Assembly: GCA_051003195.1 (NCBI GenBank) | Contig: JBPCLP010000047.1 | Span: 149,745 to 213,744, forward strand | Direction: 5' to 3' | Length of the DNA: 64,000 nucleotides | Source: Candidatus Sumerlaeaceae bacterium | Lineage (GTDB): Bacteria; Sumerlaeota; Sumerlaeia; Sumerlaeales; Sumerlaeaceae | In this document: in pieces, positions 1-64,000 of the stretch | Numbering within the stretch: the stretch's first letter is position 1 | Layout of the letters: every line of letters starts with the position of its first letter | Translations under genes and position numbers: made by a program | Notes under the pieces: model-generated | Databases searched by the model: none | What the model was told of the DNA's origin: nothing | The model's input: only the letters and a program-made list of their open reading frames with translations

Positions 1-411
1 CAGCTGCTTGCCCGATCCAACCGCGCTGCTGCCCGCGGGCATCGATCCCCGGCGTACACGCACGGTTTCAAGGCGTGGGTAATCCTGGTCCATGCGGATT
101 CGCAGCGAGATGTATGTCTTATCATCGCGAAGCTGAACGTTATACCGGGGCCGGTGCTGCTTGATCAGTGTGTTCTCGAGCAGAAACGCATCTTTTTCGG
201 TCGCGGTGACAATCGTGTCGATCGTTACCACGTTCTTCACGAGGAACTGAACCGAGAACCGGGAGTCCCCGCTCTTGCCGAAGTAGTTGCGCACGCGGCT
301 GCGCAGGTTCGCCGCCTTGCCGACATAGATCACTTCAGCAGCGGCGTTTTTCATCAGGTAAACGCCGGGCGTGGTGGGCAGTTGTGCGATTACTTCAGTC
401 TCAATACTCAT
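1..411 (-). CDS. uvrC: Excinuclease ABC subunit C (UvrC), N-terminal GIY-YIG part; truncated by the window edge.
   Basis: I translated the minus strand myself: [44 protein letters not shown]...[23 protein letters not shown]. This is a canonical GIY-YIG/UvrC N-terminus. The ATG is at 409-411, an in-frame stop lies just upstream, and the frame stays open to position 1. It is absent from the ORF track because it runs off the window edge. Confidence 0.85.
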
Positions 412-456
412 GCGCGACTAACTACGTGCGCCACGCGAACTTCATGCAAGTCCGGT

Positions 457-1356
457 TCAGGCCCGGGCGTATTTGGCCGCCACTTGCACCGTCTGCACGT
501 GGATGTCGACGGTCTCCTGCACATGGCGGGCATACCCGCCGGCCGTGGTCGTCACCAGGGGAATGTTCCGCTTCGCCGCTTCGCCGATCACCACTTCATC
601 GCGTTGCTCGAGCCCGTGCATCGTGAGCCGGAGTGCTCCTAGTTGATCGTTAAAGTAGGGATCGGCGCCGGCGACATAGAAGACCAGCTCCGGCTTGTGC
701 TGTTCGTATATGTCCGGCACAGCTTCCTGCAAAGCTGCGAGGTACTCGTCGTCACCGGTGAAATCATCCAGGCCAATGTCCCAGTTGCTCCGCTGCTTCG
801 CTGGATAGTTGTTTTCTTGGTGGATGGAGAACGTAAAGACGTCGGCATCACCCCCGAAAATATGTGCGGTTCCGTTGCCCTGGTGTAAATCGCAATCGAT
901 AACTACCGCGCGGCGAATACGCTGCTCAGCCTGCATGGCGCGAATGCCGATCGCGATATCATTCAAATAGCAGAATCCTTCCGCATGGTCCGCAAAGGCA
1001 TGATGCCAGCCTCCTCCAAGGTGCGCGCATGTCTGTTCCGCTGACGTAACCGCGGTTCGACAGGCCTGGATGCTGCCGCCTGCGGCCAGCAGATACGCCT
1101 CGAGGATCTCTTCGGTTAGGGGAAGTTCGCTGCGGCGGGTTCTTGCCGTCATGCGATAGTTAAGGAGATCGTCCAGGTATTCGGCCGTATGTACGCGTGT
1201 CAGTTCTTCACGTGTTGCCGGTGTGGGTGCCACGACATCGCCTTGCAGAATTGACCCGTCGCGAAGCAGCTTCTCGAGAGCCAGGCGATACTTCGCCGTA
1301 ACAAACACGTGCGTCCCGATATCAGCTTCGTATTTGGGAGAGTAGATCAGCTTCAT
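457..1356 (-). CDS. Histone deacetylase-family protein (AcuC/HDAC-like deacetylase).
   Basis: 299 aa. It carries the HDAC signature GGGWHHAFADHAEGFCYLNDIAI and the D..H..D metal-binding context. Confidence 0.8.
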   Translation of the reverse strand: MKLIYSPKYEADIGTHVFVTAKYRLALEKLLRDGSILQGDVVAPTPATREELTRVHTAEYLDDLLNYRMTARTRRSELPLTEEILEAYLLAAGGSIQACRTAVTSAEQTCAHLGGGWHHAFADHAEGFCYLNDIAIGIRAMQAEQRIRRAVVIDCDLHQGNGTAHIFGGDADVFTFSIHQENNYPAKQRSNWDIGLDDFTGDDEYLAALQEAVPDIYEQHKPELVFYVAGADPYFNDQLGALRLTMHGLEQRDEVVIGEAAKRNIPLVTTTAGGYARHVQETVDIHVQTVQVAAKYARA

Positions 1357-1375
1357 GCGGAAGCTCCAACTATCG

Positions 1376-2752
1376 TCAGACCGTCAGGCGTTTTGACAAT
1401 CCGGCAGCGACTTTCCAGATGTCGCCAGCTCCGAGTGTAATCACCAGGTCGTCGGGCTTCATCATACCGGCAACGTACTCTTCCACGCTGTCCAGCCCCT
1501 GCACGAAGTGAACCGCGGGATGATTATTGCGCCGCAATCCATCGACGATCAATTCTGAGGTGACGTGGGGGATCGGGTCTTCACCTGCACCGTAGATGTC
1601 CGTAATTACCACCTCGTCTGCGTTGGTAAAGCATGCGCCGAATTGTTCGGCAAGCGACTTGGTGCGGCTGTACCGGTGTGGTTGAAAGATACCGATGATA
1701 CGCTTGTCATGCGATTCGCGAGCCGCGGAGAGGGTCGCGCGTATTTCGCTGGGATGATGCGCATAGTCGTCCACAACCGTGTAGTGCTCATTGCGGCCGA
1801 TAATTTCGAAGCGCCGCTGCACACCGCGAAACTCGTGCAGGCCTTCGGCGATTTTGTCGAACGGGATTTCCAGCCGTATTCCAACCGCAACCGCGGACAG
1901 GCAATTCTGCACGTTATGCTTTCCGGGGACCTGCAGTGTCACGTGCCCAAGGAGCTTACCAAAATGGTGGACGTCGAAGCTGCTGCCCATCCCCTGGAAC
2001 TTGAGATTATGCGCCGTGAGGTCCGCGCCTTCGCGAAGGCCATAGGAAACGAACTCGCGATCAAAGCCGATGGAATGGCCGACCAGGCGGCTCGCCCCGG
2101 CGTCATCGCTGCAATAGATGGTCAATCCGCCGGGACGAACATTTTGCACGTGCTGCGCGAAGATTTCATGCAGGTGCGTCGTGTCCCTGTAGTAGTCCAT
2201 GTGGTCGAGTTCGATGTTCGTCAAAATCGCGATTTCCGGGTGGTACTCGACCAGGGAACCATCGCTTTCGTCGGCCTCGATCACAAACCATTCGGTACCC
2301 CCACTGCGCGCATTATCGGCGAAAGTGTTTACGATGCCACCGATCACGAAGGACGGGTTCAATCCGGCGGAGTTAATCATCGTCGCTACCATGGATGAAG
2401 TGGTAGTTTTTCCGTGCGTGCCCGCAACAGTGATGCCGCGATGCGCATTCACCAGTTGCGCGAGCTTCTTGCTGCGGTGGAGAACAGGAATCCGCTGTTC
2501 GTAAGCCGCCTGCACCTCCGGGTTATCCGGCCGAATGGCTGTGCTCGTCACTACTTCCCGTGCATTTTGAATGTTTTCCGGGGCATGGCCGATAAAAATG
2601 GGGATTCCTACGTCGCGCAACGCTTTGACGTTGGCAGACTCCTTGGAGTCTGATCCGCTGACAGCCTCGCCATTCGAGTGCAGCAGTCGGGCAATTCCGC
2701 TCATTCCTATCCCGCCGATACCCACAAAATGAACGGTTTTTACATCAGCCAT
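1376..2752 (-). CDS. murC: UDP-N-acetylmuramate--L-alanine ligase.
   Basis: 458 aa. N-terminal VHFVGIGGIGMSGIA, the Mur ligase P-loop GTHGKTTTS, and overall MurC length and architecture. Confidence 0.9.
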   Translation of the reverse strand: MADVKTVHFVGIGGIGMSGIARLLHSNGEAVSGSDSKESANVKALRDVGIPIFIGHAPENIQNAREVVTSTAIRPDNPEVQAAYEQRIPVLHRSKKLAQLVNAHRGITVAGTHGKTTTSSMVATMINSAGLNPSFVIGGIVNTFADNARSGGTEWFVIEADESDGSLVEYHPEIAILTNIELDHMDYYRDTTHLHEIFAQHVQNVRPGGLTIYCSDDAGASRLVGHSIGFDREFVSYGLREGADLTAHNLKFQGMGSSFDVHHFGKLLGHVTLQVPGKHNVQNCLSAVAVGIRLEIPFDKIAEGLHEFRGVQRRFEIIGRNEHYTVVDDYAHHPSEIRATLSAARESHDKRIIGIFQPHRYSRTKSLAEQFGACFTNADEVVITDIYGAGEDPIPHVTSELIVDGLRRNNHPAVHFVQGLDSVEEYVAGMMKPDDLVITLGAGDIWKVAAGLSKRLTV

Positions 2753-2934
2753 GCTCGTCCCCTATTTCCACAGTGAGTGCAAATGACCCGCGTCAGCAAC
2801 ATGAACCCGGGACCAGGCAAATTGGAATTCACCTATTAGCAATTTTTATGGCTACCCGCAGCAAGCCTAAAAAATTTCTGCGTTAGCAATTTATCCGGCT
2901 GTTTAGCCGGGCTCTTTTTTGCACATCAGCGGCC

Positions 2935-4062
2935 TCAGCTCGCGTGCCTGGCCTTCACGAGCCGGCTCAGACGCTCGCTGAGACCGTCCACGTGCTGCGC
3001 CCAGGTATGTTGTCCCGCCACTGTGCTTGCATGATTCGAAAAACCTGCCCGGGCTTGTGGATAGGCGACGAGTCGCACAATCGCCTCACGAATCGCTGCT
3101 ACATTACCCACTGGAACAAGAAGAGCAGATCTGCCATTTTCGACGGCTTCAGGCACTCCGCCCCAATCGGAACCGATGCAGGGCAGTCCGGCTGCCTGTG
3201 CTTCGAGGAAGGAAATGCCGAAGCTTTCCAGGAAATCTCCCTCGGGCTGGCTGGGCTGGACGTACACATCTGCTGCGCAAAAGTACGATGGTACCACTTC
3301 GTGCGCCACTGGCCCGGTAAAAATGACGCGACCGCTCAATCCAAGACTGGTCGCCAGCGTTTCGAACTCCTTCGCATCCGGCCCGCCGCCCGCGATCACG
3401 TAAATCCAATGCAATTCTGGTCGGGCGGCGAGTACTTCTTCCAGCGCCTGAAGCACGAGGTGAATGCCCTTCCCTTTGGTCAAACGGCAGACCGATAGCA
3501 GGACTGTTGGCTGGGCACCGTCCGGCCGTGAGATAAGCCAGTTCTCGCGTAAATGCACTGCCAGCTTTCGCGCCTCAGGTGAACTGAATTTGCCAGGATC
3601 AACACCAGGTGATAGCACCTCCGCTTCGGTTCCAGGAAAGTGTTTGGCCAGCAGATTGGCGGTATTGCGTGAATTTGCTACCACAAGTGCAGCACTGTCG
3701 ATCAGGCGTGCGAGTATTGTCCTGCGGATGCTGCTTCGCAGTTCCGTTTGGATTTCTGTGCCATGGAAATAGATGCCATAGGGAATTCGAGCCGCGCTGC
3801 AGCACAGGTATACTGGTAAGCCGTATCCGCGATAAGTTGGCGTCCAGACTACGTCCGGTTTAAACCCGCGGATTGTTTTCGAAAGTTGAAGCGTCAGCGG
3901 CAGCAGACGCAAAATTGCACGTGCGCCTACCCGCTTGCGGTGAATCTCAATATTGGGCTGAGGCGATTCTTCTTCCCCGGGCACACAAGCGAGCGCTTCG
4001 ACATGCACGGTGTGGCCCAGTTGTGACAGGCCGATTGCCTGTTCACGTGCCAGGGTGGCCAC
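2935..4062 (-). CDS. Glycosyltransferase, family 4 (GT-B, GT1 domain).
   Basis: 375 aa. C-terminal EGFG-like motif ESFGISFLEAQAAGLPCIGSD, typical of GT4 enzymes. Confidence 0.75.
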   Translation of the reverse strand: MATLAREQAIGLSQLGHTVHVEALACVPGEEESPQPNIEIHRKRVGARAILRLLPLTLQLSKTIRGFKPDVVWTPTYRGYGLPVYLCCSAARIPYGIYFHGTEIQTELRSSIRRTILARLIDSAALVVANSRNTANLLAKHFPGTEAEVLSPGVDPGKFSSPEARKLAVHLRENWLISRPDGAQPTVLLSVCRLTKGKGIHLVLQALEEVLAARPELHWIYVIAGGGPDAKEFETLATSLGLSGRVIFTGPVAHEVVPSYFCAADVYVQPSQPEGDFLESFGISFLEAQAAGLPCIGSDWGGVPEAVENGRSALLVPVGNVAAIREAIVRLVAYPQARAGFSNHASTVAGQHTWAQHVDGLSERLSRLVKARHAS

Positions 4063-4128
4063 CCCCCCCGGCTGCGGGGGAAATTCAGTCGTTGGGATCA
4101 GGATTTTAATAGTGGAACTGATCGCAGA

Positions 4129-4368
4129 CTACGACTGCTGTGGCACACTGCTCGACTCCATTTCCGCCTCGTCTTCGATAGCGGCGAATGCATGCGTGTT
4201 ATAAATTTCCGTATAGCCACACAGAGTGCATGAGAGCAGAATGTACTTGTCGGCACCAAGATTGAGCAGGGTAGGCAATCCACCGAGCGCCACCGTTCGC
4301 GCAACCGCCCTACGGCCCCGGCATTTAGCACAGCAGAACTGCTCGGTCAGCAATGTCTCGGGATCCAA
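4129..4368 (-). CDS. Small zinc-ribbon domain protein (two CxxC pairs).
   Basis: 79 aa. CCAKC and CTLCGY are spaced as in a zinc ribbon. No other motif is recognisable. Confidence 0.4.
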   Translation of the reverse strand: MDPETLLTEQFCCAKCRGRRAVARTVALGGLPTLLNLGADKYILLSCTLCGYTEIYNTHAFAAIEDEAEMESSSVPQQS

Positions 4369-4522
4369 AATAGCCCCCTGTCAGCCGCGGTTTGTCCGTC
4401 CAGAATTTCTCATAAAGCCATGGTGAACAGCCATTTGGGCGGGGCGCAAGTTTTTTAAGGCATCCAGTGGCCTGGCTCAATTATATATTGCGGTTCGCCG
4501 GAGCCGCGAGTACAGATCGAAC

Positions 4523-5074
4523 ATGCCTAAGCGTATATTTACACTTCGTAGCTTCACCGCAAACCTGACGGTAGCTATCGTCTGTTTCGGATTTCTTGTC
4601 GCGTGCGACCAGGATATTGAAATTAACCCCGAGTTCTCAGTTAACATTTTCAAGCCGGGACCCAAGTGGCCGAATGTCAAGAAGCTTGCCGCGGAGCAGC
4701 GCGAGGCGTATGAAAAATTCGGCAAGCCAGATTGCTTCCACGTTTACTGGTCGCCCACGGGTGAAATTATGCCCCGCAGAGAGCTTGAGAAGCAGTTGAA
4801 GGGGAAAAAGCCCAAAACTGTGCCGCCATTCTCGTGGGTATATTTGCGAACCAATAAGGAAGTTGTTTTTCCTGGCGGCGGGCGTGCTAACGAGCAGCCA
4901 CTGCCGGAGACAGTTCGCATTGTTGCAGAGAATGGCGATCCGGAAGATGTAAGCCAGGAAGGTGGCGGCATTACACAATGGATGTTCTACAGCACCGGAA
5001 AGATTTACAAGATATCGCAGGGACGCGTAATTGAGCGGAAAGAGTTTCCCGCGATGGGCAGATACATAAAGTAG
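4523..5074 (+). CDS. Putative lipoprotein (hypothetical).
   Basis: 183 aa. N-terminal signal peptide followed by a lipobox-like LVAC. No catalytic motifs. Confidence 0.5.
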   Translation: MPKRIFTLRSFTANLTVAIVCFGFLVACDQDIEINPEFSVNIFKPGPKWPNVKKLAAEQREAYEKFGKPDCFHVYWSPTGEIMPRRELEKQLKGKKPKTVPPFSWVYLRTNKEVVFPGGGRANEQPLPETVRIVAENGDPEDVSQEGGGITQWMFYSTGKIYKISQGRVIERKEFPAMGRYIK

Positions 5075-5076
5075 TT

Positions 5077-5571
5077 ATGGCCGCCCAAAACCGCAACAGT
5101 CGGGCAGATCGACGCCGGCGCAATGACTCTGCCAGAACTGCCCGTGATGAACGCCGCAGGTCCACACCGTTGACCGACGTGTTGATTCGTTCCCAGCAGA
5201 TCGGCGAAGAACTGCAGCTCTTCGTCGGAAGCCCGCTCACTGCGGACAACTGCGCTGCCGCCCGCACTGCCATCCAGAAGCACAGCACGCGTTCGAATGC
5301 GCCAGTTGTCGTGGTCGATCTGGAAAAATGTGCTTACATGGACACGCCGGGGCTGAGCCTGCTGTTCGAACTGCGCAAAACCTCGCAGGAACTCGGCCGC
5401 ACTGCGATTTTACAGAACCCCAGCAGGGCGGTTCAGCGAATCCTCAACATCACCCAGATGCATCGTGTGTTTCAGATTCGCCAGACGAGCGTTGACCTGG
5501 AGCGAATTCCTTCGGCTAAGCCAGTGGTAAATGCGGCCGATATGGACACCGTTATACTACCAAAGCCATGA
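5077..5571 (+). CDS. STAS-domain protein (anti-sigma-factor antagonist-like) with an Arg-rich N-terminal extension.
   Basis: 164 aa. The STAS core reads VVVVDLEKCAYMDTPGLSLLFELRK...ILQNPSRAVQRILNITQM. The stop overlaps the thpR start as ATGA. The true start may lie downstream of the annotated first codon. Confidence 0.6.
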   Translation: MAAQNRNSRADRRRRNDSARTARDERRRSTPLTDVLIRSQQIGEELQLFVGSPLTADNCAAARTAIQKHSTRSNAPVVVVDLEKCAYMDTPGLSLLFELRKTSQELGRTAILQNPSRAVQRILNITQMHRVFQIRQTSVDLERIPSAKPVVNAADMDTVILPKP

Positions 5572-6188
5572 GTGTTCCAGGTCCGGAAGCGCTCCGTTTA
5601 TTCACCGCGATCGATCTCCCGCCCGAGTCCAAAGCGCAACTGGTTGAGCTGCTGCAGCGTCTGCAAAAGGGCATGCAGTTTACAGGCGCACATCCAACCT
5701 GGGTGACCTCTGAAAATCTGCACATTACACTGGCCTTCCTTGGAAACCAGAACCCCGACCAGGTGCCAATCATTGAAAACGCAATGCGCGCGGCTACTGG
5801 CGTGACAAGGCCGTTCGAACTCCGTCTGAGTGGGCTGGAGCTATTTCCCACACCGCGGGAGCCGCGCGTTATTAGCGTGGCGATAAAAGGCGAAGTTGAG
5901 CGGCTGAACAACGTTTACGTTGCATTAACGGACGGTTTGCGCTCCTCTGGATTTCAAATCGACAAGCGGCCGTTCCGCGCACACCTTACAGTTGCTCGTA
6001 TCAAGTCGGTCAAGGGCCTTGCCGGCTTGCGCAGTGTGGTCAATAGCCACGCGAATTATATCGGTACCCAGTTTATTGCGCAAGCCACTACATTGTACAA
6101 GAGCACCCTCACACCAGCAGGATCGATTTATGAGCCCCTGTGCAGCATCCCGTTGTCCGAAACAGAACCCAGTGTGCCGAATCAGTAG
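5568..6188 (+). CDS. thpR: RNA 2',3'-cyclic phosphodiesterase (2H phosphoesterase, LigT/ThpR).
   Basis: 206 aa. Two H-x-T/S-x motifs (HITLAFLG and HLTVAR) typical of the 2H family. Confidence 0.8.
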   Translation: MSVPGPEALRLFTAIDLPPESKAQLVELLQRLQKGMQFTGAHPTWVTSENLHITLAFLGNQNPDQVPIIENAMRAATGVTRPFELRLSGLELFPTPREPRVISVAIKGEVERLNNVYVALTDGLRSSGFQIDKRPFRAHLTVARIKSVKGLAGLRSVVNSHANYIGTQFIAQATTLYKSTLTPAGSIYEPLCSIPLSETEPSVPNQ

Positions 6189-6262
6189 TTCATTACCAGA
6201 CCAAAGGGCAGACTTAACCTCGATTCGGCACACAGAACCTATTACAACTAACGGTAGATCAC
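6172..6262. repeat. REP-like hairpin element (family 2), copy A, filling the 75-bp gap between the convergent thpR and PBP1A genes.
   Basis: gtgccgaatc (6174-6183) and gattcggcac (6222-6231), a perfect 10-bp inverted repeat. The 5' arm overlaps the last thpR codons and its TAG stop at 6186-6188. Confidence 0.8.
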
Positions 6263-6263
6263 A

Positions 6264-8747
6264 TTACCGATACATAGACTGCTGCTGATTCGCGTACGGC
6301 TGCTGCTGCGGATTGAGCGGCGGCCCCGGCTGTCCAATAGACCCGCCGTAACCGACTTCGTACCTGCTTTCCGGATCTTCAACCTGCCCCTCACCTGACG
6401 CAATCGACATTCCGCCGTGGTAGTCGCACGATCCGTTCGGCGCAGTGCCTTTCCGGAAGGGGGTATTTTTAAACTTCATGTCTTCACTGGCATAGCAAGC
6501 GCCGGTTAGACGCTCGCCGCTCCTGCCGCACATATCGCGGAATTCCACACCCGGCGGAACCTCGAATTTTAACTTCCAATCGTTGCGCGTATGCAGGACG
6601 CGGTCCATAATGGAAACCCAGATCGGCCCCACGACTTTGCCGCCGGTCATCTTCGCTCCCAGCGAGCGGTGCTGGTCGTATCCTGCATAAATCGCCAGGA
6701 CGAGGTCCGGCGTAAAACCACAGAACCACGCCACAAAGCAGTCGTTGGTCGTTCCAGTTTTACCGCCAATCTCCGGAAGCTTACGCCCAGCGGCAATCTG
6801 CTCCTGTTGCCATTTGCCAATAGAGGCTTTCGCCGTGCCCTGGATCGGCACCTCCTGCAGAATCCGGCACATCATATATGCAGACTCTGCCGAAATCACG
6901 CGGTACTGCTCGGGCTTGTAAATGCGCGAATCGCTGGAGCTCTTGGAACTGAACAGCCGCTTGATTGGCGCAGGAGTAATGCCAATTCCACCATTCGGGA
7001 AAATCATATAAGAAGCGGCGAGTTCCAGGGGGGTAATGTTTGGAGTGCCGAGACACATCGGCGGATATGGATCGAGTTTCCAGTTGGATGGCCGTGTGAC
7101 TACGTTAAACGAGTTATATATGTCCACAGCCCGCTTGGTACCCACGTCCATGAATAGCTTCACAGTCGGGATATTGCGCGACTCTACCAGCGCCATGAAC
7201 AGCGTCAACTGCCCCTTGTAGTGGGGCTCGTAGTTCTTCGGCGACCATTCTCCCACCGAGTACGGCTCGTCGACAAGGATGCTTCCCGGCGCGAAACGGG
7301 GTTTGCCCGCCGGATCCATAAGATCTAGCGCACCGCCATACAGCAGCGGCTTCCAGCAACTGCCAGGCTGACGTCCGCCTTGAAAGGCGCGGTTAAACTG
7401 GCCGTTGTTCACGGGATCATTACGATCGTCGCCGCCGACCAGCGCGACAATTTCACCGGTATGCACATCCAATAACACTGCTGCGCCTTGCACATGTGTT
7501 TTGTCGTAAAGGTATGCCTCTATTTTGCCTTTTGTACTGATGTTCGCGATGTAAATGTCGATCAGGTTACCTTTACGAATGACCTTCTCCGGCTCAAAGT
7601 AAGGCAGTTTGTCTGGTAATGGAACTTCGACTTTCTGGCCCCCGATGTTCACAATGATCGACTGCTCTTTTACGTCAGTGATACGTACAAGCCGCGCCTG
7701 GCCTTTTCGAAGGCCGCCGAGTTCGCCGCTCTCGATCGCCTGCCGGGCTTCCTTTTGCTCTTCGATCATCACCTCGACTTTTCGCAGTCCCTTGCTAAGC
7801 TCTTCCTCGCAAATTTTCTGCAGGTTAAGGTCGACCGTAGAAATAATCTGGTAGCCCTTGGCGCCCAGTTCATTGGCTGCCTGCATCGAATTGTCCTTCA
7901 TGAGGAGGGCACTTACGTAATCGACGAAGTACGGAGCCTCGGTTTTGGGACGCGGCGCCGGGTTGACTTCGATCGGCGTAGCCTGGTACTGCTTCAGGGT
8001 GGCGTCGTCTTTAATCACGAAGTTGTTTTTGCGCATGTTGAAAAGCACGAGGTTGCGCCGCTCGCGTGACTTCTCCTTGTTCGCCAATGGCGAAAGCTGA
8101 CTGGGCGCCTTTGGCAAACCAGCCAGTAGCGCGCCCTCCTCAATCGTGAGGTCTTTCACGTCTTTATTAAAGTACGCCTTGGAGGCTTCCTGGATGCCGT
8201 ACGCGCGCGCCCCGAAGAAGATGTGATTCAGATAAAATTCGAGAATCTGGTTCTTGGAATAGTTGCGCTCGATCTGCAGCGCGATAAAGAGTTCCTTGAA
8301 CTTACGCTTCCAGTTTTTAGTCAGGTCCTCAAGCACCACGTTGCGTGCAACCTGCATGGTAATCGTGCTCGCCCCCTGTGTTTTGCCGCCGGCCTGCACG
8401 TTCGTTCTCAATGCACGCAGCACGCCTTTGAGATCGACCCCGAAGTGCCGGTAAAACCGCTCGTCCTCAATCGCGAGAAACGCCTTGAGCACGTGGTCCG
8501 GAATATCGTCGATGCGCACCAGTTCGCGACGGTCGGTGAAAAACTCCCCGATCTGCCGATTTCCTGTGCGGTCGTACACGCGTGAGATCTCGGGAGGATT
8601 GTAGTGGTCCAGCACGTTGATGGGCGGCAGGCTGTTAATGTATCCAATGATAGCGCCGAGCGTGAGTCCAGCGACCATAATGCCGATCATCAAGGCGATG
8701 CTGAATATGACGAACCATTTGCGGAGCACCGGATGCAGCGCCTTCAT
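6264..8747 (-). CDS. mrcA: Class A penicillin-binding protein (PBP1A; bifunctional transglycosylase/transpeptidase).
   Basis: 827 aa. N-terminal TM segment, the GT51 motifs EDERFYRHFG...GASTITMQVARN, a transpeptidase domain, and a Q-rich C-terminal tail. Confidence 0.9.
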   Translation of the reverse strand: MKALHPVLRKWFVIFSIALMIGIMVAGLTLGAIIGYINSLPPINVLDHYNPPEISRVYDRTGNRQIGEFFTDRRELVRIDDIPDHVLKAFLAIEDERFYRHFGVDLKGVLRALRTNVQAGGKTQGASTITMQVARNVVLEDLTKNWKRKFKELFIALQIERNYSKNQILEFYLNHIFFGARAYGIQEASKAYFNKDVKDLTIEEGALLAGLPKAPSQLSPLANKEKSRERRNLVLFNMRKNNFVIKDDATLKQYQATPIEVNPAPRPKTEAPYFVDYVSALLMKDNSMQAANELGAKGYQIISTVDLNLQKICEEELSKGLRKVEVMIEEQKEARQAIESGELGGLRKGQARLVRITDVKEQSIIVNIGGQKVEVPLPDKLPYFEPEKVIRKGNLIDIYIANISTKGKIEAYLYDKTHVQGAAVLLDVHTGEIVALVGGDDRNDPVNNGQFNRAFQGGRQPGSCWKPLLYGGALDLMDPAGKPRFAPGSILVDEPYSVGEWSPKNYEPHYKGQLTLFMALVESRNIPTVKLFMDVGTKRAVDIYNSFNVVTRPSNWKLDPYPPMCLGTPNITPLELAASYMIFPNGGIGITPAPIKRLFSSKSSSDSRIYKPEQYRVISAESAYMMCRILQEVPIQGTAKASIGKWQQEQIAAGRKLPEIGGKTGTTNDCFVAWFCGFTPDLVLAIYAGYDQHRSLGAKMTGGKVVGPIWVSIMDRVLHTRNDWKLKFEVPPGVEFRDMCGRSGERLTGACYASEDMKFKNTPFRKGTAPNGSCDYHGGMSIASGEGQVEDPESRYEVGYGGSIGQPGPPLNPQQQPYANQQQSMYR

Positions 8748-8979
8748 ACGCGTGGTTCCTTACTAGCCGGGGAGTGTTTGCTGAACGACATCAAGTTCCA
8801 ACCCTTTGATCAGTACCGTAAAGCAGGCAAATCGTTCCCGCATCTGGCGAAAATCATTCCCTGCGACAGCCTCCGCCAGGATCGCCTGATGGGTCTTCAA
8901 AACGTTACATAGAACTGGTTCCGGGACACGCAGCTGTCCAGAATGCGAACGTCTTCGAATATCGCGAAGAATCGCGGGG

Positions 8980-9729
8980 TCAGCTCTCTTTGTGAATCAG
9001 CGACTCGATAAGTCGCTGCTCGGCCGAGGACAGGCTGGGAAAGCAGCGCGTTATCAGATCGGGCCGGCGGTCCAGCGTCCTCTGGATTGCCTGCAATCGT
9101 CGCCACTCCTGGATGTTTTTGTGGTGGCCGCTCAAAAGAATTTCCGGTACATGCATCCCACCGAATTCCTCGGGCCGGGTGTAGTGCGGATGATCCAGCA
9201 GTCCCTCCGCAGAAAAAGAATCCTGTCGCACACTGTCTTCGTTACCCACCACACCAGGCACCAGGCGCGCCATCGTATCGATCAGAACCATCGCTGGAAG
9301 CTCTCCGCCCGTCAGCACATAGTCGCCGATGGAAATCTCACGATCCACGTAGAGTTCGCGTGCACGCTCGTCAATGCCCTCATAGTGTCCACACAGCAGG
9401 ATGATGCTGTCATGCTTTACGAGTTCCTCCGCCAGTTGTTGATTCCACACCTCCCCCTGTGGTGATAAATAAATACATAGGGGCCGGCTGGACGGATTTG
9501 ACTGGCGAATGGCTTCGACCGCGCCAGCAATGGGTTCTGGCTTCATCACCATACCCGGGCCGCCGCCGTAAGGCGCGTCGTCGGTCACGTGGTGCTTGTC
9601 GGTCGTGAAATCCCGGATATTGTGCACCACCACCTCAATCGCGCCGGCAGCCTGGCCACGCTTCAGAATGCTTGCATCCACGACTGGCGCGAACATTTCT
9701 GGAAATAAAGTGAGTATATCAAACTTCAT
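8980..9729 (-). CDS. trmD: tRNA (guanine37-N1)-methyltransferase.
   Basis: 249 aa. Begins MKFDILTLFPEMF, with the SPOUT-class motifs YGGGPGMVM and LCGHYEGIDER. Confidence 0.9.
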   Translation of the reverse strand: MKFDILTLFPEMFAPVVDASILKRGQAAGAIEVVVHNIRDFTTDKHHVTDDAPYGGGPGMVMKPEPIAGAVEAIRQSNPSSRPLCIYLSPQGEVWNQQLAEELVKHDSIILLCGHYEGIDERARELYVDREISIGDYVLTGGELPAMVLIDTMARLVPGVVGNEDSVRQDSFSAEGLLDHPHYTRPEEFGGMHVPEILLSGHHKNIQEWRRLQAIQRTLDRRPDLITRCFPSLSSAEQRLIESLIHKES

Positions 9730-9790
9730 GTTATTGCGTCGACCCGTGCAACTCCATTACATTTACTCTGTAACGGGTGCATAGGCGCGC

Positions 9791-12700
9791 GTGCCCAGCA
9801 TTATTCGGCCACGTGTGCTCTCTTCAGGCTTTATGGTTTATACCAGACTAGATCGTATCGTAGGTGTAATCGCGTTTGGGTTCCTTTTGCTTATCGGTAA
9901 AAGTGCCTCGGCGGCCACGACCGATCAAACACTTCTCCCCCCGCTTCCCGTTGCCATTACCCAGGGTATTTTCCCCCCGGGGGACATCAAGGTGACCTCG
10001 GACGGCGGAACGTCAGGGCAGTTGCTTTTGCAGTTCGAGCACCTGGATCCGCGTCGGTGCTCCGTTCCATCTGGCAAAGCCGAGACCCTGGCTTATATGA
10101 TCGCCGGTGTACCGGGTAAGTTGCCAGCTATCGAGGTCGTGGCCGCAAGGTATACGCGCTATTTGCGGGGCCGTGCTGTCGAGACCGTGCATACTCTGCC
10201 GCCGCAAAGCGGTGTGGGAGTCGCGGCAAACAACGCTGCCGTTCGCATATCAGAGTTGGGGCAACTGCGGCACTTGCAGGTTTTTACGCTCACATTAGTA
10301 ACGAGCATAATAGCGACCGACCCCGGTTGGCAGGACTCCTGCTGGGTCCTTCGTGAACTGCGGGTTCGAATCGATCTCGGCTCACCGATTGCCGGAGCCG
10401 CGATCCAGGTTTCCCCTCAGTGCGCAGCCTCGGAAGCCGCATTCATGCGGTACCAGGTACTCAATGCTGACATAACCCCGGATTACTGGATCCAACCCGC
10501 AGGCTTCGACTTTACAAAAGAATTGGCCTGGAGCCGCCTTGCCGCGGAGGCTTCAGAGCGCAATGCCATCTTTCGTTTCAGCATCTATGCGCCTGGTTTT
10601 TACCGCATAACTCCGGAGGACCTGCGCAACGCTGTGCCTTCGTCGCAAACCACGGCCACAATCGAAATTCCACAGATCGCACAATGGCGACTCTATTTCA
10701 AAGGCCAGGAAATTCCTGCGTATGCTCCACCCGATGGGGGAGCACTCATACTCCCCGTGGCTCCCGACGAGTTTCAGACACCCAATGAGGCCGTCTATTG
10801 GTTAAGAACTAGCGGGGACAATGAAAGCACGGCGCCGCTTCGACTTGAGATTTCAGCGCCGCCCGAGGTTATACAAAGCGCCAGGCAAAGCACAATCACA
10901 CTGGAAACAGTGGCCGAAAAACTGGAAGACTATCATGCGAGGCTCCGGCCAACCTCAACTTCCACACGCTTTTACTGGAAGTCGATTCTGCCTCGTGTCA
11001 CTGGACTTTTTGAAACACCACTGCCGATGGAGTACGATCCTTCGGGTCCTACGTCAGTGGATGTGTTATACGGTATATCCAACTACGCCACTGCTTACCC
11101 TGCCGTACGTCTTTTTGCCAACGCACAGGAGTGCGGCGTTACAACCCTGACCTCACAGCAGGGCGTGCTGCAATTTTCAATTCCACGTGGAGTCCTGCGA
11201 CCAGGCGCGAATACATGCGGTTTGCGCCTGGAGTTTCCAGCCGACGCGAGCGGCGGACACGACATCCTGATCCAGTCATTTGAATTCCGGTGGGGCCAAC
11301 CTCTTAGCTCCACGTTACCCACCGGGTTTTTCCAGTGGGAAGCCTCGTCTCCGTCCCAGACATTAATGCTCCCGTTGAAGGGTCCGGCCTCGGCTGCACC
11401 ACTGCTGGCTGGATTCAACAATCGAACCGTCTCGCTTCTCCGCGGGGGCCTGAGCCGGTTCAAAAGCGTGCTCGCATACCCAGCCGCAACCGGCGCTTCG
11501 TCGTACTGTTTTCTGCACGAGCGATCCACCACGGGGGTTTCCCATCTGCGGCGCATCACGGACTTTCATGAAGTGAGTCCGACCGACGCAGATTACATAG
11601 CCGTTGCTGCACCGGAATTGTTGGATAATCTCCACCCGCTTCTAAATGTGCATTCAGGCAACGGGCATCGCGTCTTAGCGCGCGACGTGACTTCTATTTT
11701 CGACCAATTCAATTACGGGCACCGGGATGGCGAAGCGATCCGCCGCTTTGTACGCTTCCTATTCCAGAACGCGAACGTACATAAGCCTCAGTTCCTTTTG
11801 CTTGTGGGCGAGTGTAGCGATTATAGGGGCAACCCTGATTTGTTGCCCTTGGGTGGACAACCCGACATGGTGCCGACAATCGGCTCCTACGTCGGCGAAG
11901 GCATGCACGGAGACCAGGGTTTTGCACAGATCGCCGGCGATGACATGCTGTCGGATCTCGCAGTCGGTCGATTGTCTGTCGCGACAACCCAAGAACTGGA
12001 AGCCATGCTTCACAAATTTGAGGCGTATCGTACCGGCAAACTTGGCGACTGGATTTACCGTGCTCAGTTCCTGATGGACGATAACGATGAATTTCAACGC
12101 GTAGTGCAGCAGGTTATCGCGCGCTCCATGGCGCCGCCCTCCGAAATCGGAGTATTGCGCCAGGCCGATTTCACGTACGTTCCCAACCTGCGCGTCCCCA
12201 ATCGCCGGAGATCGCACGAAGCCACCGCTGCCATGCTGCAAGAGTTCAACTACGGTGCCGCCGTCCAGAATTTCTTTGGGCACGGGGGACCGAATCTTTG
12301 GTCGCACGAGCGGCTGTTCCATTTGATGGATCTGCCCTTGCTGCACAACGAGAACAGGTTACCTCTAATCACGTGCCTCAGCTGCGATAATGCGTGGATG
12401 GATTACCCTGTGAAGCCGGTAAGCTCCTCTATGGGCGAACTACTCGTGCGCAAGGGCAACGGCGGCGCCATAGGGCTGTTTGGGCCCGTGGCCGGAGCCA
12501 GCCCTTACGAGCACCAGACGCTGGTTTCCCGCTTAATGGAGGGTGTTTATCGCACAGGCGAGCGGCGTCTTGGGTCGCTTACGATGTACGCCAAGAACAT
12601 GTACTATAATGAAACCCGGTCAGGGTCCTTGCCGGAGCAGTACGTCCTTCTCGGCGACCCCGCGCTTGAACTTCGGGTGCCGAAAACCAGTCCAGACCTC

Positions 12701-14878
12701 CAGGTTTCGCCCGACTCATTGCTTTCTGGAACCACCGCTACAATCAAGATCAAGACGGCCAAAGCCATTCAGGAGGCGTTAGTGATGGCGCGCACCATGT
12801 CCGCAACTGACTACGAGAGCTCAGCACCTGTCAGCAGCGCAGGCCGGGCAGCGATGGAAGTGAATGTCGACCAACCGGGATCTATGTCGGTACAATGGAA
12901 TTCGCAAGCACAGCCATTTGAATCGTTGTCGGGTAGAGTGGAAGCAGAGCCCGCTCCGGCTCCGGCAAGCAGCGCCGAGGTTAGCAGCGGCACACAACCC
13001 GAGCTTTCGGACTTGTTAATTATACCCGTTGAGCCGCTTACTCCAACAGGTGATCCGAACCAGACAGAGGTCCCGGTCTTGCGTTTTCTTGCACGTAATA
13101 CCGGTTTGGACGTCAGTTCCACACTGACTGCATTTCTGCGAATGGCGACGGAGCCGCTTACAGACATGATCAACATTCAGGCATTAGCTCCAGACGCCAC
13201 TCAGCTGATAAGCTTTGTGCTGAAGCGCCAGCTCCAAAGTGGAACTAACGAACTCGAATTACTACTCGTACCGAATGAGGGCGCGCAAGGAACCACCGAC
13301 TCGCGCCAGTTGAAGTTAAACGTGGGCGGTGCCGCTGAGTTGGAATTTCTGCCAGGCTCCGCGCGCGCGCGTTCCACCACCGATTTTGTGCAGCGCTCCA
13401 CGGTGTTTCTCGACGCAGTCCTGAGAAATTCTGGCTCTACTTCGGCGAAAAGCATTACACTGCACGCGTTGCTGGATCATCCGGAGACCGGCGCGGAACT
13501 ACAGACAATCAACGACACCAATATGGGCTCAATCGACGAACTGCCTCCGGGTGAGCAGCGCACCGTCACCTTCCGCTGGGAAAATGCATTGGATGTCGGC
13601 GAAAAGCACATTTTCCTCGTCGCCAACCGCACTCATTCCATTGTGGAATCGCGCTCTGACAACAACACCATCGCGGTCCCTGCTTTTACTCTGAAGCCCC
13701 TTGGAAACTTTCTCGTTAAAACGCTTGAGACAAGCCCTGCAATCGCGTCGCCGGGAGAACCAGTCCGTATTGGCGTCACCGTCACCAACGATTCGGGAAC
13801 CTCTCGAGGTCCGGTCGATTTGGAGATTGGTCTTCGAAACATTCAGACCAACGAGACTACATTCACTCGCATAACCCTTGCCCAGTTGGGGGCCGAAACC
13901 ACCGTTTCCCATGCCATGCAGATGGACGCCAATTATAACGCGGCATACGCGACCATTAACCCGGCGCGGGAATTGGAGGAAGTTATTCCGGAGGACAATA
14001 CACGTGTGAGCGAGACAATGCTGGCGTTGCCTCTTTCGACTCTAATGCCACCCGGCGAGAAACAAACCTATTTCCGAAACGTGTTCACAGTTTGCCGCAC
14101 CTGGAACATGGACCCCGTGAGCACTGATGTTCTTGAAGTCTCCGAAGCATTCACTTCAAGTACCGGGATGTTACCGATTGATCCGAAGTGGTATCTACGC
14201 GGCCAGATTAGAACACCTGAAACGTCCGACAGTCAGACTAACGACAACGCCTGGTCGTTTGATTTCTTTAAGCTGGAAGCCGCACTTAGGGAAGAAGCAG
14301 GTGTCGTGACCTTCAAATTCCCCGTCAGCGAGGCAGCCGCTTCGTGGCCATTTGCAATTTACGCAAATCTCGCGGCGGCTGCAAGTTTCCAGGGTGGCCC
14401 CATCGGAGCTTTCGATGCAAAGTTTTCGGATGGCGCAGACTGGCACCATTTTGATTTCACGCAAAGGACCAGCCAGCCGATCATGCACCGTGCTTTGCTC
14501 ACAACGACAACTTTGCACGACGGGATGGCGCAAATATCGATCCAACATACAAGCGGGACTGCTGTCATCCTGACCGAGTTGGAAGCCGTGCCGCAGGTCG
14601 GGGGTATCGAATCTCCCGTGATTCGTCTGGATCGTAAAGCGGCAGCTGGATACGCAGTGAACGCCGCAGTAACGGGAGCCACGCCGGAAAAGGTATGGCT
14701 GCAGGCAAGGACCGGAATCCACGCCAATGGCGAGCTGACATGGAGCAACTGGAAAGGCATAAATGGCCTGACGCTGAAAATTAGTTCCACTGATGACGTG
14801 ATGCAATGGCGCGTTTTTGTCCAGCCACAGGCGGGAATGCGCCCGCGTATAAACGATGTTATATTGGCCGAACAGTGA
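9791..14878 (+). CDS. Giant secreted protein with a peptidase C25 (gingipain-like) domain and long repetitive C-terminal regions.
   Basis: 1695 aa. GTG start in the ORF track; a later ATG at 9833 gives a classic signal peptide (MVYTRLDRIVGVIAFGFLLLIGKSASAA). The C25-like catalytic dyad contexts are FFGHGGPNLWSHERLF (His) and LITCLSCDNAWMDYP (Cys). The rest is Thr/Ser/Asn-rich repeats. Confidence 0.7.
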   Translation: MPSIIRPRVLSSGFMVYTRLDRIVGVIAFGFLLLIGKSASAATTDQTLLPPLPVAITQGIFPPGDIKVTSDGGTSGQLLLQFEHLDPRRCSVPSGKAETLAYMIAGVPGKLPAIEVVAARYTRYLRGRAVETVHTLPPQSGVGVAANNAAVRISELGQLRHLQVFTLTLVTSIIATDPGWQDSCWVLRELRVRIDLGSPIAGAAIQVSPQCAASEAAFMRYQVLNADITPDYWIQPAGFDFTKELAWSRLAAEASERNAIFRFSIYAPGFYRITPEDLRNAVPSSQTTATIEIPQIAQWRLYFKGQEIPAYAPPDGGALILPVAPDEFQTPNEAVYWLRTSGDNESTAPLRLEISAPPEVIQSARQSTITLETVAEKLEDYHARLRPTSTSTRFYWKSILPRVTGLFETPLPMEYDPSGPTSVDVLYGISNYATAYPAVRLFANAQECGVTTLTSQQGVLQFSIPRGVLRPGANTCGLRLEFPADASGGHDILIQSFEFRWGQPLSSTLPTGFFQWEASSPSQTLMLPLKGPASAAPLLAGFNNRTVSLLRGGLSRFKSVLAYPAATGASSYCFLHERSTTGVSHLRRITDFHEVSPTDADYIAVAAPELLDNLHPLLNVHSGNGHRVLARDVTSIFDQFNYGHRDGEAIRRFVRFLFQNANVHKPQFLLLVGECSDYRGNPDLLPLGGQPDMVPTIGSYVGEGMHGDQGFAQIAGDDMLSDLAVGRLSVATTQELEAMLHKFEAYRTGKLGDWIYRAQFLMDDNDEFQRVVQQVIARSMAPPSEIGVLRQADFTYVPNLRVPNRRRSHEATAAMLQEFNYGAAVQNFFGHGGPNLWSHERLFHLMDLPLLHNENRLPLITCLSCDNAWMDYPVKPVSSSMGELLVRKGNGGAIGLFGPVAGASPYEHQTLVSRLMEGVYRTGERRLGSLTMYAKNMYYNETRSGSLPEQYVLLGDPALELRVPKTSPDLQVSPDSLLSGTTATIKIKTAKAIQEALVMARTMSATDYESSAPVSSAGRAAMEVNVDQPGSMSVQWNSQAQPFESLSGRVEAEPAPAPASSAEVSSGTQPELSDLLIIPVEPLTPTGDPNQTEVPVLRFLARNTGLDVSSTLTAFLRMATEPLTDMINIQALAPDATQLISFVLKRQLQSGTNELELLLVPNEGAQGTTDSRQLKLNVGGAAELEFLPGSARARSTTDFVQRSTVFLDAVLRNSGSTSAKSITLHALLDHPETGAELQTINDTNMGSIDELPPGEQRTVTFRWENALDVGEKHIFLVANRTHSIVESRSDNNTIAVPAFTLKPLGNFLVKTLETSPAIASPGEPVRIGVTVTNDSGTSRGPVDLEIGLRNIQTNETTFTRITLAQLGAETTVSHAMQMDANYNAAYATINPARELEEVIPEDNTRVSETMLALPLSTLMPPGEKQTYFRNVFTVCRTWNMDPVSTDVLEVSEAFTSSTGMLPIDPKWYLRGQIRTPETSDSQTNDNAWSFDFFKLEAALREEAGVVTFKFPVSEAAASWPFAIYANLAAAASFQGGPIGAFDAKFSDGADWHHFDFTQRTSQPIMHRALLTTTTLHDGMAQISIQHTSGTAVILTELEAVPQVGGIESPVIRLDRKAAAGYAVNAAVTGATPEKVWLQARTGIHANGELTWSNWKGINGLTLKISSTDDVMQWRVFVQPQAGMRPRINDVILAEQ

Positions 14879-15903
14879 ACCTTTCGCCCGTAAATCGTCG
14901 AGAGCTCAAGGCCGTTGGGATTATCTGGCTGTCGCTCTTCGTCATCGCCACAGGCGCTCTGTTCGTGCTTCAGCACAATGCGCACAAGATTATCTATCAC
15001 CTGCAGTACGTCTCAGTTAACCGTTTTCAAAAGGCGTTGGCGCTGTATACCGAAGCCGAAAAAAGAGCACATGAAGTGCTGCGAAAGCGTGAGACCACAA
15101 ACGTAAACTCCGCTTCTGCAGTAGCTGTTGCGGCCAGCGATCCCGATGTGCTCGCCGCACAGGAACTTTTCGAACAGGCATTTGCGACCGATCCACGGGA
15201 TCGATTTGCGGCAGAGCATGAACGCTATTATACGATGCTTGGCGACACGCTGGGTTGTGCCGGTTTACAGTCGCCCCAGTTGGTGGCTTACGCCCGGGCT
15301 GCCATCGCGCGGCGCGACTTCTCAACAGCGCAGGATTACCTCGACCGCGTCACCGCAAAAGACAACGCTGACCCCGATCTCGCTCTGGCAAACGCACAGC
15401 TTGCGTGGGTATCGGGACGAAAAGCCGACGTCGAAAACGAATTGCACAAAGTGCCGCCCGACAAATGGTCATCGGACGCCCACTTGCTCAAAGCAAAAGT
15501 TCTCATGGAGGCCGGCAAGCTGGCCGATGCTGCAACAGAACTGCAGAGCTCACTTAAAGGAGCGAAGTCCCAGGTCGACATCAGGAAATTTCTCGCGTCC
15601 GTATACAGTCGTTTGGATAAGCCCGCACAAGCCCTGTCGGCGCTCGAAGAAGGCAGAAGTCATGGTGGCGATTCAGACGGCAACTACATGCACATCTTTG
15701 GCGATTTGCTTCGACTTCAGGGGCGTACTCCAGACGCCATCAAGGCCCTGAAAGAAGCTGCACGGCTGGAGCCCAACAGCGGCGCGGTACAGCTCAGCCT
15801 CGCCCGTGCATACGAAGCTGCCGGTCAGGCGCGCAGTGCCTCACGGGCACTGCAGCGCGCAACGGTTCTCGAACCAAAGCTCCAGGCAGAGCTACTCAAA
15901 TAG
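14806..15903 (+). CDS. TPR-repeat membrane-anchored protein.
   Basis: 365 aa by the ORF track. The real start is probably the GTG at 14875, which overlaps the stop of the preceding giant gene as GTGA. One TM helix (GIIWLSLFVIATGALFVL) is followed by TPR-like repeats. Confidence 0.6.
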   Translation: MARFCPATGGNAPAYKRCYIGRTVNLSPVNRRELKAVGIIWLSLFVIATGALFVLQHNAHKIIYHLQYVSVNRFQKALALYTEAEKRAHEVLRKRETTNVNSASAVAVAASDPDVLAAQELFEQAFATDPRDRFAAEHERYYTMLGDTLGCAGLQSPQLVAYARAAIARRDFSTAQDYLDRVTAKDNADPDLALANAQLAWVSGRKADVENELHKVPPDKWSSDAHLLKAKVLMEAGKLADAATELQSSLKGAKSQVDIRKFLASVYSRLDKPAQALSALEEGRSHGGDSDGNYMHIFGDLLRLQGRTPDAIKALKEAARLEPNSGAVQLSLARAYEAAGQARSASRALQRATVLEPKLQAELLK

Positions 15904-15909
15904 TACCCT

Positions 15910-16542
15910 TCAAGGTGCCGTGTTAGCCAGGGCGCTGTTTCCTGCTGAAGCAAAGTTCTGAAGGATTTTGAGTCCGGTTGCCTGGCTCTTTTCCGGGTGA
16001 AACTGCGTGCCGCCGACATTCTCGTGCGCAACCGCTGATGTGAACTGGATGCCATACTCCGTCGCTGTGGCCGTCATGCCCCCATCCACCGGCACTACAT
16101 AATAGGAGTGGACGAAATAAACGAACGGTTCGGGTCCAAGATTCTGAAACCAGGGCGAGCTTGTCCGAACCTCCAGCCGGTTCCAGCCCATGTGCGGAAC
16201 CTTCAGCTGCATCGCAGGAAAATGACGCACCTCGCCGCGGAGTATCCCCAGGCCTTCTGTCCCGGGATCCTCTTCACTGCTTTCGAAAAGTATCTGCATT
16301 CCCAGGCAGATTCCAAACAGTGGGCGGCCCGAGGCTGCATAGTGCCGCAATGGTTCAACCAGGGACCTCTCCTGCAATCCGCGCATGGCATCGCCAAAAG
16401 CGCCGACACCCGGGAGCACGAGTTGTGACGCCGCATCGATACAACCCGGTGTCGAAACCAGTTCCGTTGCGTAGCCGAGTTTCTGCAGTGCTTTTTCAAC
16501 ACTGCGGAGGTTGCCCATCCCATAGTCTACGATCGAGATCAT
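15910..16542 (-). CDS. hisH: Imidazole glycerol phosphate synthase, glutamine amidotransferase subunit.
   Basis: 210 aa. Motifs GICLGMQ and VPHMGWN plus the class I GATase triad. Confidence 0.85.
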   Translation of the reverse strand: MISIVDYGMGNLRSVEKALQKLGYATELVSTPGCIDAASQLVLPGVGAFGDAMRGLQERSLVEPLRHYAASGRPLFGICLGMQILFESSEEDPGTEGLGILRGEVRHFPAMQLKVPHMGWNRLEVRTSSPWFQNLGPEPFVYFVHSYYVVPVDGGMTATATEYGIQFTSAVAHENVGGTQFHPEKSQATGLKILQNFASAGNSALANTAP

Positions 16543-16582
16543 GAGATAGCCGTAGAGCCGGACCGCTCTTTTATTTTAGCAG

Positions 16583-17479
16583 TCACTCCTGCTTTCCGCC
16601 GCGCTGCACACCAGTGTCGCCAAAGCGGCGTCGGTGCTCCTCGTCGATCGCACGTTGTTCCATGGATTTTTCGTCGCGTCCCATCAGCTTCTGCAGCGCA
16701 GTGCCAGGTTTTGGCTCGCGCATCAGTGTCTCGCCTACCAGGATGGCATCCACGCCGAACGAACTGAGCTGCTGCACATGCTCATACGTTTGAATGCCGC
16801 TTTCTGCAACGAACATGTAGCCCGGAAGTGGAGCCCCCAGCAGGCGCATGATTTTCTGCGTCTGCTTCAGGTCTACGGAAAATGTGCGAAGATCCCGGTT
16901 GTTAATACCGATAATGCGCGCGCCCAGTTCCGCCGCGCGATCTGCCTCGGCTTCCAGGTGCACTTCAGTCAGTGCATCCATCCCCAGTTCGTTCGCGAGT
17001 TCGCGGTAATCGACCAGCTGATACTTGTCGAGAATGGATGTAATTAGAAGTATCGCCGCCGCACCCGCGTCGCGAGCTTCGTACACCTGGTACTCGTCGA
17101 TCGTGAAATCTTTGCGCAGTAACGGCATGTGATCGTCTTCAAATTCCGCGCGGATCTGCCGAAGATAATCCAGCGATCCGGCAAAGAATTCCTCATCCGT
17201 AAGTACGCTGATTGCAGCTGCGCCGTGCTCCGCGTAATCAATCGCGATGCGGATCGGGTCAAAATCCTCCCGGATAACTCCTTTGCTCGGCGACTTCTTC
17301 TTCACCTCCGCAATCACGTTGACCGTCTCCTCGTCACCACGGTGAATTGCCGGAGCGAACAGCGGGGGACAGGGCATATCGAGCATGCGGCTCTTTAGAT
17401 CCGCGAGTGGAACCTTCCGCTTTGCGTTCTCCAGAAATTCGCGTTTGTACTCCACAATCTGTTGAAGAATGGTCGACAT
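16583..17479 (-). CDS. trpC: Indole-3-glycerol phosphate synthase.
   Basis: 298 aa. IAEVKKKSPSKG motif and TIM-barrel IGPS layout. Confidence 0.85.
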   Translation of the reverse strand: MSTILQQIVEYKREFLENAKRKVPLADLKSRMLDMPCPPLFAPAIHRGDEETVNVIAEVKKKSPSKGVIREDFDPIRIAIDYAEHGAAAISVLTDEEFFAGSLDYLRQIRAEFEDDHMPLLRKDFTIDEYQVYEARDAGAAAILLITSILDKYQLVDYRELANELGMDALTEVHLEAEADRAAELGARIIGINNRDLRTFSVDLKQTQKIMRLLGAPLPGYMFVAESGIQTYEHVQQLSSFGVDAILVGETLMREPKPGTALQKLMGRDEKSMEQRAIDEEHRRRFGDTGVQRGGKQE

Positions 17480-17485
17480 TACCTG

Positions 17486-18526
17486 CTACGGTTTACCGCT
17501 CTGTTCGGCCCGGGAGGTAAGCGTTACCAGCTGCTCCAGCTTGTGCATCGCCGCGTCCGATTCAATAGATTTGCGCGCAGCAGCAATTCCGTCCGAAAGG
17601 TTCGCTGCTTTTCCTGCCACCCATATTGCGGCCCCGGCGTTCAGCAATACAATATCGAGGTCCGCGCCTGGTTCGCCATCCAGCACGCGCTCCAGCATGC
17701 GTGCATTTTGCGATGCATCACCACCCCTGAGCTCCGTAGGGTCGGCGAGCGAAATGCCATATTCCTGTGGTTGGATGGTAAGTTCGTGCACGTTACTCCC
17801 GCGAATCTCATATGCAAAGGTCGGCCCTGTGGTCGTAATTTCATCCAGCCCATCGGAACCATGCACTACAAGCGCATGCTCAGTTCCCAGCAAGGAGAGG
17901 ACATCCGCCAGCAGGCGAGTCTTTCCGGGTACTGCAACTCCGAGAAGCTGGTGAGAGGCACCCGCAGGGTTCGCGAGCGGTCCCAGCAGATTGAAAATCG
18001 TCCGGAAGCCCAGTTCTTTTCGAATGGGTGCCACGTGTTTCATACTCAGATGATAACATTGCGCGAACAGGAAACAGATGCCGATCTCCTCAAGCGCCCG
18101 TTCCATCACAGAAGCGTCGCAGTCGACGCGAACTCCGAGTTCCGCCAGCACATCCGCGCTGCCGCACTTACTGGTCATGGATCGATTCCCATGTTTTGCA
18201 ACGCGAACACCTGCGCCCGCAGCAACGAACGCCGCAGCAGTGGAAATATTGAATGTGCCGCTGGAGTCACCGCCTGTGCCGCAGGTATCCAGGAGCGGAC
18301 CAGCCGGACGCCGGAACGGTAGCGCCCGCGCGCGCAGCACGCGTGCAAACGCGGCCAGCAGCTCCGGAGTTTCTTCACGTGCCGCAATCGCCGTCAAAAG
18401 CGCAGCCATTTGAACTGGGGTCGCTTCGCCGCTCATCATTTCCATGGCGGCGCCCTCCACCTCCTGCTCGTTTCCACCAACAGGCTCCGCCGCCAGTATC
18501 CGATTCGTCAGGCTCGTGATGTTCAT
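17486..18526 (-). CDS. trpD: Anthranilate phosphoribosyltransferase.
   Basis: 346 aa. Motifs DTCGTGGD and KHGNRS. Confidence 0.85.
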   Translation of the reverse strand: MNITSLTNRILAAEPVGGNEQEVEGAAMEMMSGEATPVQMAALLTAIAAREETPELLAAFARVLRARALPFRRPAGPLLDTCGTGGDSSGTFNISTAAAFVAAGAGVRVAKHGNRSMTSKCGSADVLAELGVRVDCDASVMERALEEIGICFLFAQCYHLSMKHVAPIRKELGFRTIFNLLGPLANPAGASHQLLGVAVPGKTRLLADVLSLLGTEHALVVHGSDGLDEITTTGPTFAYEIRGSNVHELTIQPQEYGISLADPTELRGGDASQNARMLERVLDGEPGADLDIVLLNAGAAIWVAGKAANLSDGIAAARKSIESDAAMHKLEQLVTLTSRAEQSGKP

Positions 18527-18570
18527 AGATGCAGATTTGTCACAACGAGGCGCACTACAAGGTTTTCCTT

Positions 18571-20313
18571 CTAATTTTCCTGGCCTCGTGCAATAGGCAT
18601 GCGACGGCCAAAGCCGAATGCCTTGCTCGTGACCTTCAGGCCGGGAGCGGCCTGCGCGCGCTTGTATTCCGCCAGTTCTATCATGCGAACCACGCGCCGG
18701 ACAATCGCTTCCGGCGCCGCGCCCGAGGTGACAATTTCATCCGCTGTCTGGCGCTCCTCTACAAAGAGCCGTACAATTGCATCGAGGACCGGATAGGCAG
18801 GCAGGCTGTCGGAATCTTTCTGGTTTGGCGCGAGCTCGGCCGTCGGTTCGCGGTCAATAATCGACTGCGGAATCGGCCCACCCATTCTGACGTTCATGTG
18901 CCGCGCCAGTTTATACACCATCATTTTCGGCACATCGGAAATAAGCGCGAGCCCACCTGCCATGTCACCGTAAAGCGTGCAGTACCCTGCCGCCATTTCG
19001 CTCTTGTTGCCCGTCGATAATACAAGTGTGCGTGGCGCAACGATCGCATTGGAAATCCACATGAGCACGGTACCGCGGATGCGCGACTGTAGATTCTCGT
19101 TCGCGATCGGGCATACCATCTTATCGTCGCCTTCGAAAATTCCCTGGATCACGGCGGAGCCCTCGGCGCCGAGCTCCTTCGTAAACGCCTCGAATGGAGC
19201 CTGGATTGGCACCTCGACGTGACGAATACCTAGTCCCTTCGCCAATGTTGCGCTGTCCGAGCGGGTGTCCGCGCTCGTATATGGGCCGGGCATGGACACG
19301 CTGATCACGTTCTCCGCGCCAAGCGCATCCACCGCCAGTGCCAGGACAACGGCCGAATCGATGCCGCCACTACTTCCCACCACCACCTGCGTGAAACCGG
19401 TTTTGCTCAAATAGTCGCGCAGCCCCAGTTGCAACGCGCGCGCAATTCCAGCCGCTTCGTCGGTCATATCCATGGCTGACTGTTCGAAATCGATATGTGT
19501 CGCGGAATTCGCCGTATCCCAGATGACCGTTTTCTCCTCGAACCATCCTGCAGCGCACGGTACACTGCCGTCCGGAAGCACGACGCAGCTCCCCCCGTCG
19601 AAAATCACCTGGTCGCAGCCGCCCACCTGGTTTACCAGGATAACAGGACGTCCCCATCGTTTCGCGGTATGCCGCAGCATTTCGACACGTCGCAGTGGCT
19701 TTCCGCTAACGAACGGAGAAGCGCTGATGTTTACGATCATATCGACTTCTAATCGAGACAGCGCCTGGATGGGGTCCGTATCATAGAGGCGCTCGTCCTT
19801 CCAGAACTCGTTATCATTCCAGATGTCTTCACATACCGATGCGCCAATTCGGGTGGTTTTGCGGTGCAACACGTACTCGGCAATCGGCGGAATTACGTCA
19901 GGTGGACACGGCCTGAAGTACCGATCCTCGTCGAAAACGTCGTACGTAGGCAGAAGCTTTTTAAATGTAAAGCGTACGTCGCCTTTCGACGTAATGAGCG
20001 CAGCCGAATTTAGCAGCGGTTTCTTGCCGCCAAAAACATTACGGTGAACCGTCCCCACCATGGTATCGATGCCATGGTGTGTACACGCGCCGCGAACCTG
20101 GTCCAGGGCTGCATCCGCTTCATGGATGAAGCCCTTGTATTCCAGCAGATCTTTGGGCGGATATCCAGGAATCGCAAGTTCCGGAAAAATCGCGAGCTGT
20201 GCGCCATTGGCCGCCGCTGCCGTAAGCTCTTCCACGATGCGGCGCGTGTTGTACGCAATGTTGCCCGTGATGGTGTTCAGTTGGCAGAGCGCAATTTTCA
20301 TAAGCTCGCACAA
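18571..20313 (-). CDS. nadE: Glutamine-dependent NAD+ synthetase (CN-hydrolase domain plus NAD synthase domain).
   Basis: 580 aa. N-terminal nitrilase-like domain and a C-terminal NAD synthase domain with the SGGIDS P-loop. Confidence 0.85.
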   Translation of the reverse strand: MCELMKIALCQLNTITGNIAYNTRRIVEELTAAAANGAQLAIFPELAIPGYPPKDLLEYKGFIHEADAALDQVRGACTHHGIDTMVGTVHRNVFGGKKPLLNSAALITSKGDVRFTFKKLLPTYDVFDEDRYFRPCPPDVIPPIAEYVLHRKTTRIGASVCEDIWNDNEFWKDERLYDTDPIQALSRLEVDMIVNISASPFVSGKPLRRVEMLRHTAKRWGRPVILVNQVGGCDQVIFDGGSCVVLPDGSVPCAAGWFEEKTVIWDTANSATHIDFEQSAMDMTDEAAGIARALQLGLRDYLSKTGFTQVVVGSSGGIDSAVVLALAVDALGAENVISVSMPGPYTSADTRSDSATLAKGLGIRHVEVPIQAPFEAFTKELGAEGSAVIQGIFEGDDKMVCPIANENLQSRIRGTVLMWISNAIVAPRTLVLSTGNKSEMAAGYCTLYGDMAGGLALISDVPKMMVYKLARHMNVRMGGPIPQSIIDREPTAELAPNQKDSDSLPAYPVLDAIVRLFVEERQTADEIVTSGAAPEAIVRRVVRMIELAEYKRAQAAPGLKVTSKAFGFGRRMPIARGQEN

Positions 20314-20369
20314 AGATCAACGCGGCTGGTGCTGTTTATTCCACACACCTCATCCGCGATCCGCAATCC

Positions 20370-20675
20370 TTACGCGCCACCGCCCTCCTGGATAACCGCG
20401 GGAACCCGGAAACAGCCGTCCTCGGATTCAGGCGCGTTGGATAGCGCTTCCTCGTTCGAAAGGGACGGCCTGCGCACATCCTGGCGGAAAACATTCTGCA
20501 GCGCCAGTGAGTGCGAAGTTGGCGGCACGCTGGACGTATCGAGCTCGCTTAGCTTGTCCACGTAATGCAGGATGTTTCCGAGCTCCTCCGCATAACGCGA
20601 GGCTTCCTCGTCAGTTAATTCCAGGCGGGAAAGAAGTGCGACGTGCCGAACAACCTCCGGGGTAATCTCCTGCAC
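20370..20675 (-). CDS. gatC: Asp-tRNA(Asn)/Glu-tRNA(Gln) amidotransferase subunit C.
   Basis: 101 aa. VRHVALLSRLELTDEEASRYAEEL is typical GatC. Confidence 0.8.
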   Translation of the reverse strand: MQEITPEVVRHVALLSRLELTDEEASRYAEELGNILHYVDKLSELDTSSVPPTSHSLALQNVFRQDVRRPSLSNEEALSNAPESEDGCFRVPAVIQEGGGA

Positions 20676-21013
20676 TACTCTTCTTCCTCTTCCTCATCAG
20701 CTTCCACTTCTTCATCTTCCAGTTCCACTTCCTCGTCTTCAGTGTCGGTGGAGCCAGTTGCGGCCGCCTTGGCGCCACCAACAACCTGCGTGGCGGCCTC
20801 TGCGGCAGGTGCCGCCGGAAGCGTAGGCCGCTCCTGCAGTTTTTTCATGTTGGCAAAACGCACAACGAGCTTCTTCTCGCCTACCTCGCCGCCAAACTTC
20901 ACAACCACCTTCTGGTCCGGTCCATCGCCGATTCGAAGCGTCACAGTTCCGTTCCCAAATTTCGGGTGCTTTATCTTGTCGCCCACGTCAAACGTCTCTA
21001 CTTCAGCTGTCAT
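20675..21013 (-). CDS. Small hypothetical protein with a KOW/Tudor-like N-terminal motif and a poly-acidic C-terminal tail.
   Basis: 112 aa. FDVGDKIKHPKFGNGTV motif, a C-terminus of about 25 consecutive D/E residues, and a 1-nt stop/start overlap with gatC. Confidence 0.4.
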   Translation of the reverse strand: MTAEVETFDVGDKIKHPKFGNGTVTLRIGDGPDQKVVVKFGGEVGEKKLVVRFANMKKLQERPTLPAAPAAEAATQVVGGAKAAATGSTDTEDEEVELEDEEVEADEEEEEE

Positions 21014-21025
21014 GATTTTCCTGTT

Positions 21026-21526
21026 CTAAATTGGTTTCTGCGCCGAACGGACAATCCGCTCTATCACATTGGAAGAAGATTTTCCATCAATGAATGGCAC
21101 GGTCACTACCTTGCCACCACGACTTTCAACCTCATTTTTGCCAACGATCTCGTCCAGAATATAATCGCCGCCCTTAACAAGCACGTCGGGCTCGGTGGCT
21201 TTAATGATATCGAGCGGGGTATGTTCGGAAAAGACAGTGACATAATCTACCATCTCCAGCGCCGCAATGATTTTTACGCGCTCGGTTTCGGGGATTAATG
21301 GGCGGGCAGGCCCTTTCAGGCGGCGTGTCGATTCATCCGAATTGAGCGCAACAACCAGGACGTCGCCAAACGACTTCGCCTGTCGAAGATACCGGATGTG
21401 TCCAGGGTGGATCAGGTCGAACACGCCGTTAGTGAAAACGACCCGGCGCCCTGCATTGCGTTCGACGGCTAGAGCCTCGCGCAGTTTATCTGACGGGAAT
21501 GCCTCAAGTAAGCCCGGCCTGCTCAC
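21026..21526 (-). CDS. D-glycero-beta-D-manno-heptose 1-phosphate adenylyltransferase (RfaE domain II-like cytidylyltransferase).
   Basis: 166 aa. VVFTNGVFDLIHPGHIRYL nucleotidyltransferase motif (HxGH). Confidence 0.75.
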   Translation of the reverse strand: MSRPGLLEAFPSDKLREALAVERNAGRRVVFTNGVFDLIHPGHIRYLRQAKSFGDVLVVALNSDESTRRLKGPARPLIPETERVKIIAALEMVDYVTVFSEHTPLDIIKATEPDVLVKGGDYILDEIVGKNEVESRGGKVVTVPFIDGKSSSNVIERIVRSAQKPI

Positions 21527-22779
21527 GTAGTGGATGGTTCGTCCTTTGCGCTCGCGTCCGTGGAAGGCTCATCAGCGACGCTAAGGTCCGTCGACTCCGC
21601 ATCCACAATGGATTCAACACTCTCCGTTGCGGTTTCGGGGTCGTACTTAACTTCAGCCGCAGGCGAGGACTCGCCCGCAGAAGGTTTACCTGCCGATTCA
21701 CTTCCGCCAAACAGGCCGAACAGGCCCCGTTTTTTAGGCCTCTCGGCCGCGCCCGACTCACTCTCGGCCGCCCCGTCGACCGCACCTGAAGCTTCTGTGC
21801 TGGATTCAATGCCAGTCTCGCCGGCCGCTTCCGCCAGCGCATAAATCTCTTTGGGCCCAAGATCCGTCACTTGTGCTGTCGTTGCGCCCGCAATCCCTCC
21901 CGGTGTCGCAAGGAAGTAATTCTCACTCGCCTCCGCCTCAGTTGCAGGTTTTTCGGCTGCGCTCTGAAACGGGCGAAATGCCGGCTTTTCTCCCGCAGCC
22001 GTGTCACCCCTGTTTACAAGTGTCGCAGAATACGCTGCCGAACCACCGGAAGACGGTTGATGTGATCGATTCGCCGGCATCGGAACCTGGTCGAACGGAC
22101 CCGTGGAGGAGCTGGGTTTAGTATACTCCGTCGAGGTGGGCCTCGTTAATTCAACCGTATGGGCCGGTTCAGGCTCCGACTCTTCCTCGCGCGATTCACG
22201 TGCATGCGGCCGCCGCACTGCAGTGTGCACCGGCACCCGTTCTGCCACTTCAAAGTCGCGAATATAAACGTGCACCTCACCAATGCTTGTAATGCCAAGA
22301 TCTTCCGCCAGCGCCGCGCGCACCCGCTGTATCATCTGGCGCTCCAGCACTGGAAGATTACCCTGCGCGCGAACGTCCGTATACAGGTCTGTGCTCACAC
22401 CAAGTCTTGTATCGCGCAGGTCGATGCGCCTGACAGTGATTCCCGGAAGCTCCGCAAGCGCGCTGCGAATGTATCGCTTGATAGCAGAATCCATGATGAC
22501 GACCCGTCCGCCACCCATTTGAACCTCGATTTTCATCTGCTTGCGCGGACGAATGATTGTCATCGCCAGCACCAGCAGGCTTGCCGCCGCTAGCGCGAAC
22601 CACATCCAGAATAGCCCATATCCGGGCCGCATTACCTTGATAAAACTGCGCCCCAATTCATTAATGCGTGTCGGCTGGTAATGAAAGATCGTCGGAAGTT
22701 CGACCATCAATCCAACGATACTGATTCCGGCCAGCACCAGCAGCAGCAGGATGATGATTAGATTTCTGAGGATGCGCAT
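21523..22779 (-). CDS. Asp23-associated membrane protein (AmaP-like) with a long low-complexity acidic/Ser-Thr-rich C-terminal tail.
   Basis: 418 aa. N-terminal TM helices and an Asp23-like region (ALAELPGITV...IGEVHVYI). Residues from about 190 to 418 are E/S/T/P/A-rich. Confidence 0.55.
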   Translation of the reverse strand: MRILRNLIIILLLLVLAGISIVGLMVELPTIFHYQPTRINELGRSFIKVMRPGYGLFWMWFALAAASLLVLAMTIIRPRKQMKIEVQMGGGRVVIMDSAIKRYIRSALAELPGITVRRIDLRDTRLGVSTDLYTDVRAQGNLPVLERQMIQRVRAALAEDLGITSIGEVHVYIRDFEVAERVPVHTAVRRPHARESREEESEPEPAHTVELTRPTSTEYTKPSSSTGPFDQVPMPANRSHQPSSGGSAAYSATLVNRGDTAAGEKPAFRPFQSAAEKPATEAEASENYFLATPGGIAGATTAQVTDLGPKEIYALAEAAGETGIESSTEASGAVDGAAESESGAAERPKKRGLFGLFGGSESAGKPSAGESSPAAEVKYDPETATESVESIVDAESTDLSVADEPSTDASAKDEPSTT

Positions 22780-22918
22780 TTCGCCCCCGACATTAGATTG
22801 TGAAAGTGACGTGAGTGCGAAACTACCATGTCGAAAAAGAAGTTCTTATCCATGCGTCACCGTGATTCTGCGCTCGTTCGGCATACAAATCCTGGCGGAT
22901 AATTAGGTGGTTACCACA

Positions 22919-23341
22919 CTAAGCGGCCTTGTTTTTCGCGGGTGGCAAGGTGCCCTCGTTGATCATTCCACGAATCGTGACGTCCACCCGTTCCACCACA
23001 AGTCCGGTATAGCTCTCGATCGCATTCTTGATCGCCCGCTGCAATTTGCGCGCAGTGTCGTACACATTGGCCCCGTACTTGATGTTAATCTCGACGGCAA
23101 CGCTGCAGCGGTTTTCATTAATTTTGACCGAGATCCCCTTTTCCACGTCCTTGCTTTTCGCACCATCATAGTCGCTGTAACTGCTGCGCCCACTGAGCGT
23201 GATGACGCCGTCCACCTTGACCATTTCAATAGTCGCAATAAATGCGACAACCTCGTCATTAACGATGATTCGGCCACCATCGGCCTCATAAACGTCACCT
23301 TCATCTGGTGACGCGGCACCACTCATCTCCTCGACGCCCAT
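22919..23341 (-). CDS. Asp23/Gls24-family alkaline-shock/envelope-stress protein.
   Basis: 140 aa. Typical Asp23 core: [14 protein letters not shown]...[41 protein letters not shown]. Confidence 0.8.
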
Positions 23342-23530
23342 GGCAGGAGCCTCTCCGCAGCTAGGTGTGTACTGGGATCATCTACAGGCGCGCCGGGAAA
23401 GTACGTCATTAAAAATCTGCATCTCCCAGCCAGACTCGCCCAAATTGCGTTTCAGGAACTCACGCATTTCCCGCGAAAAAACCACTCCTGCGCACATTTT
23501 ACTGTAAATCACCAGCCGACGGGCGGGGTA

Positions 23531-26221
23531 TTGCAGCCCATGTCCAGCCCACCCAGCACTTCCACACCCACTTTTGAGAACATCTACCCGCACCGCGAGG
23601 TGGAAGCGAAGTGGCAACGCCTGTGGCGCGAGCAAAGCGCCTCCGCCACCTCAGCCGATCCCGGCGCGGATAAATACTACGTCCTTGAAATGTTCCCGTA
23701 CCCTTCCGGTCGCCTGCACATGGGCCATTGCCGGGTTTATTCCATCGGCGACGCGCTGGCGCGGTTCTTCCGCATGCGGGGCAAGGCGGTGCTGCACCCC
23801 ATGGGCTTCGATGCATTCGGACTGCCCGCCGAGAACGCGGCCATCAAACACCAGGTGCAACCCGGCGAATGGACCGAGCGCTGCATCTCCGATATGAAAG
23901 ACCAGTTCGAGCGCATGGGCTTCAGCCTCGACTGGAACCGCGAAGCCGTCACCTGCCGCCCCGATTATTATAAGTGGAACCAGTGGCTTTTTCTCAAGAT
24001 GCTGGACCGCGGCCTCGCGTACAAGAAAACAGCCGCCATCAACTGGTGCGACACCTGCCAGACGGTGCTCGCTAACGAACAGGTTGAGCAGGGTGTCTGC
24101 TGGCGCTGCCACAATCCAGTCACCATCAAGAATCTCGAACAGTGGTTCTTCAAAATTACGGACTACGCTGAGCAGCTACTGGCCGACCTCGATAAACTCG
24201 AGGACTGGCCAGAGAGCGTGAAGACGATGCAGCGCAACTGGATCGGCCGCAGCGAAGGTGCGCGGGTGAAGTTCAAGCTGCTGCCGAAAGACGCCTGCCT
24301 GGAAATCAACGCGGCGATGAAGCAAGCCGCGGGCGATGAACCCAGCGATGAGCCGGTAATTGTGCATTGGGTAGGCGGAAAGTTCGATGACGTGGAGCAG
24401 ACCGCCGCCTTCGACGACCTTGAGATTTTCACCACCCGCCCGGACACGCTCTACGGCGTGACGTTCATGTCGTTCGCCCCCGAGCATCCCATGATGGACG
24501 AACTTGTTCGCGGTACCCGGCACGAGCAGCCCGTGCGCGAGTTTACCGCCAGGGTTGCGCGCGAGGACCGTTTCCTGCGCACGGCCGCCGACCGCGAGAA
24601 GGAAGGCGTGTTCACGGGACGGTACGCAGTGAACCCTCTCAACGGCGACGTGGTGCCGATTTATGCCGCGAACTTCGTACTGATGGAATATGGCACCGGC
24701 GCGGTGATGGCCGTCCCGGCCCACGACCAGCGCGACTTTGAATTCGCGCGCAAATACGACATTCCGATCAAGGTCGTGATCCAGCCCGACCAGGCCATCG
24801 AGCCAGACTCCATGGACGCAGCCTACGTCGAACCTGGAACCCTGGTTCAAAGCGGCCCGTTCGATGGCACACCATCTGAAGCCGCAAAGGCCGCCATCAT
24901 CGCGCACCTTGAGCGGCAGGGGATAGGCAGCCGCACAATCCAGTACAAGTTGCGCGACTGGCTCGTCTCCCGCCAGCGCTTCTGGGGCACCCCTATTCCT
25001 ATCGTATATTGCGACAAGTGCGGCATGGTTCCTGTCCCCGAAGCCGAACTACCGGTGCGTCTGCCGTCCCATGCGGCGTTCACCGGCTCAGGCAATCCGC
25101 TTGCCAACTCCGAAGACTTCGTTCGCACCCCGTGCCCGAAGTGCGGAAAGGACGCGCGCCGGGAGACCGACACGATGGACACCTTTGTCGATTCCTCGTG
25201 GTACTTCCTGCGCTACTGCGATCCAACCAACGAATCGATGCCCTTCTCCAGAGACGCCGCAAACCAATGGATGCCCGTCGACCAGTACATTGGCGGAATC
25301 GAGCACGCCATTCTCCATCTGCTTTACTCGCGGTTTTTTGTCAAAGTCCTGCGCGACCTCGGCCTCGTAAATGCCGATGAACCCTTCCAGCGTCTGCTGG
25401 CACAGGGCATGGTAACCAACACCTGGATCGACAAAAATACCGGCAAAATTGCCGTCGACGAGAACGGCCGGCCAAAGCAGGCCAAGATGTCCAAGTCCCT
25501 CGGCAATGGCGTTGATCCACTCGACATCATCGACGAGTACGGCGCCGACACCGCTCGCATGTTCATCCTGTTCGCTGCGCCCGCCGAGAAAGAACTCGAG
25601 TGGACCGACGAAGGCGTTAATGGCCAGCACAAATTCCTGAACCGCGTCTGGCGACTCGTGCAGGCAACATCCGACGCCTGCGCCGTTGCGCCCGAAGAAG
25701 CTGCCGAACTGGCGCCCGGCAACGCGAACGACCGCGAGCTTGCCTATGAGATCAGCCGCGCCATCCATCGCGTCGGTGTGGAGATGGGGGAGAGACACCA
25801 TTTCAACACCTCCATCGCCGCGATCATGGAACTGAGCAACGCAATCCACAGCTACCTGGGCAGCGCGCACGAAATCGAACGCATGACCGTCGGCTTTGGT
25901 GTGCGCTCGCTGCTGCTGTTGCTCTATCCTTTCGCACCGCACATAACCAGCGAGCTGTGGGAACGCGCAGGCTTCCCCGGTTTCATTCATCAGCAGCCAT
26001 TTCCCGTGCCCAATCCAGCAGCACTGCAGCGCGATGAAATGGAACTGGCGCTCCAGGTGAACGGCAAGATCCGCTCAAAGCTGATGATCGCCAGCTCAGC
26101 TTCCGAAGACGACATCAAAGCCGCTGCCCTGCAGGATGAAAAAGTGCAGGCCCACCTCGAAAACCGCACACCTAAAAAAGTAATCTACGTGCGCGGAAAG
26201 CTCGTCAACGTCGTGGGCTGA
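23531..26221 (+). CDS. leuS: Leucyl-tRNA synthetase.
   Basis: 896 aa. Class I HMGH motif ([15 protein letters not shown]) and KMSKS motif ([12 protein letters not shown]). Confidence 0.95.
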
Positions 26222-26383
26222 ACTCGTGTAGTGTATCGCGCATCCTGCGCGGTAGAGCAGGCTTCCAGCCTGCTGCGAGAAGAAGACTCAATCAGTCTTA
26301 GAAGCGCCGGGTAAATGACTCGAGCCCTGCGCTACCCAAAGCGGCGGCAAGCCGCGCGCACTCCAAAATCCAGCGCCGAGCCT

Positions 26384-26423
26384 CAATCAAAGCTAATCAA
26401 AGCTAATCAAAACTAATCAAACA
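26384..26423. repeat. Tandem decamer repeat (gctaatcaaa-type, about 4 copies).
   Basis: Direct read: caatcaaagctaatcaaagctaatcaaaactaatcaaaca. Confidence 0.8.
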
Positions 26424-27180
26424 ATTGCGTCTCTCATTGGCATTTCACGCTTTAAATCAAACAGGCCGATGGGGTAATTTCGCCCTTTGATTTCCGTAAT
26501 GTTCAGATCATGTTGCCTCCGGTTCTTTTGTTTTTCGGTCGGGAGGCGTGTGAGGCGAATGCGGATTGCGGATTGCGGAGTTCAAGCCGGAATCGGAATC
26601 GTCGGCGCAAGGATGGCAGGTTGCGTTGCCAGGGTCATCATAATGTCTCCTTCCTGCTTTCAAGTTCAAGTTGGTAATTTCGCCACTTGAATAGCGGTAA
26701 TCCTCGCGTAAGGTTTCGCCGGGCCGAGTGGTCCGCGGGGCTTGCCGGATGGGTGGCTTTTTCCGTCAAGCGCAAAGACATAAAACGCCACGCGGATTGG
26801 GCGCAGACGTGCCCTCTGCCGTCGGTCACGGCGTACGAGGCTGCATAGTTGTCAAAGAACGTGTTCAGCTTAGCTTTACTACGCGGGCAGGTATACACCA
26901 GTTCTGGAGAGCGTGTCACTTCCCTGGCGTCACCTTAGCGTGGGCTAAGTCCAATAAAGTCGAAGAGAGTTTTTTGGGCGAAGGTGCGCTGGTGCGTGCG
27001 GGCAACTTTGGATGAAGGTCCTTGCTCGACGTGCGATAGCGATGAGACCTTCCGTGAGAAAGTTGATCGTCGAGAGTGCGAAGGGGACGGTCGGCCACGT
27101 CCCCGTAACTTCCTACCGCGAACGTTATTCTGTCCCCGTTATTCTACGTGTTGACAATCACGGCGAGACGGTAGAGATAT

Positions 27181-27513
27181 CTAAGTGCGCCTGATCAACA
27201 CGCGCTTTATTCTCATGCAACCTGTAGTTTCTTCAGTAGTGAAAAACGCGTCCGTATACTGAACATTGGCAATCATTAATAGTTCTCCGGGCCTTGGAAT
27301 TACGGGCGAGAGCCTCAACTGCTCATCATTGGCAATCTTAATGCTGTTGCGGATTGATTCAGGCAGAGCTTCCACACATGTACCTTCCACTATGTGTTTT
27401 GCCATCATTTCGTCAATGCTCAAAAAGGAGCGGACATAGTAAGTCCTAACAAACACAGTTATTATGATGCCTAATAGGATCGCGCTTATTAGAAAAAGTA
27501 ATCTGCGTTTCAT
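27181..27513 (-). CDS. Small membrane protein (hypothetical); low-GC gene.
   Basis: 110 aa. N-terminal TM helix (LLFLISAILLGIIITVFV). Local GC is about 42% against about 58% for the window. Confidence 0.45.
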   Translation of the reverse strand: MKRRLLFLISAILLGIIITVFVRTYYVRSFLSIDEMMAKHIVEGTCVEALPESIRNSIKIANDEQLRLSPVIPRPGELLMIANVQYTDAFFTTEETTGCMRIKRVLIRRT

Positions 27514-27587
27514 TTTACAGGCTTTTTTCTTTCGCCTTTATACTTGTTTGCGCAGCAGCTTTCGCACGAACGCTACGCGCGAATCCC

Positions 27588-27678
27588 GTGTGCCGAATCC
27601 GCAGTTCATTACCAGACCAAAGGGTAAACTACCCTCGATTCGGCACACCGAACTGATTACGAACTAACCGTAGATCAG
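27588..27678. repeat. REP-like hairpin element (family 2), copy B.
   Basis: A 10-bp perfect inverted repeat, gtgccgaatc (27590-27599) and gattcggcac (27637-27646). The element is about 85% identical to copy A at 6172-6262. It sits immediately 3' of the coiled-coil gene stop. Confidence 0.8.
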
Positions 27679-27684
27679 ATCTGG

Positions 27685-28587
27685 TCAGTGAAACTGCTCC
27701 AGCTTCTTCGCGATATTCTCCAGCTGGTCAGCTGCTTCGTCCAGGTGCTTGCCCAGCGACTTGATGACTTCGTCTACCTGATCGAGGTCGCCGTTCAGCT
27801 CATTCTGCTGCTGCTTCACCGCGTCCTGGGCCTTTTGAACATCCTCCGCAATTTCGTGTCCTTCGCTTACCAGCTTGTCCACAACCTGCCGGGCTGTCTG
27901 AAGCGCCTCGCCAAATGCGGACTGCGCCTTGGCTGCTGTCTCCTGTAACAGCACGTCCAGCTTGTCCTGCACGGTATTGTCGATCGTATCGATCTCGTCG
28001 CCGAGCTTGCGCGTCTGATCCTCGATCTGCTGCTTCGCCTCTTCGAAAAATGTGTCCAGCTGATGCCCATGCTGCTCCAGCTCGCTCTGGTTGGTCTTCA
28101 GCTCATTGGTCACTTTATCAAAACCCTGCTGCGCCATGGCCATTTCCTGCGCCAGCTTATTTTCCACCTCTTCGGCCTTTGTATCGAGCTCGGCCAGGTC
28201 CTTTTCGGTGTCGTTCAGAACTTCGTCCATCTCGGCAGCGAGCTTCTTCGCTTCGTCGTGGAAGGATTGTACGTCCTGCTCGAGTTGCTCCATCTCGTCC
28301 TCAGCCTTTTTCTGCACCTGTTGGAGGCGGGATTCCAGCTCGTCGAGCATGGTGTCCAGTTCCTTGTGCGCCTCAGTGCGCGCTTCGCGCAGTGCCTCGA
28401 TCTTGTGCTGCAGATCGGTATGCTTTTGATCGAGCTTGTCTGCTTCTTTCTCCATGTCAGCCGCTGCCTGGTCGGCGTCGTTCATCGTATCTTCGAACTT
28501 ATCGTGGGCCTTCTTCAGCTTGACCGTGGTGGCCTCGAGCATAGTTTCCAGTTCATTGCTCAGGTCTACGAGTGTCTCTTCAGCCAT
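27685..28587 (-). CDS. Acidic 11-mer-repeat amphipathic helical protein, paralog 4 (apolipoprotein/LEA-like; hypothetical).
   Basis: 300 aa. Rich in E/D/K/Q/L. No TM segment and no catalytic motif. Hydrophobic residues recur with 11-residue phase when the sequence is stacked in 11-mers. Confidence 0.6.
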   Translation of the reverse strand: MAEETLVDLSNELETMLEATTVKLKKAHDKFEDTMNDADQAAADMEKEADKLDQKHTDLQHKIEALREARTEAHKELDTMLDELESRLQQVQKKAEDEMEQLEQDVQSFHDEAKKLAAEMDEVLNDTEKDLAELDTKAEEVENKLAQEMAMAQQGFDKVTNELKTNQSELEQHGHQLDTFFEEAKQQIEDQTRKLGDEIDTIDNTVQDKLDVLLQETAAKAQSAFGEALQTARQVVDKLVSEGHEIAEDVQKAQDAVKQQQNELNGDLDQVDEVIKSLGKHLDEAADQLENIAKKLEQFH

Positions 28588-28624
28588 GTTGTCTCTCCAG
28601 CTCTAATTCGGTTACGCCGCGCGC

Positions 28625-29476
28625 TCAGCGCCAGTCCACGTTCATTTTACCCACGGTTTCGCGTGCCGATTCCAGGCTGCGCTCCAGTGGCTTCACAACT
28701 TCATCCAGTTCCTTGATGGCCGGCTCCAGCTCGCGCGTCGCATTGTCGAGGTCCCTGGCAAGCTGGTATACTTTATCACCGAAATCCCGCATGGTCTCTT
28801 CGAGTTCGTCCGTCTCCTGGCGCAACTCCTTACGCATACCGTCATGCAGCTCTTTTTCCATCTCCGTAATAAACTCCTGCATCGGGTCCCCGACCGCCTC
28901 ATCAAGCGCCTGCATAAGCCGTCCGCCGAGGTTGTCGGCCGATGCGGAAAGCGATGCCTCGATCTTTCCAATTTCTTCCCGCACGATCTGCTGGGCTTCC
29001 TGCAACTCGGCCTGTAGCAGAGCCACCCCTTTCTCAGCGTGTTCGACAACGTCGTCCGCCGCCTTCTTCAGGTCCTGCATCTCCTGCTGCGCCTCGTTGA
29101 TCGATTGGGAAAGCGAGTGCTTGGTCTGTTCCATCTTTGTGTGCAGCGCGGCAACGCCTTGTTCCACTTGCGTCATCCCGTTGGCGATCGTCTGCTGCCC
29201 CTGGTCCAGCCGGGTCTTCATCGCCTCAAGTGTCTGGCATGTTTCGTGGATGGTCGTCTCGAGGCTCTGCTTTCGCGCGCGCGTCTGGTCGAACAGATTC
29301 TTCAGCGCCAGCGCCATGTCCTCGATGCGTTTCTGGAATTCGTCGCGCTGTTGTTTCTGCTCGGTTGCCAGCCCCTCGAAAAAGCCGGTGACTGTGTCCC
29401 AAAGAGCCTTCGCACCGCTTTCGACAGTGCTGATCACAGTACCTAGTATCTTATCCTGGTCGTCAGACATGACCAT
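28625..29476 (-). CDS. Acidic 11-mer-repeat amphipathic helical protein, paralog 3.
   Basis: 283 aa. Same composition and repeat character as its neighbours. Confidence 0.6.
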   Translation of the reverse strand: MVMSDDQDKILGTVISTVESGAKALWDTVTGFFEGLATEQKQQRDEFQKRIEDMALALKNLFDQTRARKQSLETTIHETCQTLEAMKTRLDQGQQTIANGMTQVEQGVAALHTKMEQTKHSLSQSINEAQQEMQDLKKAADDVVEHAEKGVALLQAELQEAQQIVREEIGKIEASLSASADNLGGRLMQALDEAVGDPMQEFITEMEKELHDGMRKELRQETDELEETMRDFGDKVYQLARDLDNATRELEPAIKELDEVVKPLERSLESARETVGKMNVDWR

Positions 29477-29501
29477 CCTTCCTCATAATCCTGGTGTGTA
29501 A

Positions 29502-30491
29502 TTAATCGCCGTACGAGGCGGCAGCCTGCTGGAATTCCTTCAGCGCGTCCTGCGCACCGCCCAGAAGTTCCATGCTCTTATTCATTTCCTTCGCGGCATC
29601 GACACCGTTGTTCAATGCGTCGATCATCTCATCAAGGCTCTGCTTCAGTTCGCCCAACGGCTTTTTAATGTCGTCGTCGAGACCCTTTTCGATCTCTTCA
29701 AGTTCTGTCTCTTCGAAAAGGTCGGCCAGTTCTTTCATGGATGTATTGGTAAGCTGCGTCAGGCCATCCAGGAAGGCGTCACCATTCTTTTCAAATTCTT
29801 CGAAAGAGTTGTCAAAGCTCTTGGAGCATTTCTCCAGAGCGCCCTCGATCTGCTCTTCGTATTTGTCGTCGAGGCCATCTTCGTATTGCTTCAGTGCGTC
29901 TTTGGCTTTGTCGGCCAGTTCCTCTTCCAGCTTGTCGGCGAGCTTATCGAGAAGATCAGTCACTTCCTGGTGCAGGGTACTCGTCTCTTTGGTTTCGTTG
30001 TCGAGATGCTGGTCCAGTTCGTCGAACTCGGTCTCAGTTTGCTGGCGCAGCTGTTTGCCTTTGTTGATCATCTCCTGCACAGAGGCCAGGAATTTCGTGC
30101 GCTCCTGCTCCAGCTCATCGGCTTCCTCGTTAAGGTCCTGGTCGCCCGCATCCACAGCTTTATCGAATTCCTGCTGCAGCTCTTCTATTTCGCGGTGCAG
30201 ATTCTCAGCGCGATCCCTGGCTTCCTCAATGACGTGCCGCGTCTCATCAACGACAGACGATATCTCGCTGCGGGTCGTGGCGAGGGCGGTTTGCTGGTCC
30301 TCCAGCGTCTGGTCGAAATCGTCATAATCCGACTCGAGTTTTTCGCGCGCTTCTTCGCGCTCCTCGATCTCTTTATCGAGGTACTCCATGTTGGCGTAGA
30401 TCGCTTCGTCCGCTTCTTTCAGATCGTGGAGCAGCTTCTCAAACTTGTCCATGATCTGGTCGTAATACGCCCAGCACTTTTCGATGCTCAT
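29502..30491 (-). CDS. Acidic 11-mer-repeat amphipathic helical protein, paralog 2.
   Basis: 329 aa. Same composition and repeat character as its neighbours. Confidence 0.6.
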   Translation of the reverse strand: MSIEKCWAYYDQIMDKFEKLLHDLKEADEAIYANMEYLDKEIEEREEAREKLESDYDDFDQTLEDQQTALATTRSEISSVVDETRHVIEEARDRAENLHREIEELQQEFDKAVDAGDQDLNEEADELEQERTKFLASVQEMINKGKQLRQQTETEFDELDQHLDNETKETSTLHQEVTDLLDKLADKLEEELADKAKDALKQYEDGLDDKYEEQIEGALEKCSKSFDNSFEEFEKNGDAFLDGLTQLTNTSMKELADLFEETELEEIEKGLDDDIKKPLGELKQSLDEMIDALNNGVDAAKEMNKSMELLGGAQDALKEFQQAAASYGD

Positions 30492-30603
30492 CGTGAGGTC
30501 CTCTGCCCGTCCTGATGTGTTGTTCGACTATATGAAAGTGATTGGCTACTGCATGTAAGAGTTAGCGTACTGCAAAAACCTGTGTTTCGGATACTCCAAC
30601 AAA

Positions 30604-31527
30604 TCAGTCCAGCAGGCCCTCGATCGCTTCGAGGTCTGCTTTCCTGAGTTCTTTCAAGAAATCTCCGAGGTCCTCGCTGCCGCGAGCGACGTCGCCGTGC
30701 AGTTGCTCGATGTCGTTCACGGGACCGCCGGATGTCACCATTTCCCGAACTTCCTCCGCCTTCTTCTCGACCTTCTTGATCGCGTCGGTCACGTCCTGCG
30801 CTGCTTCGGGCAGCTCGTCTTTCGCATATTCGTTAAACCGCTTGATCAGGTCGTTGAGCGCTTCGTCGACGGACTCTTTCAGATTAGTGAGCGCCACATC
30901 CAGTTCCTTATGCAGCTTGTTGTTCGCATCCTCGATCTCGTCGAGCACGCCTTTGACCCCGTCCTTGATATCGTCGTGCATTTCACCGGACGATTTCATG
31001 AGGTCCTGCTGCTTGTCCTCGATCTCCTTCAGCGTATCGTCTACGGCCTTGTGCAGGTCGTCGATTTTCTCGTCGGACTCGGTTAGGTGTTTGCCCATCT
31101 CGGTCACATACTCGTCCGAAAGAGTCTGGAGTTGCTCGAGCTGGTCGCGCAGTTCGTGCAGGTGGCCCGGTATATCGTGCAATTTGCCTTCCAGCGTTTT
31201 TCGAAAACGCGCGACACCTGCGACGATGTCGTTCTCGACTTCGTCCAGCTGGTCGTCGACCTTCTGGATGGCTGCTTTCGCTTCCTCGGTCCGGTCGTGC
31301 AACTCTTCCATCTCGTGGTCGAGGTACTGGTCCATTTCGTCGATGTCCTGGTGCAAATCCTCGAGCCGGTTCTCGATTTTCGCACGCCCGTCGTCGACCA
31401 CCTGGTCAAGATCGACGTTGTGCCTCTTGAAATCTTCCGCGGTCTCGTCGAGCTCTTCGGTATGCTTCCGGACCTCAAGCGCGAGCTCAATCCCCGCTTC
31501 GATCATCTCGCCTAGTGAACTAGACAT
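30604..31527 (-). CDS. Acidic 11-mer-repeat amphipathic helical protein, paralog 1.
   Basis: 307 aa. Same family. Its start overlaps the 3' end of the upstream HExxH gene by 8 nt. Confidence 0.6.
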   Translation of the reverse strand: MSSSLGEMIEAGIELALEVRKHTEELDETAEDFKRHNVDLDQVVDDGRAKIENRLEDLHQDIDEMDQYLDHEMEELHDRTEEAKAAIQKVDDQLDEVENDIVAGVARFRKTLEGKLHDIPGHLHELRDQLEQLQTLSDEYVTEMGKHLTESDEKIDDLHKAVDDTLKEIEDKQQDLMKSSGEMHDDIKDGVKGVLDEIEDANNKLHKELDVALTNLKESVDEALNDLIKRFNEYAKDELPEAAQDVTDAIKKVEKKAEEVREMVTSGGPVNDIEQLHGDVARGSEDLGDFLKELRKADLEAIEGLLD

Positions 31528-32278
31528 GTAAAGTCGCTGAAGGCGCTGAAGTCTTGGCCAAACGACGGTGAGCGGTTACAGTTTTGGTCGAATCGGTTGT
31601 CGTTAGTAGCTTGCGAAGTAAGTGTAAAAAACTGCCTGCATCCGGTGTTTTAACTTCACGTGGACTTGTCTGATCTTTTAAGTATGCTGGCCTCGCTGGG
31701 GTTATTGCCGGTACGCACTCACCTGCGGACTCCTTGAATCCTGCTTGGAATTCAAGCTTGTCGCTCTTGTTAAGTCTATTAAAGCTAGGATGCAATTGCT
31801 GCGCATTCCATGCATCCTTGTGGGTGCAATGATTTTTGTTACTCCAATAAGGATCAAAGCGCAATGCATCATTTCCAGTACGCAGAACTTCTTTTTGAAG
31901 AGGTTTGAACTGCTCTACGTGTTTGTATTCGTGCACTAATACATTCTGCAAGAACGCTACTCGCTCTTCTGGAGACCGCTGATATCCTGTTCGCAAGGCA
32001 TCGGGTCCTACGTAAATTGTGATGTCACAACTACGTTTCGGTTGCCCAAAGCTTTTGTACTCTCTGAGAGGCCCCACACCTGTCACAGCATACGGGAATT
32101 CATCGTCTGTCAGTTTTTCTCGTCTTACAAAATCGCGTCCCTTTAGGTACGGATCATAAATCACTTTTACTCCGTCGGTTGCAAGTCCAGAAAGCTCTAC
32201 CGGACGCTTTGCTGTTTCTAGTGCTGAGATTAAGTTCATGTCAATTTGTTCAACACTGTTATACTTTCTCAGGTCCAT
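31520..32278 (-). CDS. Zincin-like HExxH protein (DUF4157-like putative metallopeptidase); low-GC gene.
   Basis: 252 aa. ITIYVGPDALRTGY...VAFLQNVLVHEYKHVEQ matches, from memory, the DUF4157 HExxHxxQ signature (consensus like LLAHELtHVvQ). GC is about 46%. Confidence 0.5.
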   Translation of the reverse strand: MDLRKYNSVEQIDMNLISALETAKRPVELSGLATDGVKVIYDPYLKGRDFVRREKLTDDEFPYAVTGVGPLREYKSFGQPKRSCDITIYVGPDALRTGYQRSPEERVAFLQNVLVHEYKHVEQFKPLQKEVLRTGNDALRFDPYWSNKNHCTHKDAWNAQQLHPSFNRLNKSDKLEFQAGFKESAGECVPAITPARPAYLKDQTSPREVKTPDAGSFLHLLRKLLTTTDSTKTVTAHRRLAKTSAPSATLHV

Positions 32279-32389
32279 AGCAGTTCCTCGCTTTAAGTAT
32301 CTCTAGCGCCACATTGTACCTTCTTTACCGCCCAGCCAAGAAGGCAACAATTCTCAATACACGCAAAAAGCCACAGGCCGCAGTATACT

Positions 32390-32632
32390 TCAGTTCTGAA
32401 ACGACGCGACCATCGCCCGTTTCCTGACGCCGCTCGCCGATGGGTCGTCGTCCACAACCTGGCAGTCCGCGGTGCGCCACCGGCGCTCCGCGCCGTTCGT
32501 GTCGACTCCGTAAATCTGCCCGTCGGGCCAGATGTTTTCCACACGGATTACGGCACGCAGCCGCGTGTGCATTGCTACATCGCCAGGTTTAAACATGTCG
32601 TCCCTGCCTTCACTGATGGATATGGTGCACAA
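32390..32632 (-). CDS. Small hypothetical protein (possible SH3/Tudor-like fold).
   Basis: 80 aa, MFKPGDVAMHTRLRAVIRVENIWPDGQIYGVDTNGAERRW. Located between the repeat array and the HExxH gene. Coding status is uncertain. Confidence 0.3.
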   Translation of the reverse strand: MCTISISEGRDDMFKPGDVAMHTRLRAVIRVENIWPDGQIYGVDTNGAERRWRTADCQVVDDDPSASGVRKRAMVASFQN

Positions 32633-32786
32633 AGCTGTCTTCGCTTACTGCCCTGGTATCCCGATGTCGGATTGGATGAATCCGTCAGGATTGCTGGATC
32701 AGTAAACCTTTCAGTCGAGCAGCCGTGGGATAGAAATGCAATGCCTTTCTGCACCCCGGTGTGCCGTCCCAGAGATTCGTTATATA

Positions 32787-33163
32787 TTTCGGTTTGCGGC
32801 GCCCCTTCAGGGCGCGAAAAATGGGGTGCTGTAACCCAGGGCCGCGGATTCCAAAAAGCCGTAATCCTTACCCTGGGCTGTGTCCCGCTGCACCTTCGGT
32901 GCAAAAAACCTGAACTGAATTGTGCCGCATATTTTCGGTTTGCGGCGCCCCTTCAGGGCGCGAAAGATGGGGTGCTGTAACCCAGGGCCGCGGATTCCAA
33001 AAAGCCGTAATCCTTACCCTGGGCTTTGTCCCGCTGCACCTTCGGTGCAAAAAACCTGAGGGCTGCGGATTCCAAAGCCGGAATCCTTACCCTGGGCTTT
33101 GTCCCGCTGCACCTTCGGTGCAAAAAACCTGAGGGCTGCGGATTCCAAAAAGCCGGAATCCTG
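32787..33163 (+). repeat. Tandem array of a structured repeat unit (family 1). Composition X(58 nt)-Y(73 nt), linker, X-Y, Y, truncated Y.
   Basis: Direct read. X = tttcggtttgcggcgccccttcagggcgcgaaaRatggggtgctgtaaccca. Y = gggcYgcggattccaaa(a)agccgKaatccttaccctgggctKtgtcccgctgcaccttcggtgcaaaaaacctga. Hairpins include gcaccttcggtgc and cagggccgcggattcc/ggaatccttaccctg. Confidence 0.85.
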
Positions 33164-33171
33164 GAATTAGA

Positions 33172-34926
33172 TTAACCCGCCGATTCGAGTTCTGTCAGCA
33201 CGCGCAGCAGATCGTCCATCTTGTCTTCCATCGCGTTGCGGTCGTCACCCTCTATCAGGCGCTTCAATTCCGCTGCCTGGTTTTTAACTTCCCTGCTCAG
33301 CGGATGCCCGCCGCGGCTGCCCGCCATGCTCTCTGCGCGACCTACGAGATTGCGCGCCTCATCCACCACGCTCTCCTGAATGCGGCTGCGCAGCATGCCG
33401 GTAACGCGTTCCTTCGCATCCTTCACCATCCGCTGCTTCTCGGCATCCGATAGCCGCGTATCCGTCGCTGCGATGGTGATCTTTTTCTCCACGCCAGTGG
33501 CGAGGTCCTCCGCGCGGCATTCAAGGATTCGGTCCGTCGTCAGTTTAAACGTCACTTCCACGCGTGGCACGCCGCGCGGCGCCGGGGTAATGCCCTCAAT
33601 GCGCAGCAGGTCGAGGAAGGTATTCTCGCTGGCCGTCAATTCCTCTCCCTCGTAAATCGGGAAGCTGATCGCCTCCTGGAAATCGCGGGTTGTCGTGAAG
33701 ATATCCTTCGCCTCGGTCGGGTACGTAGAATTGCGCTCAATAATAGGTGCGAACTGGTCGCTCTGCAAGCCGACACCCAGCGAGAACGGCGTCATGTGAA
33801 TGATGACCGGCTTCTCTTTACCATAGCGTGCGGCCAGCGTATCCTGGATATCACCTTCCAGCGGCGCGAGCACCAGGCTCTGCACTGCTGCGCCCATCGC
33901 CACCACTTCTTCCGGTGAGATATCGCGGTTGGGTTGCTTGTTCACCTTGTCGCGCACCACCTTCTGCACCAGTGGAATGCGCGTCGAACCGCCTACGAGC
34001 AGAACCGTATCGATCTTATCCGCCGTCAGATTTGCATCAGAGATCGCCTTCAATAGCGGCTCTACCGTGCGCTGCACGATGTCAGTAATCAATTCGTCAA
34101 ACTTTACGCGAGTAAGCGTGGTGTCCAGCGTCAGCGGGCCCTTGTCCGTCATGGTCACCGCTTCAACAAGGATGTGAGTTTCCTTCACTTCGCTCAGCTC
34201 GATCTTCGCCTCTTCGGCGGCTTCTTTCAAGCGCTGCATGGCAATCGGATCTTCCTTCAGGTCGATCCCGTGCTGTGTCTTAAATTCCTCCAACAGCCAT
34301 TCCATGATGCGTTTATCAATATCGTCGCCGCCGAGGTGTGTGTCGCCCTGGATCGCAAGCACCTGGAACACGCCGGAAATAACCTCGATAATCGAGACGT
34401 CAAACGTTCCGCCGCCGAAGTCGTAAACGAGAAGCACCTGGTCCTTATTTTTATCCAGACCATACGCCAGCGCGGCGGCCGTCGGCTCATCGATGATGCG
34501 CCGCACCTTCAGGCCCGCAATTTCGCCGGCGTCCTTCGTTGCCTGCCGCTGTGCATCCGTGAAGTATGCCGGCACCGTGATAACCGCCTGCACCAGCTCC
34601 TCGCCAAAGTAGTCCTCGGCATCCGTTCTCAGCTTTTGCAGAATTATCGCGGATATTTCCTGCGGCGTGTATTGCTTCCCTTCGATGTTCACACGGTGCT
34701 GCGTCCCCATGTGACGTTTAATCGAGAAGATCGTGCGACCCACGTTCATCACGGCGCCACGCTTTGCCTTTTTACCGACCAGGATCTCGCCACTCTTGGT
34801 GAAACCGACGACCGATGGTGTCAGGCGCTCGCCCAGGCTGTTCGGCACGATCATTGGGCCGTTCTTTTCGAAAACGGCCACCACGGAGTTAGTGGTTCCA
34901 AGGTCAATGCCCATAATTCGGCTCAT
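33172..34926 (-). CDS. Hsp70-family chaperone (DnaK-like, short C-terminal lid).
   Basis: 584 aa. Motifs IDLGTTNS, DLGGGTFD and VLLVGGSTRIP. The substrate-binding beta domain is present. The lid is shorter than in canonical DnaK and there is no GGMP/EEVD-type tail. Confidence 0.85.
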   Translation of the reverse strand: MSRIMGIDLGTTNSVVAVFEKNGPMIVPNSLGERLTPSVVGFTKSGEILVGKKAKRGAVMNVGRTIFSIKRHMGTQHRVNIEGKQYTPQEISAIILQKLRTDAEDYFGEELVQAVITVPAYFTDAQRQATKDAGEIAGLKVRRIIDEPTAAALAYGLDKNKDQVLLVYDFGGGTFDVSIIEVISGVFQVLAIQGDTHLGGDDIDKRIMEWLLEEFKTQHGIDLKEDPIAMQRLKEAAEEAKIELSEVKETHILVEAVTMTDKGPLTLDTTLTRVKFDELITDIVQRTVEPLLKAISDANLTADKIDTVLLVGGSTRIPLVQKVVRDKVNKQPNRDISPEEVVAMGAAVQSLVLAPLEGDIQDTLAARYGKEKPVIIHMTPFSLGVGLQSDQFAPIIERNSTYPTEAKDIFTTTRDFQEAISFPIYEGEELTASENTFLDLLRIEGITPAPRGVPRVEVTFKLTTDRILECRAEDLATGVEKKITIAATDTRLSDAEKQRMVKDAKERVTGMLRSRIQESVVDEARNLVGRAESMAGSRGGHPLSREVKNQAAELKRLIEGDDRNAMEDKMDDLLRVLTELESAG

Positions 34927-34935
34927 GCGAAGCTG

Positions 34936-35466
34936 TTATCTCCTCTCGTTGTATGCTACGACGACTTTTGCATCCCGCAGAAGTTTGCCCCGGAACACAT
35001 ACCCTTTTTGTCTTTCGCTGATCACCGTTTCATTTTCGTGATCGTCAGACGGCCTGTATTCCACCACCTCGTGCAAGTTCAGATCAACTTTGGATCCTAC
35101 AGACTTCAACTGGTAGAGCCCATACGTTTCAAGCAGGCTGAGCAGCCGAAAGTATATGCTCTCAACACTCTTTAGCCAGTTGTCAATGGCTTCGCTCTGC
35201 GGATAACTGCGGGCCAGGTGAAGCACCCGATCGAAGCTGTCCAGTGTCGGCAGCAGACCGCGGATGAGCTTCTCCAAATCGGCAGGCGAAGCGCTCCGCT
35301 GCTGCAGCTCACGGTTGAGATTCTGGAGCTGCTCATTCTCCATGAGAATTTTTGTGGTCAACTGAACCAGGTCCGACGAATCCTCATCCGGCGAAAGGAA
35401 CACCGGCAAGGGCTGCTCGTCGATGACGAATTCGTCAGCCAGCAGATGGCGCAGTAGTGTTCTCAT
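34936..35466 (-). CDS. grpE: GrpE-like nucleotide exchange factor.
   Basis: 176 aa from the ATG at 35464-35466 (MRTLLRHLL...); the ORF track extends it to 35610. Its start overlaps the stop of the upstream J-like gene as ATGA. C-terminal GrpE-like beta region: GYVFRGKLLRDAKVVV. Confidence 0.65.
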   Translation of the reverse strand: MRTLLRHLLADEFVIDEQPLPVFLSPDEDSSDLVQLTTKILMENEQLQNLNRELQQRSASPADLEKLIRGLLPTLDSFDRVLHLARSYPQSEAIDNWLKSVESIYFRLLSLLETYGLYQLKSVGSKVDLNLHEVVEYRPSDDHENETVISERQKGYVFRGKLLRDAKVVVAYNERR

Positions 35467-36752
35467 GCGCGCATCCGGATGTCGGAGATGGCCTTCTTGG
35501 CCAGCTTGTTCTTTGGATCCAGTTCGAGAACCTTCTGGAACTCGGTAAGCGCGTTCCGGCGGTCGCCTTTGCGCAACAGCGTGTCGGCAATTTCGAAATG
35601 GATTTCCCACTGGTTGGGCAGCATCTTCTGCAGTTCCTTGAAGTGCACCAGCGCCTGCGTGTAGTGGCCGCCTTCCTTCAGCTTTTTACCCACTGCAAGC
35701 CGCGCGCGCATCATGCTGTCCTTCAGCATGTGCGCCTTCGGGTCGGCAATCAGCCCGCGGCGCCACGTATTGAATGCCATTTCGAATTTACCGGCGTTCA
35801 GGTACGCCCAGCCCAGTTGGTTCACCACGTCCAGGTTTTTGGGGTGCTGGTTCTGCAGCTTGATAAATGCCTGCACAGCGTCGTCGTACTTCTTCTCCTC
35901 GATCATCGCGCATGCGAGGGAGTATTGCGCTTCGAAGTCCGAAGGGTTGATCTTGAGCACTTCCTTATAGCTCTCGATCGCCTGCTCTTTTGTTTCTTCA
36001 GTCTGCACGCTTTCAAGCGCTTTGGCACCGTGGTGCTTGTGCACCTCCATCAGGCAATTGCGCAGGTACTCGTCGCCCGGGTTCTTCTCCAAATCCTCTT
36101 TCCAGCGCTTTACCAGTTCTCCCCAGTAGCGCTGCGCCCGCTCACGGTCGCCTGCTTTTTCCGAAGTCAGCGCGAGATTGTGGATGATATCCGTGCTGCC
36201 GGGATCCATCTGCAGCGCGTTCTCCCACAGCTTGATCGCCTCGTCATTCAGGTCATGCAGCGCGTAATAATAGCCCAGGTACTGGTAGCTGAAAATGAGA
36301 TTGCTCTTCGCCCGCTGATGGGTGGAATCGAGCTGGAGCACCGCCACCCAGTCATTGATCGCCTCCGTCCACAGCTTCTTCTGCGTATGGTAAAAACTCA
36401 TCCGAAGGTGATTTGCAATCAGCGCAGGTTTGATCGCTGGATTGGGCGTTCCCGCAGTCAGGTGCTGCTCGAGGCCCTTGATGCGCGCCTGGAGATCTGG
36501 GAGCGGCTCCTCTACTTTCTCCTCATCCGACCACGTAAATTCACCCTTCACATAGTTATATGTGAAGACGTCTTCATGGGCGCGTTTCTTCGGGTCACGA
36601 AGTCGCTCATACGCTTTCTGAATGACCATAAAGCGTTCGGTATGCTTTTCCGGGTCATATCGCTTCACCTGCTCCACATACGCTAACTTGATTTCGTGGT
36701 CGTTAGCGCCTTTGCGGAGGTTCAGAATGGTGTAAGCGTTCTGTTCTGCCAT
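35463..36752 (-). CDS. J-like domain protein fused to TPR repeats (Hsp70 co-chaperone-like).
   Basis: 429 aa. N-terminal J-domain-like helix pattern (YTILNLRKGANDHEIKLAYVEQVKRYDPEKH) in which the canonical HPD tripeptide aligns to DPE. At least 8 TPR-like repeats follow. Confidence 0.7.
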   Translation of the reverse strand: MAEQNAYTILNLRKGANDHEIKLAYVEQVKRYDPEKHTERFMVIQKAYERLRDPKKRAHEDVFTYNYVKGEFTWSDEEKVEEPLPDLQARIKGLEQHLTAGTPNPAIKPALIANHLRMSFYHTQKKLWTEAINDWVAVLQLDSTHQRAKSNLIFSYQYLGYYYALHDLNDEAIKLWENALQMDPGSTDIIHNLALTSEKAGDRERAQRYWGELVKRWKEDLEKNPGDEYLRNCLMEVHKHHGAKALESVQTEETKEQAIESYKEVLKINPSDFEAQYSLACAMIEEKKYDDAVQAFIKLQNQHPKNLDVVNQLGWAYLNAGKFEMAFNTWRRGLIADPKAHMLKDSMMRARLAVGKKLKEGGHYTQALVHFKELQKMLPNQWEIHFEIADTLLRKGDRRNALTEFQKVLELDPKNKLAKKAISDIRMRA

Positions 36753-36993
36753 CCTGCGAGTTTATCCGTTTCCAGTAGGGGCTGCGGCGAGTTTCGTATC
36801 GATGGCGTAGACAGATGACCGCACCCCTGCAAGTGAAATACTGCGAGCACGAAGCGCCATTGCACTCCGATGTCTCCCAGCGCCATGGGGTGAAACACGA
36901 CAAATCCTTGCATTGAACTGCGTGACGCCCGGAAGTAGGGTTCCCATGTCAACGGTACTGTCGTCGTCTTCAACTCCAGCGGAGCGCATAGCC

Positions 36994-37950
36994 ATGCAGT
37001 CGAGCAGTGAAAATCCCTGCGAATTGCCGCCTATTATTTTCTCGGGAAGTGCCAGCAAACATCTCGGCGCTTCGATTTGCGAGCAACTTTCCCTGCATTG
37101 CGGCAACGTCGAGATCCGGCGCTTCAGTGACGGGGAAATCCGCGTCAAAGTGAACGAAAACGTCCGCGGTGCGAAGTGCTTCGTCGTGCAATCCACCTGC
37201 ACGCCCGTGCACGATAATCTCATGGAATTGCTGCTGACGATTGATGCGCTGCGACGTGCGTCCGCCGGTCAGGTCAATGCCATCATTCCTTATTTTGGCT
37301 ATGCGCGGCAGGACCGCAAGGATGAGGGGCGTGTATCTTTGTCCGCCAAGCTCGTGGCAAACATGATTACCGCGGCCGGGGCCGACCGTGTCATCACTCT
37401 CGACCTCCATGCAGCTCAAATCCAGGGATTCTTCGATATACCGGTCGATCATCTCTACGCTGCCCCACTGCTCACCAATTATATTAAGGACAAGGGCATT
37501 ACCGACTTCGTTGTCGTATCGCCAGACGTCGGTAACGTGAAACGCGCACGCGCGTATGCCAACCGGTTAAAGTCTTCCCTGGCGATTATCGACAAGCGAC
37601 GTCCCGAACCCAACGTTTCTGAAGTCATGAACATCATCGGCGAAGTAGCCGGGCGCAATGTGTTCATCTTCGACGACATGATCGATACAGCAGGTACACT
37701 TTGCGGCGCTGCGGAAGCACTCAAGCAACGCGGAGTGAAGGACATATACGCGTGCTGCACGCATCCGGTTTTCAGCGGGCCTGCAAAGCAGCGGCTCGCC
37801 GACTCATGCATTAAAGAGCTGATCGTCACCGATACTATCCCGCACGATCCTGCAACGCTCTCTAAGATGACCATTGTTTCAGTCGCCCCGCTACTCGCTG
37901 AAACCATTCAGCGCATCTACAGCAATCGCAGCGTCAGCGAACTGTTCTGA
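36994..37950 (+). CDS. prs: Ribose-phosphate pyrophosphokinase (PRPP synthetase).
   Basis: The ORF track opens at 36913. The start at 36994 was chosen by alignment logic to Prs N-termini (PIIFSGSASKHLG...RFSDGEIRVKVNENVRG), with a weak SD upstream. The PRPP-binding region DDMIDTAGT is present. Confidence 0.85.
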   Translation: MQSSSENPCELPPIIFSGSASKHLGASICEQLSLHCGNVEIRRFSDGEIRVKVNENVRGAKCFVVQSTCTPVHDNLMELLLTIDALRRASAGQVNAIIPYFGYARQDRKDEGRVSLSAKLVANMITAAGADRVITLDLHAAQIQGFFDIPVDHLYAAPLLTNYIKDKGITDFVVVSPDVGNVKRARAYANRLKSSLAIIDKRRPEPNVSEVMNIIGEVAGRNVFIFDDMIDTAGTLCGAAEALKQRGVKDIYACCTHPVFSGPAKQRLADSCIKELIVTDTIPHDPATLSKMTIVSVAPLLAETIQRIYSNRSVSELF

Positions 37951-38870
37951 TGTCGCGGCGCGTTACCGTACACGTGCCTGCCACCACCGCGAATCTGGGG
38001 CCGGGCTTTGACTGCCTCGGGATGGCCGTGCAAATGTACAACACCATCGACATGGAGGACAATGGCAACTCGGCTCTCTCCATTAGCCTCGCGGGATCAT
38101 GCGCTTCCGACACCATCCCGGTGGATGAACACAACCTTGTCTATCGCGCGGCCGCGAAGGTATTTGAAGTGGTCGGCCGTCGGCCTGACAAACTCACCAT
38201 TCGCCTCACGCTCGAATCGCCGCTGGCGCGCGGACTGGGAAGCAGCGCTTCTGCCATTACCGGGGGAATAGTCGCTGCAAATGCGATGCTCGGAAACACT
38301 CTTAGCCAGCCCAGGCTGCTCAGTCTGATGCTCGGCATGGAAGGACACCCCGATAATATTGTTCCCTGCCTGGTCGGTGGTCTCACGGCATCACTTGCCA
38401 TCGACGGCAGGGTGACATACATTCGCCGCACGCCGGCTCCCAACGTGGTTTGCGTGCTGTTGGTGCCTGGTTACGAGCTTTCCACTGCGAAAGCGCGCCA
38501 GGCCATTCCAAAATCCGTTCCTCTCAAAGACGCCGTTTTTAACCTGTCGCGAATTCCATTCGTGCTCGAGCGGCTGGAGTCCGGTAATCTGGAGGGTCTT
38601 GCCGAGTTGATGGACGACATGCTGCATCAACCCTATCGAAAACCCCTCATCAGGGCATACGAAGAAGTATCCGTGCAGGCGATGCAACACGGCGCGGCAG
38701 CAGTCTGCATCAGCGGCGCCGGGCCGACCATCCTCGCAATTGCAGACTCAGGAAAGTCCGCGGACGTCGCCGCCGCTATGGCCGGCGCTCTGGATGCTAT
38801 AGGCGTGGAAGGTCACGCGCATGTTCTAAAACCGGACGTGCAGGGCACTCGAGTTACAATCCACGAGTAG
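37950..38870 (+). CDS. thrB: Homoserine kinase (GHMP kinase).
   Basis: 306 aa. GHMP motif PLARGLGSSAS. The start overlaps the prs stop by 1 nt. Confidence 0.8.
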   Translation: MSRRVTVHVPATTANLGPGFDCLGMAVQMYNTIDMEDNGNSALSISLAGSCASDTIPVDEHNLVYRAAAKVFEVVGRRPDKLTIRLTLESPLARGLGSSASAITGGIVAANAMLGNTLSQPRLLSLMLGMEGHPDNIVPCLVGGLTASLAIDGRVTYIRRTPAPNVVCVLLVPGYELSTAKARQAIPKSVPLKDAVFNLSRIPFVLERLESGNLEGLAELMDDMLHQPYRKPLIRAYEEVSVQAMQHGAAAVCISGAGPTILAIADSGKSADVAAAMAGALDAIGVEGHAHVLKPDVQGTRVTIHE

Positions 38871-38960
38871 GTCAGGTTCCGGTTCTTCGCGCAGATTCGG
38901 CAAACCGAACTGATTACAAATAACGCTAATATGCTGTCTCAGAATTTCGCAGCATAATTC

Positions 38961-39124
38961 CAGGTTTCCGGCTTTTTGGAATCCGCAGCCCACAGGTTTT
39001 TTGCACCGAAGGTGCAGCGGAACACAGCCCAGGGAAAGGAGGCCACGGCTTTTTGTGGTCGACGCAGCCCTGGGTATATCGATCCAATTACATCGCGCCC
39101 TGAAAGCGGCGCCGGAAAGCGCGC
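38961..39124 (-). repeat. Dispersed copy of the family-1 structured repeat (reverse orientation, partly rearranged). It is preceded by a family-2 fragment at 38872-38934.
   Basis: ttttttgcaccgaaggtgcagcggaacacagcccagggaaagga...cgcgccctgaaagcggcgccggaaa matches the reverse complement of the 32787-33163 units. Confidence 0.75.
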
Positions 39125-39243
39125 AAATTTCATTACCAATCTCTGGGACACCGCACTAGGATCACGCCAGCGTCGCAATTCCTGTGGAAGTTCTGTCATA
39201 GCCGAACTTGGTTTCCACCGCTTCAGAAATCCGGAGGTTTCCA

Positions 39244-41220
39244 GTGAGCAATAGGATTCGATCTTTCAACCTTGTGATATTACTCTTTCTTAGTTCATCG
39301 GCGGTCGCCGGCTTGGGCACAATCACGCTTCGCTCACCCGGTGAGAAGCTCCAGTTGCAGTTTGCATTGGACGCTGACGGGCGGCCGACCTGGGCCGTTA
39401 CGTTTGAAGGAACGGAAATCCTCGCTCCATCACGACTTGGACTAACTCTCCTCAATGCACGTCCGCTGGAAAAGGGCTTTCAGATTGCAGATACAAAGTT
39501 CGCAAAACGCGACGCGACCTACACACTTCCTGTAGGCAAGACACGTCGAGCGCGCGACCATTATCGCGAACTCGCAGTCTCTTTGCAGGAATCTACCGGC
39601 TCACAGCGTAAGCTTCAGCTCGTGTTCCGTGCCTACGATGACGCCATCGCATTCCGGTATGTGCTGCCCGCCCAGCCCAACGTTAAAGACTTTAAAATTG
39701 CTGCGGAGAACACGGAGTTTCATTTCCCTGGGGACGCGGCCTGTTGGGCATTGCGGCTGAAGAGTTTCACGACCGCATACGAGTCGGAATATGAGCACAC
39801 ATCAGTGTCGCTCGTACAGCCAGGTGCATTTGTCGGGTTACCGTTTACAGTGCAGCAGCCGGGCGGTCCCACCGTGCTGCTGGCCGAGGCGCGGCTGAAG
39901 GACTGGGCTGGAATGTACCTGCACGGGACAACCACCGGTTCAACCACACTCGTTTCGCGCCTTTCACCTTCGCCTTCACAGCCATCTGTTTGCGTCCAGG
40001 CGACTGCGCCGCACTCCTCGCCATGGCGTGTCGTGCTCGTTGCCAGCCAGCCGGGAAAACTGATCGAATCGACCACTATCCTCAACCTCAACGATCCGTG
40101 CGCCATTGCCGATACCTCCTGGATCCGCCCCGGTAAAACCGCCTGGGATTGGTGGTCCGGCCCCGCTGCGCCCGGCGAAAAGTTTACCCCGGGTACCAAC
40201 AATGACACGATCAAACACTACATCGACTTCGCTTCCGAGATGGGGCTCGAATACATGCTCGTCGACGAGGGATGGTACGCCGACAAGAACTCGCGCAAGA
40301 AGAAGCAGTTCGATTTCGATCTGACCAAAACTGTTCCCGACATCGACCTTCCGATGCTCATCGAGTATGGCAGGATGCGCAACGTAGGCCTGATCCTCTG
40401 GATGCACTGGATCACGACATCCCGACAGATGGACACCGTATTCCCATACTTGGCCAAACTCGGAATTAAAGGCGTTAAAGTAGATTTCATGGACCGTGAC
40501 GACCAGGAGATGATCGACTTTTACCATCGCATCCTCTCCACCGCCGCGAAAAATCGGCTTCTCATCAACCTGCACGGCGCTTACAAGCCCACCGGTCTCA
40601 CGCGCACGTACCCGAACTACATTACACAGGAAGGCGTCATGGGCGCCGAATACAACAAGTGGAGCAAACGTGTCACTGCCACGCATAACCTCACCCTGCC
40701 GTTCACCCGGATGGTCCCCGGCCCGATGGATTACACTCCCGGCGGATTTAACAACGTCACTCCTCAGCAGTTCGAAAAGAAGTCCACCGAGCCAATGGTG
40801 ATGTCCACCCGCGCGCACCAGCTGGCGATGTTCGTAGTTTACGAAAGCCCATTGCAGATGGTATCAGATTTTCCAGGAGCGTACCGCGGCCAGCCCGGAG
40901 TAGAATTCCTGAAAGTTGTTCCGGCCAACTGGGACGAGACACGCGTGTTAGCGGGCGAGATCGGGCAATACATTGTTGTCGCGCGCCGGGCCGGCAAGCG
41001 CTGGTTTATCGGCGCGATGACGAACGAATCCAGCCGCAAGCTCTCTGTGCCCCTCGACTTCCTCGGCCGTAAATCCTGGCAGATTTCACAGTACATGGAT
41101 GGCGCGGACGCTGCCAGCAAACCTGTTTCAATCATCTCCAGTATGAAAAAAGTGAGAGCTGGCCAGGCACTCGAACTCGACATGGCACCTTCTGGCGGAT
41201 TCGCCGCAATACTCGAATAA
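39244..41220 (+). CDS. Glycoside hydrolase family 97 (alpha-glucosidase/alpha-galactosidase-like), secreted.
   Basis: The ORF track starts at TTG 39208. The likely start is the GTG at 39244, preceded by the SD ggagg at 39233-39237. It has a signal peptide. GH97 motifs: DFMDRDDQEMIDFYHRILSTAAKNRLLINLHGAYKPTGL...ITQEGVMGAEYNKW. Confidence 0.8.
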   Translation: MSNRIRSFNLVILLFLSSSAVAGLGTITLRSPGEKLQLQFALDADGRPTWAVTFEGTEILAPSRLGLTLLNARPLEKGFQIADTKFAKRDATYTLPVGKTRRARDHYRELAVSLQESTGSQRKLQLVFRAYDDAIAFRYVLPAQPNVKDFKIAAENTEFHFPGDAACWALRLKSFTTAYESEYEHTSVSLVQPGAFVGLPFTVQQPGGPTVLLAEARLKDWAGMYLHGTTTGSTTLVSRLSPSPSQPSVCVQATAPHSSPWRVVLVASQPGKLIESTTILNLNDPCAIADTSWIRPGKTAWDWWSGPAAPGEKFTPGTNNDTIKHYIDFASEMGLEYMLVDEGWYADKNSRKKKQFDFDLTKTVPDIDLPMLIEYGRMRNVGLILWMHWITTSRQMDTVFPYLAKLGIKGVKVDFMDRDDQEMIDFYHRILSTAAKNRLLINLHGAYKPTGLTRTYPNYITQEGVMGAEYNKWSKRVTATHNLTLPFTRMVPGPMDYTPGGFNNVTPQQFEKKSTEPMVMSTRAHQLAMFVVYESPLQMVSDFPGAYRGQPGVEFLKVVPANWDETRVLAGEIGQYIVVARRAGKRWFIGAMTNESSRKLSVPLDFLGRKSWQISQYMDGADAASKPVSIISSMKKVRAGQALELDMAPSGGFAAILE

Positions 41221-41281
41221 CGCCGTATTCTCAGCTTTCCGAAGACACCTGCTAACTGCTGACCGACCGAAAAGAAAACGG

Positions 41282-41323
41282 GATTGAGGCGTTGCAGCCT
41301 CAACCCCGTTCATGTTTTGGTTC
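41282..41323. terminator. Candidate bidirectional intrinsic terminator between the convergent GH97 and CARDB genes.
   Basis: Hairpin ttgaggc-gttgca-gcctcaa (41284-41303), followed by a T-rich stretch catgttttggttc on the + strand and an A-run on the other strand. Confidence 0.45.
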
Positions 41324-41336
41324 AGAAGTGTTTAAG

Positions 41337-42269
41337 CTAAGGTAAAATCCCGGTCCAAAGCGAGTTGTTCGTCTCGTCCAGTTCATTCAGGAAATCGCCT
41401 GAGTCTCCCACGACCAGGATTCTTCCGCCGCTCCACGAAACGCCAAATGGCGGCTTCACGTTGATCTTCTTCAACTTCGCCACACCCGGCAATAATTTCG
41501 AGACCTTGGTTCTCTTTAGCAGGTGAAAGTTGGACAGGGAATCCAGGAACCATACTTCCATATAGGACGGGATCGCCAGCACGTTGCCAACGTTTTGTGC
41601 ATTGACCTGGCCGAAGTATTTGCCTTTAGTGGAAAGCGTCAGGGGAATGGAAAACGACAGGGTGAGGTCCGGTCCACTCAGGGAGTCTTCGCCCGCGCGT
41701 TCCATAGGGACGTCACTCAAACTCAAGTCGTTTGCATTTGAGCGAGTGTAGTCGGGAAACACCAGCCCATCACGATAGATTTCAATCTTCCAGTCATAGG
41801 TATTGTGAATTCCGGACGTAATCGTGACGAAGTATGCATCAGCAGAACTTGTGTCCGTGATTGTGTGAACAGCAGTCGTTGCCGCCAGCGTCCAGGAACT
41901 GCTCGAAGATGGTTTCCAGTAAATTTTTTCAAACACGTCCAGTTCGCCCGAGCCGCCAGCTACATCGGGGTCCCACACAAGGTTGCCGGAACTGAAAAAT
42001 CCATCACTGTCCGTGTCTACTGTTGACGAAAAACTCGCATTGAAAATAGTCGCCGTCAGTGCGGTTGGCGTTATCTTTGTACTCGCCTTCGAAGCATTGT
42101 CGGCCTGCTCAGCAGAAATAACGTGCGCCTCACTGACGGTTGGACCTGCGGAAAGCTCAGGTGATGCAAAGGCGCCAGAACCTGTAAAGAGCAGGCCCGC
42201 CGAAAATGCGAGTGCCCAGTTTTTGCGGCACTCTGACGTGTCGCAAAGTAAGTCCTGAAAAAAGTTCAT
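41337..42269 (-). CDS. Secreted protein with a C-terminal CARDB-like domain (hypothetical).
   Basis: 310 aa. Signal peptide present. C-terminal region: GQVNAQNVGNVLAIPSYMEVWFL...VGDSGDFLNELDETNNSL (CARDB-like, ending ETNN). Confidence 0.5.
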   Translation of the reverse strand: MNFFQDLLCDTSECRKNWALAFSAGLLFTGSGAFASPELSAGPTVSEAHVISAEQADNASKASTKITPTALTATIFNASFSSTVDTDSDGFFSSGNLVWDPDVAGGSGELDVFEKIYWKPSSSSSWTLAATTAVHTITDTSSADAYFVTITSGIHNTYDWKIEIYRDGLVFPDYTRSNANDLSLSDVPMERAGEDSLSGPDLTLSFSIPLTLSTKGKYFGQVNAQNVGNVLAIPSYMEVWFLDSLSNFHLLKRTKVSKLLPGVAKLKKINVKPPFGVSWSGGRILVVGDSGDFLNELDETNNSLWTGILP

Positions 42270-42396
42270 GGTTCGTTCCTTTGTGTATTCGCGGTGGCGC
42301 CGGTGCTGTCATATTTGGAAGAGCATTGGTCCAGCTCCGGCCATCATCGAAATAAATGGCAGCGCCGAGGCAACTTGTCAACCTTGTTTCAGCCGG

Positions 42397-43332
42397 CTAG
42401 ACCACCAGCCGCGCATCGATGCTGACCGGCGGGAACTCCGTATGGGTACGCAGCCGGGCACAACGCGCTACAATTTCCTCATGCTGCAGATGTCCGATGC
42501 GTGCCAGCGAGAATTCCTCCACCGTGAAACTCGCCATGGTTGTCCCCACAATCACCGCTTGCCGGAATGTCGTTTCATCCAGGTTCCTGGCGCCTGCCAG
42601 GTAGCCGATAAACCCGCCCGCAAATGTATCACCCGCACCCGTAGGGTCTTTCACCTTTTCCAGCGGAAAAGCCGGGGCGACGAAGTAATCCTTTTCACTG
42701 AACATCAGGCAGCCATGCTCGCCCTTCTTGATGATGACGCGGCCTATGCCCATTTTCATCAGCTGGCGCGCCGCTTTTTGAAGGTTTGCCGTGTCGCACA
42801 ACTGCCGCGCCTCCGCATCATTTAAGAGCACCACATCGCATTGCTTAAGGACTTTGAGCAACGTCTCCTGCTTGCCTTCGATCCAGAAGTTCATCGTATC
42901 GGCCATGGCAAGTCGTGGCTTCTCCATCTGCGCCAGCACTTCGAGCTGCAGCTCCGGGTCGATGTTGCCAAGCATCACATACGGGTGCTTGCGTAAAGAG
43001 TCGGGGACCTTGGGCTGGAACTTCGCAAACACGTTTAGCGCCGTCTCAAGCGTATGCGCCTGGTTCATATCATACTCGTAATAGCCGCGCCACCGAAAGG
43101 TGCTGCCATTCGCATCGACTTCCAGGCCGTCTGTATCAATGCCGCGCGACTGCAACAGCTGGAAATGCTCCGGTGGGAAATCGCCGCCAACTACACCCAC
43201 AACCGCCACGTCCGCAAAATACGAGGCCGAAGTCGCTGCATAGGCACAGCTGCCACCTAATGCCTCTTTTACCTCACCAAAGGGCGTGCGCACATTGTCC
43301 AGCGCAACGCTTCCCACCACAAGAACTGACAT
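42397..43332 (-). CDS. PfkB-family carbohydrate kinase (ribokinase-like).
   Basis: 311 aa. DPTGAGDTFAGGF motif and an N-terminal GG dipeptide region. Confidence 0.75.
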   Translation of the reverse strand: MSVLVVGSVALDNVRTPFGEVKEALGGSCAYAATSASYFADVAVVGVVGGDFPPEHFQLLQSRGIDTDGLEVDANGSTFRWRGYYEYDMNQAHTLETALNVFAKFQPKVPDSLRKHPYVMLGNIDPELQLEVLAQMEKPRLAMADTMNFWIEGKQETLLKVLKQCDVVLLNDAEARQLCDTANLQKAARQLMKMGIGRVIIKKGEHGCLMFSEKDYFVAPAFPLEKVKDPTGAGDTFAGGFIGYLAGARNLDETTFRQAVIVGTTMASFTVEEFSLARIGHLQHEEIVARCARLRTHTEFPPVSIDARLVV

Positions 43333-43467
43333 CTATCCAGCTTCCTTTACGCACGACCGTAAATCCCGGTCCAGCATGTCGTCCAGAACTCAATACGCAT
43401 TGGACATGTCAATGCTTGGCGGCTTGGGGGCATTATGCTCGCTCCTATGCATGCATCAGAATTCCTA

Positions 43468-43481
43468 TTTAACCGGTTAAA
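43468..43481. promoter_or_regulatory. Perfect 14-bp palindrome tttaaccggttaaa in the AT-rich divergent region between PfkB and LacI; candidate LacI-family operator.
   Basis: Direct read. The spacer is about 380 bp at about 40% GC between divergent genes. A LacI-family regulator is encoded next door. Confidence 0.35.
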
Positions 43482-43752
43482 ATCTTTTACAATTCTAATC
43501 CTTTTCAAGTTCCTGCGCATTTAACGGACCGCTAATGGGTGAAACACATGGGCCCAAGTTAGCAGGATAGTAATCGCTAAGACCTGTATTGATAGTGGAG
43601 TCCGAATTTTATTTGGATATCGTAAGAACGTTCTTTGAAATCATTCTGATGTTTTTTTCGGTTGCATTGATAAAAAAATCAATTAGGCGGTAATCACCAC
43701 TAAATACTGCGCGTTGTGTTCAAAAAGAACCATTGCGTTCGGAGGAGTGTTT

Positions 43753-44814
43753 ATGCAGAAGCGACGCAGCCGCTACACCATCCGCGATATCGCCAGGATG
43801 GCCGGAGTCAGCAGGTCCACCGTTTCACTCGCCATCAATGATTCGCCACGCATTAATAAAGAAACCAGGAAACAGGTTATGCAGGTCATTGCGGAGACCG
43901 GCTATCGCCCAAACCACGCCGCGCGCAATCTCGCCAGCCGCACTTCTAGAACCATTCTCGTAATTCTGCCGGAAATGGACCAGGCATTCACCGACGGCTA
44001 CTTCTCCGAGAGCCTTAGTGGAATTCTCGATGCCGGGGCTGCTCACGATTATCACCTCATGATTCAATCCGCAACGGAGCTGTTTAAACGTGAAAACCGC
44101 CCGCTGAAGCTTTTCCGCCAGCACACCATCGACGCGGTATTACTCCTTGGGAATCTTCAAACCGACAATTACGTGCGCGAAATCGCGGAAAACGGCTGTC
44201 CGATCGTTCTGGTTAACGGCTGCTTCCCTGGAATCCCATCCATTGTCGGCGCTGCAGCTACCGCAGCATCCGACGCGGTAACCTACCTGCATTCACTCGG
44301 GCACTCGCGGATTGCGCACATCAGTGGAAACCCGGACATATGGGCCGTAAAGCAGCGGACGAACGGCTACCACACAGCGATCGAAACTCTGCAACTGGAC
44401 CGCGACGACACATTAGTGGCCCGCGGCAATTGCAGCGCGCGCAGCGGTTTCGAGGCCATGAAGCAGCTTCTTGCACGCGATAACCGACCCACCGCCGTGT
44501 TCTGCGCGACAGATATTCTGGCGCTTGGGGCTGTCGACGCGATACGGGAGTCCGGTCTCGCCGTGCCCCATGACATTGCGGTCTTCGGCGGAGATGACGC
44601 ACTCGCCGCGCGCTTTGTTTCGCCCCGCCTGTCCACCATTCAGCCATTGATGTATACGATAGGGGAGTCGGCGTGCGAACACCTCGTCCGATTCCTTGAA
44701 GGCAATTCCCCCCAATTGCTACAAATAGAGGTTCGCTTACCCCTGGCAGTCCGCCAGAGTTGTGGATCGCCCCTGTGCGATCAAAGAGCCAGCACTTTTG
44801 CAGAGGCAATATAG
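43753..44814 (+). CDS. LacI-family transcriptional regulator.
   Basis: Start at the ATG at 43753, after the SD ggagg at 43741-43745; the ORF track has 43714. N-terminal HTH: YTIRDIARMAGVSRSTVSLAIN. A periplasmic-binding-like sugar domain follows. Confidence 0.8.
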   Translation: MQKRRSRYTIRDIARMAGVSRSTVSLAINDSPRINKETRKQVMQVIAETGYRPNHAARNLASRTSRTILVILPEMDQAFTDGYFSESLSGILDAGAAHDYHLMIQSATELFKRENRPLKLFRQHTIDAVLLLGNLQTDNYVREIAENGCPIVLVNGCFPGIPSIVGAAATAASDAVTYLHSLGHSRIAHISGNPDIWAVKQRTNGYHTAIETLQLDRDDTLVARGNCSARSGFEAMKQLLARDNRPTAVFCATDILALGAVDAIRESGLAVPHDIAVFGGDDALAARFVSPRLSTIQPLMYTIGESACEHLVRFLEGNSPQLLQIEVRLPLAVRQSCGSPLCDQRASTFAEAI

Positions 44815-44927
44815 TATGCCGAAGTTCATAGCTATACTTCAGGAAGCTTTCTAGCTCGGACGGCACACAAAACCAGTGAACGAATTAATGCGACAGGACT
44901 CATTAGGTTGCGCATAATTCAGTTCAG

Positions 44928-45054
44928 TTTTTTTGCACCGAAGGTGCAGCGGAACATAGCCCAGGGTCAGGATTCCGGCTTTTTGGAATCCGCAGCCCTG
45001 GGTTTCACCATCCCATTTTTCGCGCCCTGAAGGGGTGCCGGAAACCGAAAATAT
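44928..45054 (-). repeat. Dispersed copy of the family-1 structured repeat (reverse orientation). It is preceded by a family-2 fragment at 44855-44905.
   Basis: tttttttgcaccgaaggtgcagcggaacatagcccagggtcaggattccggctttttggaatccgcagccctgggtttcaccatcccatttttcgcgccctgaaggggtgccggaaaccgaaa is close to the reverse complement of one X-Y unit. Confidence 0.85.
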
Positions 45055-45217
45055 GGTACTAATTCTGGAACACCACCAGAGCGCACACTTTTAAGGTATT
45101 CAACTCTGCAGATTCGTTTGACACGAGCTAACGCTGCAGGTTAAACACCAGTTTGCCCATGCACGCGAGATCATCATCACGACTGCCACGCCTATGTGAA
45201 GCGGCGCCGTTGGCGGG

Positions 45218-46726
45218 ATGCACAATGCTGTGAATATAGACCCGCTGCCCGGCGCAAAAAAGCAGGCCCCGTACGTCGCGTCGGAATTAAACGAACTCAA
45301 CCTGGACGCCGCCACCGCCGGCTTTGATATCACCACGCCCCTACACTCCTGGCGGGTAAACTCGCAGGCGCCCGACCGACTCGTTACTGGGCTCGCCCCC
45401 GGCACTTTGTTAAAGGGAGCGAAATACGAGTTCATACTCAAACGGGTACTCGGCACAGGCGGTATGGGCGCAGTCTACCTCGCCGACTCTCAGCTTCCGC
45501 CACAATCCGCAGCGCCCGCATTGCCGCGCGAAGTTGCCGTTAAGGTGTTCCGCAACGAATGGGGCACCAACCCTGGGGAACTCCTCAAGCGCGAGCTCTC
45601 CGCTTTGCGCGCGCTCCGTCATGATCGCATCCCAACTCTCTTCGACTGGAACACACAGGGCCAGACGCCGTTCGTCGCCTGCCGATACTACCCCGCCGGC
45701 AGTTTGTCCGATGAAATTTCCCGCATTGGTCATCTGCCACTTCCTGCGGTGTGGCGTCTGCTGGAAGACCTTCTCGTCGCGTTGTCCGCCGCGCATCGGG
45801 CCGCTGTCCTGCACCTCGACGTAAAACCCGGCAATGTTCTGTGCGACACTGACGGCGGATACCTGCTCGCGGACTTCGGCATCAGCCAGGGTTTCCTTGT
45901 CTCCAAAGCGGTGCTGCCAACCGGCCTCGGCGCGCCCGTCTTCCAATCCCCCGAACAGCGGCGTGCCGACAGCGACGCTTTTGACGAACGAACCGATTTA
46001 TGGGGCGCGGGAATTACAGTCTGGACTGCTCTCACCGGCGCGCATCCATTGGATCTGCGTAACCTGATCAATGCCTGCGCGGGTGGTACACACGGTCTGC
46101 CGCCCCCCAGCGTATTGCGCGACGACTGCCCCGCCTCGCTCGAAGAAGCACTCATGCCGCTGCTCGCGCTTGATCCGGATCAACGCCCTGGCAGCGCTGC
46201 TGAAGCACTCGCTCGCGTTCATGCGTCCAACCCAACGAGCTCGCAGTTTGGCACGGGCACTCCATCCCCGCTTCGCCCTGCCGACAGCGCCGTGCGACGT
46301 TCCGTATTCGGCACCATGATGGATCCTCTCTGGCGGGCCATCTGCCGCAGCGGCGAACTCGACGACCGCCTTGTCCACTTTCGACCCGGTGATTTGTTGT
46401 GCGGCGAGGGCGCCGACAGCTATCGTACATTCGTGCTTTTGCGCGGCAGCGTGCGCATCGAGCGCGAAGGCAAACAGTTGCAGCAGGAAGAACGAGAAGG
46501 CGTTTTCCTCGGCGAAGTCACTTCGCTCATCGGTGCACCGCGCACCGCCACCATGATCGCAATTACAGATGTCTGGGCACTTGCGTTCAATCCCGCCCAG
46601 CTCGAAAAATTCGTCACACGCAATCCTGCCGTCGCCATTCGTCTCATGAAAGTTCTGGCGGAGCGACTCCATCGCGAGGTGCAGCTTAACCTTGCCGCTG
46701 GCGTCAACTCCGTGGCCAACACATGA
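45218..46726 (+). CDS. Ser/Thr protein kinase with a C-terminal cyclic-nucleotide-binding (cNMP) domain.
   Basis: 502 aa. Kinase motifs: VLGTGGMGAVY, AVKVF, HLDVKPGNVL, DFGIS. C-terminal CAP-family cNMP domain: FRPGDLLCGEGADSYRTFVLLRGSVRIE...GEVTSLIGAPRTATMIAITD. Confidence 0.75.
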   Translation: MHNAVNIDPLPGAKKQAPYVASELNELNLDAATAGFDITTPLHSWRVNSQAPDRLVTGLAPGTLLKGAKYEFILKRVLGTGGMGAVYLADSQLPPQSAAPALPREVAVKVFRNEWGTNPGELLKRELSALRALRHDRIPTLFDWNTQGQTPFVACRYYPAGSLSDEISRIGHLPLPAVWRLLEDLLVALSAAHRAAVLHLDVKPGNVLCDTDGGYLLADFGISQGFLVSKAVLPTGLGAPVFQSPEQRRADSDAFDERTDLWGAGITVWTALTGAHPLDLRNLINACAGGTHGLPPPSVLRDDCPASLEEALMPLLALDPDQRPGSAAEALARVHASNPTSSQFGTGTPSPLRPADSAVRRSVFGTMMDPLWRAICRSGELDDRLVHFRPGDLLCGEGADSYRTFVLLRGSVRIEREGKQLQQEEREGVFLGEVTSLIGAPRTATMIAITDVWALAFNPAQLEKFVTRNPAVAIRLMKVLAERLHREVQLNLAAGVNSVANT

Positions 46727-47334
46727 GCTCCTCGGCTGCTCCGCTCATTTATCTTTCGGACTACGATCCCAAATGGCCGCAGTTGTTTGACTCAGAAGCG
46801 GCTGAAATCGCAACCGCGCTTTCCGTCCCTGCCGGCGCGGTCCACCACATCGGCAGCACCGCTGTGCCCGATCTCCGCAGCAAGCCTCTCATCGATCTGC
46901 TGGTCACCGTTCCCGATGTGAAGAGCCGCGACGAGTATTTACGCATTCTCGGGCCGCTCGGCTACGACTACCGCGAAGTGCACGATCCCGGACGCCTCTT
47001 CTTCGAAAAGCGTCGGCCCTTTCGATACCATCTTCACGTGGTCGAGCAGGACGGCTGGCACTACTGGCGGCTCGTACTGTTTCGGGATCGGCTTCGACGC
47101 GATCCGCTCACCGCGGCCGCGTACGTGGAGCTCAAGCGACGCCTTGCCGACCAGCATCCCGATAACCGCGATCTCTACAGCGGTGGTAAATCCCTCTTTG
47201 TTACGCGAACAGTCCAGGCCGAGCTAAAGCGCTATCCCGAATTGCTGGCGCGGCTGCGCGCTTCCGGCGCCCCGGTCGACGTTATCTTCCAGCACAAACG
47301 CGACCCCGACACCGAATCCTTCCCCATGACCTGA
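46723..47334 (+). CDS. GrpB-family protein (UPF0157, nucleotidyltransferase-like).
   Basis: 203 aa. DYDPKWPQLFDSEAAEI...HIGSTAVPDL is characteristic of GrpB. The start overlaps the kinase stop by 4 nt. Confidence 0.7.
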   Translation: MSSSAAPLIYLSDYDPKWPQLFDSEAAEIATALSVPAGAVHHIGSTAVPDLRSKPLIDLLVTVPDVKSRDEYLRILGPLGYDYREVHDPGRLFFEKRRPFRYHLHVVEQDGWHYWRLVLFRDRLRRDPLTAAAYVELKRRLADQHPDNRDLYSGGKSLFVTRTVQAELKRYPELLARLRASGAPVDVIFQHKRDPDTESFPMT

Positions 47335-47340
47335 CTCCTG

Positions 47341-47435
47341 GTGTGCCGAATCAGAAGTTCCTATCCAGTTAGAGCGCGGAAGATGAGCTCAATTCGACAC
47401 ACAAAATCAGTGAACGAATTAATGGGACACCAGAC
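47341..47435. repeat. REP-like hairpin element (family 2), copy C, between the convergent grpB-like and cyclase genes.
   Basis: gtgccgaatcagaagttc...aattcgacacacaaaatcagtgaacgaattaatggg. The 5' arm is identical to copies A and B. The 3' arm is imperfect. Confidence 0.65.
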
Positions 47436-47446
47436 CAGCGCACCAC

Positions 47447-50400
47447 TTACTTCAGATTTTGAATCAGCGCACGAGTCCTGCCCTGCTCGGGAACGTTGTT
47501 CTGTTTGCGCGCCGCGTCCAGTGCCAGCGCTGCCGCCACTTTAGCCTTGGCCGGGTCGTTGGTGCGCGCGTGATGCTGCGCCGTCAACCGCAGCAGCCGC
47601 GGGCGCTCCGCCTCGTAGCCGAACAATTGCAGCGAACGCTCCGCCTTTGCCAGCCGCTTGGCCAGCCCGTTCCCCGGCTTTTCAACAATCGCCGCCTCAA
47701 TATCCACCAGCTCCAGCGAGAACATCCGCTCCGCGTCGCCCAGTTCCTCTGCCACCCGGTTGGCCTGCTTTACCAGCTTGCGGCACTCCCCCGGATTATG
47801 CAGGATCAGGTTACTAAGCGCCAGGTTCTCCAGCGCGATGGCAGCGCTGCGGCGGTCCTCGATTTTCTCCGCAATTTCATACGCCGCCGCACTGTGCCTC
47901 ATCGCATCCACTCCATGCTGCTGCGATAAAAACAGGTTCGCAAGGTTCGCATGTGTCGCCGTCAAAACCTGCTGGTACTGTAACCGTTCCGCCAGCGCCA
48001 GTGCCTCACGGTAGTGTTTTTCCGCAGCTTCAGAATTGCCCAGGTTTTCCTCAAGAATTCCAAGGTTCATCACCGTCGCACAAATCAGGAACTTATCGCC
48101 CGTGATCTGCTGGAATCGCAGCGCCTCCCTCAGCAGCCCCGCTGCCTTCTTCAGCTCTCCCGCTTTCCACTCCACCAGCGCAAGGTTGTTGCGCACCGCG
48201 GCGGCGATGCTCGGATGACCCTCGGATAAATCCACCTCCAGCGCCGTTTCGAACAGCTCACGCGCTTTGCCAAAATCACCGCGGCTCCACCAGCAAAGCC
48301 CCAGCCCCTGCACAAGGTCGGCAATCACATCCACATCGCCATGCTTGCGCGCCATCGGCAATGCCGTCTCGAACTCTTTCTGCGCCCGGTCATACTCACC
48401 TGTCATCTGCAGCGCCAGCCCCGCCTCCAGGCGTATGCGGCTCAGCAGCCGGTTATCGCGCGATTTCCCCAGCGCATCCAGCGCCGAGGCCAGGCTTTCC
48501 AGCGCCCGCCGCGGTTCCCCCGACAGCCGCTGCAGTTTCGCCCGCGCGCGCAGGATCGTCGCCACCACCTTGCGATTCTCCGGCGTCGGTGCCAGCCGGT
48601 GCAACCGCTTCAGCGCCTCCTCATAATGCTCCATCGCATCCGGTATCGCACCCATCCCGCTGGCCTGGTCGCCGCTCATTCTCAGGTAAGGTATCGAACG
48701 CGCATCGTCTTCCGCCTGCGTCCAGTGGTACGCCAGCACCGGCGCATAAGGCGCAAGCCGGTCCGCGTATTTCCTCTCCAGCTCCGTCGCGATAAACGTG
48801 TGCAGTTCCCGACGCTGACGCACCAGCAGCGTGCGGTAGCTCACTTCCCGGGTGATATGGTGCAGGAAGAAAAACTCCAGCCCCGTCACGGTAATGTTAT
48901 CGTCCAGCAGTTGCAGCGTCTTCAGCGAATACAGCCGCGCCAGCAATCCCTCCTGGATAAAATTGAAAAACTCGATAAACTCCAGCGAGAACCGCTTGCC
49001 CAGCACCGCCGCGCATTGCAGCACCAGCTTGCGCCGCTCGTCCAGCGAGTCGATCCGCGACTGCAGTATCTCCAGCAGGCTCGGCGGAACCAGTTCGCCC
49101 GCCGACGTGCTCGGGTTTTCCGGGTCGAACTCCGCGTACATCGACGCCGGTTTGATCCCTTCTGCGATCGCCCGCGCCGCATTGCGCGCAAGCTCCATCA
49201 TATAGAACGGGTTGCCAGCCTCCTGGTGAATCAGCCGCTCCCGCACCTCCGGCAAGATATCCTGCAAATCAGCCAGGGCGCCAAACAGCGCCCGCCGACT
49301 TCGCAGGTCCAGCCCCCGCAGCCGCACCCGTTCCAGCGCCCGCATCTGCGCAATGTCCGTGCTCTCCTCATTGCGATACGCCACCATGAAAAACGTCTTC
49401 TTCGGCGGCGACGCCAGCAGCGCGTTCAACGCCTCCGTGCTCGTACGATCGCTCCATTGCAGATCGTCCAGGATCAGCACCAGCGCCGTTGCGCGCCCCG
49501 CTATCCGTTCCAGCAATGCGCGCAGCTCCGTGCGCAACAGCCGTTGCGCCGCCAGCGGCGGAAGCGCCTGGATATTATCCAGCGCCCGCGGATCACCCAG
49601 CATCGCCAGGATCGGCGTCGCATCCACCCGCGAATACCCCAGCCTCTCCAGCGCACGCTCCACCCGCTTCCAGTCACTCTCGCCCGGGTTGCGCGCTGCG
49701 CCCTCCAGCAGCGACGACAGCACACCGCGCCACAGCTCCCACGGAACCTTCGCGCTGTACGGCGCGCCCTCCACATGCCCAATCACCGCGCCCGCCTGCC
49801 GCTGCGCAAACTCCAGCGCCAGCCGCGTCTTGCCAATTCCCGGCTCGCCCTCCAGCACCACCCCGCACACCCGGCGCTCGCTCTCTCCGCCCGACACCCG
49901 CTCATACGTCGCCACGTCGCTGCCGCGGCCATCAAAGCAGCGCACCCACACATCCGTCAGCTTCTGCAGCTCGCGCTCGCGACCCACAAACGGCACCGAG
50001 AAATCCCGACGCTGTGCCTCCGGCCCCCTCGCCGACAGCACCTCGTAAACCATCACCTTCTTCGCGATATTCTTAAACTCGTGCATCCCGGACTTCTTGC
50101 ACTTGAACAGCTCGCGCACGATATCATACGTTTCCGGCCCGATCATAAGCGCGCCCGGTTTCGCCACCCCCTTGATGCGTGCCGCCAGGTTCACCGCGTT
50201 GCCAAATACCTTGTAAATGGGTGGCGTACGCGTCCGAATCACCGAGCTCAGCACGACCCCCGTCTCAATGCCTGCCGACGCCTTCACCCGGTGCCCGTGC
50301 ATTTCCGGCATCGCCTTGATCCGTTCCAGGATCGCCAGCGCCGCGCGCACCGCGCTCTCCGCGTCCCGCTCATACGCCATCGGCGCGCCAAACACCGCAA

Positions 50401-50863
50401 GGCAGCCATCCCCCTGGAACTCCAGGATGAAGCCGTTGAAAAAATCCACCACGTGACCGCAGATCGCGTAATACGCGTCCAGGATTTCCTTCGTCTCCTC
50501 CGGGCGCAGATGCTCGCACAGCCGCGTGTAGCCCACCAGGTCCACAAACACAACCGTCGCGCTGCGGTACTGGTCCTCCCCTCCGCGCAACGCCCGCTCC
50601 AGCCGCGTGCGATGCTGCATCATCAGGATCTCGCCAAGGTCACCCAGACCGCCCGAACCCGGCATCAGCGCCTCGCCGTCCCCCAGCAGGTCCCGCTCCT
50701 CGCGGCTCGCAATACGAGGCAGAGTCTCGTCCACCAGCACCGCACCACAATAGCGGCACAGCTTCGCCTTCTCCTTAATCCACTCCGCGCAGGCCGGGCA
50801 CTCTTTATAACCGGGTTTTTGTTCAGTCATGGCTGAGGTTCCACATTTTAGTAAAGCGCCCAA
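47447..50863 (-). CDS. Multidomain signalling protein: Zn-ribbon, class III adenylate/guanylate cyclase, STAND/AAA ATPase, TPR repeats.
   Basis: 1138 aa. N-terminal CPACAEWIKEKAKLCRYCG. Cyclase core: ATVVFVDLVGYTRL...GDGCLAVFGAP...FGNAVNLAARI. P-loop GEPGIGKTRLA. The C-terminal half contains many TPR-like repeats. Confidence 0.75.
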   Translation of the reverse strand: MGALLKCGTSAMTEQKPGYKECPACAEWIKEKAKLCRYCGAVLVDETLPRIASREERDLLGDGEALMPGSGGLGDLGEILMMQHRTRLERALRGGEDQYRSATVVFVDLVGYTRLCEHLRPEETKEILDAYYAICGHVVDFFNGFILEFQGDGCLAVFGAPMAYERDAESAVRAALAILERIKAMPEMHGHRVKASAGIETGVVLSSVIRTRTPPIYKVFGNAVNLAARIKGVAKPGALMIGPETYDIVRELFKCKKSGMHEFKNIAKKVMVYEVLSARGPEAQRRDFSVPFVGRERELQKLTDVWVRCFDGRGSDVATYERVSGGESERRVCGVVLEGEPGIGKTRLALEFAQRQAGAVIGHVEGAPYSAKVPWELWRGVLSSLLEGAARNPGESDWKRVERALERLGYSRVDATPILAMLGDPRALDNIQALPPLAAQRLLRTELRALLERIAGRATALVLILDDLQWSDRTSTEALNALLASPPKKTFFMVAYRNEESTDIAQMRALERVRLRGLDLRSRRALFGALADLQDILPEVRERLIHQEAGNPFYMMELARNAARAIAEGIKPASMYAEFDPENPSTSAGELVPPSLLEILQSRIDSLDERRKLVLQCAAVLGKRFSLEFIEFFNFIQEGLLARLYSLKTLQLLDDNITVTGLEFFFLHHITREVSYRTLLVRQRRELHTFIATELERKYADRLAPYAPVLAYHWTQAEDDARSIPYLRMSGDQASGMGAIPDAMEHYEEALKRLHRLAPTPENRKVVATILRARAKLQRLSGEPRRALESLASALDALGKSRDNRLLSRIRLEAGLALQMTGEYDRAQKEFETALPMARKHGDVDVIADLVQGLGLCWWSRGDFGKARELFETALEVDLSEGHPSIAAAVRNNLALVEWKAGELKKAAGLLREALRFQQITGDKFLICATVMNLGILEENLGNSEAAEKHYREALALAERLQYQQVLTATHANLANLFLSQQHGVDAMRHSAAAYEIAEKIEDRRSAAIALENLALSNLILHNPGECRKLVKQANRVAEELGDAERMFSLELVDIEAAIVEKPGNGLAKRLAKAERSLQLFGYEAERPRLLRLTAQHHARTNDPAKAKVAAALALDAARKQNNVPEQGRTRALIQNLK

Positions 50864-53800
50864 TTTCCTACATTGCTGACAGCGCCATAAGGGATTACGA
50901 CGGTGAATTCAGGTGACACTATAAAGTCGTTCGTCTGCACGTCCACGCGGTACCAGTGAGGTATTGCTTTGTTAAGTGTATTATCGATAAAAGGCGAGGA
51001 TGTCAGAGGGAGATTCTCATTCACCAATGACCAGGGACCGGTGCCCGATTGGGAGCTTCTCATGATGCGATACGTGAGCAAGTTTGAAGGTTTATCCTGC
51101 TCGTCAAAATGGAGTTCTGCTACGCCGCTTACGATAATGACCTGGCCATTGTTTGCCGCACCTTGCCCAAATAATATCGCAAACTTATTTCTGGTATCGT
51201 CAGGGACGACAAATCCGTTTACATCTCTTGCCTGACTTATGCGAAGCGTGTTCGTGCCATCGTCGCTGGCGCTTTGCGGGGCGTGCCGTCCCTGCCATGT
51301 CCGTGCGTTCACCCAACCGGGCACTGCTTCCAGAACGTTCTGTGTGTATGGCGCTGTACGCGCGAATGTCACTGCCGGCGAGATGGATTGATTCATATCG
51401 CGGCTGAATGTCAGAGTGAAAGTCGTCGGATGCCAGTCGACCACCTTGCCGCCATCAGGCGGTGAAGCGTTCAATAGACAAGTGGGTGCAGAAGTACTCA
51501 GAGCGCTGGTTATCAGGTTTGGTGCATGCGGGGAGTAATTCAGGTAGAAACCGGATGTTCCATCCCGCCCATCCTGGATATACGGATCAATGTCATACGG
51601 CGAAGGATTCGTATTCATCAGCAATGTCGCCGAAGTGCCCCAGAAGTTACCGCTGAATGTTTTGCCCCCCCCTCCGAGCGGCAACTGGTTATCATGAGCA
51701 TCTGCGGCAAGGTTACCGAACAGGTTTGACCCCGTTATGCCACTTGAGCCGAGGCTTGTCACACCGTATGTGGTGTTTGATGTAACCGAGCAGTTTGTCA
51801 GTGTGGCGGCATTCGAGCCGCTCACGCCAGCGGCTCCGTTGCCGATCACGATACATCCGGCAACCGTGCCATTTGTCTGGATGCCATTACCCGTATTTCC
51901 AACTATGCTGCTGTCGGAAACATTGCCGTTATTAATGCCAAAACCGAAGTTTCCGCCGACGTAGTTTCGTGTTCCATTTGTCACGCCGTTAAGACCCGAG
52001 CCATTTGCGCTGACGGCGCTATCCTGCAGCGTGGTCACTCCGCTTGCTGCGCTGCCTGTGTTGCCGGAAATTGTGGAACCGACTACACTCGAACTGCCGC
52101 TGCCGGCTACCCCTGTGCCAGTGTTGCCTTTGACACTACAGCCGTTTACTGTCGAACCCGCCGTCGCAGCAATACCACCGCTCCCGTTTTGGTTGCTCGT
52201 ACAGTTAAGCGCCGTACCACCGCTATTTATTGAAATTCCAACCCCACCGTTGGACTGGGAGGTGCTTGCACTCACATTCCCTGCGGTGCACAAAATGCCT
52301 GCGCCGCCATTGGAGGTCGCGCTGCTGCTGGTCACGGAACCGGCGCTTACTATACCGCGAGCTGCATTGCCTGCAGCGGTACCATTCGTTACGCCGCTAG
52401 CGAGCAGGCCGTCACCATTGCAGGTATTTACAGCACAATCGACAGCGCTGCCGTTGGTTTGTAATCCATGGCCCCTGCTCCACGTCGCTGAGCAATTGAG
52501 CGCATTGCGCGCACCAAGTGTCAGGGCTGACCCGCGCGAATGCAGAACATCGCAACTGTCAACGGCAGCAGTGCCGGCATCGCTCTGAATTCCATACCTC
52601 GGCGAGGCTTCTGAGGTACAGTTCTTAATGGTCGTCGCGGAGTGTTGGTTAGTGAGCGCACCGCGCTGAAACTTGCAATGTTCAAGGTTCGCACCCGACG
52701 AACTGCCGCTGATATGAATCCCGCCCCAACCCAGCGAGCCCGCAAATTTTGCTACGAAGATGTCGCCTGTCTGGTCCCCATCACTGCTTGCCTGTGCCAC
52801 CAATGCGATACTCCGAGGTTCAGCAGTACCGAAATACGCCGTGTTATCAATCCAACCGCACGAAACAACGTCACCGTTGGGAAGCGCGGCAAGCCCGGAA
52901 CAGGTGTCTCCGAAAAGTCCGTTTGCGGTATTAACGTTATCAGTGCCACCCTGTGGCTTCGCCCACGCTAGCGTGCCGTCGCTTCGGTACTTCGCAATAT
53001 AAGCGCAATCGGCGTTGCTGCTAAGCGTCGTTGGGTTGTCATTAAGTCCAAAACCTGCGTCACCACGGAAGCGTCCACCAATGTAGCATGAGCCGTCGCT
53101 GTTCGTGGCAACTGCGAAACCGATGTCGAGCAAGGGCGCTATAATGGAAGCTCCCGCACGCTTCGCCCACGCTAGAGTCCCGTCGGCGTTGTAGCGCGCA
53201 ACGAATATGTCTTCTCGCCCGCCAGAAACGAGAGTCGTCTGATAAAACTCTGCCGCGCCAAAGATAGCAGTATTATTAAAATAACCTGTTACCATCGCGG
53301 AACCATCCGCAAATCCGCTCACCGCATAAGCCTGGTCAGAAGAAGGTGAGCCGGCCGTTTTTACCCATGCAAGGGTTCCATTAGCGTTGAAATGAGACAC
53401 AAATATTTCACCTACGCCACCGCTGGCGTTGCTCACATTCGTTTGCCCGGCGGCACCCGGACCTGGGGACTCTCCGAGCCCAAAAACTGCATTGCCACCA
53501 ATTGCTCCGACGACAGTACAGCTCTGGTCGGGAAAAGCGCATACTGCCCTGCTGCTATCTTGAACCGCACCCGAAGTCCCAAACTGTTTTGCCCAAAGTA
53601 GGGTTCCAGCCGAATTGTATTTTGCCAGAAAACCGTCAAGCGACCCAGTGGATGTCAGCACCGTTCCCGGCGCGGCACCAAGTGTAATGCTGCTGGTAAA
53701 ATCCCCGGTTACAATAAAACCATTGTCTGCAGTGGGGGCTACTCCAGAAGCATAATTGTTGCTTGTAGAGGAATTTGCAATACGCCTGGCCCAAATCAGT

Positions 53801-56175
53801 TGTCCGGAAGTTCCGTTGAACTTGGCGATAAAAGGTTCCGTGTAATCAAACGAAACGGCCCCTGTGACTGAAATGGAAGTTTCGTTGGGTTCTCCGGACC
53901 CGAATACAGTGGTGCCAGTTATGCGGCCAACTACTACCACATTGCCTGAGCTGTCAGCACTGATTCCGGAGCCTGCCGGCTTGTACGAGAACAGGCTCGA
54001 ATGGAAGCTTTTGGCCCAAAGGACAAAACCATCCCGGCTATACCTTGCGACAAAGGGCTCCGAGTAGTTCGGGGAGGTGATTGTAATAACCGAGCCGTCA
54101 GCGGCTTTAAAACTGGCCGAAGAACGGATAAACCCAGTGATGGCGTAGCCACCGTCCGGGAGGGATGTAATTGCTGTGGCATGGCTGGGCTTCAGCCCTC
54201 CTGCCCTGGTTGCTGTCACTAGATCGTCATCGGTCGTTGTAAGGTCGTACCTGGGTGACGCGCCCGTGAATGTGATGGGCTGTGAGACCGTTCCCTGTGC
54301 GGTCAGCGTACCGCTAAGCAGATCCAGACTCGCCTGGGGCTCCACCAATACTGTCGTGCCCGGCTGAATGCTTAAACCGGACTGTACGTTGATCCCACCC
54401 TGGAGCACGTAGGTTTTGTTGTTTGTCCAGTTTAAGGGGGAAAAATAGGAGCCGCCGGCAATATACTCTTTCAGCTCTCCGGTGAGCACAATCGACAGGG
54501 CTTGTGAGTAGCTTCCGCCGTTGGCCGATATCGACAAGGTAAAATAGCGGGGTGCGGCTGTCGCAAGGCCGGAGAGTGAAATCTGCAGTGGCAGGACATT
54601 CAAGCCGCTGTTACCATGAGTTAACGCGTTCCAGCTGGATGTCGTCACCAGCACGCTTGCCAGTGTTTCGGTTGTTGAAAGCGTTGCGCTGAAGGTCCCC
54701 GTGTCCGCGCGGCCGTTATATAGCATTATTGCCAGGTTTGCTGTTTCGCCGGCATCCAGTCTGCCGTCGGCGTTATTACTTCCCAGCAGTGTCGTATTAT
54801 CGTCGACGATAATCGAAGCGACGGAAAACATCGGGTTCATGGCCGTGGTAATCGCAGCAGCGGCATTTACTTTTCCGAAGCCGGCGCCGTCAGACGGCGA
54901 AAATTCGGCAATGGAGGAAGCTGTGCGTTTCAGATGATCGGCAATAGCAGGTCCGCCCTGAAGCGGGTTACTCGCCTTCACCAAGGCGCCTACACCGCTG
55001 ACTATTGGACAAGCATAGCTCGTACCGCTGCCATAGTTCCCATTGTATAGGCCGCCCGGGATGGTTGAGTATATTGTATTGCCTGGAGCAAAGAGGTCAA
55101 CCAGGTCACGTTGTGTGCCATTGTAATTAGAGTAAGCAGCTCGCTTGCCTGCATCGTCGAGTGCACCAACTCCAACCACACTAGGCCAGCTTGCAGGGTA
55201 GACTGGTGCGCTCCCCTGTCCTTCGTTGCCTGCGGCAGCCACTACCAACACCCCGGCTGCACTCGCACCGTCGCAGGCCTCTTTAAGCGTAGTGTTAGAA
55301 CTGCTGAATCGGATGCTCATATTGATAACATGCGCATTCTTTATTACTGCACGATCTACTGCACGTGCAGCATCGTCCGCGCTTATGAATCCCCCGGAAT
55401 TTGCAACGTCGAGCGAGAGGATACTGGAACCGAAAGCGACACCTGCGATACCTTCGTTATTATACGCCTCAGCTGCGATAATGCCCGCCACTCGAGTACC
55501 GTGACCGAGATCGTCGGCTATTGTAGTATTATCGTCTGCGAAATTGTAGGAATTCGCCAGATCTAGAACATCCATCAGATCGGGATGATTCCGATCGACG
55601 CCAGAGTCGATGACCGCGACCTTTACATTTGACCCGCCCGCTGTTGCCTGGCCTGCCCAGCCCGCTTCAAGGTTAACCTGCGCAAAATCCGTCGCCTGCT
55701 GAGGCAGGTAATCCGGATCGGTGGGAGGCAAAACAGCTAGGGTGCCGAGGTGGTTTGGTTCTGCATATTCGAGCGCGACAACCTCGCGCAGTTCGATTGC
55801 GATTTGTTGGATATCGGCGCTCGCCGGAAACTTGAGACGATGAATACGTCCACTGCGATCGTTGAGGGCGGCACTTTTACTACGTAAATGACCACGTGGC
55901 TTTGCCCCTTGGAAACCATGTTTCTGGAGTATTTCCGTCAGGCTGGTGCTTGCATCGCTGTATGAGCTAAATCCATTGCGGTTCCGAGCGTCGCGTTCGG
56001 CTATGCTGGGAACCTTTCCCGCATACTTTACCAGCAGTTCCCCGGCCACGTAGTCTTTCTCAGGCTTTGCCGTGGCTTGCACCGACAGTGTGCAGATAAC
56101 GCTGGTCAGCACTAGGACCAGCCATTTTCCCATTCCTTGCATGATGCTCCTCCCGTCCAGCGGCAACTCCATCAA
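50848..56175 (-). CDS. Giant secreted subtilisin-family (S8) serine peptidase with beta-propeller (SBBP-like) and beta-helix repeats.
   Basis: 1775 aa. Signal peptide present. S8 triad contexts: VAVIDSGVD (Asp), HGTRVAGIIAA (His), GTSYACPIVSGVGAL (Ser). Repeated ...DGFLAKYNSAGTLLWAK... beta-propeller-like units, and Asn/Gly/Ser/Thr-rich beta-helix-like repeats. The 3' end overlaps the cyclase gene start by 16 nt. Confidence 0.75.
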   Translation of the reverse strand: MMELPLDGRSIMQGMGKWLVLVLTSVICTLSVQATAKPEKDYVAGELLVKYAGKVPSIAERDARNRNGFSSYSDASTSLTEILQKHGFQGAKPRGHLRSKSAALNDRSGRIHRLKFPASADIQQIAIELREVVALEYAEPNHLGTLAVLPPTDPDYLPQQATDFAQVNLEAGWAGQATAGGSNVKVAVIDSGVDRNHPDLMDVLDLANSYNFADDNTTIADDLGHGTRVAGIIAAEAYNNEGIAGVAFGSSILSLDVANSGGFISADDAARAVDRAVIKNAHVINMSIRFSSSNTTLKEACDGASAAGVLVVAAAGNEGQGSAPVYPASWPSVVGVGALDDAGKRAAYSNYNGTQRDLVDLFAPGNTIYSTIPGGLYNGNYGSGTSYACPIVSGVGALVKASNPLQGGPAIADHLKRTASSIAEFSPSDGAGFGKVNAAAAITTAMNPMFSVASIIVDDNTTLLGSNNADGRLDAGETANLAIMLYNGRADTGTFSATLSTTETLASVLVTTSSWNALTHGNSGLNVLPLQISLSGLATAAPRYFTLSISANGGSYSQALSIVLTGELKEYIAGGSYFSPLNWTNNKTYVLQGGINVQSGLSIQPGTTVLVEPQASLDLLSGTLTAQGTVSQPITFTGASPRYDLTTTDDDLVTATRAGGLKPSHATAITSLPDGGYAITGFIRSSASFKAADGSVITITSPNYSEPFVARYSRDGFVLWAKSFHSSLFSYKPAGSGISADSSGNVVVVGRITGTTVFGSGEPNETSISVTGAVSFDYTEPFIAKFNGTSGQLIWARRIANSSTSNNYASGVAPTADNGFIVTGDFTSSITLGAAPGTVLTSTGSLDGFLAKYNSAGTLLWAKQFGTSGAVQDSSRAVCAFPDQSCTVVGAIGGNAVFGLGESPGPGAAGQTNVSNASGGVGEIFVSHFNANGTLAWVKTAGSPSSDQAYAVSGFADGSAMVTGYFNNTAIFGAAEFYQTTLVSGGREDIFVARYNADGTLAWAKRAGASIIAPLLDIGFAVATNSDGSCYIGGRFRGDAGFGLNDNPTTLSSNADCAYIAKYRSDGTLAWAKPQGGTDNVNTANGLFGDTCSGLAALPNGDVVSCGWIDNTAYFGTAEPRSIALVAQASSDGDQTGDIFVAKFAGSLGWGGIHISGSSSGANLEHCKFQRGALTNQHSATTIKNCTSEASPRYGIQSDAGTAAVDSCDVLHSRGSALTLGARNALNCSATWSRGHGLQTNGSAVDCAVNTCNGDGLLASGVTNGTAAGNAARGIVSAGSVTSSSATSNGGAGILCTAGNVSASTSQSNGGVGISINSGGTALNCTSNQNGSGGIAATAGSTVNGCSVKGNTGTGVAGSGSSSVVGSTISGNTGSAASGVTTLQDSAVSANGSGLNGVTNGTRNYVGGNFGFGINNGNVSDSSIVGNTGNGIQTNGTVAGCIVIGNGAAGVSGSNAATLTNCSVTSNTTYGVTSLGSSGITGSNLFGNLAADAHDNQLPLGGGGKTFSGNFWGTSATLLMNTNPSPYDIDPYIQDGRDGTSGFYLNYSPHAPNLITSALSTSAPTCLLNASPPDGGKVVDWHPTTFTLTFSRDMNQSISPAVTFARTAPYTQNVLEAVPGWVNARTWQGRHAPQSASDDGTNTLRISQARDVNGFVVPDDTRNKFAILFGQGAANNGQVIIVSGVAELHFDEQDKPSNLLTYRIMRSSQSGTGPWSLVNENLPLTSSPFIDNTLNKAIPHWYRVDVQTNDFIVSPEFTVVIPYGAVSNVGNWALY

Positions 56176-56396
56176 TGCTACATTTGTCTCTCAGACGCGA
56201 CCGCAAATCAAAAACGGCTCTCACCTTACACAGGGGGCTGTCAATAAATACCTGCGCTCCGACTACCAAAAATACTGTGGAAATTTAACGAAAAAAAGCG
56301 GTGGCTGCACTAGAAATCTGATTGACTCTCTTCCTGTGCACTGGCGAACCCGCCGCGCACTATTCAGTCGTTTATTTTCCACCGTGAGGTTCATCA

Positions 56397-56960
56397 GTGA
56401 AGAGTTTTTGCCTCTCCCTAGTCCTCCTTTCTGCAACGATTCCGGTTCTAGGGCAAACAGCTGCTGTTTTATGCACCGATCCGGACGCATGTGATCCCGT
56501 GTCCGGATTCACTTTTTCATGGACCAATAACGTTGCCCATAGTGGCCATACAGGAGGGATCATCAACACCAGTGATGCCAGTTCGCCACTGGCGGTTCAT
56601 GCTTATAATACAGCAACGGGATACGGATGCATTTCCTGGGATAGTACTGGTCACGTCCTTAGAATCACCGATTGTGCCGGAACAGACACCGACATTATGG
56701 TCCATGAAAATGGAAGCGATAATGACTGCTGGTACTATGACATCGTCAATGGCCACATCAGGGGAAGGTATAGTTCGGACTGTCTGAATATTGATCGCTG
56801 TCCGGCACAGCCGTATGACTGCGAACCGTGTGCATCTGTCTGCAATCCTTGCGCTAATCCATACTGGGAGTTCAGTAATGGGTCTGCGAGACAATACAGG
56901 CAATATTCTAAAAAACGCTCACCTGTTACTCGTGTTGCAAAAAAGCCAAAAAGCCGTTAG
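56397..56960 (+). CDS. Secreted Cys-rich protein (hypothetical; possible beta-trefoil/lectin-like); low-GC gene.
   Basis: 187 aa. Signal peptide present, 14 Cys, and three C...xW-type segments (SWTNN, ISWDSTG, CWYYD). Local GC is about 48%. Confidence 0.45.
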   Translation: MKSFCLSLVLLSATIPVLGQTAAVLCTDPDACDPVSGFTFSWTNNVAHSGHTGGIINTSDASSPLAVHAYNTATGYGCISWDSTGHVLRITDCAGTDTDIMVHENGSDNDCWYYDIVNGHIRGRYSSDCLNIDRCPAQPYDCEPCASVCNPCANPYWEFSNGSARQYRQYSKKRSPVTRVAKKPKSR

Positions 56961-56966
56961 AATCCG

Positions 56967-57356
56967 TTGCTAACTGGAGGAACCATGGGAAAAACTCTTT
57001 TTACATGTCTGATTGTACTATGCGGTGGGCTGGCAACTGCGGATGGACACGTTACCATTGTTACTAAAGCGGCCATTGGTCAACGTCAGTATAATCGCAC
57101 CATATATTATACCGGGCAGTCGTCACACGCCCTTGTGGACGTAGCGAAAATGGCAAGCGTACACCCACCGTTGTTACTCAGTTCCGCTAGCCACCGCTTG
57201 GTTACATTCAGTTGGGATCAATATGGTCACGTAAAAATCCGGCATAACAACAGTCCCAACACGGCTCCCTATCGGGTCCTGACTAAAAAAGATACCCCCG
57301 GATACGAATTCAGAACCTTCAGAGATTTGGGAAATGACTTTTTCTCAATAAACTAG
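56967..57356 (+). CDS. Small secreted hypothetical protein; low-GC gene.
   Basis: 129 aa. Signal peptide present. No motifs recognised. Confidence 0.4.
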   Translation: MLTGGTMGKTLFTCLIVLCGGLATADGHVTIVTKAAIGQRQYNRTIYYTGQSSHALVDVAKMASVHPPLLLSSASHRLVTFSWDQYGHVKIRHNNSPNTAPYRVLTKKDTPGYEFRTFRDLGNDFFSIN

Positions 57357-57369
57357 CGCGTATACTACC

Positions 57370-58062
57370 TTAATGTGCGTCGCTTAGCGCGTGGCGTAGC
57401 TGCGTGCGCAGTATATTGCCAAAGCTAACCGTGCCATTGGTCGAATCATACGGAATATCGGCTCCCAGCAATGCACCAGGACGAGGATTAAAATCACTCA
57501 ATGGAACTGCCGGAAAGGACTGACTGTATTTTCGATCCGGTCCATTACTGCACGTCCTCCAGTCGCCATAGCGGCGTTGCGCGCCCAAGTTATAGGTATC
57601 ATTGTCCACGCCTTCAGGCGGCAGGCGTGTGTAATCAGGTCCGTAATTCGCATATTCCTGTGCATCCACCACCTTCGTATAGGTGTAGTATTTGGCTTCG
57701 TCGGGTGGAACCCCGAAACGGATAATGATTTCCTTTGCCGTAAACGGATCAGGCAATCGCGAGCTGCTGATGTATGCAATTGGCGTTGAAAGCTGCACTG
57801 GAGTGACGTTGTAAACGAGGTCATTCGGCGGGTAGTGGTTGTGATCGACAACATATGACTCCAGCCCCGTCGCTATCGTTCGCAGATCCGCCTTCGCCCG
57901 AGACACCTTCGCCCGCGTCTGCGCCTCCAGGAAGTTCGGAACCGCGATCGCCGCCAGGATCGCGATAATCGCGACCACGATCAGCAGCTCGATCAGCGTG
58001 AAAGCGGCGAGGTTGCGGCCCGTGCCGGGTCGCCAGGCAGGTAGGGGAGTGGCGTGACGCAT
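57370..58062 (-). CDS. Prepilin-type N-terminal cleavage/methylation domain protein (pseudopilin-like).
   Basis: 230 aa. Class III signal and methylation motif FTLIELLIVVAIIAILAAIAVP near the N-terminus. Confidence 0.7.
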   Translation of the reverse strand: MRHATPLPAWRPGTGRNLAAFTLIELLIVVAIIAILAAIAVPNFLEAQTRAKVSRAKADLRTIATGLESYVVDHNHYPPNDLVYNVTPVQLSTPIAYISSSRLPDPFTAKEIIIRFGVPPDEAKYYTYTKVVDAQEYANYGPDYTRLPPEGVDNDTYNLGAQRRYGDWRTCSNGPDRKYSQSFPAVPLSDFNPRPGALLGADIPYDSTNGTVSFGNILRTQLRHALSDAH

Positions 58063-58206
58063 GGAGTGGGGTTCCTGATGGGGTTTGCGTCCTCATCCCA
58101 CCCCAGCGCCAAACTTGCAACTTCAAACTTACCCCTACCCCCCAACCACTAACCACACTTAATAGTCCGAACGGGGCGATCCTCTGTGCGGTAGCGTCGG
58201 CCCAGG

Positions 58207-59676
58207 CTAAAGCCTGTGACCACTTGTTGCCATCATTTCAGAGGACGGCAGTCCGAGGAGATCAATAAGGATTTCGTCCTTTCCGATTTCGATCTTATCC
58301 GTAATGGCTTCAATGATTTTCCGTTTGTCCTCATGCTCCAGCGTCGGCCAGCGGGTATATAAGTCCGCCGCTTCGTAGGCGACCTGGTCACTGGAGAGCA
58401 GGTTGACTTTGAGGTAGTCTAACTCGCCCTCCAAACGGGGTATCTGCTCATCCAGTTCGCGGTAGCGGGTTTCCAGCGGGCCGTAACGTGCGGCAAAACC
58501 TTCCTCACTTATGTGGTGGCCGATGTAGAGTTTGTAGGTTCGATCCATCTCGGCAGACAGCTTTTCTTGTTGGGCCTGGAGGGCGGCTAGCTGCTCCTGC
58601 TTGTCGGTGATGGCCTGCTCGGATTGCAGCAGGTATGCCTTTATGTCCGCAGATGAGAGAGCAAAGTTCTTAAGCTGTTCGTAAAAGATGCCTTCGAGAT
58701 CTATGATTGGGATCTTGTTCCGGCATACCTGGCATACGTATTTTGGCGTATTCGAGGGCACGTACATTTTGCCCCCACAGGTGCAGACGGTCACCCCGGC
58801 AAAAAGGTGCACCGGTCGCCGCGCCGGTACCTTCTTGTTACCACCCTGTTCCAGCAGAATGTGCTGGACCCGGCTCCAAAGCTCTTCGGAAAGGATCGGT
58901 TCGACCTTGCTATAGATCCACTCGCTTTCCGGTTTAATGACCTTCTTGCCTTCGGTGAGCGTCGAGTAGTTCGCCCGGTAGAGCCCTTTGGGGGTTGTAT
59001 CCCGTAACAGCCGGTCAATTCCGGTATGCTCAAACAGCTTGCCGGCGCGGGTCCGATGCCCCGCGTCATTGAGTAGATCCGCGACGGTACTCTTGCGCTT
59101 GTGCTCAACAAACAGTTCGAAGATGAGCTTACGAATGGGCGCTTCTCTGGAGTTCGGCACCATCTTGTTGTCCACCCACTGATAGCCAAAGGGCGCTTCA
59201 CTGCCAAGCCGCTTTCCGAGCTTGGCACGGATAGGGACCGATGCTCTGATACGGTCCGCGATTTCTTCGCGCTCCCAGGTCGCCATGGCAGCAATGACTG
59301 TATAAAAAAAGCGGCCAATTGGCGAGGACGTATCGATAGATTCCTGAAGCGACACCAAATGAGCACCGTGCGTCTCAAACAGTTCCGCAAATTCCAGAAG
59401 TTCCTTCGTATTTCGGGCCAGCCGGGCGAGTTTTGAGAACAAGAGTCCCTGGATGTGCCCACGTTTGACGTCGGCAAGCATCCGTTGGGTCTCTTTCTCA
59501 GCGATCACCGACTTGCCGCTGACGCCTTCCAGGTGGTAGACCTCGACCACCTGCCATTCCTTGATTTCGGCATACTGGCGAGCGCGTCGCTCGTGGTGCT
59601 CGGGACTGTCACCCTTGGCCTGGTCTTCGGTTGAGACCCGAATCCAGATGCCGACACGTTTGGTTGATTCTACCAT
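58207..59676 (-). mobile_element. Large serine recombinase (resolvase/invertase catalytic domain plus recombinase domain plus zinc ribbon/coiled-coil).
   Basis: 489 aa. N-terminal catalytic domain VGIWIRVSTEDQ...LARLARN (Ser nucleophile context). Long C-terminal domain with a Cys cluster (CTCGGKMYV...CQVCRNK) and a coiled coil, typical of phage or ICE integrases of the serine family. Confidence 0.8.
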
Positions 59677-59775
59677 CTTGTTACTGTCACTCCAAAACAG
59701 GCGATACGTCCTAAGGTTCTACGCAGATCACGTCCTGTCATTTACAAACCAAACGCACTTTGTTAGAATTCGCCT

Positions 59776-60003
59776 ATGAACGATCTATCCAAGCAACTGC
59801 ACGATTTCGAGCAACGCCAAACAGCGTTGATCGAGACGGTCGCACAACGTCTCGACCTACTGGCCGATGATACGCGCGATCTTAAGCGTGATGTTCGATC
59901 CATTTTGCAGATGGAAGCCGGCAATACCCGTGACCTTGTGCTGTTGACCCACCGAGTCGAAGCGATCGAACGCGAAGTCGGTATTCGACCCGCTCAGGCA
60001 TAA
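59776..60003 (+). CDS. Small coiled-coil hypothetical protein.
   Basis: 75 aa. Sits between the recombinase and the ATPase gene. No motif recognised. Confidence 0.3.
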   Translation: MNDLSKQLHDFEQRQTALIETVAQRLDLLADDTRDLKRDVRSILQMEAGNTRDLVLLTHRVEAIEREVGIRPAQA

Positions 60004-60113
60004 CGAGACACCCTCTAACGTGGGGCGGGCCCGCGCCCGGCAGTGCTCATTAAGCAATAGCACGCTGGGAAAACGCCTCCCGCCCGTAAGGTCAACTGGC
60101 GAGTCGATCTCTT

Positions 60114-63100
60114 TTACTTTCCCTGCCGTCCATTCGCTTTGATCACCGAATCCGAGATGACGCGTTTGGTCAGGTCACCTTCTAAGCCGTTCGGCGCCCG
60201 GTAGCGAGCGGTGACCCGGTATCCGCGAACGGTTTCCGTCCGATTGGTCATGCTGGCCGTTAGGTCCATGACAAACTCCTTAAGCTCTTCAAGGGAACAA
60301 AACCGCACCTTCGCCAATGCACTTTCCTCAAGCTGCTTCAGGGCGAGCTTCTTAATTATGTCGAGGTGCTTTCTCTCGGTCGCGAGAACGAGAATATGAT
60401 CGAAACCCGCCGCGAGACATTTTCTGATGTTTTGGATTTCGTGACCGGCCGAGGTGGTGACCGAGACCTCGCATCCAATCCGGCAGCCATTCCGTTCCAT
60501 GACAATATCGACACTTCCCGTGCCATCGGCGGTCGGTTGTTCAATGGTTGCCCGCCAGCCCATCCCTTCGGACCATAGCTTGATCTGGTTCTGGATCCGC
60601 TTGTGATCCATGCCGCCCCGGCCCAGGTGGGCCGGGGCGGCAGCAACCGTTCTCTTTTGCCGTGGTATAGCGTGTATGACGCCTTCTGGGCTGGCGATTG
60701 GATTGGGAATGACTGGCTCAACCGCCACGGTTTCAGAAACTTCGGGATGCAGCGGATCAGGCGGTCCTGCGGATAACGGTTCGGATGGAGCCACGGCATG
60801 CGAAGTTGCTTCGGTAGGTTCGGACACTGAAGCGGACATTGTCCTCGGCTGCTTCGGAACTCTTCCGTTCGTTGGCTTGCGGGCAACTTCGAGTGCATCC
60901 AGCTCCCGTTCCAATGCAGCATCCACTTCAGCACGTGTGGCGGCATACTTGCTTCGGCTGGATTCAATGATCGTCTCCCGATTTGCCGTGGCACAACCCG
61001 GCTCAATACTCTCAAATCGTGGAACGGCCAGGTTGAAGTCATTATCCGCCCGGCCAATCCGGGCAATGGCTTGTCCGGTGGCCAGATTCAGGAAGTCTTT
61101 CGGCTCGAAAAAGGAAAAGCCCGCCGCCAGTTTGACGGCATCGGCATCCCCCAGCCGGAAGCAGATTCGGGTGTGTGGATTCGCCAGGAGAGAACCGGCG
61201 AATTCAGATTGCCCAAGCTGCCGCAATTCCTGATGGGCCAGGGTCAATCCCAGTTTGTATTTGCGGACTCCCGATAAGATAGAGACCATGCTTGGACAGA
61301 GAAAATGGTGGCACTCATCGACAGTGAGCCAGAACGGCCGCCGTGCTTCCTGCGCCGTGCCTTGCCGGGCTAGCGCAATCTGGTGGAATTTGGAAAGGAG
61401 CAGCGTCCCAAGTAAATACGCGTTTTCTTCTCCGATTGCCCCTTGCGATAGCCGAGCGAGAAAGATTTTCCCGGAATCCATGATGTCTGCAAAGTTGATC
61501 CGGTTTCCCTTCTGTGCCACCATGCGGCGAATCAGCTTGGGTCGAAGAAAACTATCAAGTCGGGTCAGAATTGGTCCAAGCGAACCCCCGCCCTTGAGCA
61601 AGGGAAACTCCCGCTTCCAATAGTATGCAATTTCGCGGTCCTGGATCGATGGAAGAAAGTTTTCCCGGTAGTGCGTGTCGACAAGGAAACGGCGGAGATC
61701 AGCAAGCGTACCTCCGCGAGTGCTCTCCAGAAACGCGAGAATGGCATTCGCAAATACCGAATTCATCTGGTCGCCCCAGCTGGTTGACTGCCGGCGAAAG
61801 ATAGCAACAAGATCAGAAGCGAGGAGATTCTTTTCGAGCTCAGAGTGCGCCTGGAGGATATTGAAACCAACAGGCCATTCTTCGTCGCCGGGATCGACCA
61901 GGACGACATCATCGAGCCGTTCCTTGGGAATCCGAGCAAGGATTTCATCGATCAGGTCACCGTGTGGGTCGAGCACACCTACGCCTTCACCCCGTTCAAT
62001 GTCTTGAAGGATAAGGTTCAGCAAAAAAGTACTCTTGCCAGTCCCGCTGGCTCCCAGCACGTACATGTGGCGCGTGCGCTCGTCCGCTGTCAGTGATACA
62101 TCGCCTGTCTTGCCCAGATGCTCATTGATCCCGAGCACCAATTTTCCATTTGCAGTCGCTGGTGCGGCTTTTGTTCGGCTCACTTCACGAATCAGCTTGC
62201 CCGATCTAACCGATGCGGATGGTGGATGAACCAGTGAAGCCAGCTCTTCACTGGACAGTAGCATCCCGCTGCGGTGCGAACGACGCGCGAGCAGATCGTC
62301 CCGATGCTCGATATCATCGTAGTCTTCGTTGGTCAAAGGGATGAGCGCATTGGTATCGGGACTGCCAAACTGTGCCAGACCGCTACCGATGGCTTGGAGG
62401 AGCTCGAATGGCTCGTCGTCGCCCATGGCCGCAAGGCGAATGCTCGCGGAGTACAGTGGTGAGCCAATTTTTCGCCGCGCCGCAGCCGGAAGCTCAGGTA
62501 ACGTCGCGAATAGCTGTCGGCCATTGGAATCCATAACCGCTCGTAGGACGCTTTCGGCCCAGGGATAACGAACTGGCTGAAAGAGCACCTGGACGACGGC
62601 AAGTTCGTCATCACGCAAAGTACTCATTGCGCCGACGAGGGCTACGAGAGGATCTGGACTAAAGCCGCCAGCAATTCGTAGCGGCACCATGAACTCTCGT
62701 CGCAGTCCAAAGTCTACGATGCTTGCATAACGGCCCGATCGCTCCCAAACTTCTGAGAGAAAGTCGCGTTTCTCAGTCAATACCGCTTCCGGGAAGTACG
62801 ACGCGAGCTGGTTACGTACTTCGCGCAGGTGATGCTCGCGACAGATTATCTGGATGACAATGCTCTGCGACGTGCCGATGATCTCAAAACTCATAGGACA
62901 AGCGCAGTAGCCGAGTGCGGCCAGAAACAGTTCGGCTTCCGACCGGCCAATGGAAAGAGTTGGTGGCAACGCGAGCTGGATTTCGACCAGTGCGCTGTCG
63001 ACGCCTTCGCCAAACGGTTCGGGCCCATACTCCGGCAATTCAATTTCCGGTTCTGGCTCTGGTTCGCGGACGCGGTAAACCCAGCGTTCAATTCGGTTTG

Positions 63101-63350
63101 CAAGCACACTCCAGATAGTCGGTTTTCTCAGATCGTCTACATAAGGCCGTAGACTAGGTGGCTGGAAAAGAAACGGCGTGAATGGCGGTTCAAGTGTCAC
63201 CGCTTCGGGCCAGGTCAACCACCCACGACCACGGATTTCCCATTCATAAAACTGCTCCCGAAAATGATCCGCCTGCGTTTTCACATCCGGCGCTTGCGGT
63301 AGAAGTCGTAGAGAATTGGACTCCGTTCCATCTCGGTCAGGGGCCGACAC
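60114..63350 (-). CDS. Large P-loop NTPase with a type IV coupling protein (TraD/TraG/VirD4)-like core, an N-terminal domain of about 430 aa of unknown function, and a C-terminal extension of about 190 aa.
   Basis: 1078 aa. Walker A YVLGASGTGKST, Walker B WLTVDECHHF, and a T4CP-like motif GLTLAHQELRQL (latQ..QL). No TM helix. The annotated start overlaps the upstream membrane-protein gene by 70 nt, so the true start is probably internal. Confidence 0.6.
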   Translation of the reverse strand: MSAPDRDGTESNSLRLLPQAPDVKTQADHFREQFYEWEIRGRGWLTWPEAVTLEPPFTPFLFQPPSLRPYVDDLRKPTIWSVLANRIERWVYRVREPEPEPEIELPEYGPEPFGEGVDSALVEIQLALPPTLSIGRSEAELFLAALGYCACPMSFEIIGTSQSIVIQIICREHHLREVRNQLASYFPEAVLTEKRDFLSEVWERSGRYASIVDFGLRREFMVPLRIAGGFSPDPLVALVGAMSTLRDDELAVVQVLFQPVRYPWAESVLRAVMDSNGRQLFATLPELPAAARRKIGSPLYSASIRLAAMGDDEPFELLQAIGSGLAQFGSPDTNALIPLTNEDYDDIEHRDDLLARRSHRSGMLLSSEELASLVHPPSASVRSGKLIREVSRTKAAPATANGKLVLGINEHLGKTGDVSLTADERTRHMYVLGASGTGKSTFLLNLILQDIERGEGVGVLDPHGDLIDEILARIPKERLDDVVLVDPGDEEWPVGFNILQAHSELEKNLLASDLVAIFRRQSTSWGDQMNSVFANAILAFLESTRGGTLADLRRFLVDTHYRENFLPSIQDREIAYYWKREFPLLKGGGSLGPILTRLDSFLRPKLIRRMVAQKGNRINFADIMDSGKIFLARLSQGAIGEENAYLLGTLLLSKFHQIALARQGTAQEARRPFWLTVDECHHFLCPSMVSILSGVRKYKLGLTLAHQELRQLGQSEFAGSLLANPHTRICFRLGDADAVKLAAGFSFFEPKDFLNLATGQAIARIGRADNDFNLAVPRFESIEPGCATANRETIIESSRSKYAATRAEVDAALERELDALEVARKPTNGRVPKQPRTMSASVSEPTEATSHAVAPSEPLSAGPPDPLHPEVSETVAVEPVIPNPIASPEGVIHAIPRQKRTVAAAPAHLGRGGMDHKRIQNQIKLWSEGMGWRATIEQPTADGTGSVDIVMERNGCRIGCEVSVTTSAGHEIQNIRKCLAAGFDHILVLATERKHLDIIKKLALKQLEESALAKVRFCSLEELKEFVMDLTASMTNRTETVRGYRVTARYRAPNGLEGDLTKRVISDSVIKANGRQGK

Positions 63351-63949
63351 TCCTTGGCGCCCGTCTGCGCATCGACCACTTCCATGATCGCAGCGTGTAC
63401 CGCCGCCTCATACATCTTTTGGGTGTCCTGGCGGTAGTAGGTCGGCGGCGCGAAGTAGCGCTCCCAAAGGGGGCCAAATAGTAACACGGCGAAGAAGTAT
63501 ACGTTGGCCTCTCGCTCTGCCTGGCTGACGAAGAGTCCTGCCGCGAGCCATTCGAAGATGACCGCCAGTCCCGCGATCAGTGGACCCTGGAACAGTCCGA
63601 ACCAATCATAGGACTGCATGACGGTAAAGGTGATTATCGCCCCGGCAGCAAGTGTTGGGAAAAATGGCGACGGTCGCCCCTCGGCAAACCACCAGGATAC
63701 AAAGAAGCCGGTGCCGAACGGCGCAGCGCAGATGTCGATAACAAAGCGCCCACGCCCCGCGCGCAGGTATTCGCGGTAGGCGGAGAACATCCCGCGTTCC
63801 TGGTAATCAATCCGGCTGCGCCTTAAGTCCGGAACCTCTCGCTTTTTGACCGCCTTTTCGATCGCCTCCAAAAACTCTTCAGCTGACGCCTGAAACCCGT
63901 CGAAGAAATGATGCCAGTTCGATTGTGGTACATACCTCATCGCGCACAT
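63281..63949 (-). CDS. Membrane protein (3-4 TM helices), hypothetical; possibly a partner of the downstream ATPase.
   Basis: 222 aa. Hydrophobic segments FVIDICAAPFGTGFFVSWWF, LAAGAIITFTVM, IAGLAVIFEWLAAGLFV and VYFFAVLLFGPLW. Confidence 0.45.
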   Translation of the reverse strand: MCAMRYVPQSNWHHFFDGFQASAEEFLEAIEKAVKKREVPDLRRSRIDYQERGMFSAYREYLRAGRGRFVIDICAAPFGTGFFVSWWFAEGRPSPFFPTLAAGAIITFTVMQSYDWFGLFQGPLIAGLAVIFEWLAAGLFVSQAEREANVYFFAVLLFGPLWERYFAPPTYYRQDTQKMYEAAVHAAIMEVVDAQTGAKECRPLTEMERSPILYDFYRKRRM

Positions 63950-64000
63950 AGGCTGCTCCTCATGGCTGTACGGCCGGGGTTAGGCCAACAAGTCTTATAG

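Follow-up and report, generated by a model that had tools for sequence, protein, structure and literature searches.

A tandem array of three-hairpin modules beside the Hsp70 gene of a Sumerlaeaceae bacterium is most likely mobile-element DNA of a REP/REPIN-like family

A tandem array of hairpin repeats follows the Hsp70 gene

The window, as we call the whole 64-kb stretch of DNA that was analyzed, carries on its minus strand a DnaJ-GrpE-Hsp70 operon whose Hsp70 product is 100% identical to P0001, a protein named 'molecular chaperone DnaK, Candidatus Sumerlaeaceae bacterium'. Next to it lies a 375-bp tandem array of hairpin repeats and, downstream of the array on the Hsp70 strand, an 80-aa ORF and genes for an HExxH protein of 252 aa and for an acidic coiled-coil protein. 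A preliminary description of this DNA had reported the array at 32787-33163 with the layout X-Y, 19-nt linker, X-Y, Y, truncated Y, and had placed it 8 nt 3' of the Hsp70 stop codon and upstream, on the same strand, of the small ORF and the HExxH genes. Direct reading and TRF confirmed the array as real and its layout as described, and the ORFs confirmed its position, with the Hsp70 ORF on the minus strand at 33172-34926. In the following list, the X-Y unit is treated as a module with hairpins hp1, hp2 and hp3, of which hp1 is the X hairpin of the preliminary description; bit scores are those of the covariance models R1 and R2.

33172-34926 (stop included), minus strand: Hsp70/DnaK-family gene, 8 nt from the array
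34936-35610, minus strand: GrpE gene upstream of Hsp70 (Pfam GrpE)
35463-36752, minus strand: DnaJ-TPR gene upstream of Hsp70 (Pfam DnaJ, TPR)
32787-32913, plus strand: first X-Y unit as in the preliminary description (direct reading)
32914-32932, plus strand: 19-nt linker ACTGAATTGTGCCGCATAT (direct reading)
32933-33059, plus strand: second X-Y unit as in the preliminary description (direct reading)
32783-32909, plus strand: module copy 1 (first X-Y); R1 93.1 bits; R2 72.5 bits, E 4e-16
32799-32815, plus strand: hp1 of copy 1, GCGCCCCTTCAGGGCGC (sequence reading)
32835-32877, plus strand: hp2 of copy 1, CCCAGGG...CCCTGGG with the inner stem GGATT/AATCC (sequence reading)
32890-32902, plus strand: hp3 of copy 1, GCACCTTCGGTGC, followed by A6 at 32903-32908
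32910-32932, plus strand: 3' tail of copy 1 fused to the shortened 5' leader of copy 2, CTGAACTGAATTGTGCCGCATAT, containing the 19-nt linker
32929-33055, plus strand: module copy 2 (second X-Y); R1 93.7 bits; R2 72.8 bits
32945-32961, 32981-33023 and 33036-33048, plus strand: hp1, hp2 and hp3 of copy 2 (sequence reading)
33060-33132, plus strand: extra Y, 73 nt, consisting of hp2 minus its outer 5' arm and of hp3 (TRF period 73)
33133-33163, plus strand: truncated Y' (31 nt), the inner hp2 hairpin only, GGGCTGCGGATTCCAAAAAGCCGGAATCCTG, followed by GAATTA

TRF reported a period-146 repeat at 32782-33059 (1.9 copies, 97% matches, score 535) and a period-73 repeat at 32984-33162 (2.4 copies, 94%, score 319), and a repeat search recovered 127-nt copies at 32787-32913 and 32933-33059 (98%) with a shifted copy at 33006-33132. 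In pairwise alignment, copy 2 of the module is 96.9% identical to copy 1. The extra Y gives a partial R1 match at 33074-33128 (19.8 bits) and is composite, with a 5' part like the terminal Y' (GGGCTGCGG...GGAATCC) and a 3' part like copy 2. All three hairpins drawn earlier are present, with corrections to each. On the plus strand the X hairpin reads GCGCCCC-TTC-AGGGCGC, and a seventh pair requires the minus strand, where it is a T.G wobble; the last Y hairpin has a 3-nt loop (GCACC-TTC-GGTGC); and in the long Y hairpin the inner arm is GTAATCC in copies 1 and 2, GGAATCC being found only in copies 3 and 4. The earlier judgment that the array is not CRISPR-like was sound, as the units abut and the sole 'spacer' is the 19-nt tail/leader junction. 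An origin of the 73-nt Y unit from a tRNA or tmRNA was rejected, since ARAGORN found no gene of either kind in the window.

The module recurs at unrelated sites of the window

A search with core words of the X-Y unit, for which 100 shuffles gave zero expected chance matches, returned this ~125-nt, three-hairpin unit at two unrelated intergenic sites of the window. The 64 kb thus hold three intergenic loci with four full and three partial units. The two additional loci are the following.

~38961-39128, minus strand: copy B, a module at 38996-39128 plus a Y' at 38961-38991, between genes for a GHMP kinase and a GH97 protein; R1 80.3 bits, R2 64.4 bits
44928-45054, minus strand: copy C, one full module flanked by genes for a LacI-family protein and a Ser/Thr kinase; R1 90.9 bits, R2 65.5 bits

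Module identity is 97% between the array copies, ~90% between the array and copy C and ~78% between the array and copy B, in which the inner stem of hp2 is altered on both sides (CCAC/GTGG versus TTCC/GGAA). The resemblance extends past the hairpins. All three loci share a 5' leader, GGTGT..TCCCAGAGATTnGTnA, and a 3' tail, CTG(AACT)GAATTRTGC; in copy C the leader reaches ~45075 and the tail ~44912, and the tail CTGAACTGAATTATGC of array copy 1 is also found behind copy C. The terminal Y' hairpin, GGGCTGCGGATTCCAAAAAGCCGGAAnCCTGG, is present at two of the three loci, copy B ending, like the array, in Y' plus GGAATTA. The window modules are solo or in direct tandem, with no inverted doublets, and all three loci have the same orientation relative to flanking co-directional genes, an agreement with a chance probability of 0.25 (n=3) that could be a hint of transcript-level selection.

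A module family shared by several phyla

Exact words from the window had little reach. Its most conserved 24-mer, CCGCTGCACCTTCGGTGCAAAAAA, had no match in GTDB representative genomes or in JGI metagenome contigs, GCGGATTCCAAAAAGCCGNAATCC had none in metagenomes, and hp2 words retrieved only unrelated eukaryotic sequences from the literature. We therefore regard the Sumerlaeaceae sequence variant as lineage-restricted, since only a structure-type pattern reached other phyla. This pattern, ACCCAGGGCNGCGN{17,25}CCCTGGGCTNTGT, describes only the base of the long hairpin hp2. It returned 44 loci from at least five phyla, often several per genome and up to seven per draft genome. Planctomycetota contributed 14, Verrucomicrobiota 14 and a similar chromosome one more, Lentisphaerota 12, and Sumerlaeota, Hydrogenedentota and a MAG labelled Acidithiobacillales one each.

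Beyond the hp2 base imposed by the search, the loci share hp1, the hp2-hp3 linker and hp3, which played no part in retrieving the foreign loci. The first hairpin, hp1, has a 5-7-bp G+C stem, a TTCA-type loop and, in most lineages, a TGTCnC tag on its 5' side; a variable spacer of 20-35 nt leads to hp2, which is long and varies at its tip but is conserved at its base (ACCCAGGGCkGCG ... TTGCCCTGGGCTnTGT). From hp2, the linker TGTTGTC leads on to hp3, a second short tagged hairpin with a 5-bp stem and a TTCG, TTCA or GTTG loop. The tags before hp1 and hp3 are GCGG and TCCCGCT in the window, versus TGTCnC in most other lineages. Model R2 was built only from foreign sequences, among them four modules found through a protein search; applied to the window, it matched exactly the four full modules with 64-73 bits (E ~1e-14 to 1e-16), part of this score, like the conservation of the hp2 base, being imposed because the window-derived hp2 base had served for retrieval. 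The array is thus one site of a dispersed family to which all full window modules belong.

Head-to-head doublets and Y1 transposase genes

Model R1 gave ~80 strong matches in 399 kb. Outside the window most of these are head-to-head ('-+') pairs with abutting hp1 ends, that is, palindromic doublets of ~250 nt. Crude ORF calls put 13 of 23 doublets between convergent genes, 8 between co-directional and 2 between divergent ones, as has been reported for REPs (PMC3733652). Solo modules in other genomes lie in both orientations relative to genes, and direct tandem pairs also occur in Lentisphaeria (L022, L027, L046).

In two near-identical loci, L004 and L033, the inverted modules are separated by a 149-aa ORF at a distance of 13-23 nt. 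The predicted protein matches Pfam Y1_Tnp (E 1e-24), passes the NCBIfam IS200 equivalog model NF033573 (61.5-63.2 bits versus a cut-off of 55) and fails the RAYT model NF047646 (23.6-24.7 bits versus a cut-off of 80), a result that counts against membership in the REPtrons. The closest PDB structures are 2fyx and those of TnpA from IS608 and ISDra2. Beyond L004/L033, tblastn detected no Y1 gene among the 44 pattern loci, nor was there one in the 64-kb window. We then retrieved homologs of the L004/L033 protein by protein similarity alone and scanned their flanks for modules, with the following outcome.

L049: module at 2366-2484 on the minus strand (59.7 bits), Y1 gene at 2501-2950, module at 2969-3087 on the plus strand (68.2 bits)
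L050/L051: module at 2329-2433 on the minus strand (40.5 bits), gene at 2501-2953, module at 2946-3049 on the plus strand (26.5 bits)
L048 (Prosthecobacter fusiformis): doublet upstream of the gene and plus-strand module downstream (62-75 bits)

Inverted modules of ~105-130 nt therefore flank a 149-150-aa Y1 gene (IS200-like, HUH) in four independent lineages (L004/L033, L048, L049 and L050/L051), at distances within ~70 nt, or 13-23 nt in L004 and L049. The Y1 HUH transposase is the only gene that we found enclosed by modules. Gene-less head-to-head doublets look like internal-deletion derivatives of such units.

Covariation of the stems

RNAalifold predicted 21 consensus pairs, 11 of them with compensatory changes. 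In the consensus structure 95.8% of the cells are paired, versus 82.8% in shuffles, and one-sided changes account for 3 of 777 cells; sliding the 3' partner by 1-3 columns made the covariation signal collapse. The preliminary description had counted a lack of conserved compensatory changes among genomic copies as refuting evidence. Compensatory changes are present (94 two-sided cells versus 27 in shuffles, with none of 500 shuffles reaching 94), yet they fit RNA hairpins and single-stranded DNA hairpins equally well. A larger alignment holds 11 GT/TG and 22 AC/CA pairs versus 1685 Watson-Crick pairs, too few wobbles on either strand to name the one that folds. From the sequences, we read this near-lack of wobble pairs as a signature of a DNA palindrome rather than of RNA. 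As RNA, the gene-sense strand has the somewhat better fold (z -3.0 and -5.2 versus -2.2 and -2.6).

Relationship to the Acido-Lenti-1 motif

Neither the window nor 18 foreign loci gave a gathering-level Rfam match. At E<=10 the array region had weak matches only (rimP leader, mir-877, M23 and Acido-Lenti-1), all far below threshold. The sole recurrent one is to Acido-Lenti-1, RF01687, which covers hp2 and hp3 and scores 15.9, 14.3 and 14.3 bits in the window and 24.2-34.2 bits in other phyla, versus a gathering score of 37. Its consensus, CCUAGCGC...GCGCUAGGCUAauuUAUgcCGUGCCUUCGGCAC, aligns with the module in both stems and the linker. Like the module, Acido-Lenti-1 consists of two hairpins joined by a GGCUAnnUU-type linker, with a core CCyAGsGC...GCsCUrGG, a linker CUAnnUUnU and a short G+C hairpin with a UUC-type loop, and the motif seed sequences in the supplement of PMC2864571 resemble the module.

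Acido-Lenti-1 was described from 89 representatives in Lentisphaera and Acidobacteria, with no function given, and some of these are same-strand neighbors ~200 nt apart (Weinberg 2010, PMC2864571). The two families have in common that they are multi-copy and that Lentisphaerae are among the phyla matched here. The Rfam model, however, lacks hp1 and the variable hp2 tip, and Rfam types the motif as an sRNA gene whereas the evidence for the module points to a DNA-level transposase substrate. In our view the window module is related to Acido-Lenti-1 without being, by the Rfam criterion, a member, and the motif class itself is probably better explained as a Y1-transposase-associated repeat.

Weighing RNA, regulatory and MITE explanations of the array

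The preliminary description had offered three readings of the array: a stable structured RNA or UTR, an insulator or attenuator between two gene modules, and the amplification of a MITE. The Hsp70 loci of related genomes bear on the first two. In a relative with 89% Hsp70 identity, a canonical hairpin-plus-T-run terminator stands 3' of the gene, at the position of the array; in relatives with 82-84% identity, Hsp70 is followed by different intergenic sequence and then by an alpha-amylase gene or by polA in convergent orientation. An unfiltered covariance-model scan of ~61 kb from four related Sumerlaeaceae Hsp70 loci (82-89% amino-acid identity) detected no module, and conservation of the array with Hsp70 was rejected on this ground. 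Further, a consensus scan reported no terminator-like site in 32787-33163 on either strand and no promoter-like site inside the array, its counts across the region equalling shuffle expectation. None of the array hairpins is followed by a U-tract on either strand, the A6/T6 run being on the wrong side of hp3 for both.

If the module were a structured noncoding RNA akin to Acido-Lenti-1, either a trans-acting sRNA or a stable 3'-UTR element, the array would be a row of tandem RNA genes or domains. Such an RNA would agree with the recurrent sub-threshold RF01687 matches over hp2 and hp3, with the rating of Acido-Lenti-1 as 'probably RNA' from covariation (Weinberg 2010, PMC2864571), with the strong covariation of the module stems, with the co-orientation of the three window loci with transcription, and with the better folding of the gene-sense strand. 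Covariation, however, cannot tell RNA from single-stranded DNA hairpins, and DNA is favored because G.U-type pairs are nearly missing on either strand, the head-to-head doublets put their two arms on opposite strands, and inverted modules flank a transposase gene. The orientation of solo modules elsewhere, the scan that reported no promoter- or terminator-like site inside the array and the patchy occurrence of the family among close relatives speak against an RNA as well. A unit that sits between unrelated genes, is missing from the Hsp70 loci of relatives and has few wobbles leaves the structured RNA or UTR proposal unsupported; it fails because the unit matches IS ends, the very match that the preliminary description had named as evidence against it, and we consider it very unlikely. 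Quite unlikely, too, is a mainly cis-acting array, serving as a terminator, insulator or mRNA-stabilizing 3' structure that sets the DnaJ-GrpE-Hsp70 operon apart from the small ORF and HExxH genes. Its start 8 nt past the Hsp70 stop, the intrinsic terminator at the equivalent position in the 89%-identity relative and the enrichment of doublets between convergent genes would all suit this role, and REPs have been hypothesized to play roles in transcription termination and mRNA stabilization (PMC3733652). Against it stand the lack of a U-tract behind any hairpin and of a terminator-like site in 32787-33163, as well as the recurrence of the X-Y unit between unrelated gene pairs, and the insulator or attenuator proposal finds no support for these reasons. 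The preference for gene 3' ends is also expected from purifying selection against promoter disruption, and any effect of this kind would be secondary to the origin of the element.

The MITE proposal comes closest, since the unit belongs to a dispersed, multi-copy, non-autonomous repeat family, but the element is of REP/REPIN or TIRtron type and not a MITE of the classical sort, derived from a DDE element and bearing terminal inverted repeats and target-site duplications. The array is a short, dispersed, noncoding intergenic repeat, as such elements are, and similar short direct motifs do occur at the ends of the window copies (5' CCAGAGATT / CCAGAATTA; 3' CTGGAATTA / CTGAATTA). Yet these motifs are alike at all three window loci (n=3) and so look like part of the element rather than locus-specific duplications; the units lack terminal inverted repeats, the only inverted repeat found being 12 nt long with 83% identity; and the sole module-enclosed gene encodes a Y1 HUH transposase and not a DDE enzyme. 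Descent from a DDE-type insertion sequence is accordingly extremely improbable. Thus, the array is most likely mobile-element DNA and not a dedicated regulatory RNA, although the shared orientation, the better gene-sense folding and the terminator position in the relative leave room for a transcript-level side effect here. The hairpins may, for example, stabilize the 3' end of the Hsp70 operon mRNA or terminate part of the transcripts.

A probable REP/REPIN-like repeat linked to Y1 transposases

The array is probably a local cluster of a REP/REPIN-like, non-autonomous repeat linked to a Y1 transposase, in which solo ends were expanded by duplication and unequal recombination. The kind is already known. 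In REPtrons and TIRtrons, Y1 genes are flanked by REPs or by long inverted repeats, and these repeats also make up dispersed families whose members are singles, dimers or clusters (PMC3733652). Dispersed repeat families of Koribacter versatilis match the inverted repeats that flank its Y1 genes, and Rhodopirellula baltica has many Y1 genes with flanking repeats; aba_1552 is one Y1 gene classed there as a TIRYT (PMC3733652). Like the repeats of REPtrons and TIRtrons (Di Nocera et al. 2013), the module is a multi-copy extragenic palindromic repeat. It shares with REPs a short unpaired tag 5' of the hairpins and, in other lineages, the arrangement of a Y1 (HUH) gene between two inverted copies, the occurrence as singles, head-to-head dimers and clusters, and sites downstream of genes or between convergent ones. 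The resemblance to a TIRtron (TIRYT) lies in the long inverted repeats that flank the Y1 gene and are also dispersed as doublets, singles and tandems.

In several respects, however, the module departs from REPs. A REP unit is one palindrome of 20-40 nt with the tag GTAG, whereas the module is ~125 nt long, has three hairpins and carries the tag TGTCnC, which resembles the CGTC/TGTC class, a class with no known transposase according to PMC3733652. The REPtron enzyme is a RAYT, whereas the module-flanked Y1 protein scores as an IS200 equivalog. Inverted doublets, as in REPINs, predominate in the family elsewhere but not in the window, with its solo and direct-tandem modules. Conservation of the module sequence across several phyla is likewise unusual, most REP families being, to our knowledge, confined to a species or genus. 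The ~125-nt three-hairpin unit, its cross-phylum conservation, the link to an orphan Rfam motif and the solo direct-tandem modules of the window are thus what is unusual about this family.

Comparison with IS200/IS605 elements gives a similarly mixed picture. The ~150-aa Y1 HUH transposase, the ~720-nt unit of gene plus ends and the subterminal hairpins, which are likely recognition elements, are shared with this group. The left and right ends of IS200/IS608 elements are not inverted repeats of each other, whereas the ends here are inverted copies of ~120 nt, and gene-less copies vastly outnumber gene-bearing ones in the module family. As a dispersed intergenic repeat clustered in tandem between co-directional, operon-like genes, the array also recalls the BIMEs (REP clusters) of E. 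coli and the MIRUs of mycobacteria. BIMEs alternate the orientation of their REPs, and the short ORFs of MIRUs are in phase with their flanking genes; the array, in contrast, has direct units with periods of 146 and 73 nt, which are not multiples of 3, and no coding signal was seen in it.

Both IS200/IS605 TnpA and RAYT enzymes recognize and cut single-stranded DNA hairpins. By analogy, the module hairpins would form on single-stranded DNA and be recognized and cut by a Y1 transposase acting in trans, and we infer that such an enzyme mobilized the modules in this genome. At the Hsp70 locus, the array may have grown in two steps. A local 146-nt duplication of X-Y plus its tail would have come first, as suggested by the 97% identity of the two X-Y units and by the tail/leader hybrid at their junction. 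The extra 73-nt unit would then have arisen from Y and the terminal Y' through unequal recombination or slippage, a step proposed because this unit has a Y'-type 5' part and a copy 2-type 3' part. A bolder extension would make the three-hairpin module and Y1 an ancient, largely vertically maintained, REPIN-RAYT-like partnership of Planctomycetota, Verrucomicrobiota, Lentisphaerota, Sumerlaeota and neighboring phyla, with Acido-Lenti-1 as one branch and with the solo, transcription-co-oriented modules of Sumerlaeaceae exapted as 3'-end RNA structures that replace terminators, for instance at Hsp70; we deem this scenario unlikely.

The family is a REP-like one whose sequence and three-hairpin layout have been kept across several phyla, and it ties an orphan Rfam motif type, the Acido-Lenti-1-like hairpin pairs, to repeats that flank Y1 transposase genes. 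Because Prosthecobacter fusiformis is a cultured host of a gene-plus-modules copy, the proposed recognition of single-stranded DNA is directly testable. The covariance model could serve to mask or annotate module repeats in genomes of the PVC group and of Sumerlaeota. In genome annotation, the array at the Hsp70 locus should be labelled as repeat DNA and not as a heat-shock-specific riboregulator. Such DNA also disrupts assembly from short reads. For this organism, an independent assembly of that type ends 32 nt past the Hsp70 stop, within the first unit, as assemblers do when they meet multi-copy repeats.

Gene order and assembly at the array

The order of genes downstream of Hsp70 varies among the Sumerlaeaceae, as seen when we compared the window with the related Hsp70 loci L001, L002, L052 and L053. 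A convergent polA lies 3' of Hsp70 in two of the relatives; another carries an alpha-amylase gene at this position, and in one a canonical terminator separates Hsp70 from a convergent gene. Among the loci compared, only the window has a small ORF, an HExxH gene and a coiled-coil gene there. The regions compared and the features directly downstream of the array are as follows.

L001, 3130-3190: region 3' of Hsp70
L052 and L053, 11756-12000: region 3' of Hsp70
L002, 7756-8007: region 3' of Hsp70
Window 31520-32278 (-): HExxH protein of 252 aa (motif HEYKH)
Window 32390-32632 (-): 80-aa ORF

Because this gene set is confined to the window, the boundary of a rearrangement or insertion must lie at or close to the array. 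A Pfam search at E<=0.001 returned zero matches for the 252-aa HEYKH protein and the 80-aa ORF. AT skew is strongly negative at 28001-32000 (-0.34 and -0.27 vs about 0 to -0.1 elsewhere), and this is also where the minus strand encodes strongly acidic coiled-coil proteins; one of these genes, at 30604-31527, has apolipoprotein-like helical-repeat matches that fall short of the Pfam cut-offs.

L003, from an independent Logan assembly of short reads of the same organism (Hsp70 100% identical), ends 32 nt past the Hsp70 stop, with the break falling within the first repeat unit.

L003, 5640-5671: terminal stretch, corresponding to window 33140-33171

As the repeat family breaks assemblies, it is probably under-represented among MAGs of the window's lineage.

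Modules in other lineages

The Lentisphaeria modules (L005, L015, L021, L022, L037, L040, L042 and L046) carry an extra short hairpin directly after hp3, the third hairpin of the repeat unit (e.g., tttGCCGCttcGCGGC or tttGCCCCattcGGGGC). The better scores against the Rfam family Acido-Lenti-1 come from these same loci, and at three loci the Lentisphaeria modules form same-strand tandem pairs.

In Planctomycetaceae DS2.012, the flanks of the head-to-head doublets were compared at L006, L026, L031 and L032. The doublets end in GGTTTT/AAAACC; at L006 and L032, if not at more of these loci, an additional inverted repeat, TTTTGAAGTTGCGC ... GCGCnACTTCAAAAAGCGC, lies outside these ends. In the left arm, hp2 is shortened and its variable tip is missing. 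The full element in this genome is thus longer, with two non-identical arms.

Nearly all other module matches are in PVC-type phyla, outside of which falls the label (Acidithiobacillales) of the MAG with a high-scoring, 97-bit module at L018 1763-1887. Mis-binning or horizontal transfer could account for its presence there.

Other features of the window

Copy C, a dispersed copy made up of one full module, is followed about 60 nt further 3' by a 14-nt fragment, GTGTGCCGTCCGAG (44855-44868, -), that nearly matches the 5' leader preceding array copy 1, GTGTGCCGTCCCAGAG (about 32756-32771). The leader may be a repeat in its own right or what is left of a different insertion.

Positions 46001-50000 may be a compositionally distinct segment, having raised G+C (0.61-0.64 vs about 0.55) and strongly negative GC skew (down to -0.23). 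A lower-G+C stretch contains a clean 10-nt tandem repeat, AATCAAAGCT (26385-26421; 3.7 copies, 96% identity), near which the 7-nt repeat TGCGGAT occurs 2.9 times (26560-26579).

Follow-up and report, generated by a model that had tools for sequence, protein, structure and literature searches.

The HPD tripeptide is regarded as the hallmark of J-domains and as indispensable to them, and large surveys discard sequences that do not carry it (PMC10410713, PMC13254874). In the DnaK-DnaJ complex 5NRO, H33 contacts the backbone of L391, P34 contacts P419, D35 contacts both R167 and Q378, and K48 contacts D477; more broadly, DnaJ residues R22, K26, R27, K48 and K51 face DnaK residues E206, D211, E217 and D477 (PMC8215388). 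The exchange H33Q abolishes stimulation in every J-domain tested (PMC8215388), which counts against the reading that we prefer below, and HPE is the sole HPD replacement that is seemingly tolerated (PMC13254874): the J proteins DjlB and DjlC, which work with HscC, are functional with Glu at the third position (PMC8215388, PMC13254874). HscC itself is recognized by an insertion of 4-8 aa in loop L1,2 of SBD-beta, a 9-aa deletion in helix B and the lack of both a GrpE signature and a GrpE partner (PMC8215388). A 2026 review describes as "enigmatic" whether deviations from HPD are accidental or selected (PMC10410713, PMC13254874).

Here we describe a locus within a window of 64,000 nucleotides (the whole stretch of DNA analysed, from contig JBPCLP010000047.1 of a Candidatus Sumerlaeaceae bacterium, assembly GCA_051003195.1), where a J-like protein with no histidine in this motif is encoded together with a GrpE and an Hsp70. 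We consider that these genes probably specify a co-evolved, insulated second Hsp70/J/GrpE machine that operates alongside canonical DnaK from a self-contained operon, a reading to which we assign a probability of roughly 0.6.

A compact three-gene operon conserved in Sumerlaeota

The preliminary description had reported three coupled minus-strand genes with a 4-nt ATGA overlap between the J-like gene and grpE, and the coordinates agree (Table 1); between the GrpE stop and the ATG of the Hsp70 there are 9 nt. The J-like/TPR protein is 100% identical to NCBI entry MGI8908348.1. Of 53 Sumerlaeota species loci, 41 show the order J, GrpE, Hsp70, and contig ends cut 3 of the remaining 12. Junctions within the triads of relatives are mostly overlapping or short, the J-like stop and GrpE start being joined by ATGA in 9 and by a 1-nt overlap in 10 of the 40 triads examined. 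The triad moves as one unit, since its flanks are not conserved. In nine other Sumerlaeota loci that have enough flank the J-TPR gene stands without an adjoining GrpE or Hsp70, so the J protein can persist apart from its partner gene, and this counts against our preferred reading.

Table 1 Features of the J-like/TPR, GrpE and Hsp70 locus (positions in the window)
Feature	Position	Strand	Details and basis
J-like/TPR co-chaperone gene	35463..36752	-	429 aa; ORF, Pfam DnaJ and TPR matches; AF2 pLDDT 92.5
J-like domain, residues 1-62	36567..36752	-	helix I 6-9, II 18-31, III 38-52, IV 54-62; PF00226, PDB J-domain alignments, AF2
Asp33-Pro34-Glu35 codons (gac ccg gaa)	36648..36656	-	helix II-III loop, HPD position; sequence and alignment
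TPR-like superhelix, residues 84-428	35469..36503	-	18 helices, about 9 repeats; Pfam TPR, AF2, Foldseek
ATGA overlap, J-like stop / GrpE start	35463..35466	-	read in sequence; recurs in related triads
GrpE gene, divergent paralogue	34936..35466	-	176 aa from ATG; PF01025 96.9 bits
Specialised DnaK-type Hsp70 paralogue gene	33172..34926	-	584 aa; PF00012 592 bits
Family-specific extra pre-linker segment, residues 353-373 (...APLEGDIQDTLAARYGKEKP)	33808..33870	-	about 10 residues longer than DnaK; conserved across family
Interdomain linker V374-I375-I376-H377, replacing DnaK L390-L391-L392-D393	33796..33807	-	alignment, E. coli numbering verified
Helical lid, residues 494-583, ending ...LTELESAG, without disordered tail	33178..33447	-	AF2, DnaK helix E alignment, Pfam

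A J-like domain with a histidine-free, probably selected motif

The N-terminal domain matches the DnaJ profile PF00226 over residues 5-59 (46.7 bits, cut-off 27.8; profile positions 1-61 of 63), and when phmmer aligns it with the solved J-domains 1hdj, 6z5n and Sis1, 'rYDPEk' falls under 'rYHPDk' with no shift. D33-P34-E35 thus occupies the exact HPD column, as had been suspected, and a merely displaced HPD is ruled out. The PF00226 score and the AF2 helices show the four-helix J fold.

Judged from the aligned homologues, the motif is a family trait in Sumerlaeota: P34 is present in 66/66 and E35 in 65/66 of them, position 33 is D, N, P, T or S, and histidine is found there in none of the 66, nor in a 21-sequence set that includes distant relatives. 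The Pro-Glu pair remains invariant down to 26% identity, and F41 (F47 in DnaJ) and Y25 are retained. The basic face that helices II and III of DnaJ present (R22, K26, R27, K48, K51) is reduced to K22; positions 26, 27, 42 and 45 read V/I, E, M and Q, and K30 and K/R31 are basic. K26 is essential in E. coli DnaJ, and its loss here counts against an active J domain.

Histidine-free J-like proteins extend beyond this phylum, as 67 metagenome loci encode members reading SPE, PPE, PPD or TPE. An Hsp70 lies on the same strand within 4 kb in 43 of these 67, and contig ends cut most of the others; some of the hosts are Bacillota, including cultured gut Lachnospiraceae, and the neighbouring Hsp70s are atypical. 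Of the 69 J-like ORFs classified in the metagenome scan, 67 have no histidine at the motif position (the two exceptions, L118 and L128, read HPD), and the third residue is acidic (D or E) in all clades. Because other phyla show this pairing as well, the apparently broken motif looks like a product of selection and not like an accident.

The remainder of the protein matches TPR_2 (94.4 bits), TPR_19 (79.9 bits) and further Pfam TPR models, and its helices form about nine pairs in the AlphaFold2 model, in keeping with the earlier count of at least eight repeats. Foldseek returned generic TPR superhelices only (E = 1e-10). Searches with the PADLOC anti-phage defence models gave one marginal TPR-type match for the J-TPR protein (E = 4e-4) and none for the GrpE or the Hsp70.

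An Hsp70 paralogue beside canonical DnaK

The Hsp70 aligns with PF00012 up to profile position 593 of 599, and its 120 homologues at 73-100% identity are all about 584 aa long. It is 46-49% identical to canonical DnaKs, which share 63-72% among themselves. K70, E171 and T199 are conserved in 100% of 74 partner Hsp70s, and the catalytic and allosteric core of K70, E171, T199 and R167 in 41/41 triads, and a working ATPase is expected from these residues. A truncated lid, as first proposed, is not what we find: helices are predicted at 494-537, 544-560 and 563-583 (AF2), and relative to E. coli DnaK the protein is missing only the disordered C-terminal tail and an NBD insertion of ~24 aa, the latter being lineage-variable and also absent from Geobacillus DnaK. 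Confidence is low for SBD-beta in the same model. The linker region reads KPVIIHM against the canonical DVLLLD, D393 being replaced by H in 41/41 Sumerlaeota triads, and the extra segment preceding it is predicted to contain a short helix (364-368).

Two known specialised classes were considered and rejected. HscA gives 444 bits where 620 and 708 are required, and the window Hsp70, as aligned, retains the loop that PMC8215388 terms the GrpE-signature motif. Judged by architectural features only, HscC is also unsuitable: L1,2 carries no insertion, the GrpE loop is present in the alignment and the operon has its own GrpE gene.

Canonical DnaK, which ranges from 634 to 645 aa in Sumerlaeota, occurs in the same genomes. 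A 641-645-aa DnaK with a DVLLLD linker shares a 519-kb contig with the triad in a Sumerlaeaceae relative (L003, L055), and at another locus (L008) a canonical DnaK with this linker is located 2 kb from the triad. It also appears to be present in this MAG, where the candidate (P0414, MGI8906560.1) shares an accession block with the window's MGI8908346/48. As a canonical DnaK of ~640 aa coexists with it, the 584-aa Hsp70 is a specialised paralogue. The preliminary description, which had taken it not to be the housekeeping DnaK and proposed looking for a canonical one elsewhere, is therefore borne out in the relatives and, as far as the accession block indicates, for this MAG too.

The GrpE aligns with positions 29-164 of 165 of PF01025 (cut-off 25.8 bits), covering the dimerisation helix and the beta-domain, and it was wrongly taken to be short, as 176 aa is an ordinary length. 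Its scores fall far below all NCBIfam GrpE equivalog cut-offs, and on this basis it is a divergent paralogue; the AEFENFRKR-type segment present in a canonical-type GrpE from another locus (L030) is missing.

Reciprocal changes and a proposed mechanism

The Hsp70 residues that are contacted by the trigger motif are kept in the triads (R167 in 41/41, Q378 in 40/41, P419 in 41/41), and docking positions are changed, with E217 replaced by Q/R in 41/41 and D477 by R/K in 40/41, in addition to D393 by H. The linker and the electrostatic docking residues are thus rewritten reciprocally with J helices II and III. Position 33 of the J-like domain tracks the linker flanks across 38 Sumerlaeota pairs, D/P33 occurring with KP-VIIH-M and N/T/S/R33 with DI-VIIH-R, a co-variation that is confined to a few clades and may represent as little as one event per clade.

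We postulate that the 584-aa Hsp70 is ATPase-competent, GrpE-dependent and served by its own divergent GrpE. The J-like domain would dock at the usual NBD/linker/SBD-beta site and trigger ATP hydrolysis with the Pro34 that it has kept and with Glu35 standing in for Asp35: Glu35 would engage the conserved Hsp70 residues Arg143 (DnaK R167) and Gln349 (DnaK Q378), Pro34 would pack on Pro403 (DnaK P419), and the histidine contact to the linker backbone would have been abandoned. This would be matched by a linker rewritten from VLLLD to VIIH, by K26, R27, K48 and K51 becoming V, E, M and Q on the J side, and by E217 to Q, D477 to K/R, N147 to T and N170 to D on the Hsp70 side. The Sumerlaeota rewiring may include a His/Asp exchange, in which H33 of the J loop became D and D393 of the linker became H. 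Choice of the client or of the cellular location presumably falls to the C-terminal TPR superhelix. As both partners would have been rewritten together, the pair should be insulated from canonical DnaJ and DnaK.

Alternative readings

The strongest competitor, which we nevertheless regard as unlikely, holds that the J-like part is a pseudo-J ('type IV') domain whose binding to the 584-aa Hsp70, or to canonical DnaK, does not set off hydrolysis. It would act as a tether, scaffold or competitor in the way that Pam16 acts against Pam18, with hydrolysis left to substrate alone or to canonical DnaJ. The absence of His33 from every member speaks for it; H33Q abolished stimulation in all systems tested, and proteins of this kind are presumed non-functional (PMC8215388, PMC13254874). 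So do the loss of the basic residues K26, R27, K48 and K51 from helices II and III, a pTM of 0.77 suggesting that the J-like domain is fixed against the TPR body, and the nine solitary J-TPR loci. However, a decayed motif should drift, and yet P34 and E35 hold even among distant homologues, D or E is universal at the third position, R167, Q378 and P419 are still in place on the Hsp70 side, the charge losses are reciprocal on both proteins, and the translational coupling to a GrpE of its own speaks for an ATPase that cycles. The preliminary description was right in calling the J protein non-canonical (it reads xPE, with no His), but the merely regulatory or scaffolding role suggested there is not favoured, given the invariant Pro-Glu, the kept P419, R167 and Q378 and the functional HPE of DjlB and DjlC.

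A wider stress locus that includes the triad was also suggested; the clients would then be the proteins encoded downstream by the HExxH gene and by four acidic coiled-coil (apolipoprotein-like) genes, and the repeat array would have a regulatory function. These genes are close by on the same strand in the window, and the coiled-coil proteins give sub-threshold matches to apolipoprotein, ApoLp-III and the sll1863 stress-protein family. The idea is nonetheless very improbable: homologues of the HExxH or coiled-coil genes adjoin the triad in 0/53 related loci, the gene following the Hsp70 is convergent in two close relatives (L001 and L003), a gap of 893 nt (32279-33171) separates the Hsp70 from the next gene, and the repeat is dispersed (other copies at 44912-45055 and 38959-39121) and absent from relatives.

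Least probable is that the triad represents the phylum's housekeeping grpE-dnaK operon with an unrelated TPR gene upstream, for although the Hsp70 passes the DnaK equivalog NF001413 (664.4 against 648), is named DnaK by NCBI, is 55% identical to Geobacillus DnaK and adjoins grpE in a common arrangement, it fails TIGR02350 (639 against 822.55), it has another linker in place of the universal DVLLLD, translational coupling ties the J-like gene to grpE in 19/40 triads examined, and a canonical 634-645-aa DnaK exists in the same genomes, one sharing a contig with the triad and thereby making a binning contaminant unlikely.

Implications for the J-domain motif

We would tentatively extend the reading of a co-evolved second machine to the view that the HPD histidine is dispensable where the Hsp70 partner co-evolves, so that the xP[D/E] J-domain superfamily of Sumerlaeota, Bacillota and other lineages might consist of fully active ATPase triggers for dedicated, altered-linker Hsp70 paralogues, forming natural Hsp70/J/GrpE machines orthogonal to DnaK; we hold this slightly less probable than its converse. 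As the histidine-free motif is otherwise invariant, translationally coupled, reciprocally matched and recurrent across phyla, the HPD question becomes directly testable with purified proteins, including the homologues from gut Lachnospiraceae. Were the pair active, the minimal requirement for a J-domain would need redefinition, and the pair would provide both a natural example of insulation between Hsp70 networks and an orthogonal chaperone pair for engineering.

Comparison with known systems

Like canonical DnaK-DnaJ-GrpE, the triad comprises an Hsp70 with intact catalytic residues and with R167, Q378 and P419 retained, a four-helix J fold with a helix II-III motif and a GrpE-fold exchange factor, encoded by three genes as an operon. 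It differs in reading xPE rather than HPD, in carrying a TPR body in place of the G/F region, zinc finger and CTD, in its VIIH instead of VLLLD linker, in the changed docking residues on both partners and in an Hsp70 without the disordered C-terminal tail, and it coexists with a canonical DnaK. The eukaryotic co-chaperones DNAJC7 (TPR2) and DNAJC3 (p58IPK) also join a TPR array to a J domain, which in their case is C-terminal and carries HPD, and no sequence or specific fold relationship links them to the triad J-TPR protein (Foldseek gave generic TPR matches only). In Myxococcus xanthus, the grpS-sglK operon pairs adjacent homologues of GrpE and DnaK for one specific process, and it thus resembles the triad as a second Hsp70 with its own GrpE.

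E. coli HscC with DjlB/DjlC likewise sets a specialised Hsp70 beside dedicated non-HPD J proteins, and HscC is insulated from DnaJ (PMC8215388, PMC13254874). DjlB and DjlC, however, are tail-anchored membrane proteins that keep the histidine lost from the triad J protein, and HscC, with no GrpE signature, an SBD-beta insertion and a helix-B deletion, is thought to be GrpE-free, whereas the triad Hsp70 is DnaK-like and has a dedicated GrpE. The pseudo-J proteins Pam16/Tim16 (DKE/DKS) and DNAJB13 (HPL) share with the triad protein a recognisable J fold and a non-conservative change in HPD (PMC13254874). They are believed to be non-stimulating and have lost the proline or the acidic residue, whereas the triad J protein keeps both and is coupled to a GrpE and an Hsp70.

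Organization and conservation of the triad

The J-like/TPR gene, grpE and the Hsp70 gene of the window follow one another closely on the minus strand, an ATGA at 35463-35466 being common to the stop of the first and the start of grpE, with 9 nt separating the grpE stop from the Hsp70 ATG. The J-TPR protein and the Hsp70 are each 100% identical to NCBI entries (MGI8908348.1 and MGI8908346.1) on a 224-kb contig of a Candidatus Sumerlaeaceae MAG. When one genome was scanned for each species, 53 loci were recovered, all from Sumerlaeota, and in 41 of them J-TPR is followed by GrpE and then by an Hsp70 of the 584-aa type; three are cut by contig ends and nine lack partner genes despite sufficient flank. 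Locus L016 is situated on a complete chromosome of 6.0 Mb (OW818685.1). The J/GrpE junction, examined in 40 triads, is an ATGA in nine and a 1-nt overlap in ten, and nearly all the remaining ones have a gap of at most 61 nt. One MAG, SJ135 (JADLAR01), carries two complete triads (L035 and L046), whose J proteins share 40% and 35% identity with that of the window, owing either to duplication or to mixed strains.

Coordinates in the window of the triad genes and of the features beside them
Feature	Position	Strand	Product or remark
J-like/TPR gene	36752..35463	-	429 aa
grpE	35466..34936	-	176 aa
Hsp70 gene	34926..33172	-	584 aa
Repeat array, 146/73-nt units	32782-33162		further copies at 44912-45055 (-) and 38959-39121 (-)
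HEYKH (HExxH) protein gene	31520-32278	-	252 aa
Four tandem paralogous coiled-coil genes	27685-31527	-	~300-aa, very acidic, all-helical products

Searches for a CIRCE/HrcA operator in the window (up to three mismatches allowed) gave no match, a scan of 31000-37500 for promoter and terminator consensus sequences found none above shuffled expectation, and neither Rfam (gathering thresholds) nor a tRNA scan returned a match in the whole window. PADLOC did not link the triad to any defence system; its matches to the coiled-coil proteins were compositional and without a defence link.

A J-like domain without the histidine

Residues 5-59 of the J-TPR protein match the Pfam DnaJ profile with 46.7 bits (cut-off 27.8), and its KRYDPEKH aligns in unshifted register under the LRYHPDKN of solved J-domains, which bears out both the J-domain assignment and the reading of DPE in place of HPD made in the preliminary description. 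As the numbering of E. coli DnaJ coincides up to residue 35, H33-P34-D35 corresponds to D33-P34-E35. A merely shifted HPD is ruled out, H37, two residues past the motif, having no Pro-Asp after it. The AlphaFold2 model (pLDDT 92.5, pTM 0.77) has four J helices with the DPE tripeptide inside the II-III loop, followed by 18 more helices that form about nine TPR pairs, in agreement with the at least eight repeats originally proposed. Foldseek searches of the model against the PDB were uninformative, since they gave generic TPR superhelices only (TM 0.2-0.33). The J-like domain is separated from the TPRs by a conserved extended segment, FTYNYxxGEFxF...E (residues 63-83, window 36504-36566), in which N66, F72 and E78 are nearly invariant; as it is modelled at pLDDT >90, it may occupy the TPR groove or serve as a pseudo-substrate.

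Three sets of relatives were compared: 120 J-TPR homologues with 45-100% identity (the named ones all Sumerlaeota or BRC1), an alignment of 66 sequences taken from these, and 21 sequences with identity as low as 26%. In the 66-sequence Sumerlaeota alignment, Pro34 is present in every sequence and Glu35 in 65, while position 33 is without His in all of them (0/66), its residues being D, N, P, T and S. The alignment also retains F41 (F47 in DnaJ), Y25 and K22, and has V/I, E, M and Q at the places of DnaJ K26, R27, K48 and K51. No other part of the protein is as conserved as the J-like domain, and the alignments indicate that the His-less motif is a family trait rather than a lesion.

Reciprocal changes in the partner Hsp70

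In the DnaK-J structure 5NRO, H33 binds the L391 backbone, P34 packs on P419, D35 binds R167 and Q378, and K48 binds D477, with R22, K26, R27, K48 and K51 facing E206, D211, E217 and D477 (PMC8215388); R167 of DnaK has D393 and D481 as further partners, with D35 as their competitor (PMC7289447). We counted the interface residues, in DnaK numbering, in the 41 Sumerlaeota triad Hsp70s. R167 and P419 are invariant, as are K70, E171 and T199, and Q378 is found in 40, so both Pro34 and the acidic residue still have their partner residues. L390-D393 has become V-I-I-H (H at D393 in all 41), E217 is Q/R and N170 is D in every sequence, D477 is R/K in 40 and N147 is T in 38, and about 10 additional residues precede the linker. 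What has been altered, reciprocally on the two partners, is the histidine contact and the charge-based docking. In one Sumerlaeota sub-clade, a change at J33 (D to N/T/S/R) goes with a change of the linker flanks (KP..M to DI..R), as seen in 38 of 38 matched pairs. This co-variation is suggestive, but the pairs are phylogenetically non-independent and perhaps the outcome of a single event. The structure model of the Hsp70 has low confidence in its substrate-binding part (SBD-beta). The His37 of J-TPR (window 36642-36644) occurs in 60 of the 66 Sumerlaeota homologues, whereas other clades have not conserved it; two changes of the Hsp70 that are likewise specific to Sumerlaeota, D393 to H and N170 to D, coincide with it.

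We favour, with a probability of roughly 0.58, a co-evolved and insulated Hsp70/J/GrpE machine, in which Pro-Glu alone would act as the trigger for the partner Hsp70 and the TPR body would select the client. Glu at the third motif position is the one replacement that has been reported as functional (HPE, in DjlB/DjlC with HscC; PMC10410713, PMC13254874). The main rival, that the J-like domain is a non-stimulating pseudo-J tether, draws on the failure of His33 mutants in every system tested (PMC8215388), and we hold it to be rather unlikely. We found no literature naming both Sumerlaeota and DnaK, and, within a partial coverage of the literature in which an earlier description is possible, none describing bacterial His-less J proteins linked to Hsp70.

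The operon is conserved, its neighbourhood is not. Homologues of the HExxH protein or of the four coiled-coil paralogues accompany the triad in none of the 53 related loci, the gene after the triad is convergent in two of them (L001 and L003), and the flanks of the window and L003 differ. The repeat units, which contain a GGATTCC...GGAATCC hairpin and are 80-98% identical between copies, are absent from the triad loci of the relatives and constitute a dispersed intergenic element of the window's genome. The earlier proposal that the triad belongs to a larger stress locus with the coiled-coil genes is therefore unsupported, and we regard it as very improbable. The HEYKH protein, without a Pfam or NCBIfam match, may be an unclassified metallopeptidase; at the 3' end, its gene shares 8 nt with the beginning of the first coiled-coil gene. 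The coiled-coil proteins show sub-threshold matches to apolipoprotein, ApoLp-III and sll1863-type stress proteins.

A second Hsp70 beside canonical DnaK

A 644-aa DnaK with an insertion in the nucleotide-binding domain (NBD), DVLLLD, FDIDANG and a long tail is encoded at 15392-17326 of the related locus L008, 2 kb from the triad, and its relatives of 634-645 aa are annotated in several Sumerlaeaceae MAGs. One of these (protein record P0393; L055 10001-11926, JBMFRB010000001.1) is encoded on the 519-kb contig that also carries the triad locus L003. Both there and in L008 the canonical DnaK gene is monocistronic and has neither grpE nor dnaJ beside it. A canonical DnaK is presumably present in the window's MAG too, as a canonical-type record (P0414, MGI8906560.1) shares the accession block of the window's genes. 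That the triad Hsp70 is itself the housekeeping DnaK is thus barely credible, as had been anticipated. The GrpE of the triad might serve canonical DnaK as well, or a further GrpE might be present, such as the canonical-type one at L030 (3613-4251), which contains an AEFENFRKR-type segment that is missing from the window's GrpE.

The Hsp70 of the window shares 46% identity with E. coli DnaK (a sequence whose residues at 25 landmark positions agree with the published ones), 49% with the Sumerlaeota canonical DnaK and 55.5% with Geobacillus DnaK; canonical DnaKs are 63-72% identical among themselves. By its sequence it is DnaK-like, neither HscA- nor HscC-like. Two details of the preliminary description need correction: the helical lid is not truncated but present, what is missing being the disordered tail and the ~24-aa NBD insertion (the latter also in Geobacillus DnaK), and GrpE is not short but of ordinary length and divergent in sequence.

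Relatives beyond Sumerlaeota

A metagenome search from distant J-like relatives, run with two patterns of which one left the motif out, yielded 67 loci whose J-like proteins have SPE, PPE, PPD or TPE, as against one or two loci with HPD. A same-strand Hsp70 (32-57% identical to the window's), often together with GrpE, lies within 4 kb in 43 of these, and most of the remaining loci end at a contig edge. The Hsp70s keep R167, Q378, P419 and D393, and have in common N147 to S/D/T, L392 to T/V and a short acidic C-terminus. Some proteins of this type belong to Bacillota (Dethiobacter, Schaedlerella/Ruminococcus, Lachnospiraceae bacterium 56-18 and Sporofaciens, as exact-sequence clusters), where they are annotated merely as 'Hsp70 family protein'; NCBIfam has no dedicated model for the atypical Hsp70s of the metagenome and Bacillota loci. 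The J-like/Hsp70 pairing reaches beyond Sumerlaeota. The Sporofaciens and Schaedlerella homologues WP_334635445.1 and WP_394682657.1 are from strains in culture. At L098 (7974-9344) and related Bacillota-type loci, the His-less (PPD) J proteins are ~450 aa long, with a SEC-C-type zinc motif, CPCGSGKKYKKCC, at the C-terminus, and the gene order is GrpE, Hsp70, J.

In all atypical Hsp70 clades the chain stops a short way past the lid, its last residues forming an acidic/hydrophobic motif, e.g., ..LTELESAG in the window (33172-33200) and ..LYELE, ..LYEMEEA or ..MLEELE in others (L063, L072 and L114 among them). We speculate that this acidic C-terminus could possibly be a docking site for the TPR domain of the partner, as it recalls the eukaryotic EEVD tail that is bound by TPR clamps.

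Follow-up and report, generated by a model that had tools for sequence, protein, structure and literature searches.

The window analysed here is a 64,000-nucleotide stretch of the genome of a Candidatus Sumerlaeaceae bacterium, and its final 5.8 kb hold a cassette of three genes co-oriented on the minus strand: a membrane protein gene, MEM (63281–63949, 222 aa, with one hydrophobic region), a ring ATPase gene, ATP (full ORF at 60114–63350, 1078 aa), and a large serine recombinase gene, REC (58207–59676, 489 aa). An uncertain gene encoding a small helical product, p75 (59776–60003, 75 aa), lies on the opposite, plus strand between ATP and REC. Next to the 3′ end of REC are found a prepilin-like gene on the minus strand (57370–58062, 230 aa; PF07963 N_methyl, 28.3 bits against a cutoff of 21.2) and two genes on the plus strand, one called as an ORF of 129 aa (56967–57356) and the other coding for a Cys-rich, secreted-like protein of 187 aa with a signal-peptide-like N-terminus and 12 Cys (56397–56960). 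All genes listed in the original prediction were recovered in the ORF calls. The GC drop that it placed at 56.2 kb is real, yet small and local: values of 0.47–0.50 are confined to 56.25–57.5 kb, where the lowest 1250-bp window (0.482) lies 2.8 sd under the mean of the 64-kb window (0.560, sd 0.028), and a second dip, down to 0.492, was observed at 31.5 kb. From 57.5 to 64 kb the GC content is native (0.52–0.60), and so is that of the element. Neither tRNA genes nor Rfam matches were detected in or near the region, and an RNA gene as insertion target was rejected.

REC is a full large serine recombinase and not a lone resolvase, in agreement with the original prediction. Its PF00239 resolvase domain (110 bits, 1e-31) spans residues 10–155, with the catalytic-serine motif RVSTEDQ at residues 13–19, and is combined with a PF07508 Recombinase domain (54 bits, 2e-14). 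A zinc-ribbon-like motif, CxC..CxxC, is present at about residues 297–318, the zinc-ribbon Pfam model itself giving no hit, and the coiled-coil region after it gives weak matches to models of this type, JetC and SMC among them. Of the NCBIfam models, REC comes nearest to CcrB, CcrC and XisF, with scores far under the cutoff in every case (137 and 100 bits for CcrB and CcrC, against cutoffs of 900 bits). As for p75, it was called as an ORF and also as a gene on a Logan contig; no homolog was found in the 80 homologous loci used for comparison, it is absent from the closest relative (L085), and about 10 other loci carry an unrelated ORF of 77–98 aa at the same position and strand. A promoter-like site at 59741–59769 lies near p75, at chance frequency. 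If p75 is a real gene, it could encode a regulator or a directionality factor.

The most likely start of ATP is the GTG at 63284, which gives a protein of 1056 aa (60114–63284), the same as the gene call on the Logan contig. The stop of MEM and this start overlap as GTGA, and ATP is translationally coupled to MEM. The N-terminal region (62121–63284, minus strand) carries an invariant FYxWExRGRGW..LEPPFxPF motif followed by an alpha/beta domain, assigned as DUF8128 in the precomputed annotation of ATP homologs, and defines the family; in the structure model, residues 1–115 are of low confidence and residues 121–370 reach a pLDDT of 70–90. The motor domain (60951–62120, minus strand) has a TrwB/HerA/VirB4 fold, and both its Walker A (GASGTGKS, residues 433–440 of the 1078-aa ORF) and its Walker B (VDECHHF, with D678 and E679) fall in invariant columns. 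Among the Pfam models, TrwB_AAD_bind (35.6 bits against a cutoff of 20.5) and DUF87 scored above threshold and FtsK_SpoIIIE below it (17.5 against 24 bits), while all NCBIfam models of type IV coupling proteins (T4CP) remained far under their cutoffs. Sequence search of the PDB retrieved TrwB at 5e-7 and, weakly, DptH; Foldseek against the PDB also ranked TrwB best (E 1.7e-10 and TMt 0.64, over an alignment of about 440 columns), followed by HerA, DotL, VirB4 and Cag-beta. ATP contains no TM-like segment: on the Kyte-Doolittle scale, every 19-mer stays below 1.6. ATP is a soluble ring ATPase of the TrwB/FtsK/HerA type with a family-specific N-domain.

A GRGGxxH motif and a Pro-rich disordered linker come before the C-terminal domain of ATP (60117–60635, minus strand). 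The modelled order of secondary structures, alpha-beta-beta-beta-alpha-beta, appears to resemble that of a restriction endonuclease, and D948, E961, E971, N974 and K977 show complete or almost complete conservation; D948 and E961 are strictly invariant, a Ser occupies the lysine position of the ExK motif and the invariant K977 lies in the next helix. Profile searches against PDB and Pfam gave no significant match, the best result being REase-ARP (1 of 18 members, E 0.0023, not significant). Judging from the secondary-structure order and the conserved residues, this domain may be a nuclease. Some ATP homologs end in an excisionase/AlpA-type HTH.

MEM combines a conserved, cytoplasmic N-domain of the alpha/beta type bearing the motif CAAPFGTGFFVSWW, a variable hydrophobic hairpin in the middle and a conserved helical C-terminal part (TYYRxDT); its AF2 model has a pLDDT of 85.5. 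The hydrophobic segment corresponds to residues 119–143. At least one such segment is present in 36 of 37 homologs, with a different placement in some variants, those lacking the segment of the 119–143 type having an N-terminal hydrophobic helix instead. No Pfam domain covers the family, whose members are all annotated as hypothetical, and no fold relative was matched in PDB or BFVD. Most likely, MEM tethers ATP to the inner membrane.

The 80 homologous loci come from Acidobacteriota, Verrucomicrobiota, Planctomycetota, Bacteroidota, Gemmatimonadota, Desulfobacterota and CPR-labelled MAGs; the hosts belong to environmental phyla and not to Firmicutes, and a cultured carrier is Pedobacter frigiditerrae RP-1-13 (L078). 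At 63 of the 70 loci evaluable for it, MEM is the gene immediately upstream of ATP and reads in the same direction. Of the 71 loci evaluable for REC, 27 have an orthologue of it (45–61% identity) in this orientation, no more than 2.6 kb downstream of ATP. ATP aligns at 40–50% identity across phyla with more than 130 invariant columns, and the pairwise divergences of REC and ATP go together (Mantel rho 0.49; 0 of 500 permutations). The family is large: more than 2943 ATP homologs were found in databases and at least 598 matches in species-representative genomes, and when the N-terminal region was used as a query against 1.84 billion representatives, 1161 clusters were matched at E≤1e-3, of which 399 reached E≤1e-30, and nearly every match was N-terminal in a protein about 1000 aa long. 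Only 2 matches were found in the 2.9 M contigs of IMG/VR, so that the family is not typically viral. Plasmid and phage collections held no full-length ATP homolog, only matches of 20–34% identity over the ATPase core; one distant homolog, on a B. subtilis plasmid, directly precedes a replication-relaxation gene and conjugal-transfer genes. Subsets of the loci also carry genes typical of mobile elements, namely Replic_Relax, DnaG-type primase, RadC, PDDEXK_1, a RuvC-like protein and HTH regulators. Replic_Relax was seen in 12 of the 80 relatives, usually beside a different, short paralog, a primase accompanies the cassette in 13 loci, and no type IV secretion system (T4SS) family recurs among the 80. 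In about 20 related elements an extra short T4CP-like ATPase lies next to Replic_Relax, which makes it improbable that the long one is simply the coupling protein. In the library of papers that we searched, none mentions DUF8128 and none was found to describe this cassette; apparently, the family of integrative elements defined by the co-transcribed MEM-ATP-(small ORF)-REC cassette is undescribed.

The relatives also reveal where these elements insert. In 10 loci a YifB/ComM gene is cut at ..AAMNP (profile positions 3–347 of 499), in 9 of them directly at the 3′ end of REC and at the same codon, and the matching remainder of comM (profile positions 343–499) is present at other loci. At one further locus (L027) REC ends inside a tRNA-Ser, and at another (L074) REC is replaced by a tyrosine integrase that has a tRNA-Ala as its neighbour. 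Eight of the comM junctions could be read as ..GGCAACGCAACCTCA on one side and GGGTTCATGGC on the other, the REC ORF reading through into antisense comM. The tail of the window REC aligns to the arm of these junctions: the minus strand reads GGCAACAAGTGGTCAC up to the predicted junction and AGGCTTTAG beyond it. By this homology, the REC-side attachment arm and the element edge would lie within 58207–58240 on the minus strand, the edge itself at about 58,216. The element is thus expected to end there, because REC's own 3′ end carries one attachment-site arm. The linkage of MEM and ATP, the downstream REC and the comM and tRNA junctions together make this cassette the integrase-end module of an integrative element family, and the original assignment of recombinase, T4CP-like ATPase and membrane protein to such an element is borne out by 9 comM junctions and 1 tRNA-Ser junction in orthologs.

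An edge at about 58,216 leaves the Cys-rich gene, the 129-aa gene and the prepilin gene outside the element, whereas a single element starting at 56,176, with attL near 56.2 kb, and running past 64,000 had been suggested to include them. In favour of that earlier boundary, the window's lowest GC, 2.8 sd under the mean, lies just inside it, and none of the three genes has homologs in the 80 loci except for a distant pilin match 8 kb away in one of them (L006); the low-GC and prepilin genes could accordingly be unique cargo. Yet REC is the terminal gene in 10/10 verifiable relatives, with its ORF crossing the junction, and the window REC tail aligns to the same arm; the GC dip ends at 57.5 kb and resembles the one at 31.5 kb; and repeats connecting the cassette with 56.2 kb were not found. 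We consider an element beginning at 56,176 very improbable, and the AT-rich cargo and prepilin gene (56176–58200) are better left out of it. The short direct repeats (attL/attR) for which a search had been suggested were not found above chance, and they are not to be expected for a large serine recombinase. Direct and inverted repeats between the REC end and a 2.1-kb flank on the MEM side gave a best score of 20 against a null 95th percentile of 24, and chance levels were likewise obtained for repeats in a candidate complete element (L076) and when the comM-type arm was sought in inverted form.

On the other side, a Logan contig of the same sample extended the sequence by 2,025 bp beyond 64,000, where the only genes found code for a TPR protein and a cupin. 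The element may well continue further, as was proposed, since in relatives at comM loci the missing comM half lies upstream of MEM at a distance of over 10 kb; the boundary on the MEM side falls outside the sequence covered. Genes for a relaxase, a primase, Rep or a T4SS were detected neither in the window nor in the 2 kb beyond it, and no oriT was seen in the window. A contig break right after REC was considered as an element junction and rejected, as it proved to be a Nextera adapter. Exact-protein look-ups of the ATPase and of its NCBI-called form gave no match, and those of REC and the prepilin protein returned one Logan contig each, from the same sample. The search for an empty site through the flanking TPR protein returned that protein alone; neither an empty site nor an excised form was found, and the flanking proteins had no alternative contigs.

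It had been anticipated that finding the same genes in the same place in related genomes, with native GC and no flanking repeats, would speak against an integrated element. This is in part the case, as a relative with an ATPase 65% identical has the same order TPR-MEM-ATP-REC, an arrangement compatible with vertical inheritance as well as with repeated site-specific insertion. The window copy could consequently be old or immobile, and it is possible, though on balance rather unlikely, that it represents a stranded or domesticated remnant, a bare MEM-ATP-REC that no longer moves, which would be compatible with the explanation offered below for the family. The shared synteny, the native GC and the lack of accessory mobile-element genes nearby would all fit a remnant. 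Nonetheless, the three ORFs are of full length with every invariant catalytic residue intact, MEM, ATP and REC are more similar to those of the relative (65–80% identity) than the flanking TPR gene (about 54%), and site-specific insertion would reproduce the same flank too.

With moderate confidence, we propose that 58.2–64.0 kb is the integrase-proximal end of an integrated island belonging to a widespread family, in which MEM and ATP most likely serve DNA processing or translocation. REC would direct the site-specific insertion of the element, for which comM/yifB is the target in many lineages and a tRNA gene or an intergenic site in other ones. MEM would anchor the soluble ATP at the inner membrane, and the pair would bind, cut or nick, and translocate the DNA of the excised element during horizontal transfer or establishment, a mode of transfer that would be nearer to that of a mobilizable or actinomycete-type element than to that of a self-transmissible ICE. 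Perhaps MEM, the ATPase-nuclease and REC are even a self-sufficient minimal mobility machine, at which the serine integrase excises the element and a membrane-tethered T4CP-like ring fused to a nuclease processes and pumps the DNA without a canonical relaxase or T4SS. We regard this stronger version as improbable. If it is true, DNA would move horizontally by a new route across many environmental phyla, and the window copy, about 6 kb long, would be the minimal form of this machine.

The same pair of proteins can be read otherwise. MEM and ATP may be a defence or exclusion system against phages or rival mobile DNA, a membrane sensor or effector working with a HerA/T4CP-like ATPase-nuclease, carried as near-universal cargo beside the integrase and not for mobility. 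Positions adjacent to integrases are common defence hot spots, and the build of an ATPase with a nuclease-like domain recalls HerA-effector systems; Sir2-HerA and DUF4297-HerA are among the Foldseek structures, PADLOC reported mad8 at 1e-16 with weak HerA matches, DptH is a weak match in the PDB, and a second, short T4CP-like ATPase next to a candidate relaxase is already present in many elements. The mad8 match, however, covers only the P-loop core and the other seven MADS genes are absent, while the HerA matches (E≥3e-4) are limited to the Walker A region. Moreover, the pair is far more conserved than typical cargo (40–50% identity, more than 130 invariant columns), its link to the integrase end is steadier and holds with either integrase type, and REC divergence follows that of ATP. 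DNA processing or translocation is favoured over a defence role, which we consider unlikely. Another reading assigns ATP to the replication or maintenance of the excised circle, as a Cch-like helicase, initiator or resolvase, rather than to DNA transfer. Integrases and replication genes do share one operon in the repSA-xis-int of actinomycete integrative and conjugative elements (AICEs), and here ATP and the integrase likewise belong to one operon, ATP combines a ring ATPase with a nuclease-like domain, and primases accompany it in 13 loci; the SCC recombinases CcrB and CcrC are also the nearest NCBIfam models for REC. Against it, the fold class is TrwB/HerA/VirB4 and not MCM, DnaB or Rep, an obligatory membrane partner sits badly with a replicative helicase, and no origin-like repeats were noted. 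We give a replication function only a small chance.

In hundreds of species whose phyla have received little study (about 400–1100 protein clusters at the 50% level), integrative islands carry the cassette at one of their ends, and it could be used as a practical marker of island boundaries. The family would also supply serine integrases specific for comM or tRNA genes, whose att arms are predictable because the arm is coded within the integrase gene. The conserved, uncharacterised pair of MEM and ATPase-nuclease becomes a candidate for roles in DNA transfer, establishment or defence. For the window itself the meaning is more modest, namely one island end with no evidence of current mobility.

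It is worth comparing the cassette with known systems. ATP is similar to the coupling proteins TrwB/TraD/VirD4 in scoring above the TrwB_AAD_bind threshold, in having TrwB as its best structural match and in the conjugation operon around its distant plasmid homolog. Unlike them, it has a soluble DUF8128 N-domain in place of an N-terminal TM anchor, which a separate MEM may supply, is more than twice as long through its extra N- and C-terminal domains, and is not beside a relaxase or T4SS in the window or at locus L001. HerA-effector and MADS systems likewise have a P-loop ring ATPase with a nuclease-like module, and the mad8 match points to them; yet the cassette lacks their partner genes, its matches are in the ATPase core only and it is constantly linked to an integrase and an element edge. 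MADS is an eight-gene operon, mad1–mad8 (10.1101/2023.03.30.534895). Membership of it was rejected, as the mad8-like P-loop match (residues 424–760) stands alone and PADLOC gave no further match in seven neighbouring proteins.

SCC elements, which are inserted at the end of a housekeeping gene and carry ccr recombinases and a conserved Cch helicase, share with the cassette family a large serine recombinase linked to a conserved ring ATPase, a very variable cargo, insertion into a conserved housekeeping gene and recombinases, CcrB and CcrC, that are nearest to REC. They differ in that ATP is of the TrwB/HerA class and not MCM-like, a membrane partner is present, and insertion is into comM, a tRNA gene or intergenic sequence instead of rlmH. 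The AICEs of the pSAM2 type, with their FtsK-like TraB pump, resemble the cassette by an integrase in one operon with DNA-processing genes and by a single ring translocase without T4SS, whereas the FtsK_SpoIIIE match of ATP is sub-threshold, no Rep gene was found, ATP itself is not membrane-anchored and the host is not an actinomycete. The complete T4SS set and the relaxase that characterize an ICE were not found in 58–64 kb or in the 2 kb beyond the window, and the description as "actinomycete-type or ICE-like" was too specific in view of the missing T4SS, relaxase and Rep. What defines IMEs and genomic islands, their own integrase at an edge that interrupts the target, was found at the family level and is probable for the window copy; similarly, the junction between element and split target that characterizes large serine recombinases was observed in orthologs and is predicted for the window by the alignment of the REC tail.

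The three genes on the reverse strand at the end of the window, coding for a membrane protein (MEM, 63281–63949), a long T4CP-like ATPase (ATP, 60114–63284) and a large serine recombinase (REC, 58207–59676), form a cassette that, across its family, marks the integrase-bearing end of integrative elements. The original prediction had read them as integrative-element genes, and at the family level this is upheld by junctions with comM and tRNA-Ser. In 10 of the homologous loci compared, a YifB/ComM gene is cut exactly at ...FMLAAAMNP (TIGR00368 positions 3–347 of 499), and in 9 of these 10 the cut comM directly abuts the 3′ end of REC on the opposite strand. In eight loci (L002, L003, L021, L024, L029, L033, L047 and L064) the REC ORF reads across the element/host junction, whose conserved element side ends in GGCAACGCAACCTCA, and stops in antisense comM codons, which make up its last 7–10 codons; in L027 it terminates within antisense tRNA-Ser instead (L027:14876–14965). 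Thus, the C-terminal tail of REC differs between the integrated and the excised state, and one of the att arms is itself coding. In seven other loci, the complementary part of comM (positions 343–499) lies a few kb 3′ of ATP. The missing comM half was never found within 10 kb upstream of MEM, so that these comM-inserted elements exceed 15 kb. Their interior genes are mostly unique, with Replic_Relax, CHC2-Toprim primase, RadC, PDDEXK_1, RuvC-like and HTH proteins in subsets of loci. In another locus (L074), a tyrosine integrase takes the place of REC right after ATP and abuts tRNA-Ala.

The cassette is widespread and uncharacterised. More than 2,943 ATP homologs are found in databases, of about 1,030–1,060 aa, carrying DUF8128 and TrwB_AAD_bind and sharing 40–50% identity across phyla. 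Species-representative genomes, when scanned, yielded at least 598 matches, and 80 loci were fetched and compared by six-frame ORFs. In 63 of 70 evaluable loci a MEM homolog lies directly 5′ of ATP in the same orientation, mostly overlapping it or within 25 bp. A REC ortholog (45–61% identity), likewise co-oriented, follows 3′ of ATP at a distance of up to 2.6 kb in 27/71, often at a spacing of just 4–130 bp. The divergence of REC correlates with that of ATP (Spearman 0.49, reached by 0 of 500 Mantel permutations). The family-specific N-terminal region of ATP, used as the query, retrieved 1,161 clusters (50% level), of which 399 had E ≤ 1e-30; almost every match falls at the N-terminus of a protein of roughly 1,000 aa. 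IMG/VR gave 2 matches only, and no full-length ATP homolog was found in PLSDB and INPHARED. As for host labels, the element in L064, a Klebsiella-labelled MAG, has about 70% nucleotide identity to elements of Verrucomicrobia-labelled loci, which suggests mis-binning, and cassettes in Patescibacteria/CPR-labelled bins (L008, L053, L075) mean that the host range is very broad or that the binning is wrong. The sole cultured isolate among the 80 loci is Pedobacter frigiditerrae RP-1-13 (NZ_SJSK01000001.1:634052–656895), which has MEM, the long ATPase, a short T4CP-like paralog, a distant serine recombinase and, where the element ends, a C-terminal fragment of comM; this strain could serve for experiments.

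Every ORF listed in the original prediction is present in the window: a Cys-rich protein (187 aa, 12 Cys, signal-peptide-like start), a small protein of 129 aa, a 230-aa protein with the N-methylation motif of prepilins, REC (489 aa, Resolvase and Recombinase domains), a helical 75-aa ORF between ATP and REC (59776–60003, forward strand), the ATP ORF (1078 aa, with TrwB_AAD_bind and DUF87 exceeding Pfam thresholds) and MEM (222 aa, a single hydrophobic region). No homologs of the 187-aa, 129-aa, 75-aa and prepilin proteins recur in the 80 loci. A sigma-70-like promoter match (59741–59769, forward strand; 10/12, extended −10 TG) lies 7 bp 5′ of the 75-aa ORF, divergent from the REC gene. Matches of this kind are as frequent in the region as expected by chance. 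Neither a tRNA gene nor an Rfam match was found in or near the region.

The element had been proposed to run from 56176 to the window end and probably beyond, with AT-rich cargo. The GC drop is real at 56.25–57.5 kb (0.47–0.50), but GC is native from 57.5 kb to the window end; over 1250-bp windows the minimum is 0.482 (mean 0.560, sd 0.028), and a second low of 0.492 occurs at 31.5 kb. The window REC ends in the tail LPSSEMMATSGHRL, which aligns with the arm-encoded tail of relatives (..LPSSEE.T..QRNL..), and the junction DNA, GGCAACAAGTGGTCAC followed by AGGCTTTAG, retains the frame (GGCAAC...TCA) seen in comM-type arms. This alignment predicts, by homology, an element edge at about 58,216, which leaves the low-GC patch outside, along with the genes for the prepilin and for the two small secreted proteins. 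A larger element that includes 56.2–58.2 kb, with these genes as cargo, is therefore very improbable. They may rather belong with an adjoining giant gene: the low-GC patch borders the gene (50848–56175, reverse strand) for a 1775-aa secreted protein that combines an S8 peptidase domain with beta-helix repeats. A check for flanking repeats gave none above chance between the two sides, no empty insertion site was found, and no accessory mobile-element genes were detected in the window and in L001, a Logan contig 100% identical to 58205–64000. The window shows one end of one copy, the other end lying past the sequence covered here, and no sign of present mobility; that this copy is stranded, which is compatible with the integrative-element reading, appears somewhat unlikely.

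L001 extends 2,025 bp past the window and carries two genes beyond MEM, a divergent TPR gene and one for a cupin. Its other end, just past the REC stop codon, is CTGTCTCTTATACACAT (L001:7822–7838), a Nextera transposase adapter, hence an assembly artefact that is uninformative on the junction. In a locus whose ATP is 65% identical to that of the window (L085), the order TPR-MEM-ATP-REC is kept without the 75-aa ORF, compatible with vertical inheritance, repeated site-specific insertion or a TPR gene carried as cargo. The L001 gene call starts ATP at a GTG (window 63284), giving 1056 aa, and this start overlaps the MEM stop codon as GTGA, an arrangement typical of translational coupling.

MEM, locus tag ACR2IE_17965, has no Pfam family, and structure search with its confident model (pLDDT 85) found no fold relative. 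Some variants (P0169, P0187, P0192; Bacteroidota type) lack the central hydrophobic hairpin and have an N-terminal hydrophobic helix instead; this replacement suggests that membrane attachment matters and is kept by alternative means. The AF2 model of ATP has pLDDT 70. For its motor domain, TrwB is the top structural match (E 1.7e-10, TMt 0.64), ahead of HerA, DotL, VirB4 (TMt 0.67) and Cag-beta. Both Walker motifs, A and B, are invariant, and no TM segment was found. The N-terminus bears an invariant FYxWExRGRGW..LEPPFxPF and then a DUF8128 alpha/beta domain. Beyond a disordered Pro-rich linker lies a C-domain of order alpha-beta-beta-beta-alpha-beta with invariant D948, E961, E971, N974 and K977, which we infer to be restriction-endonuclease-like; profile searches with it gave no significant match. 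In one subfamily (P0029, P0089, P0097 and many PF12728 homologs) the extreme C-terminus is swapped for an AlpA/excisionase-type HTH (HTH_17). Distantly homologous to ATP is also a protein of a B. subtilis plasmid (27.5 kb), encoded immediately 5′ of a replication-relaxation gene and conjugal-transfer genes.

Besides the long ATPase, about 20 loci (e.g. L056:805–2166, L005, L016, L019, L025, L027, L034, L049, L064, L069, L071) encode a second, short T4CP-like paralog (390–510 aa; SXT_TraD-like, TraG-D_C). Its direct neighbours are often a Replic_Relax gene together with the gene for a DnaG-type primase, or else genes for a SWIM-like protein and for a PDDEXK_1 nuclease. A Sulfitobacter plasmid (NZ_CP081110.1:97127–101181) encodes a 395-aa T4CP-like protein with 34% identity to the window ATP motor domain. 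A recombinase-family gene (515 aa) and a DUF3768 gene are found 1.3 kb away from it, and it is followed by transposases; it may be a degraded plasmid relative of the module.

We lean, by a little, towards a model where REC would integrate and excise the island, while MEM would hold at the membrane an ATP ring that acts on the DNA of the element when it is transferred or established, binding it, cutting or nicking it, and translocating it. This would follow the manner of mobilizable or AICE-like elements and not that of an ICE. The family-level claim of an integrative element is much firmer than this functional one. Since the relaxase candidate of many relatives is flanked by a short T4CP-like gene of canonical type, and no recurrent T4SS was found among relatives, the long ATPase may act otherwise. 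Perhaps MEM and ATP form a defence or exclusion module, as a PADLOC match of ATP to mad8 (1e-16) might hint; yet the match covers the P-loop core only and the remaining MADS genes are absent, and we regard this as unlikely. Less probable still is a role of ATP in replication or maintenance.

Integrative islands or IMEs carrying a serine integrase and a T4CP-like ATPase are a known kind (PMC5704250, PMC5357655); no description of the specific MEM-ATP-REC cassette turned up in the literature searched. The cassette fails the defining tests of ICE, of AICE and of MADS; the ICE-like or actinomycete-type label of the original prediction is too specific. ATP differs from a canonical T4CP in having neither a TM anchor nor a relaxase or T4SS context. 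What appears, from sequence, to set the cassette apart is that a DUF8128-T4CP-nuclease-like ATPase is combined with a membrane partner and with an integrase ORF that crosses its own att site.
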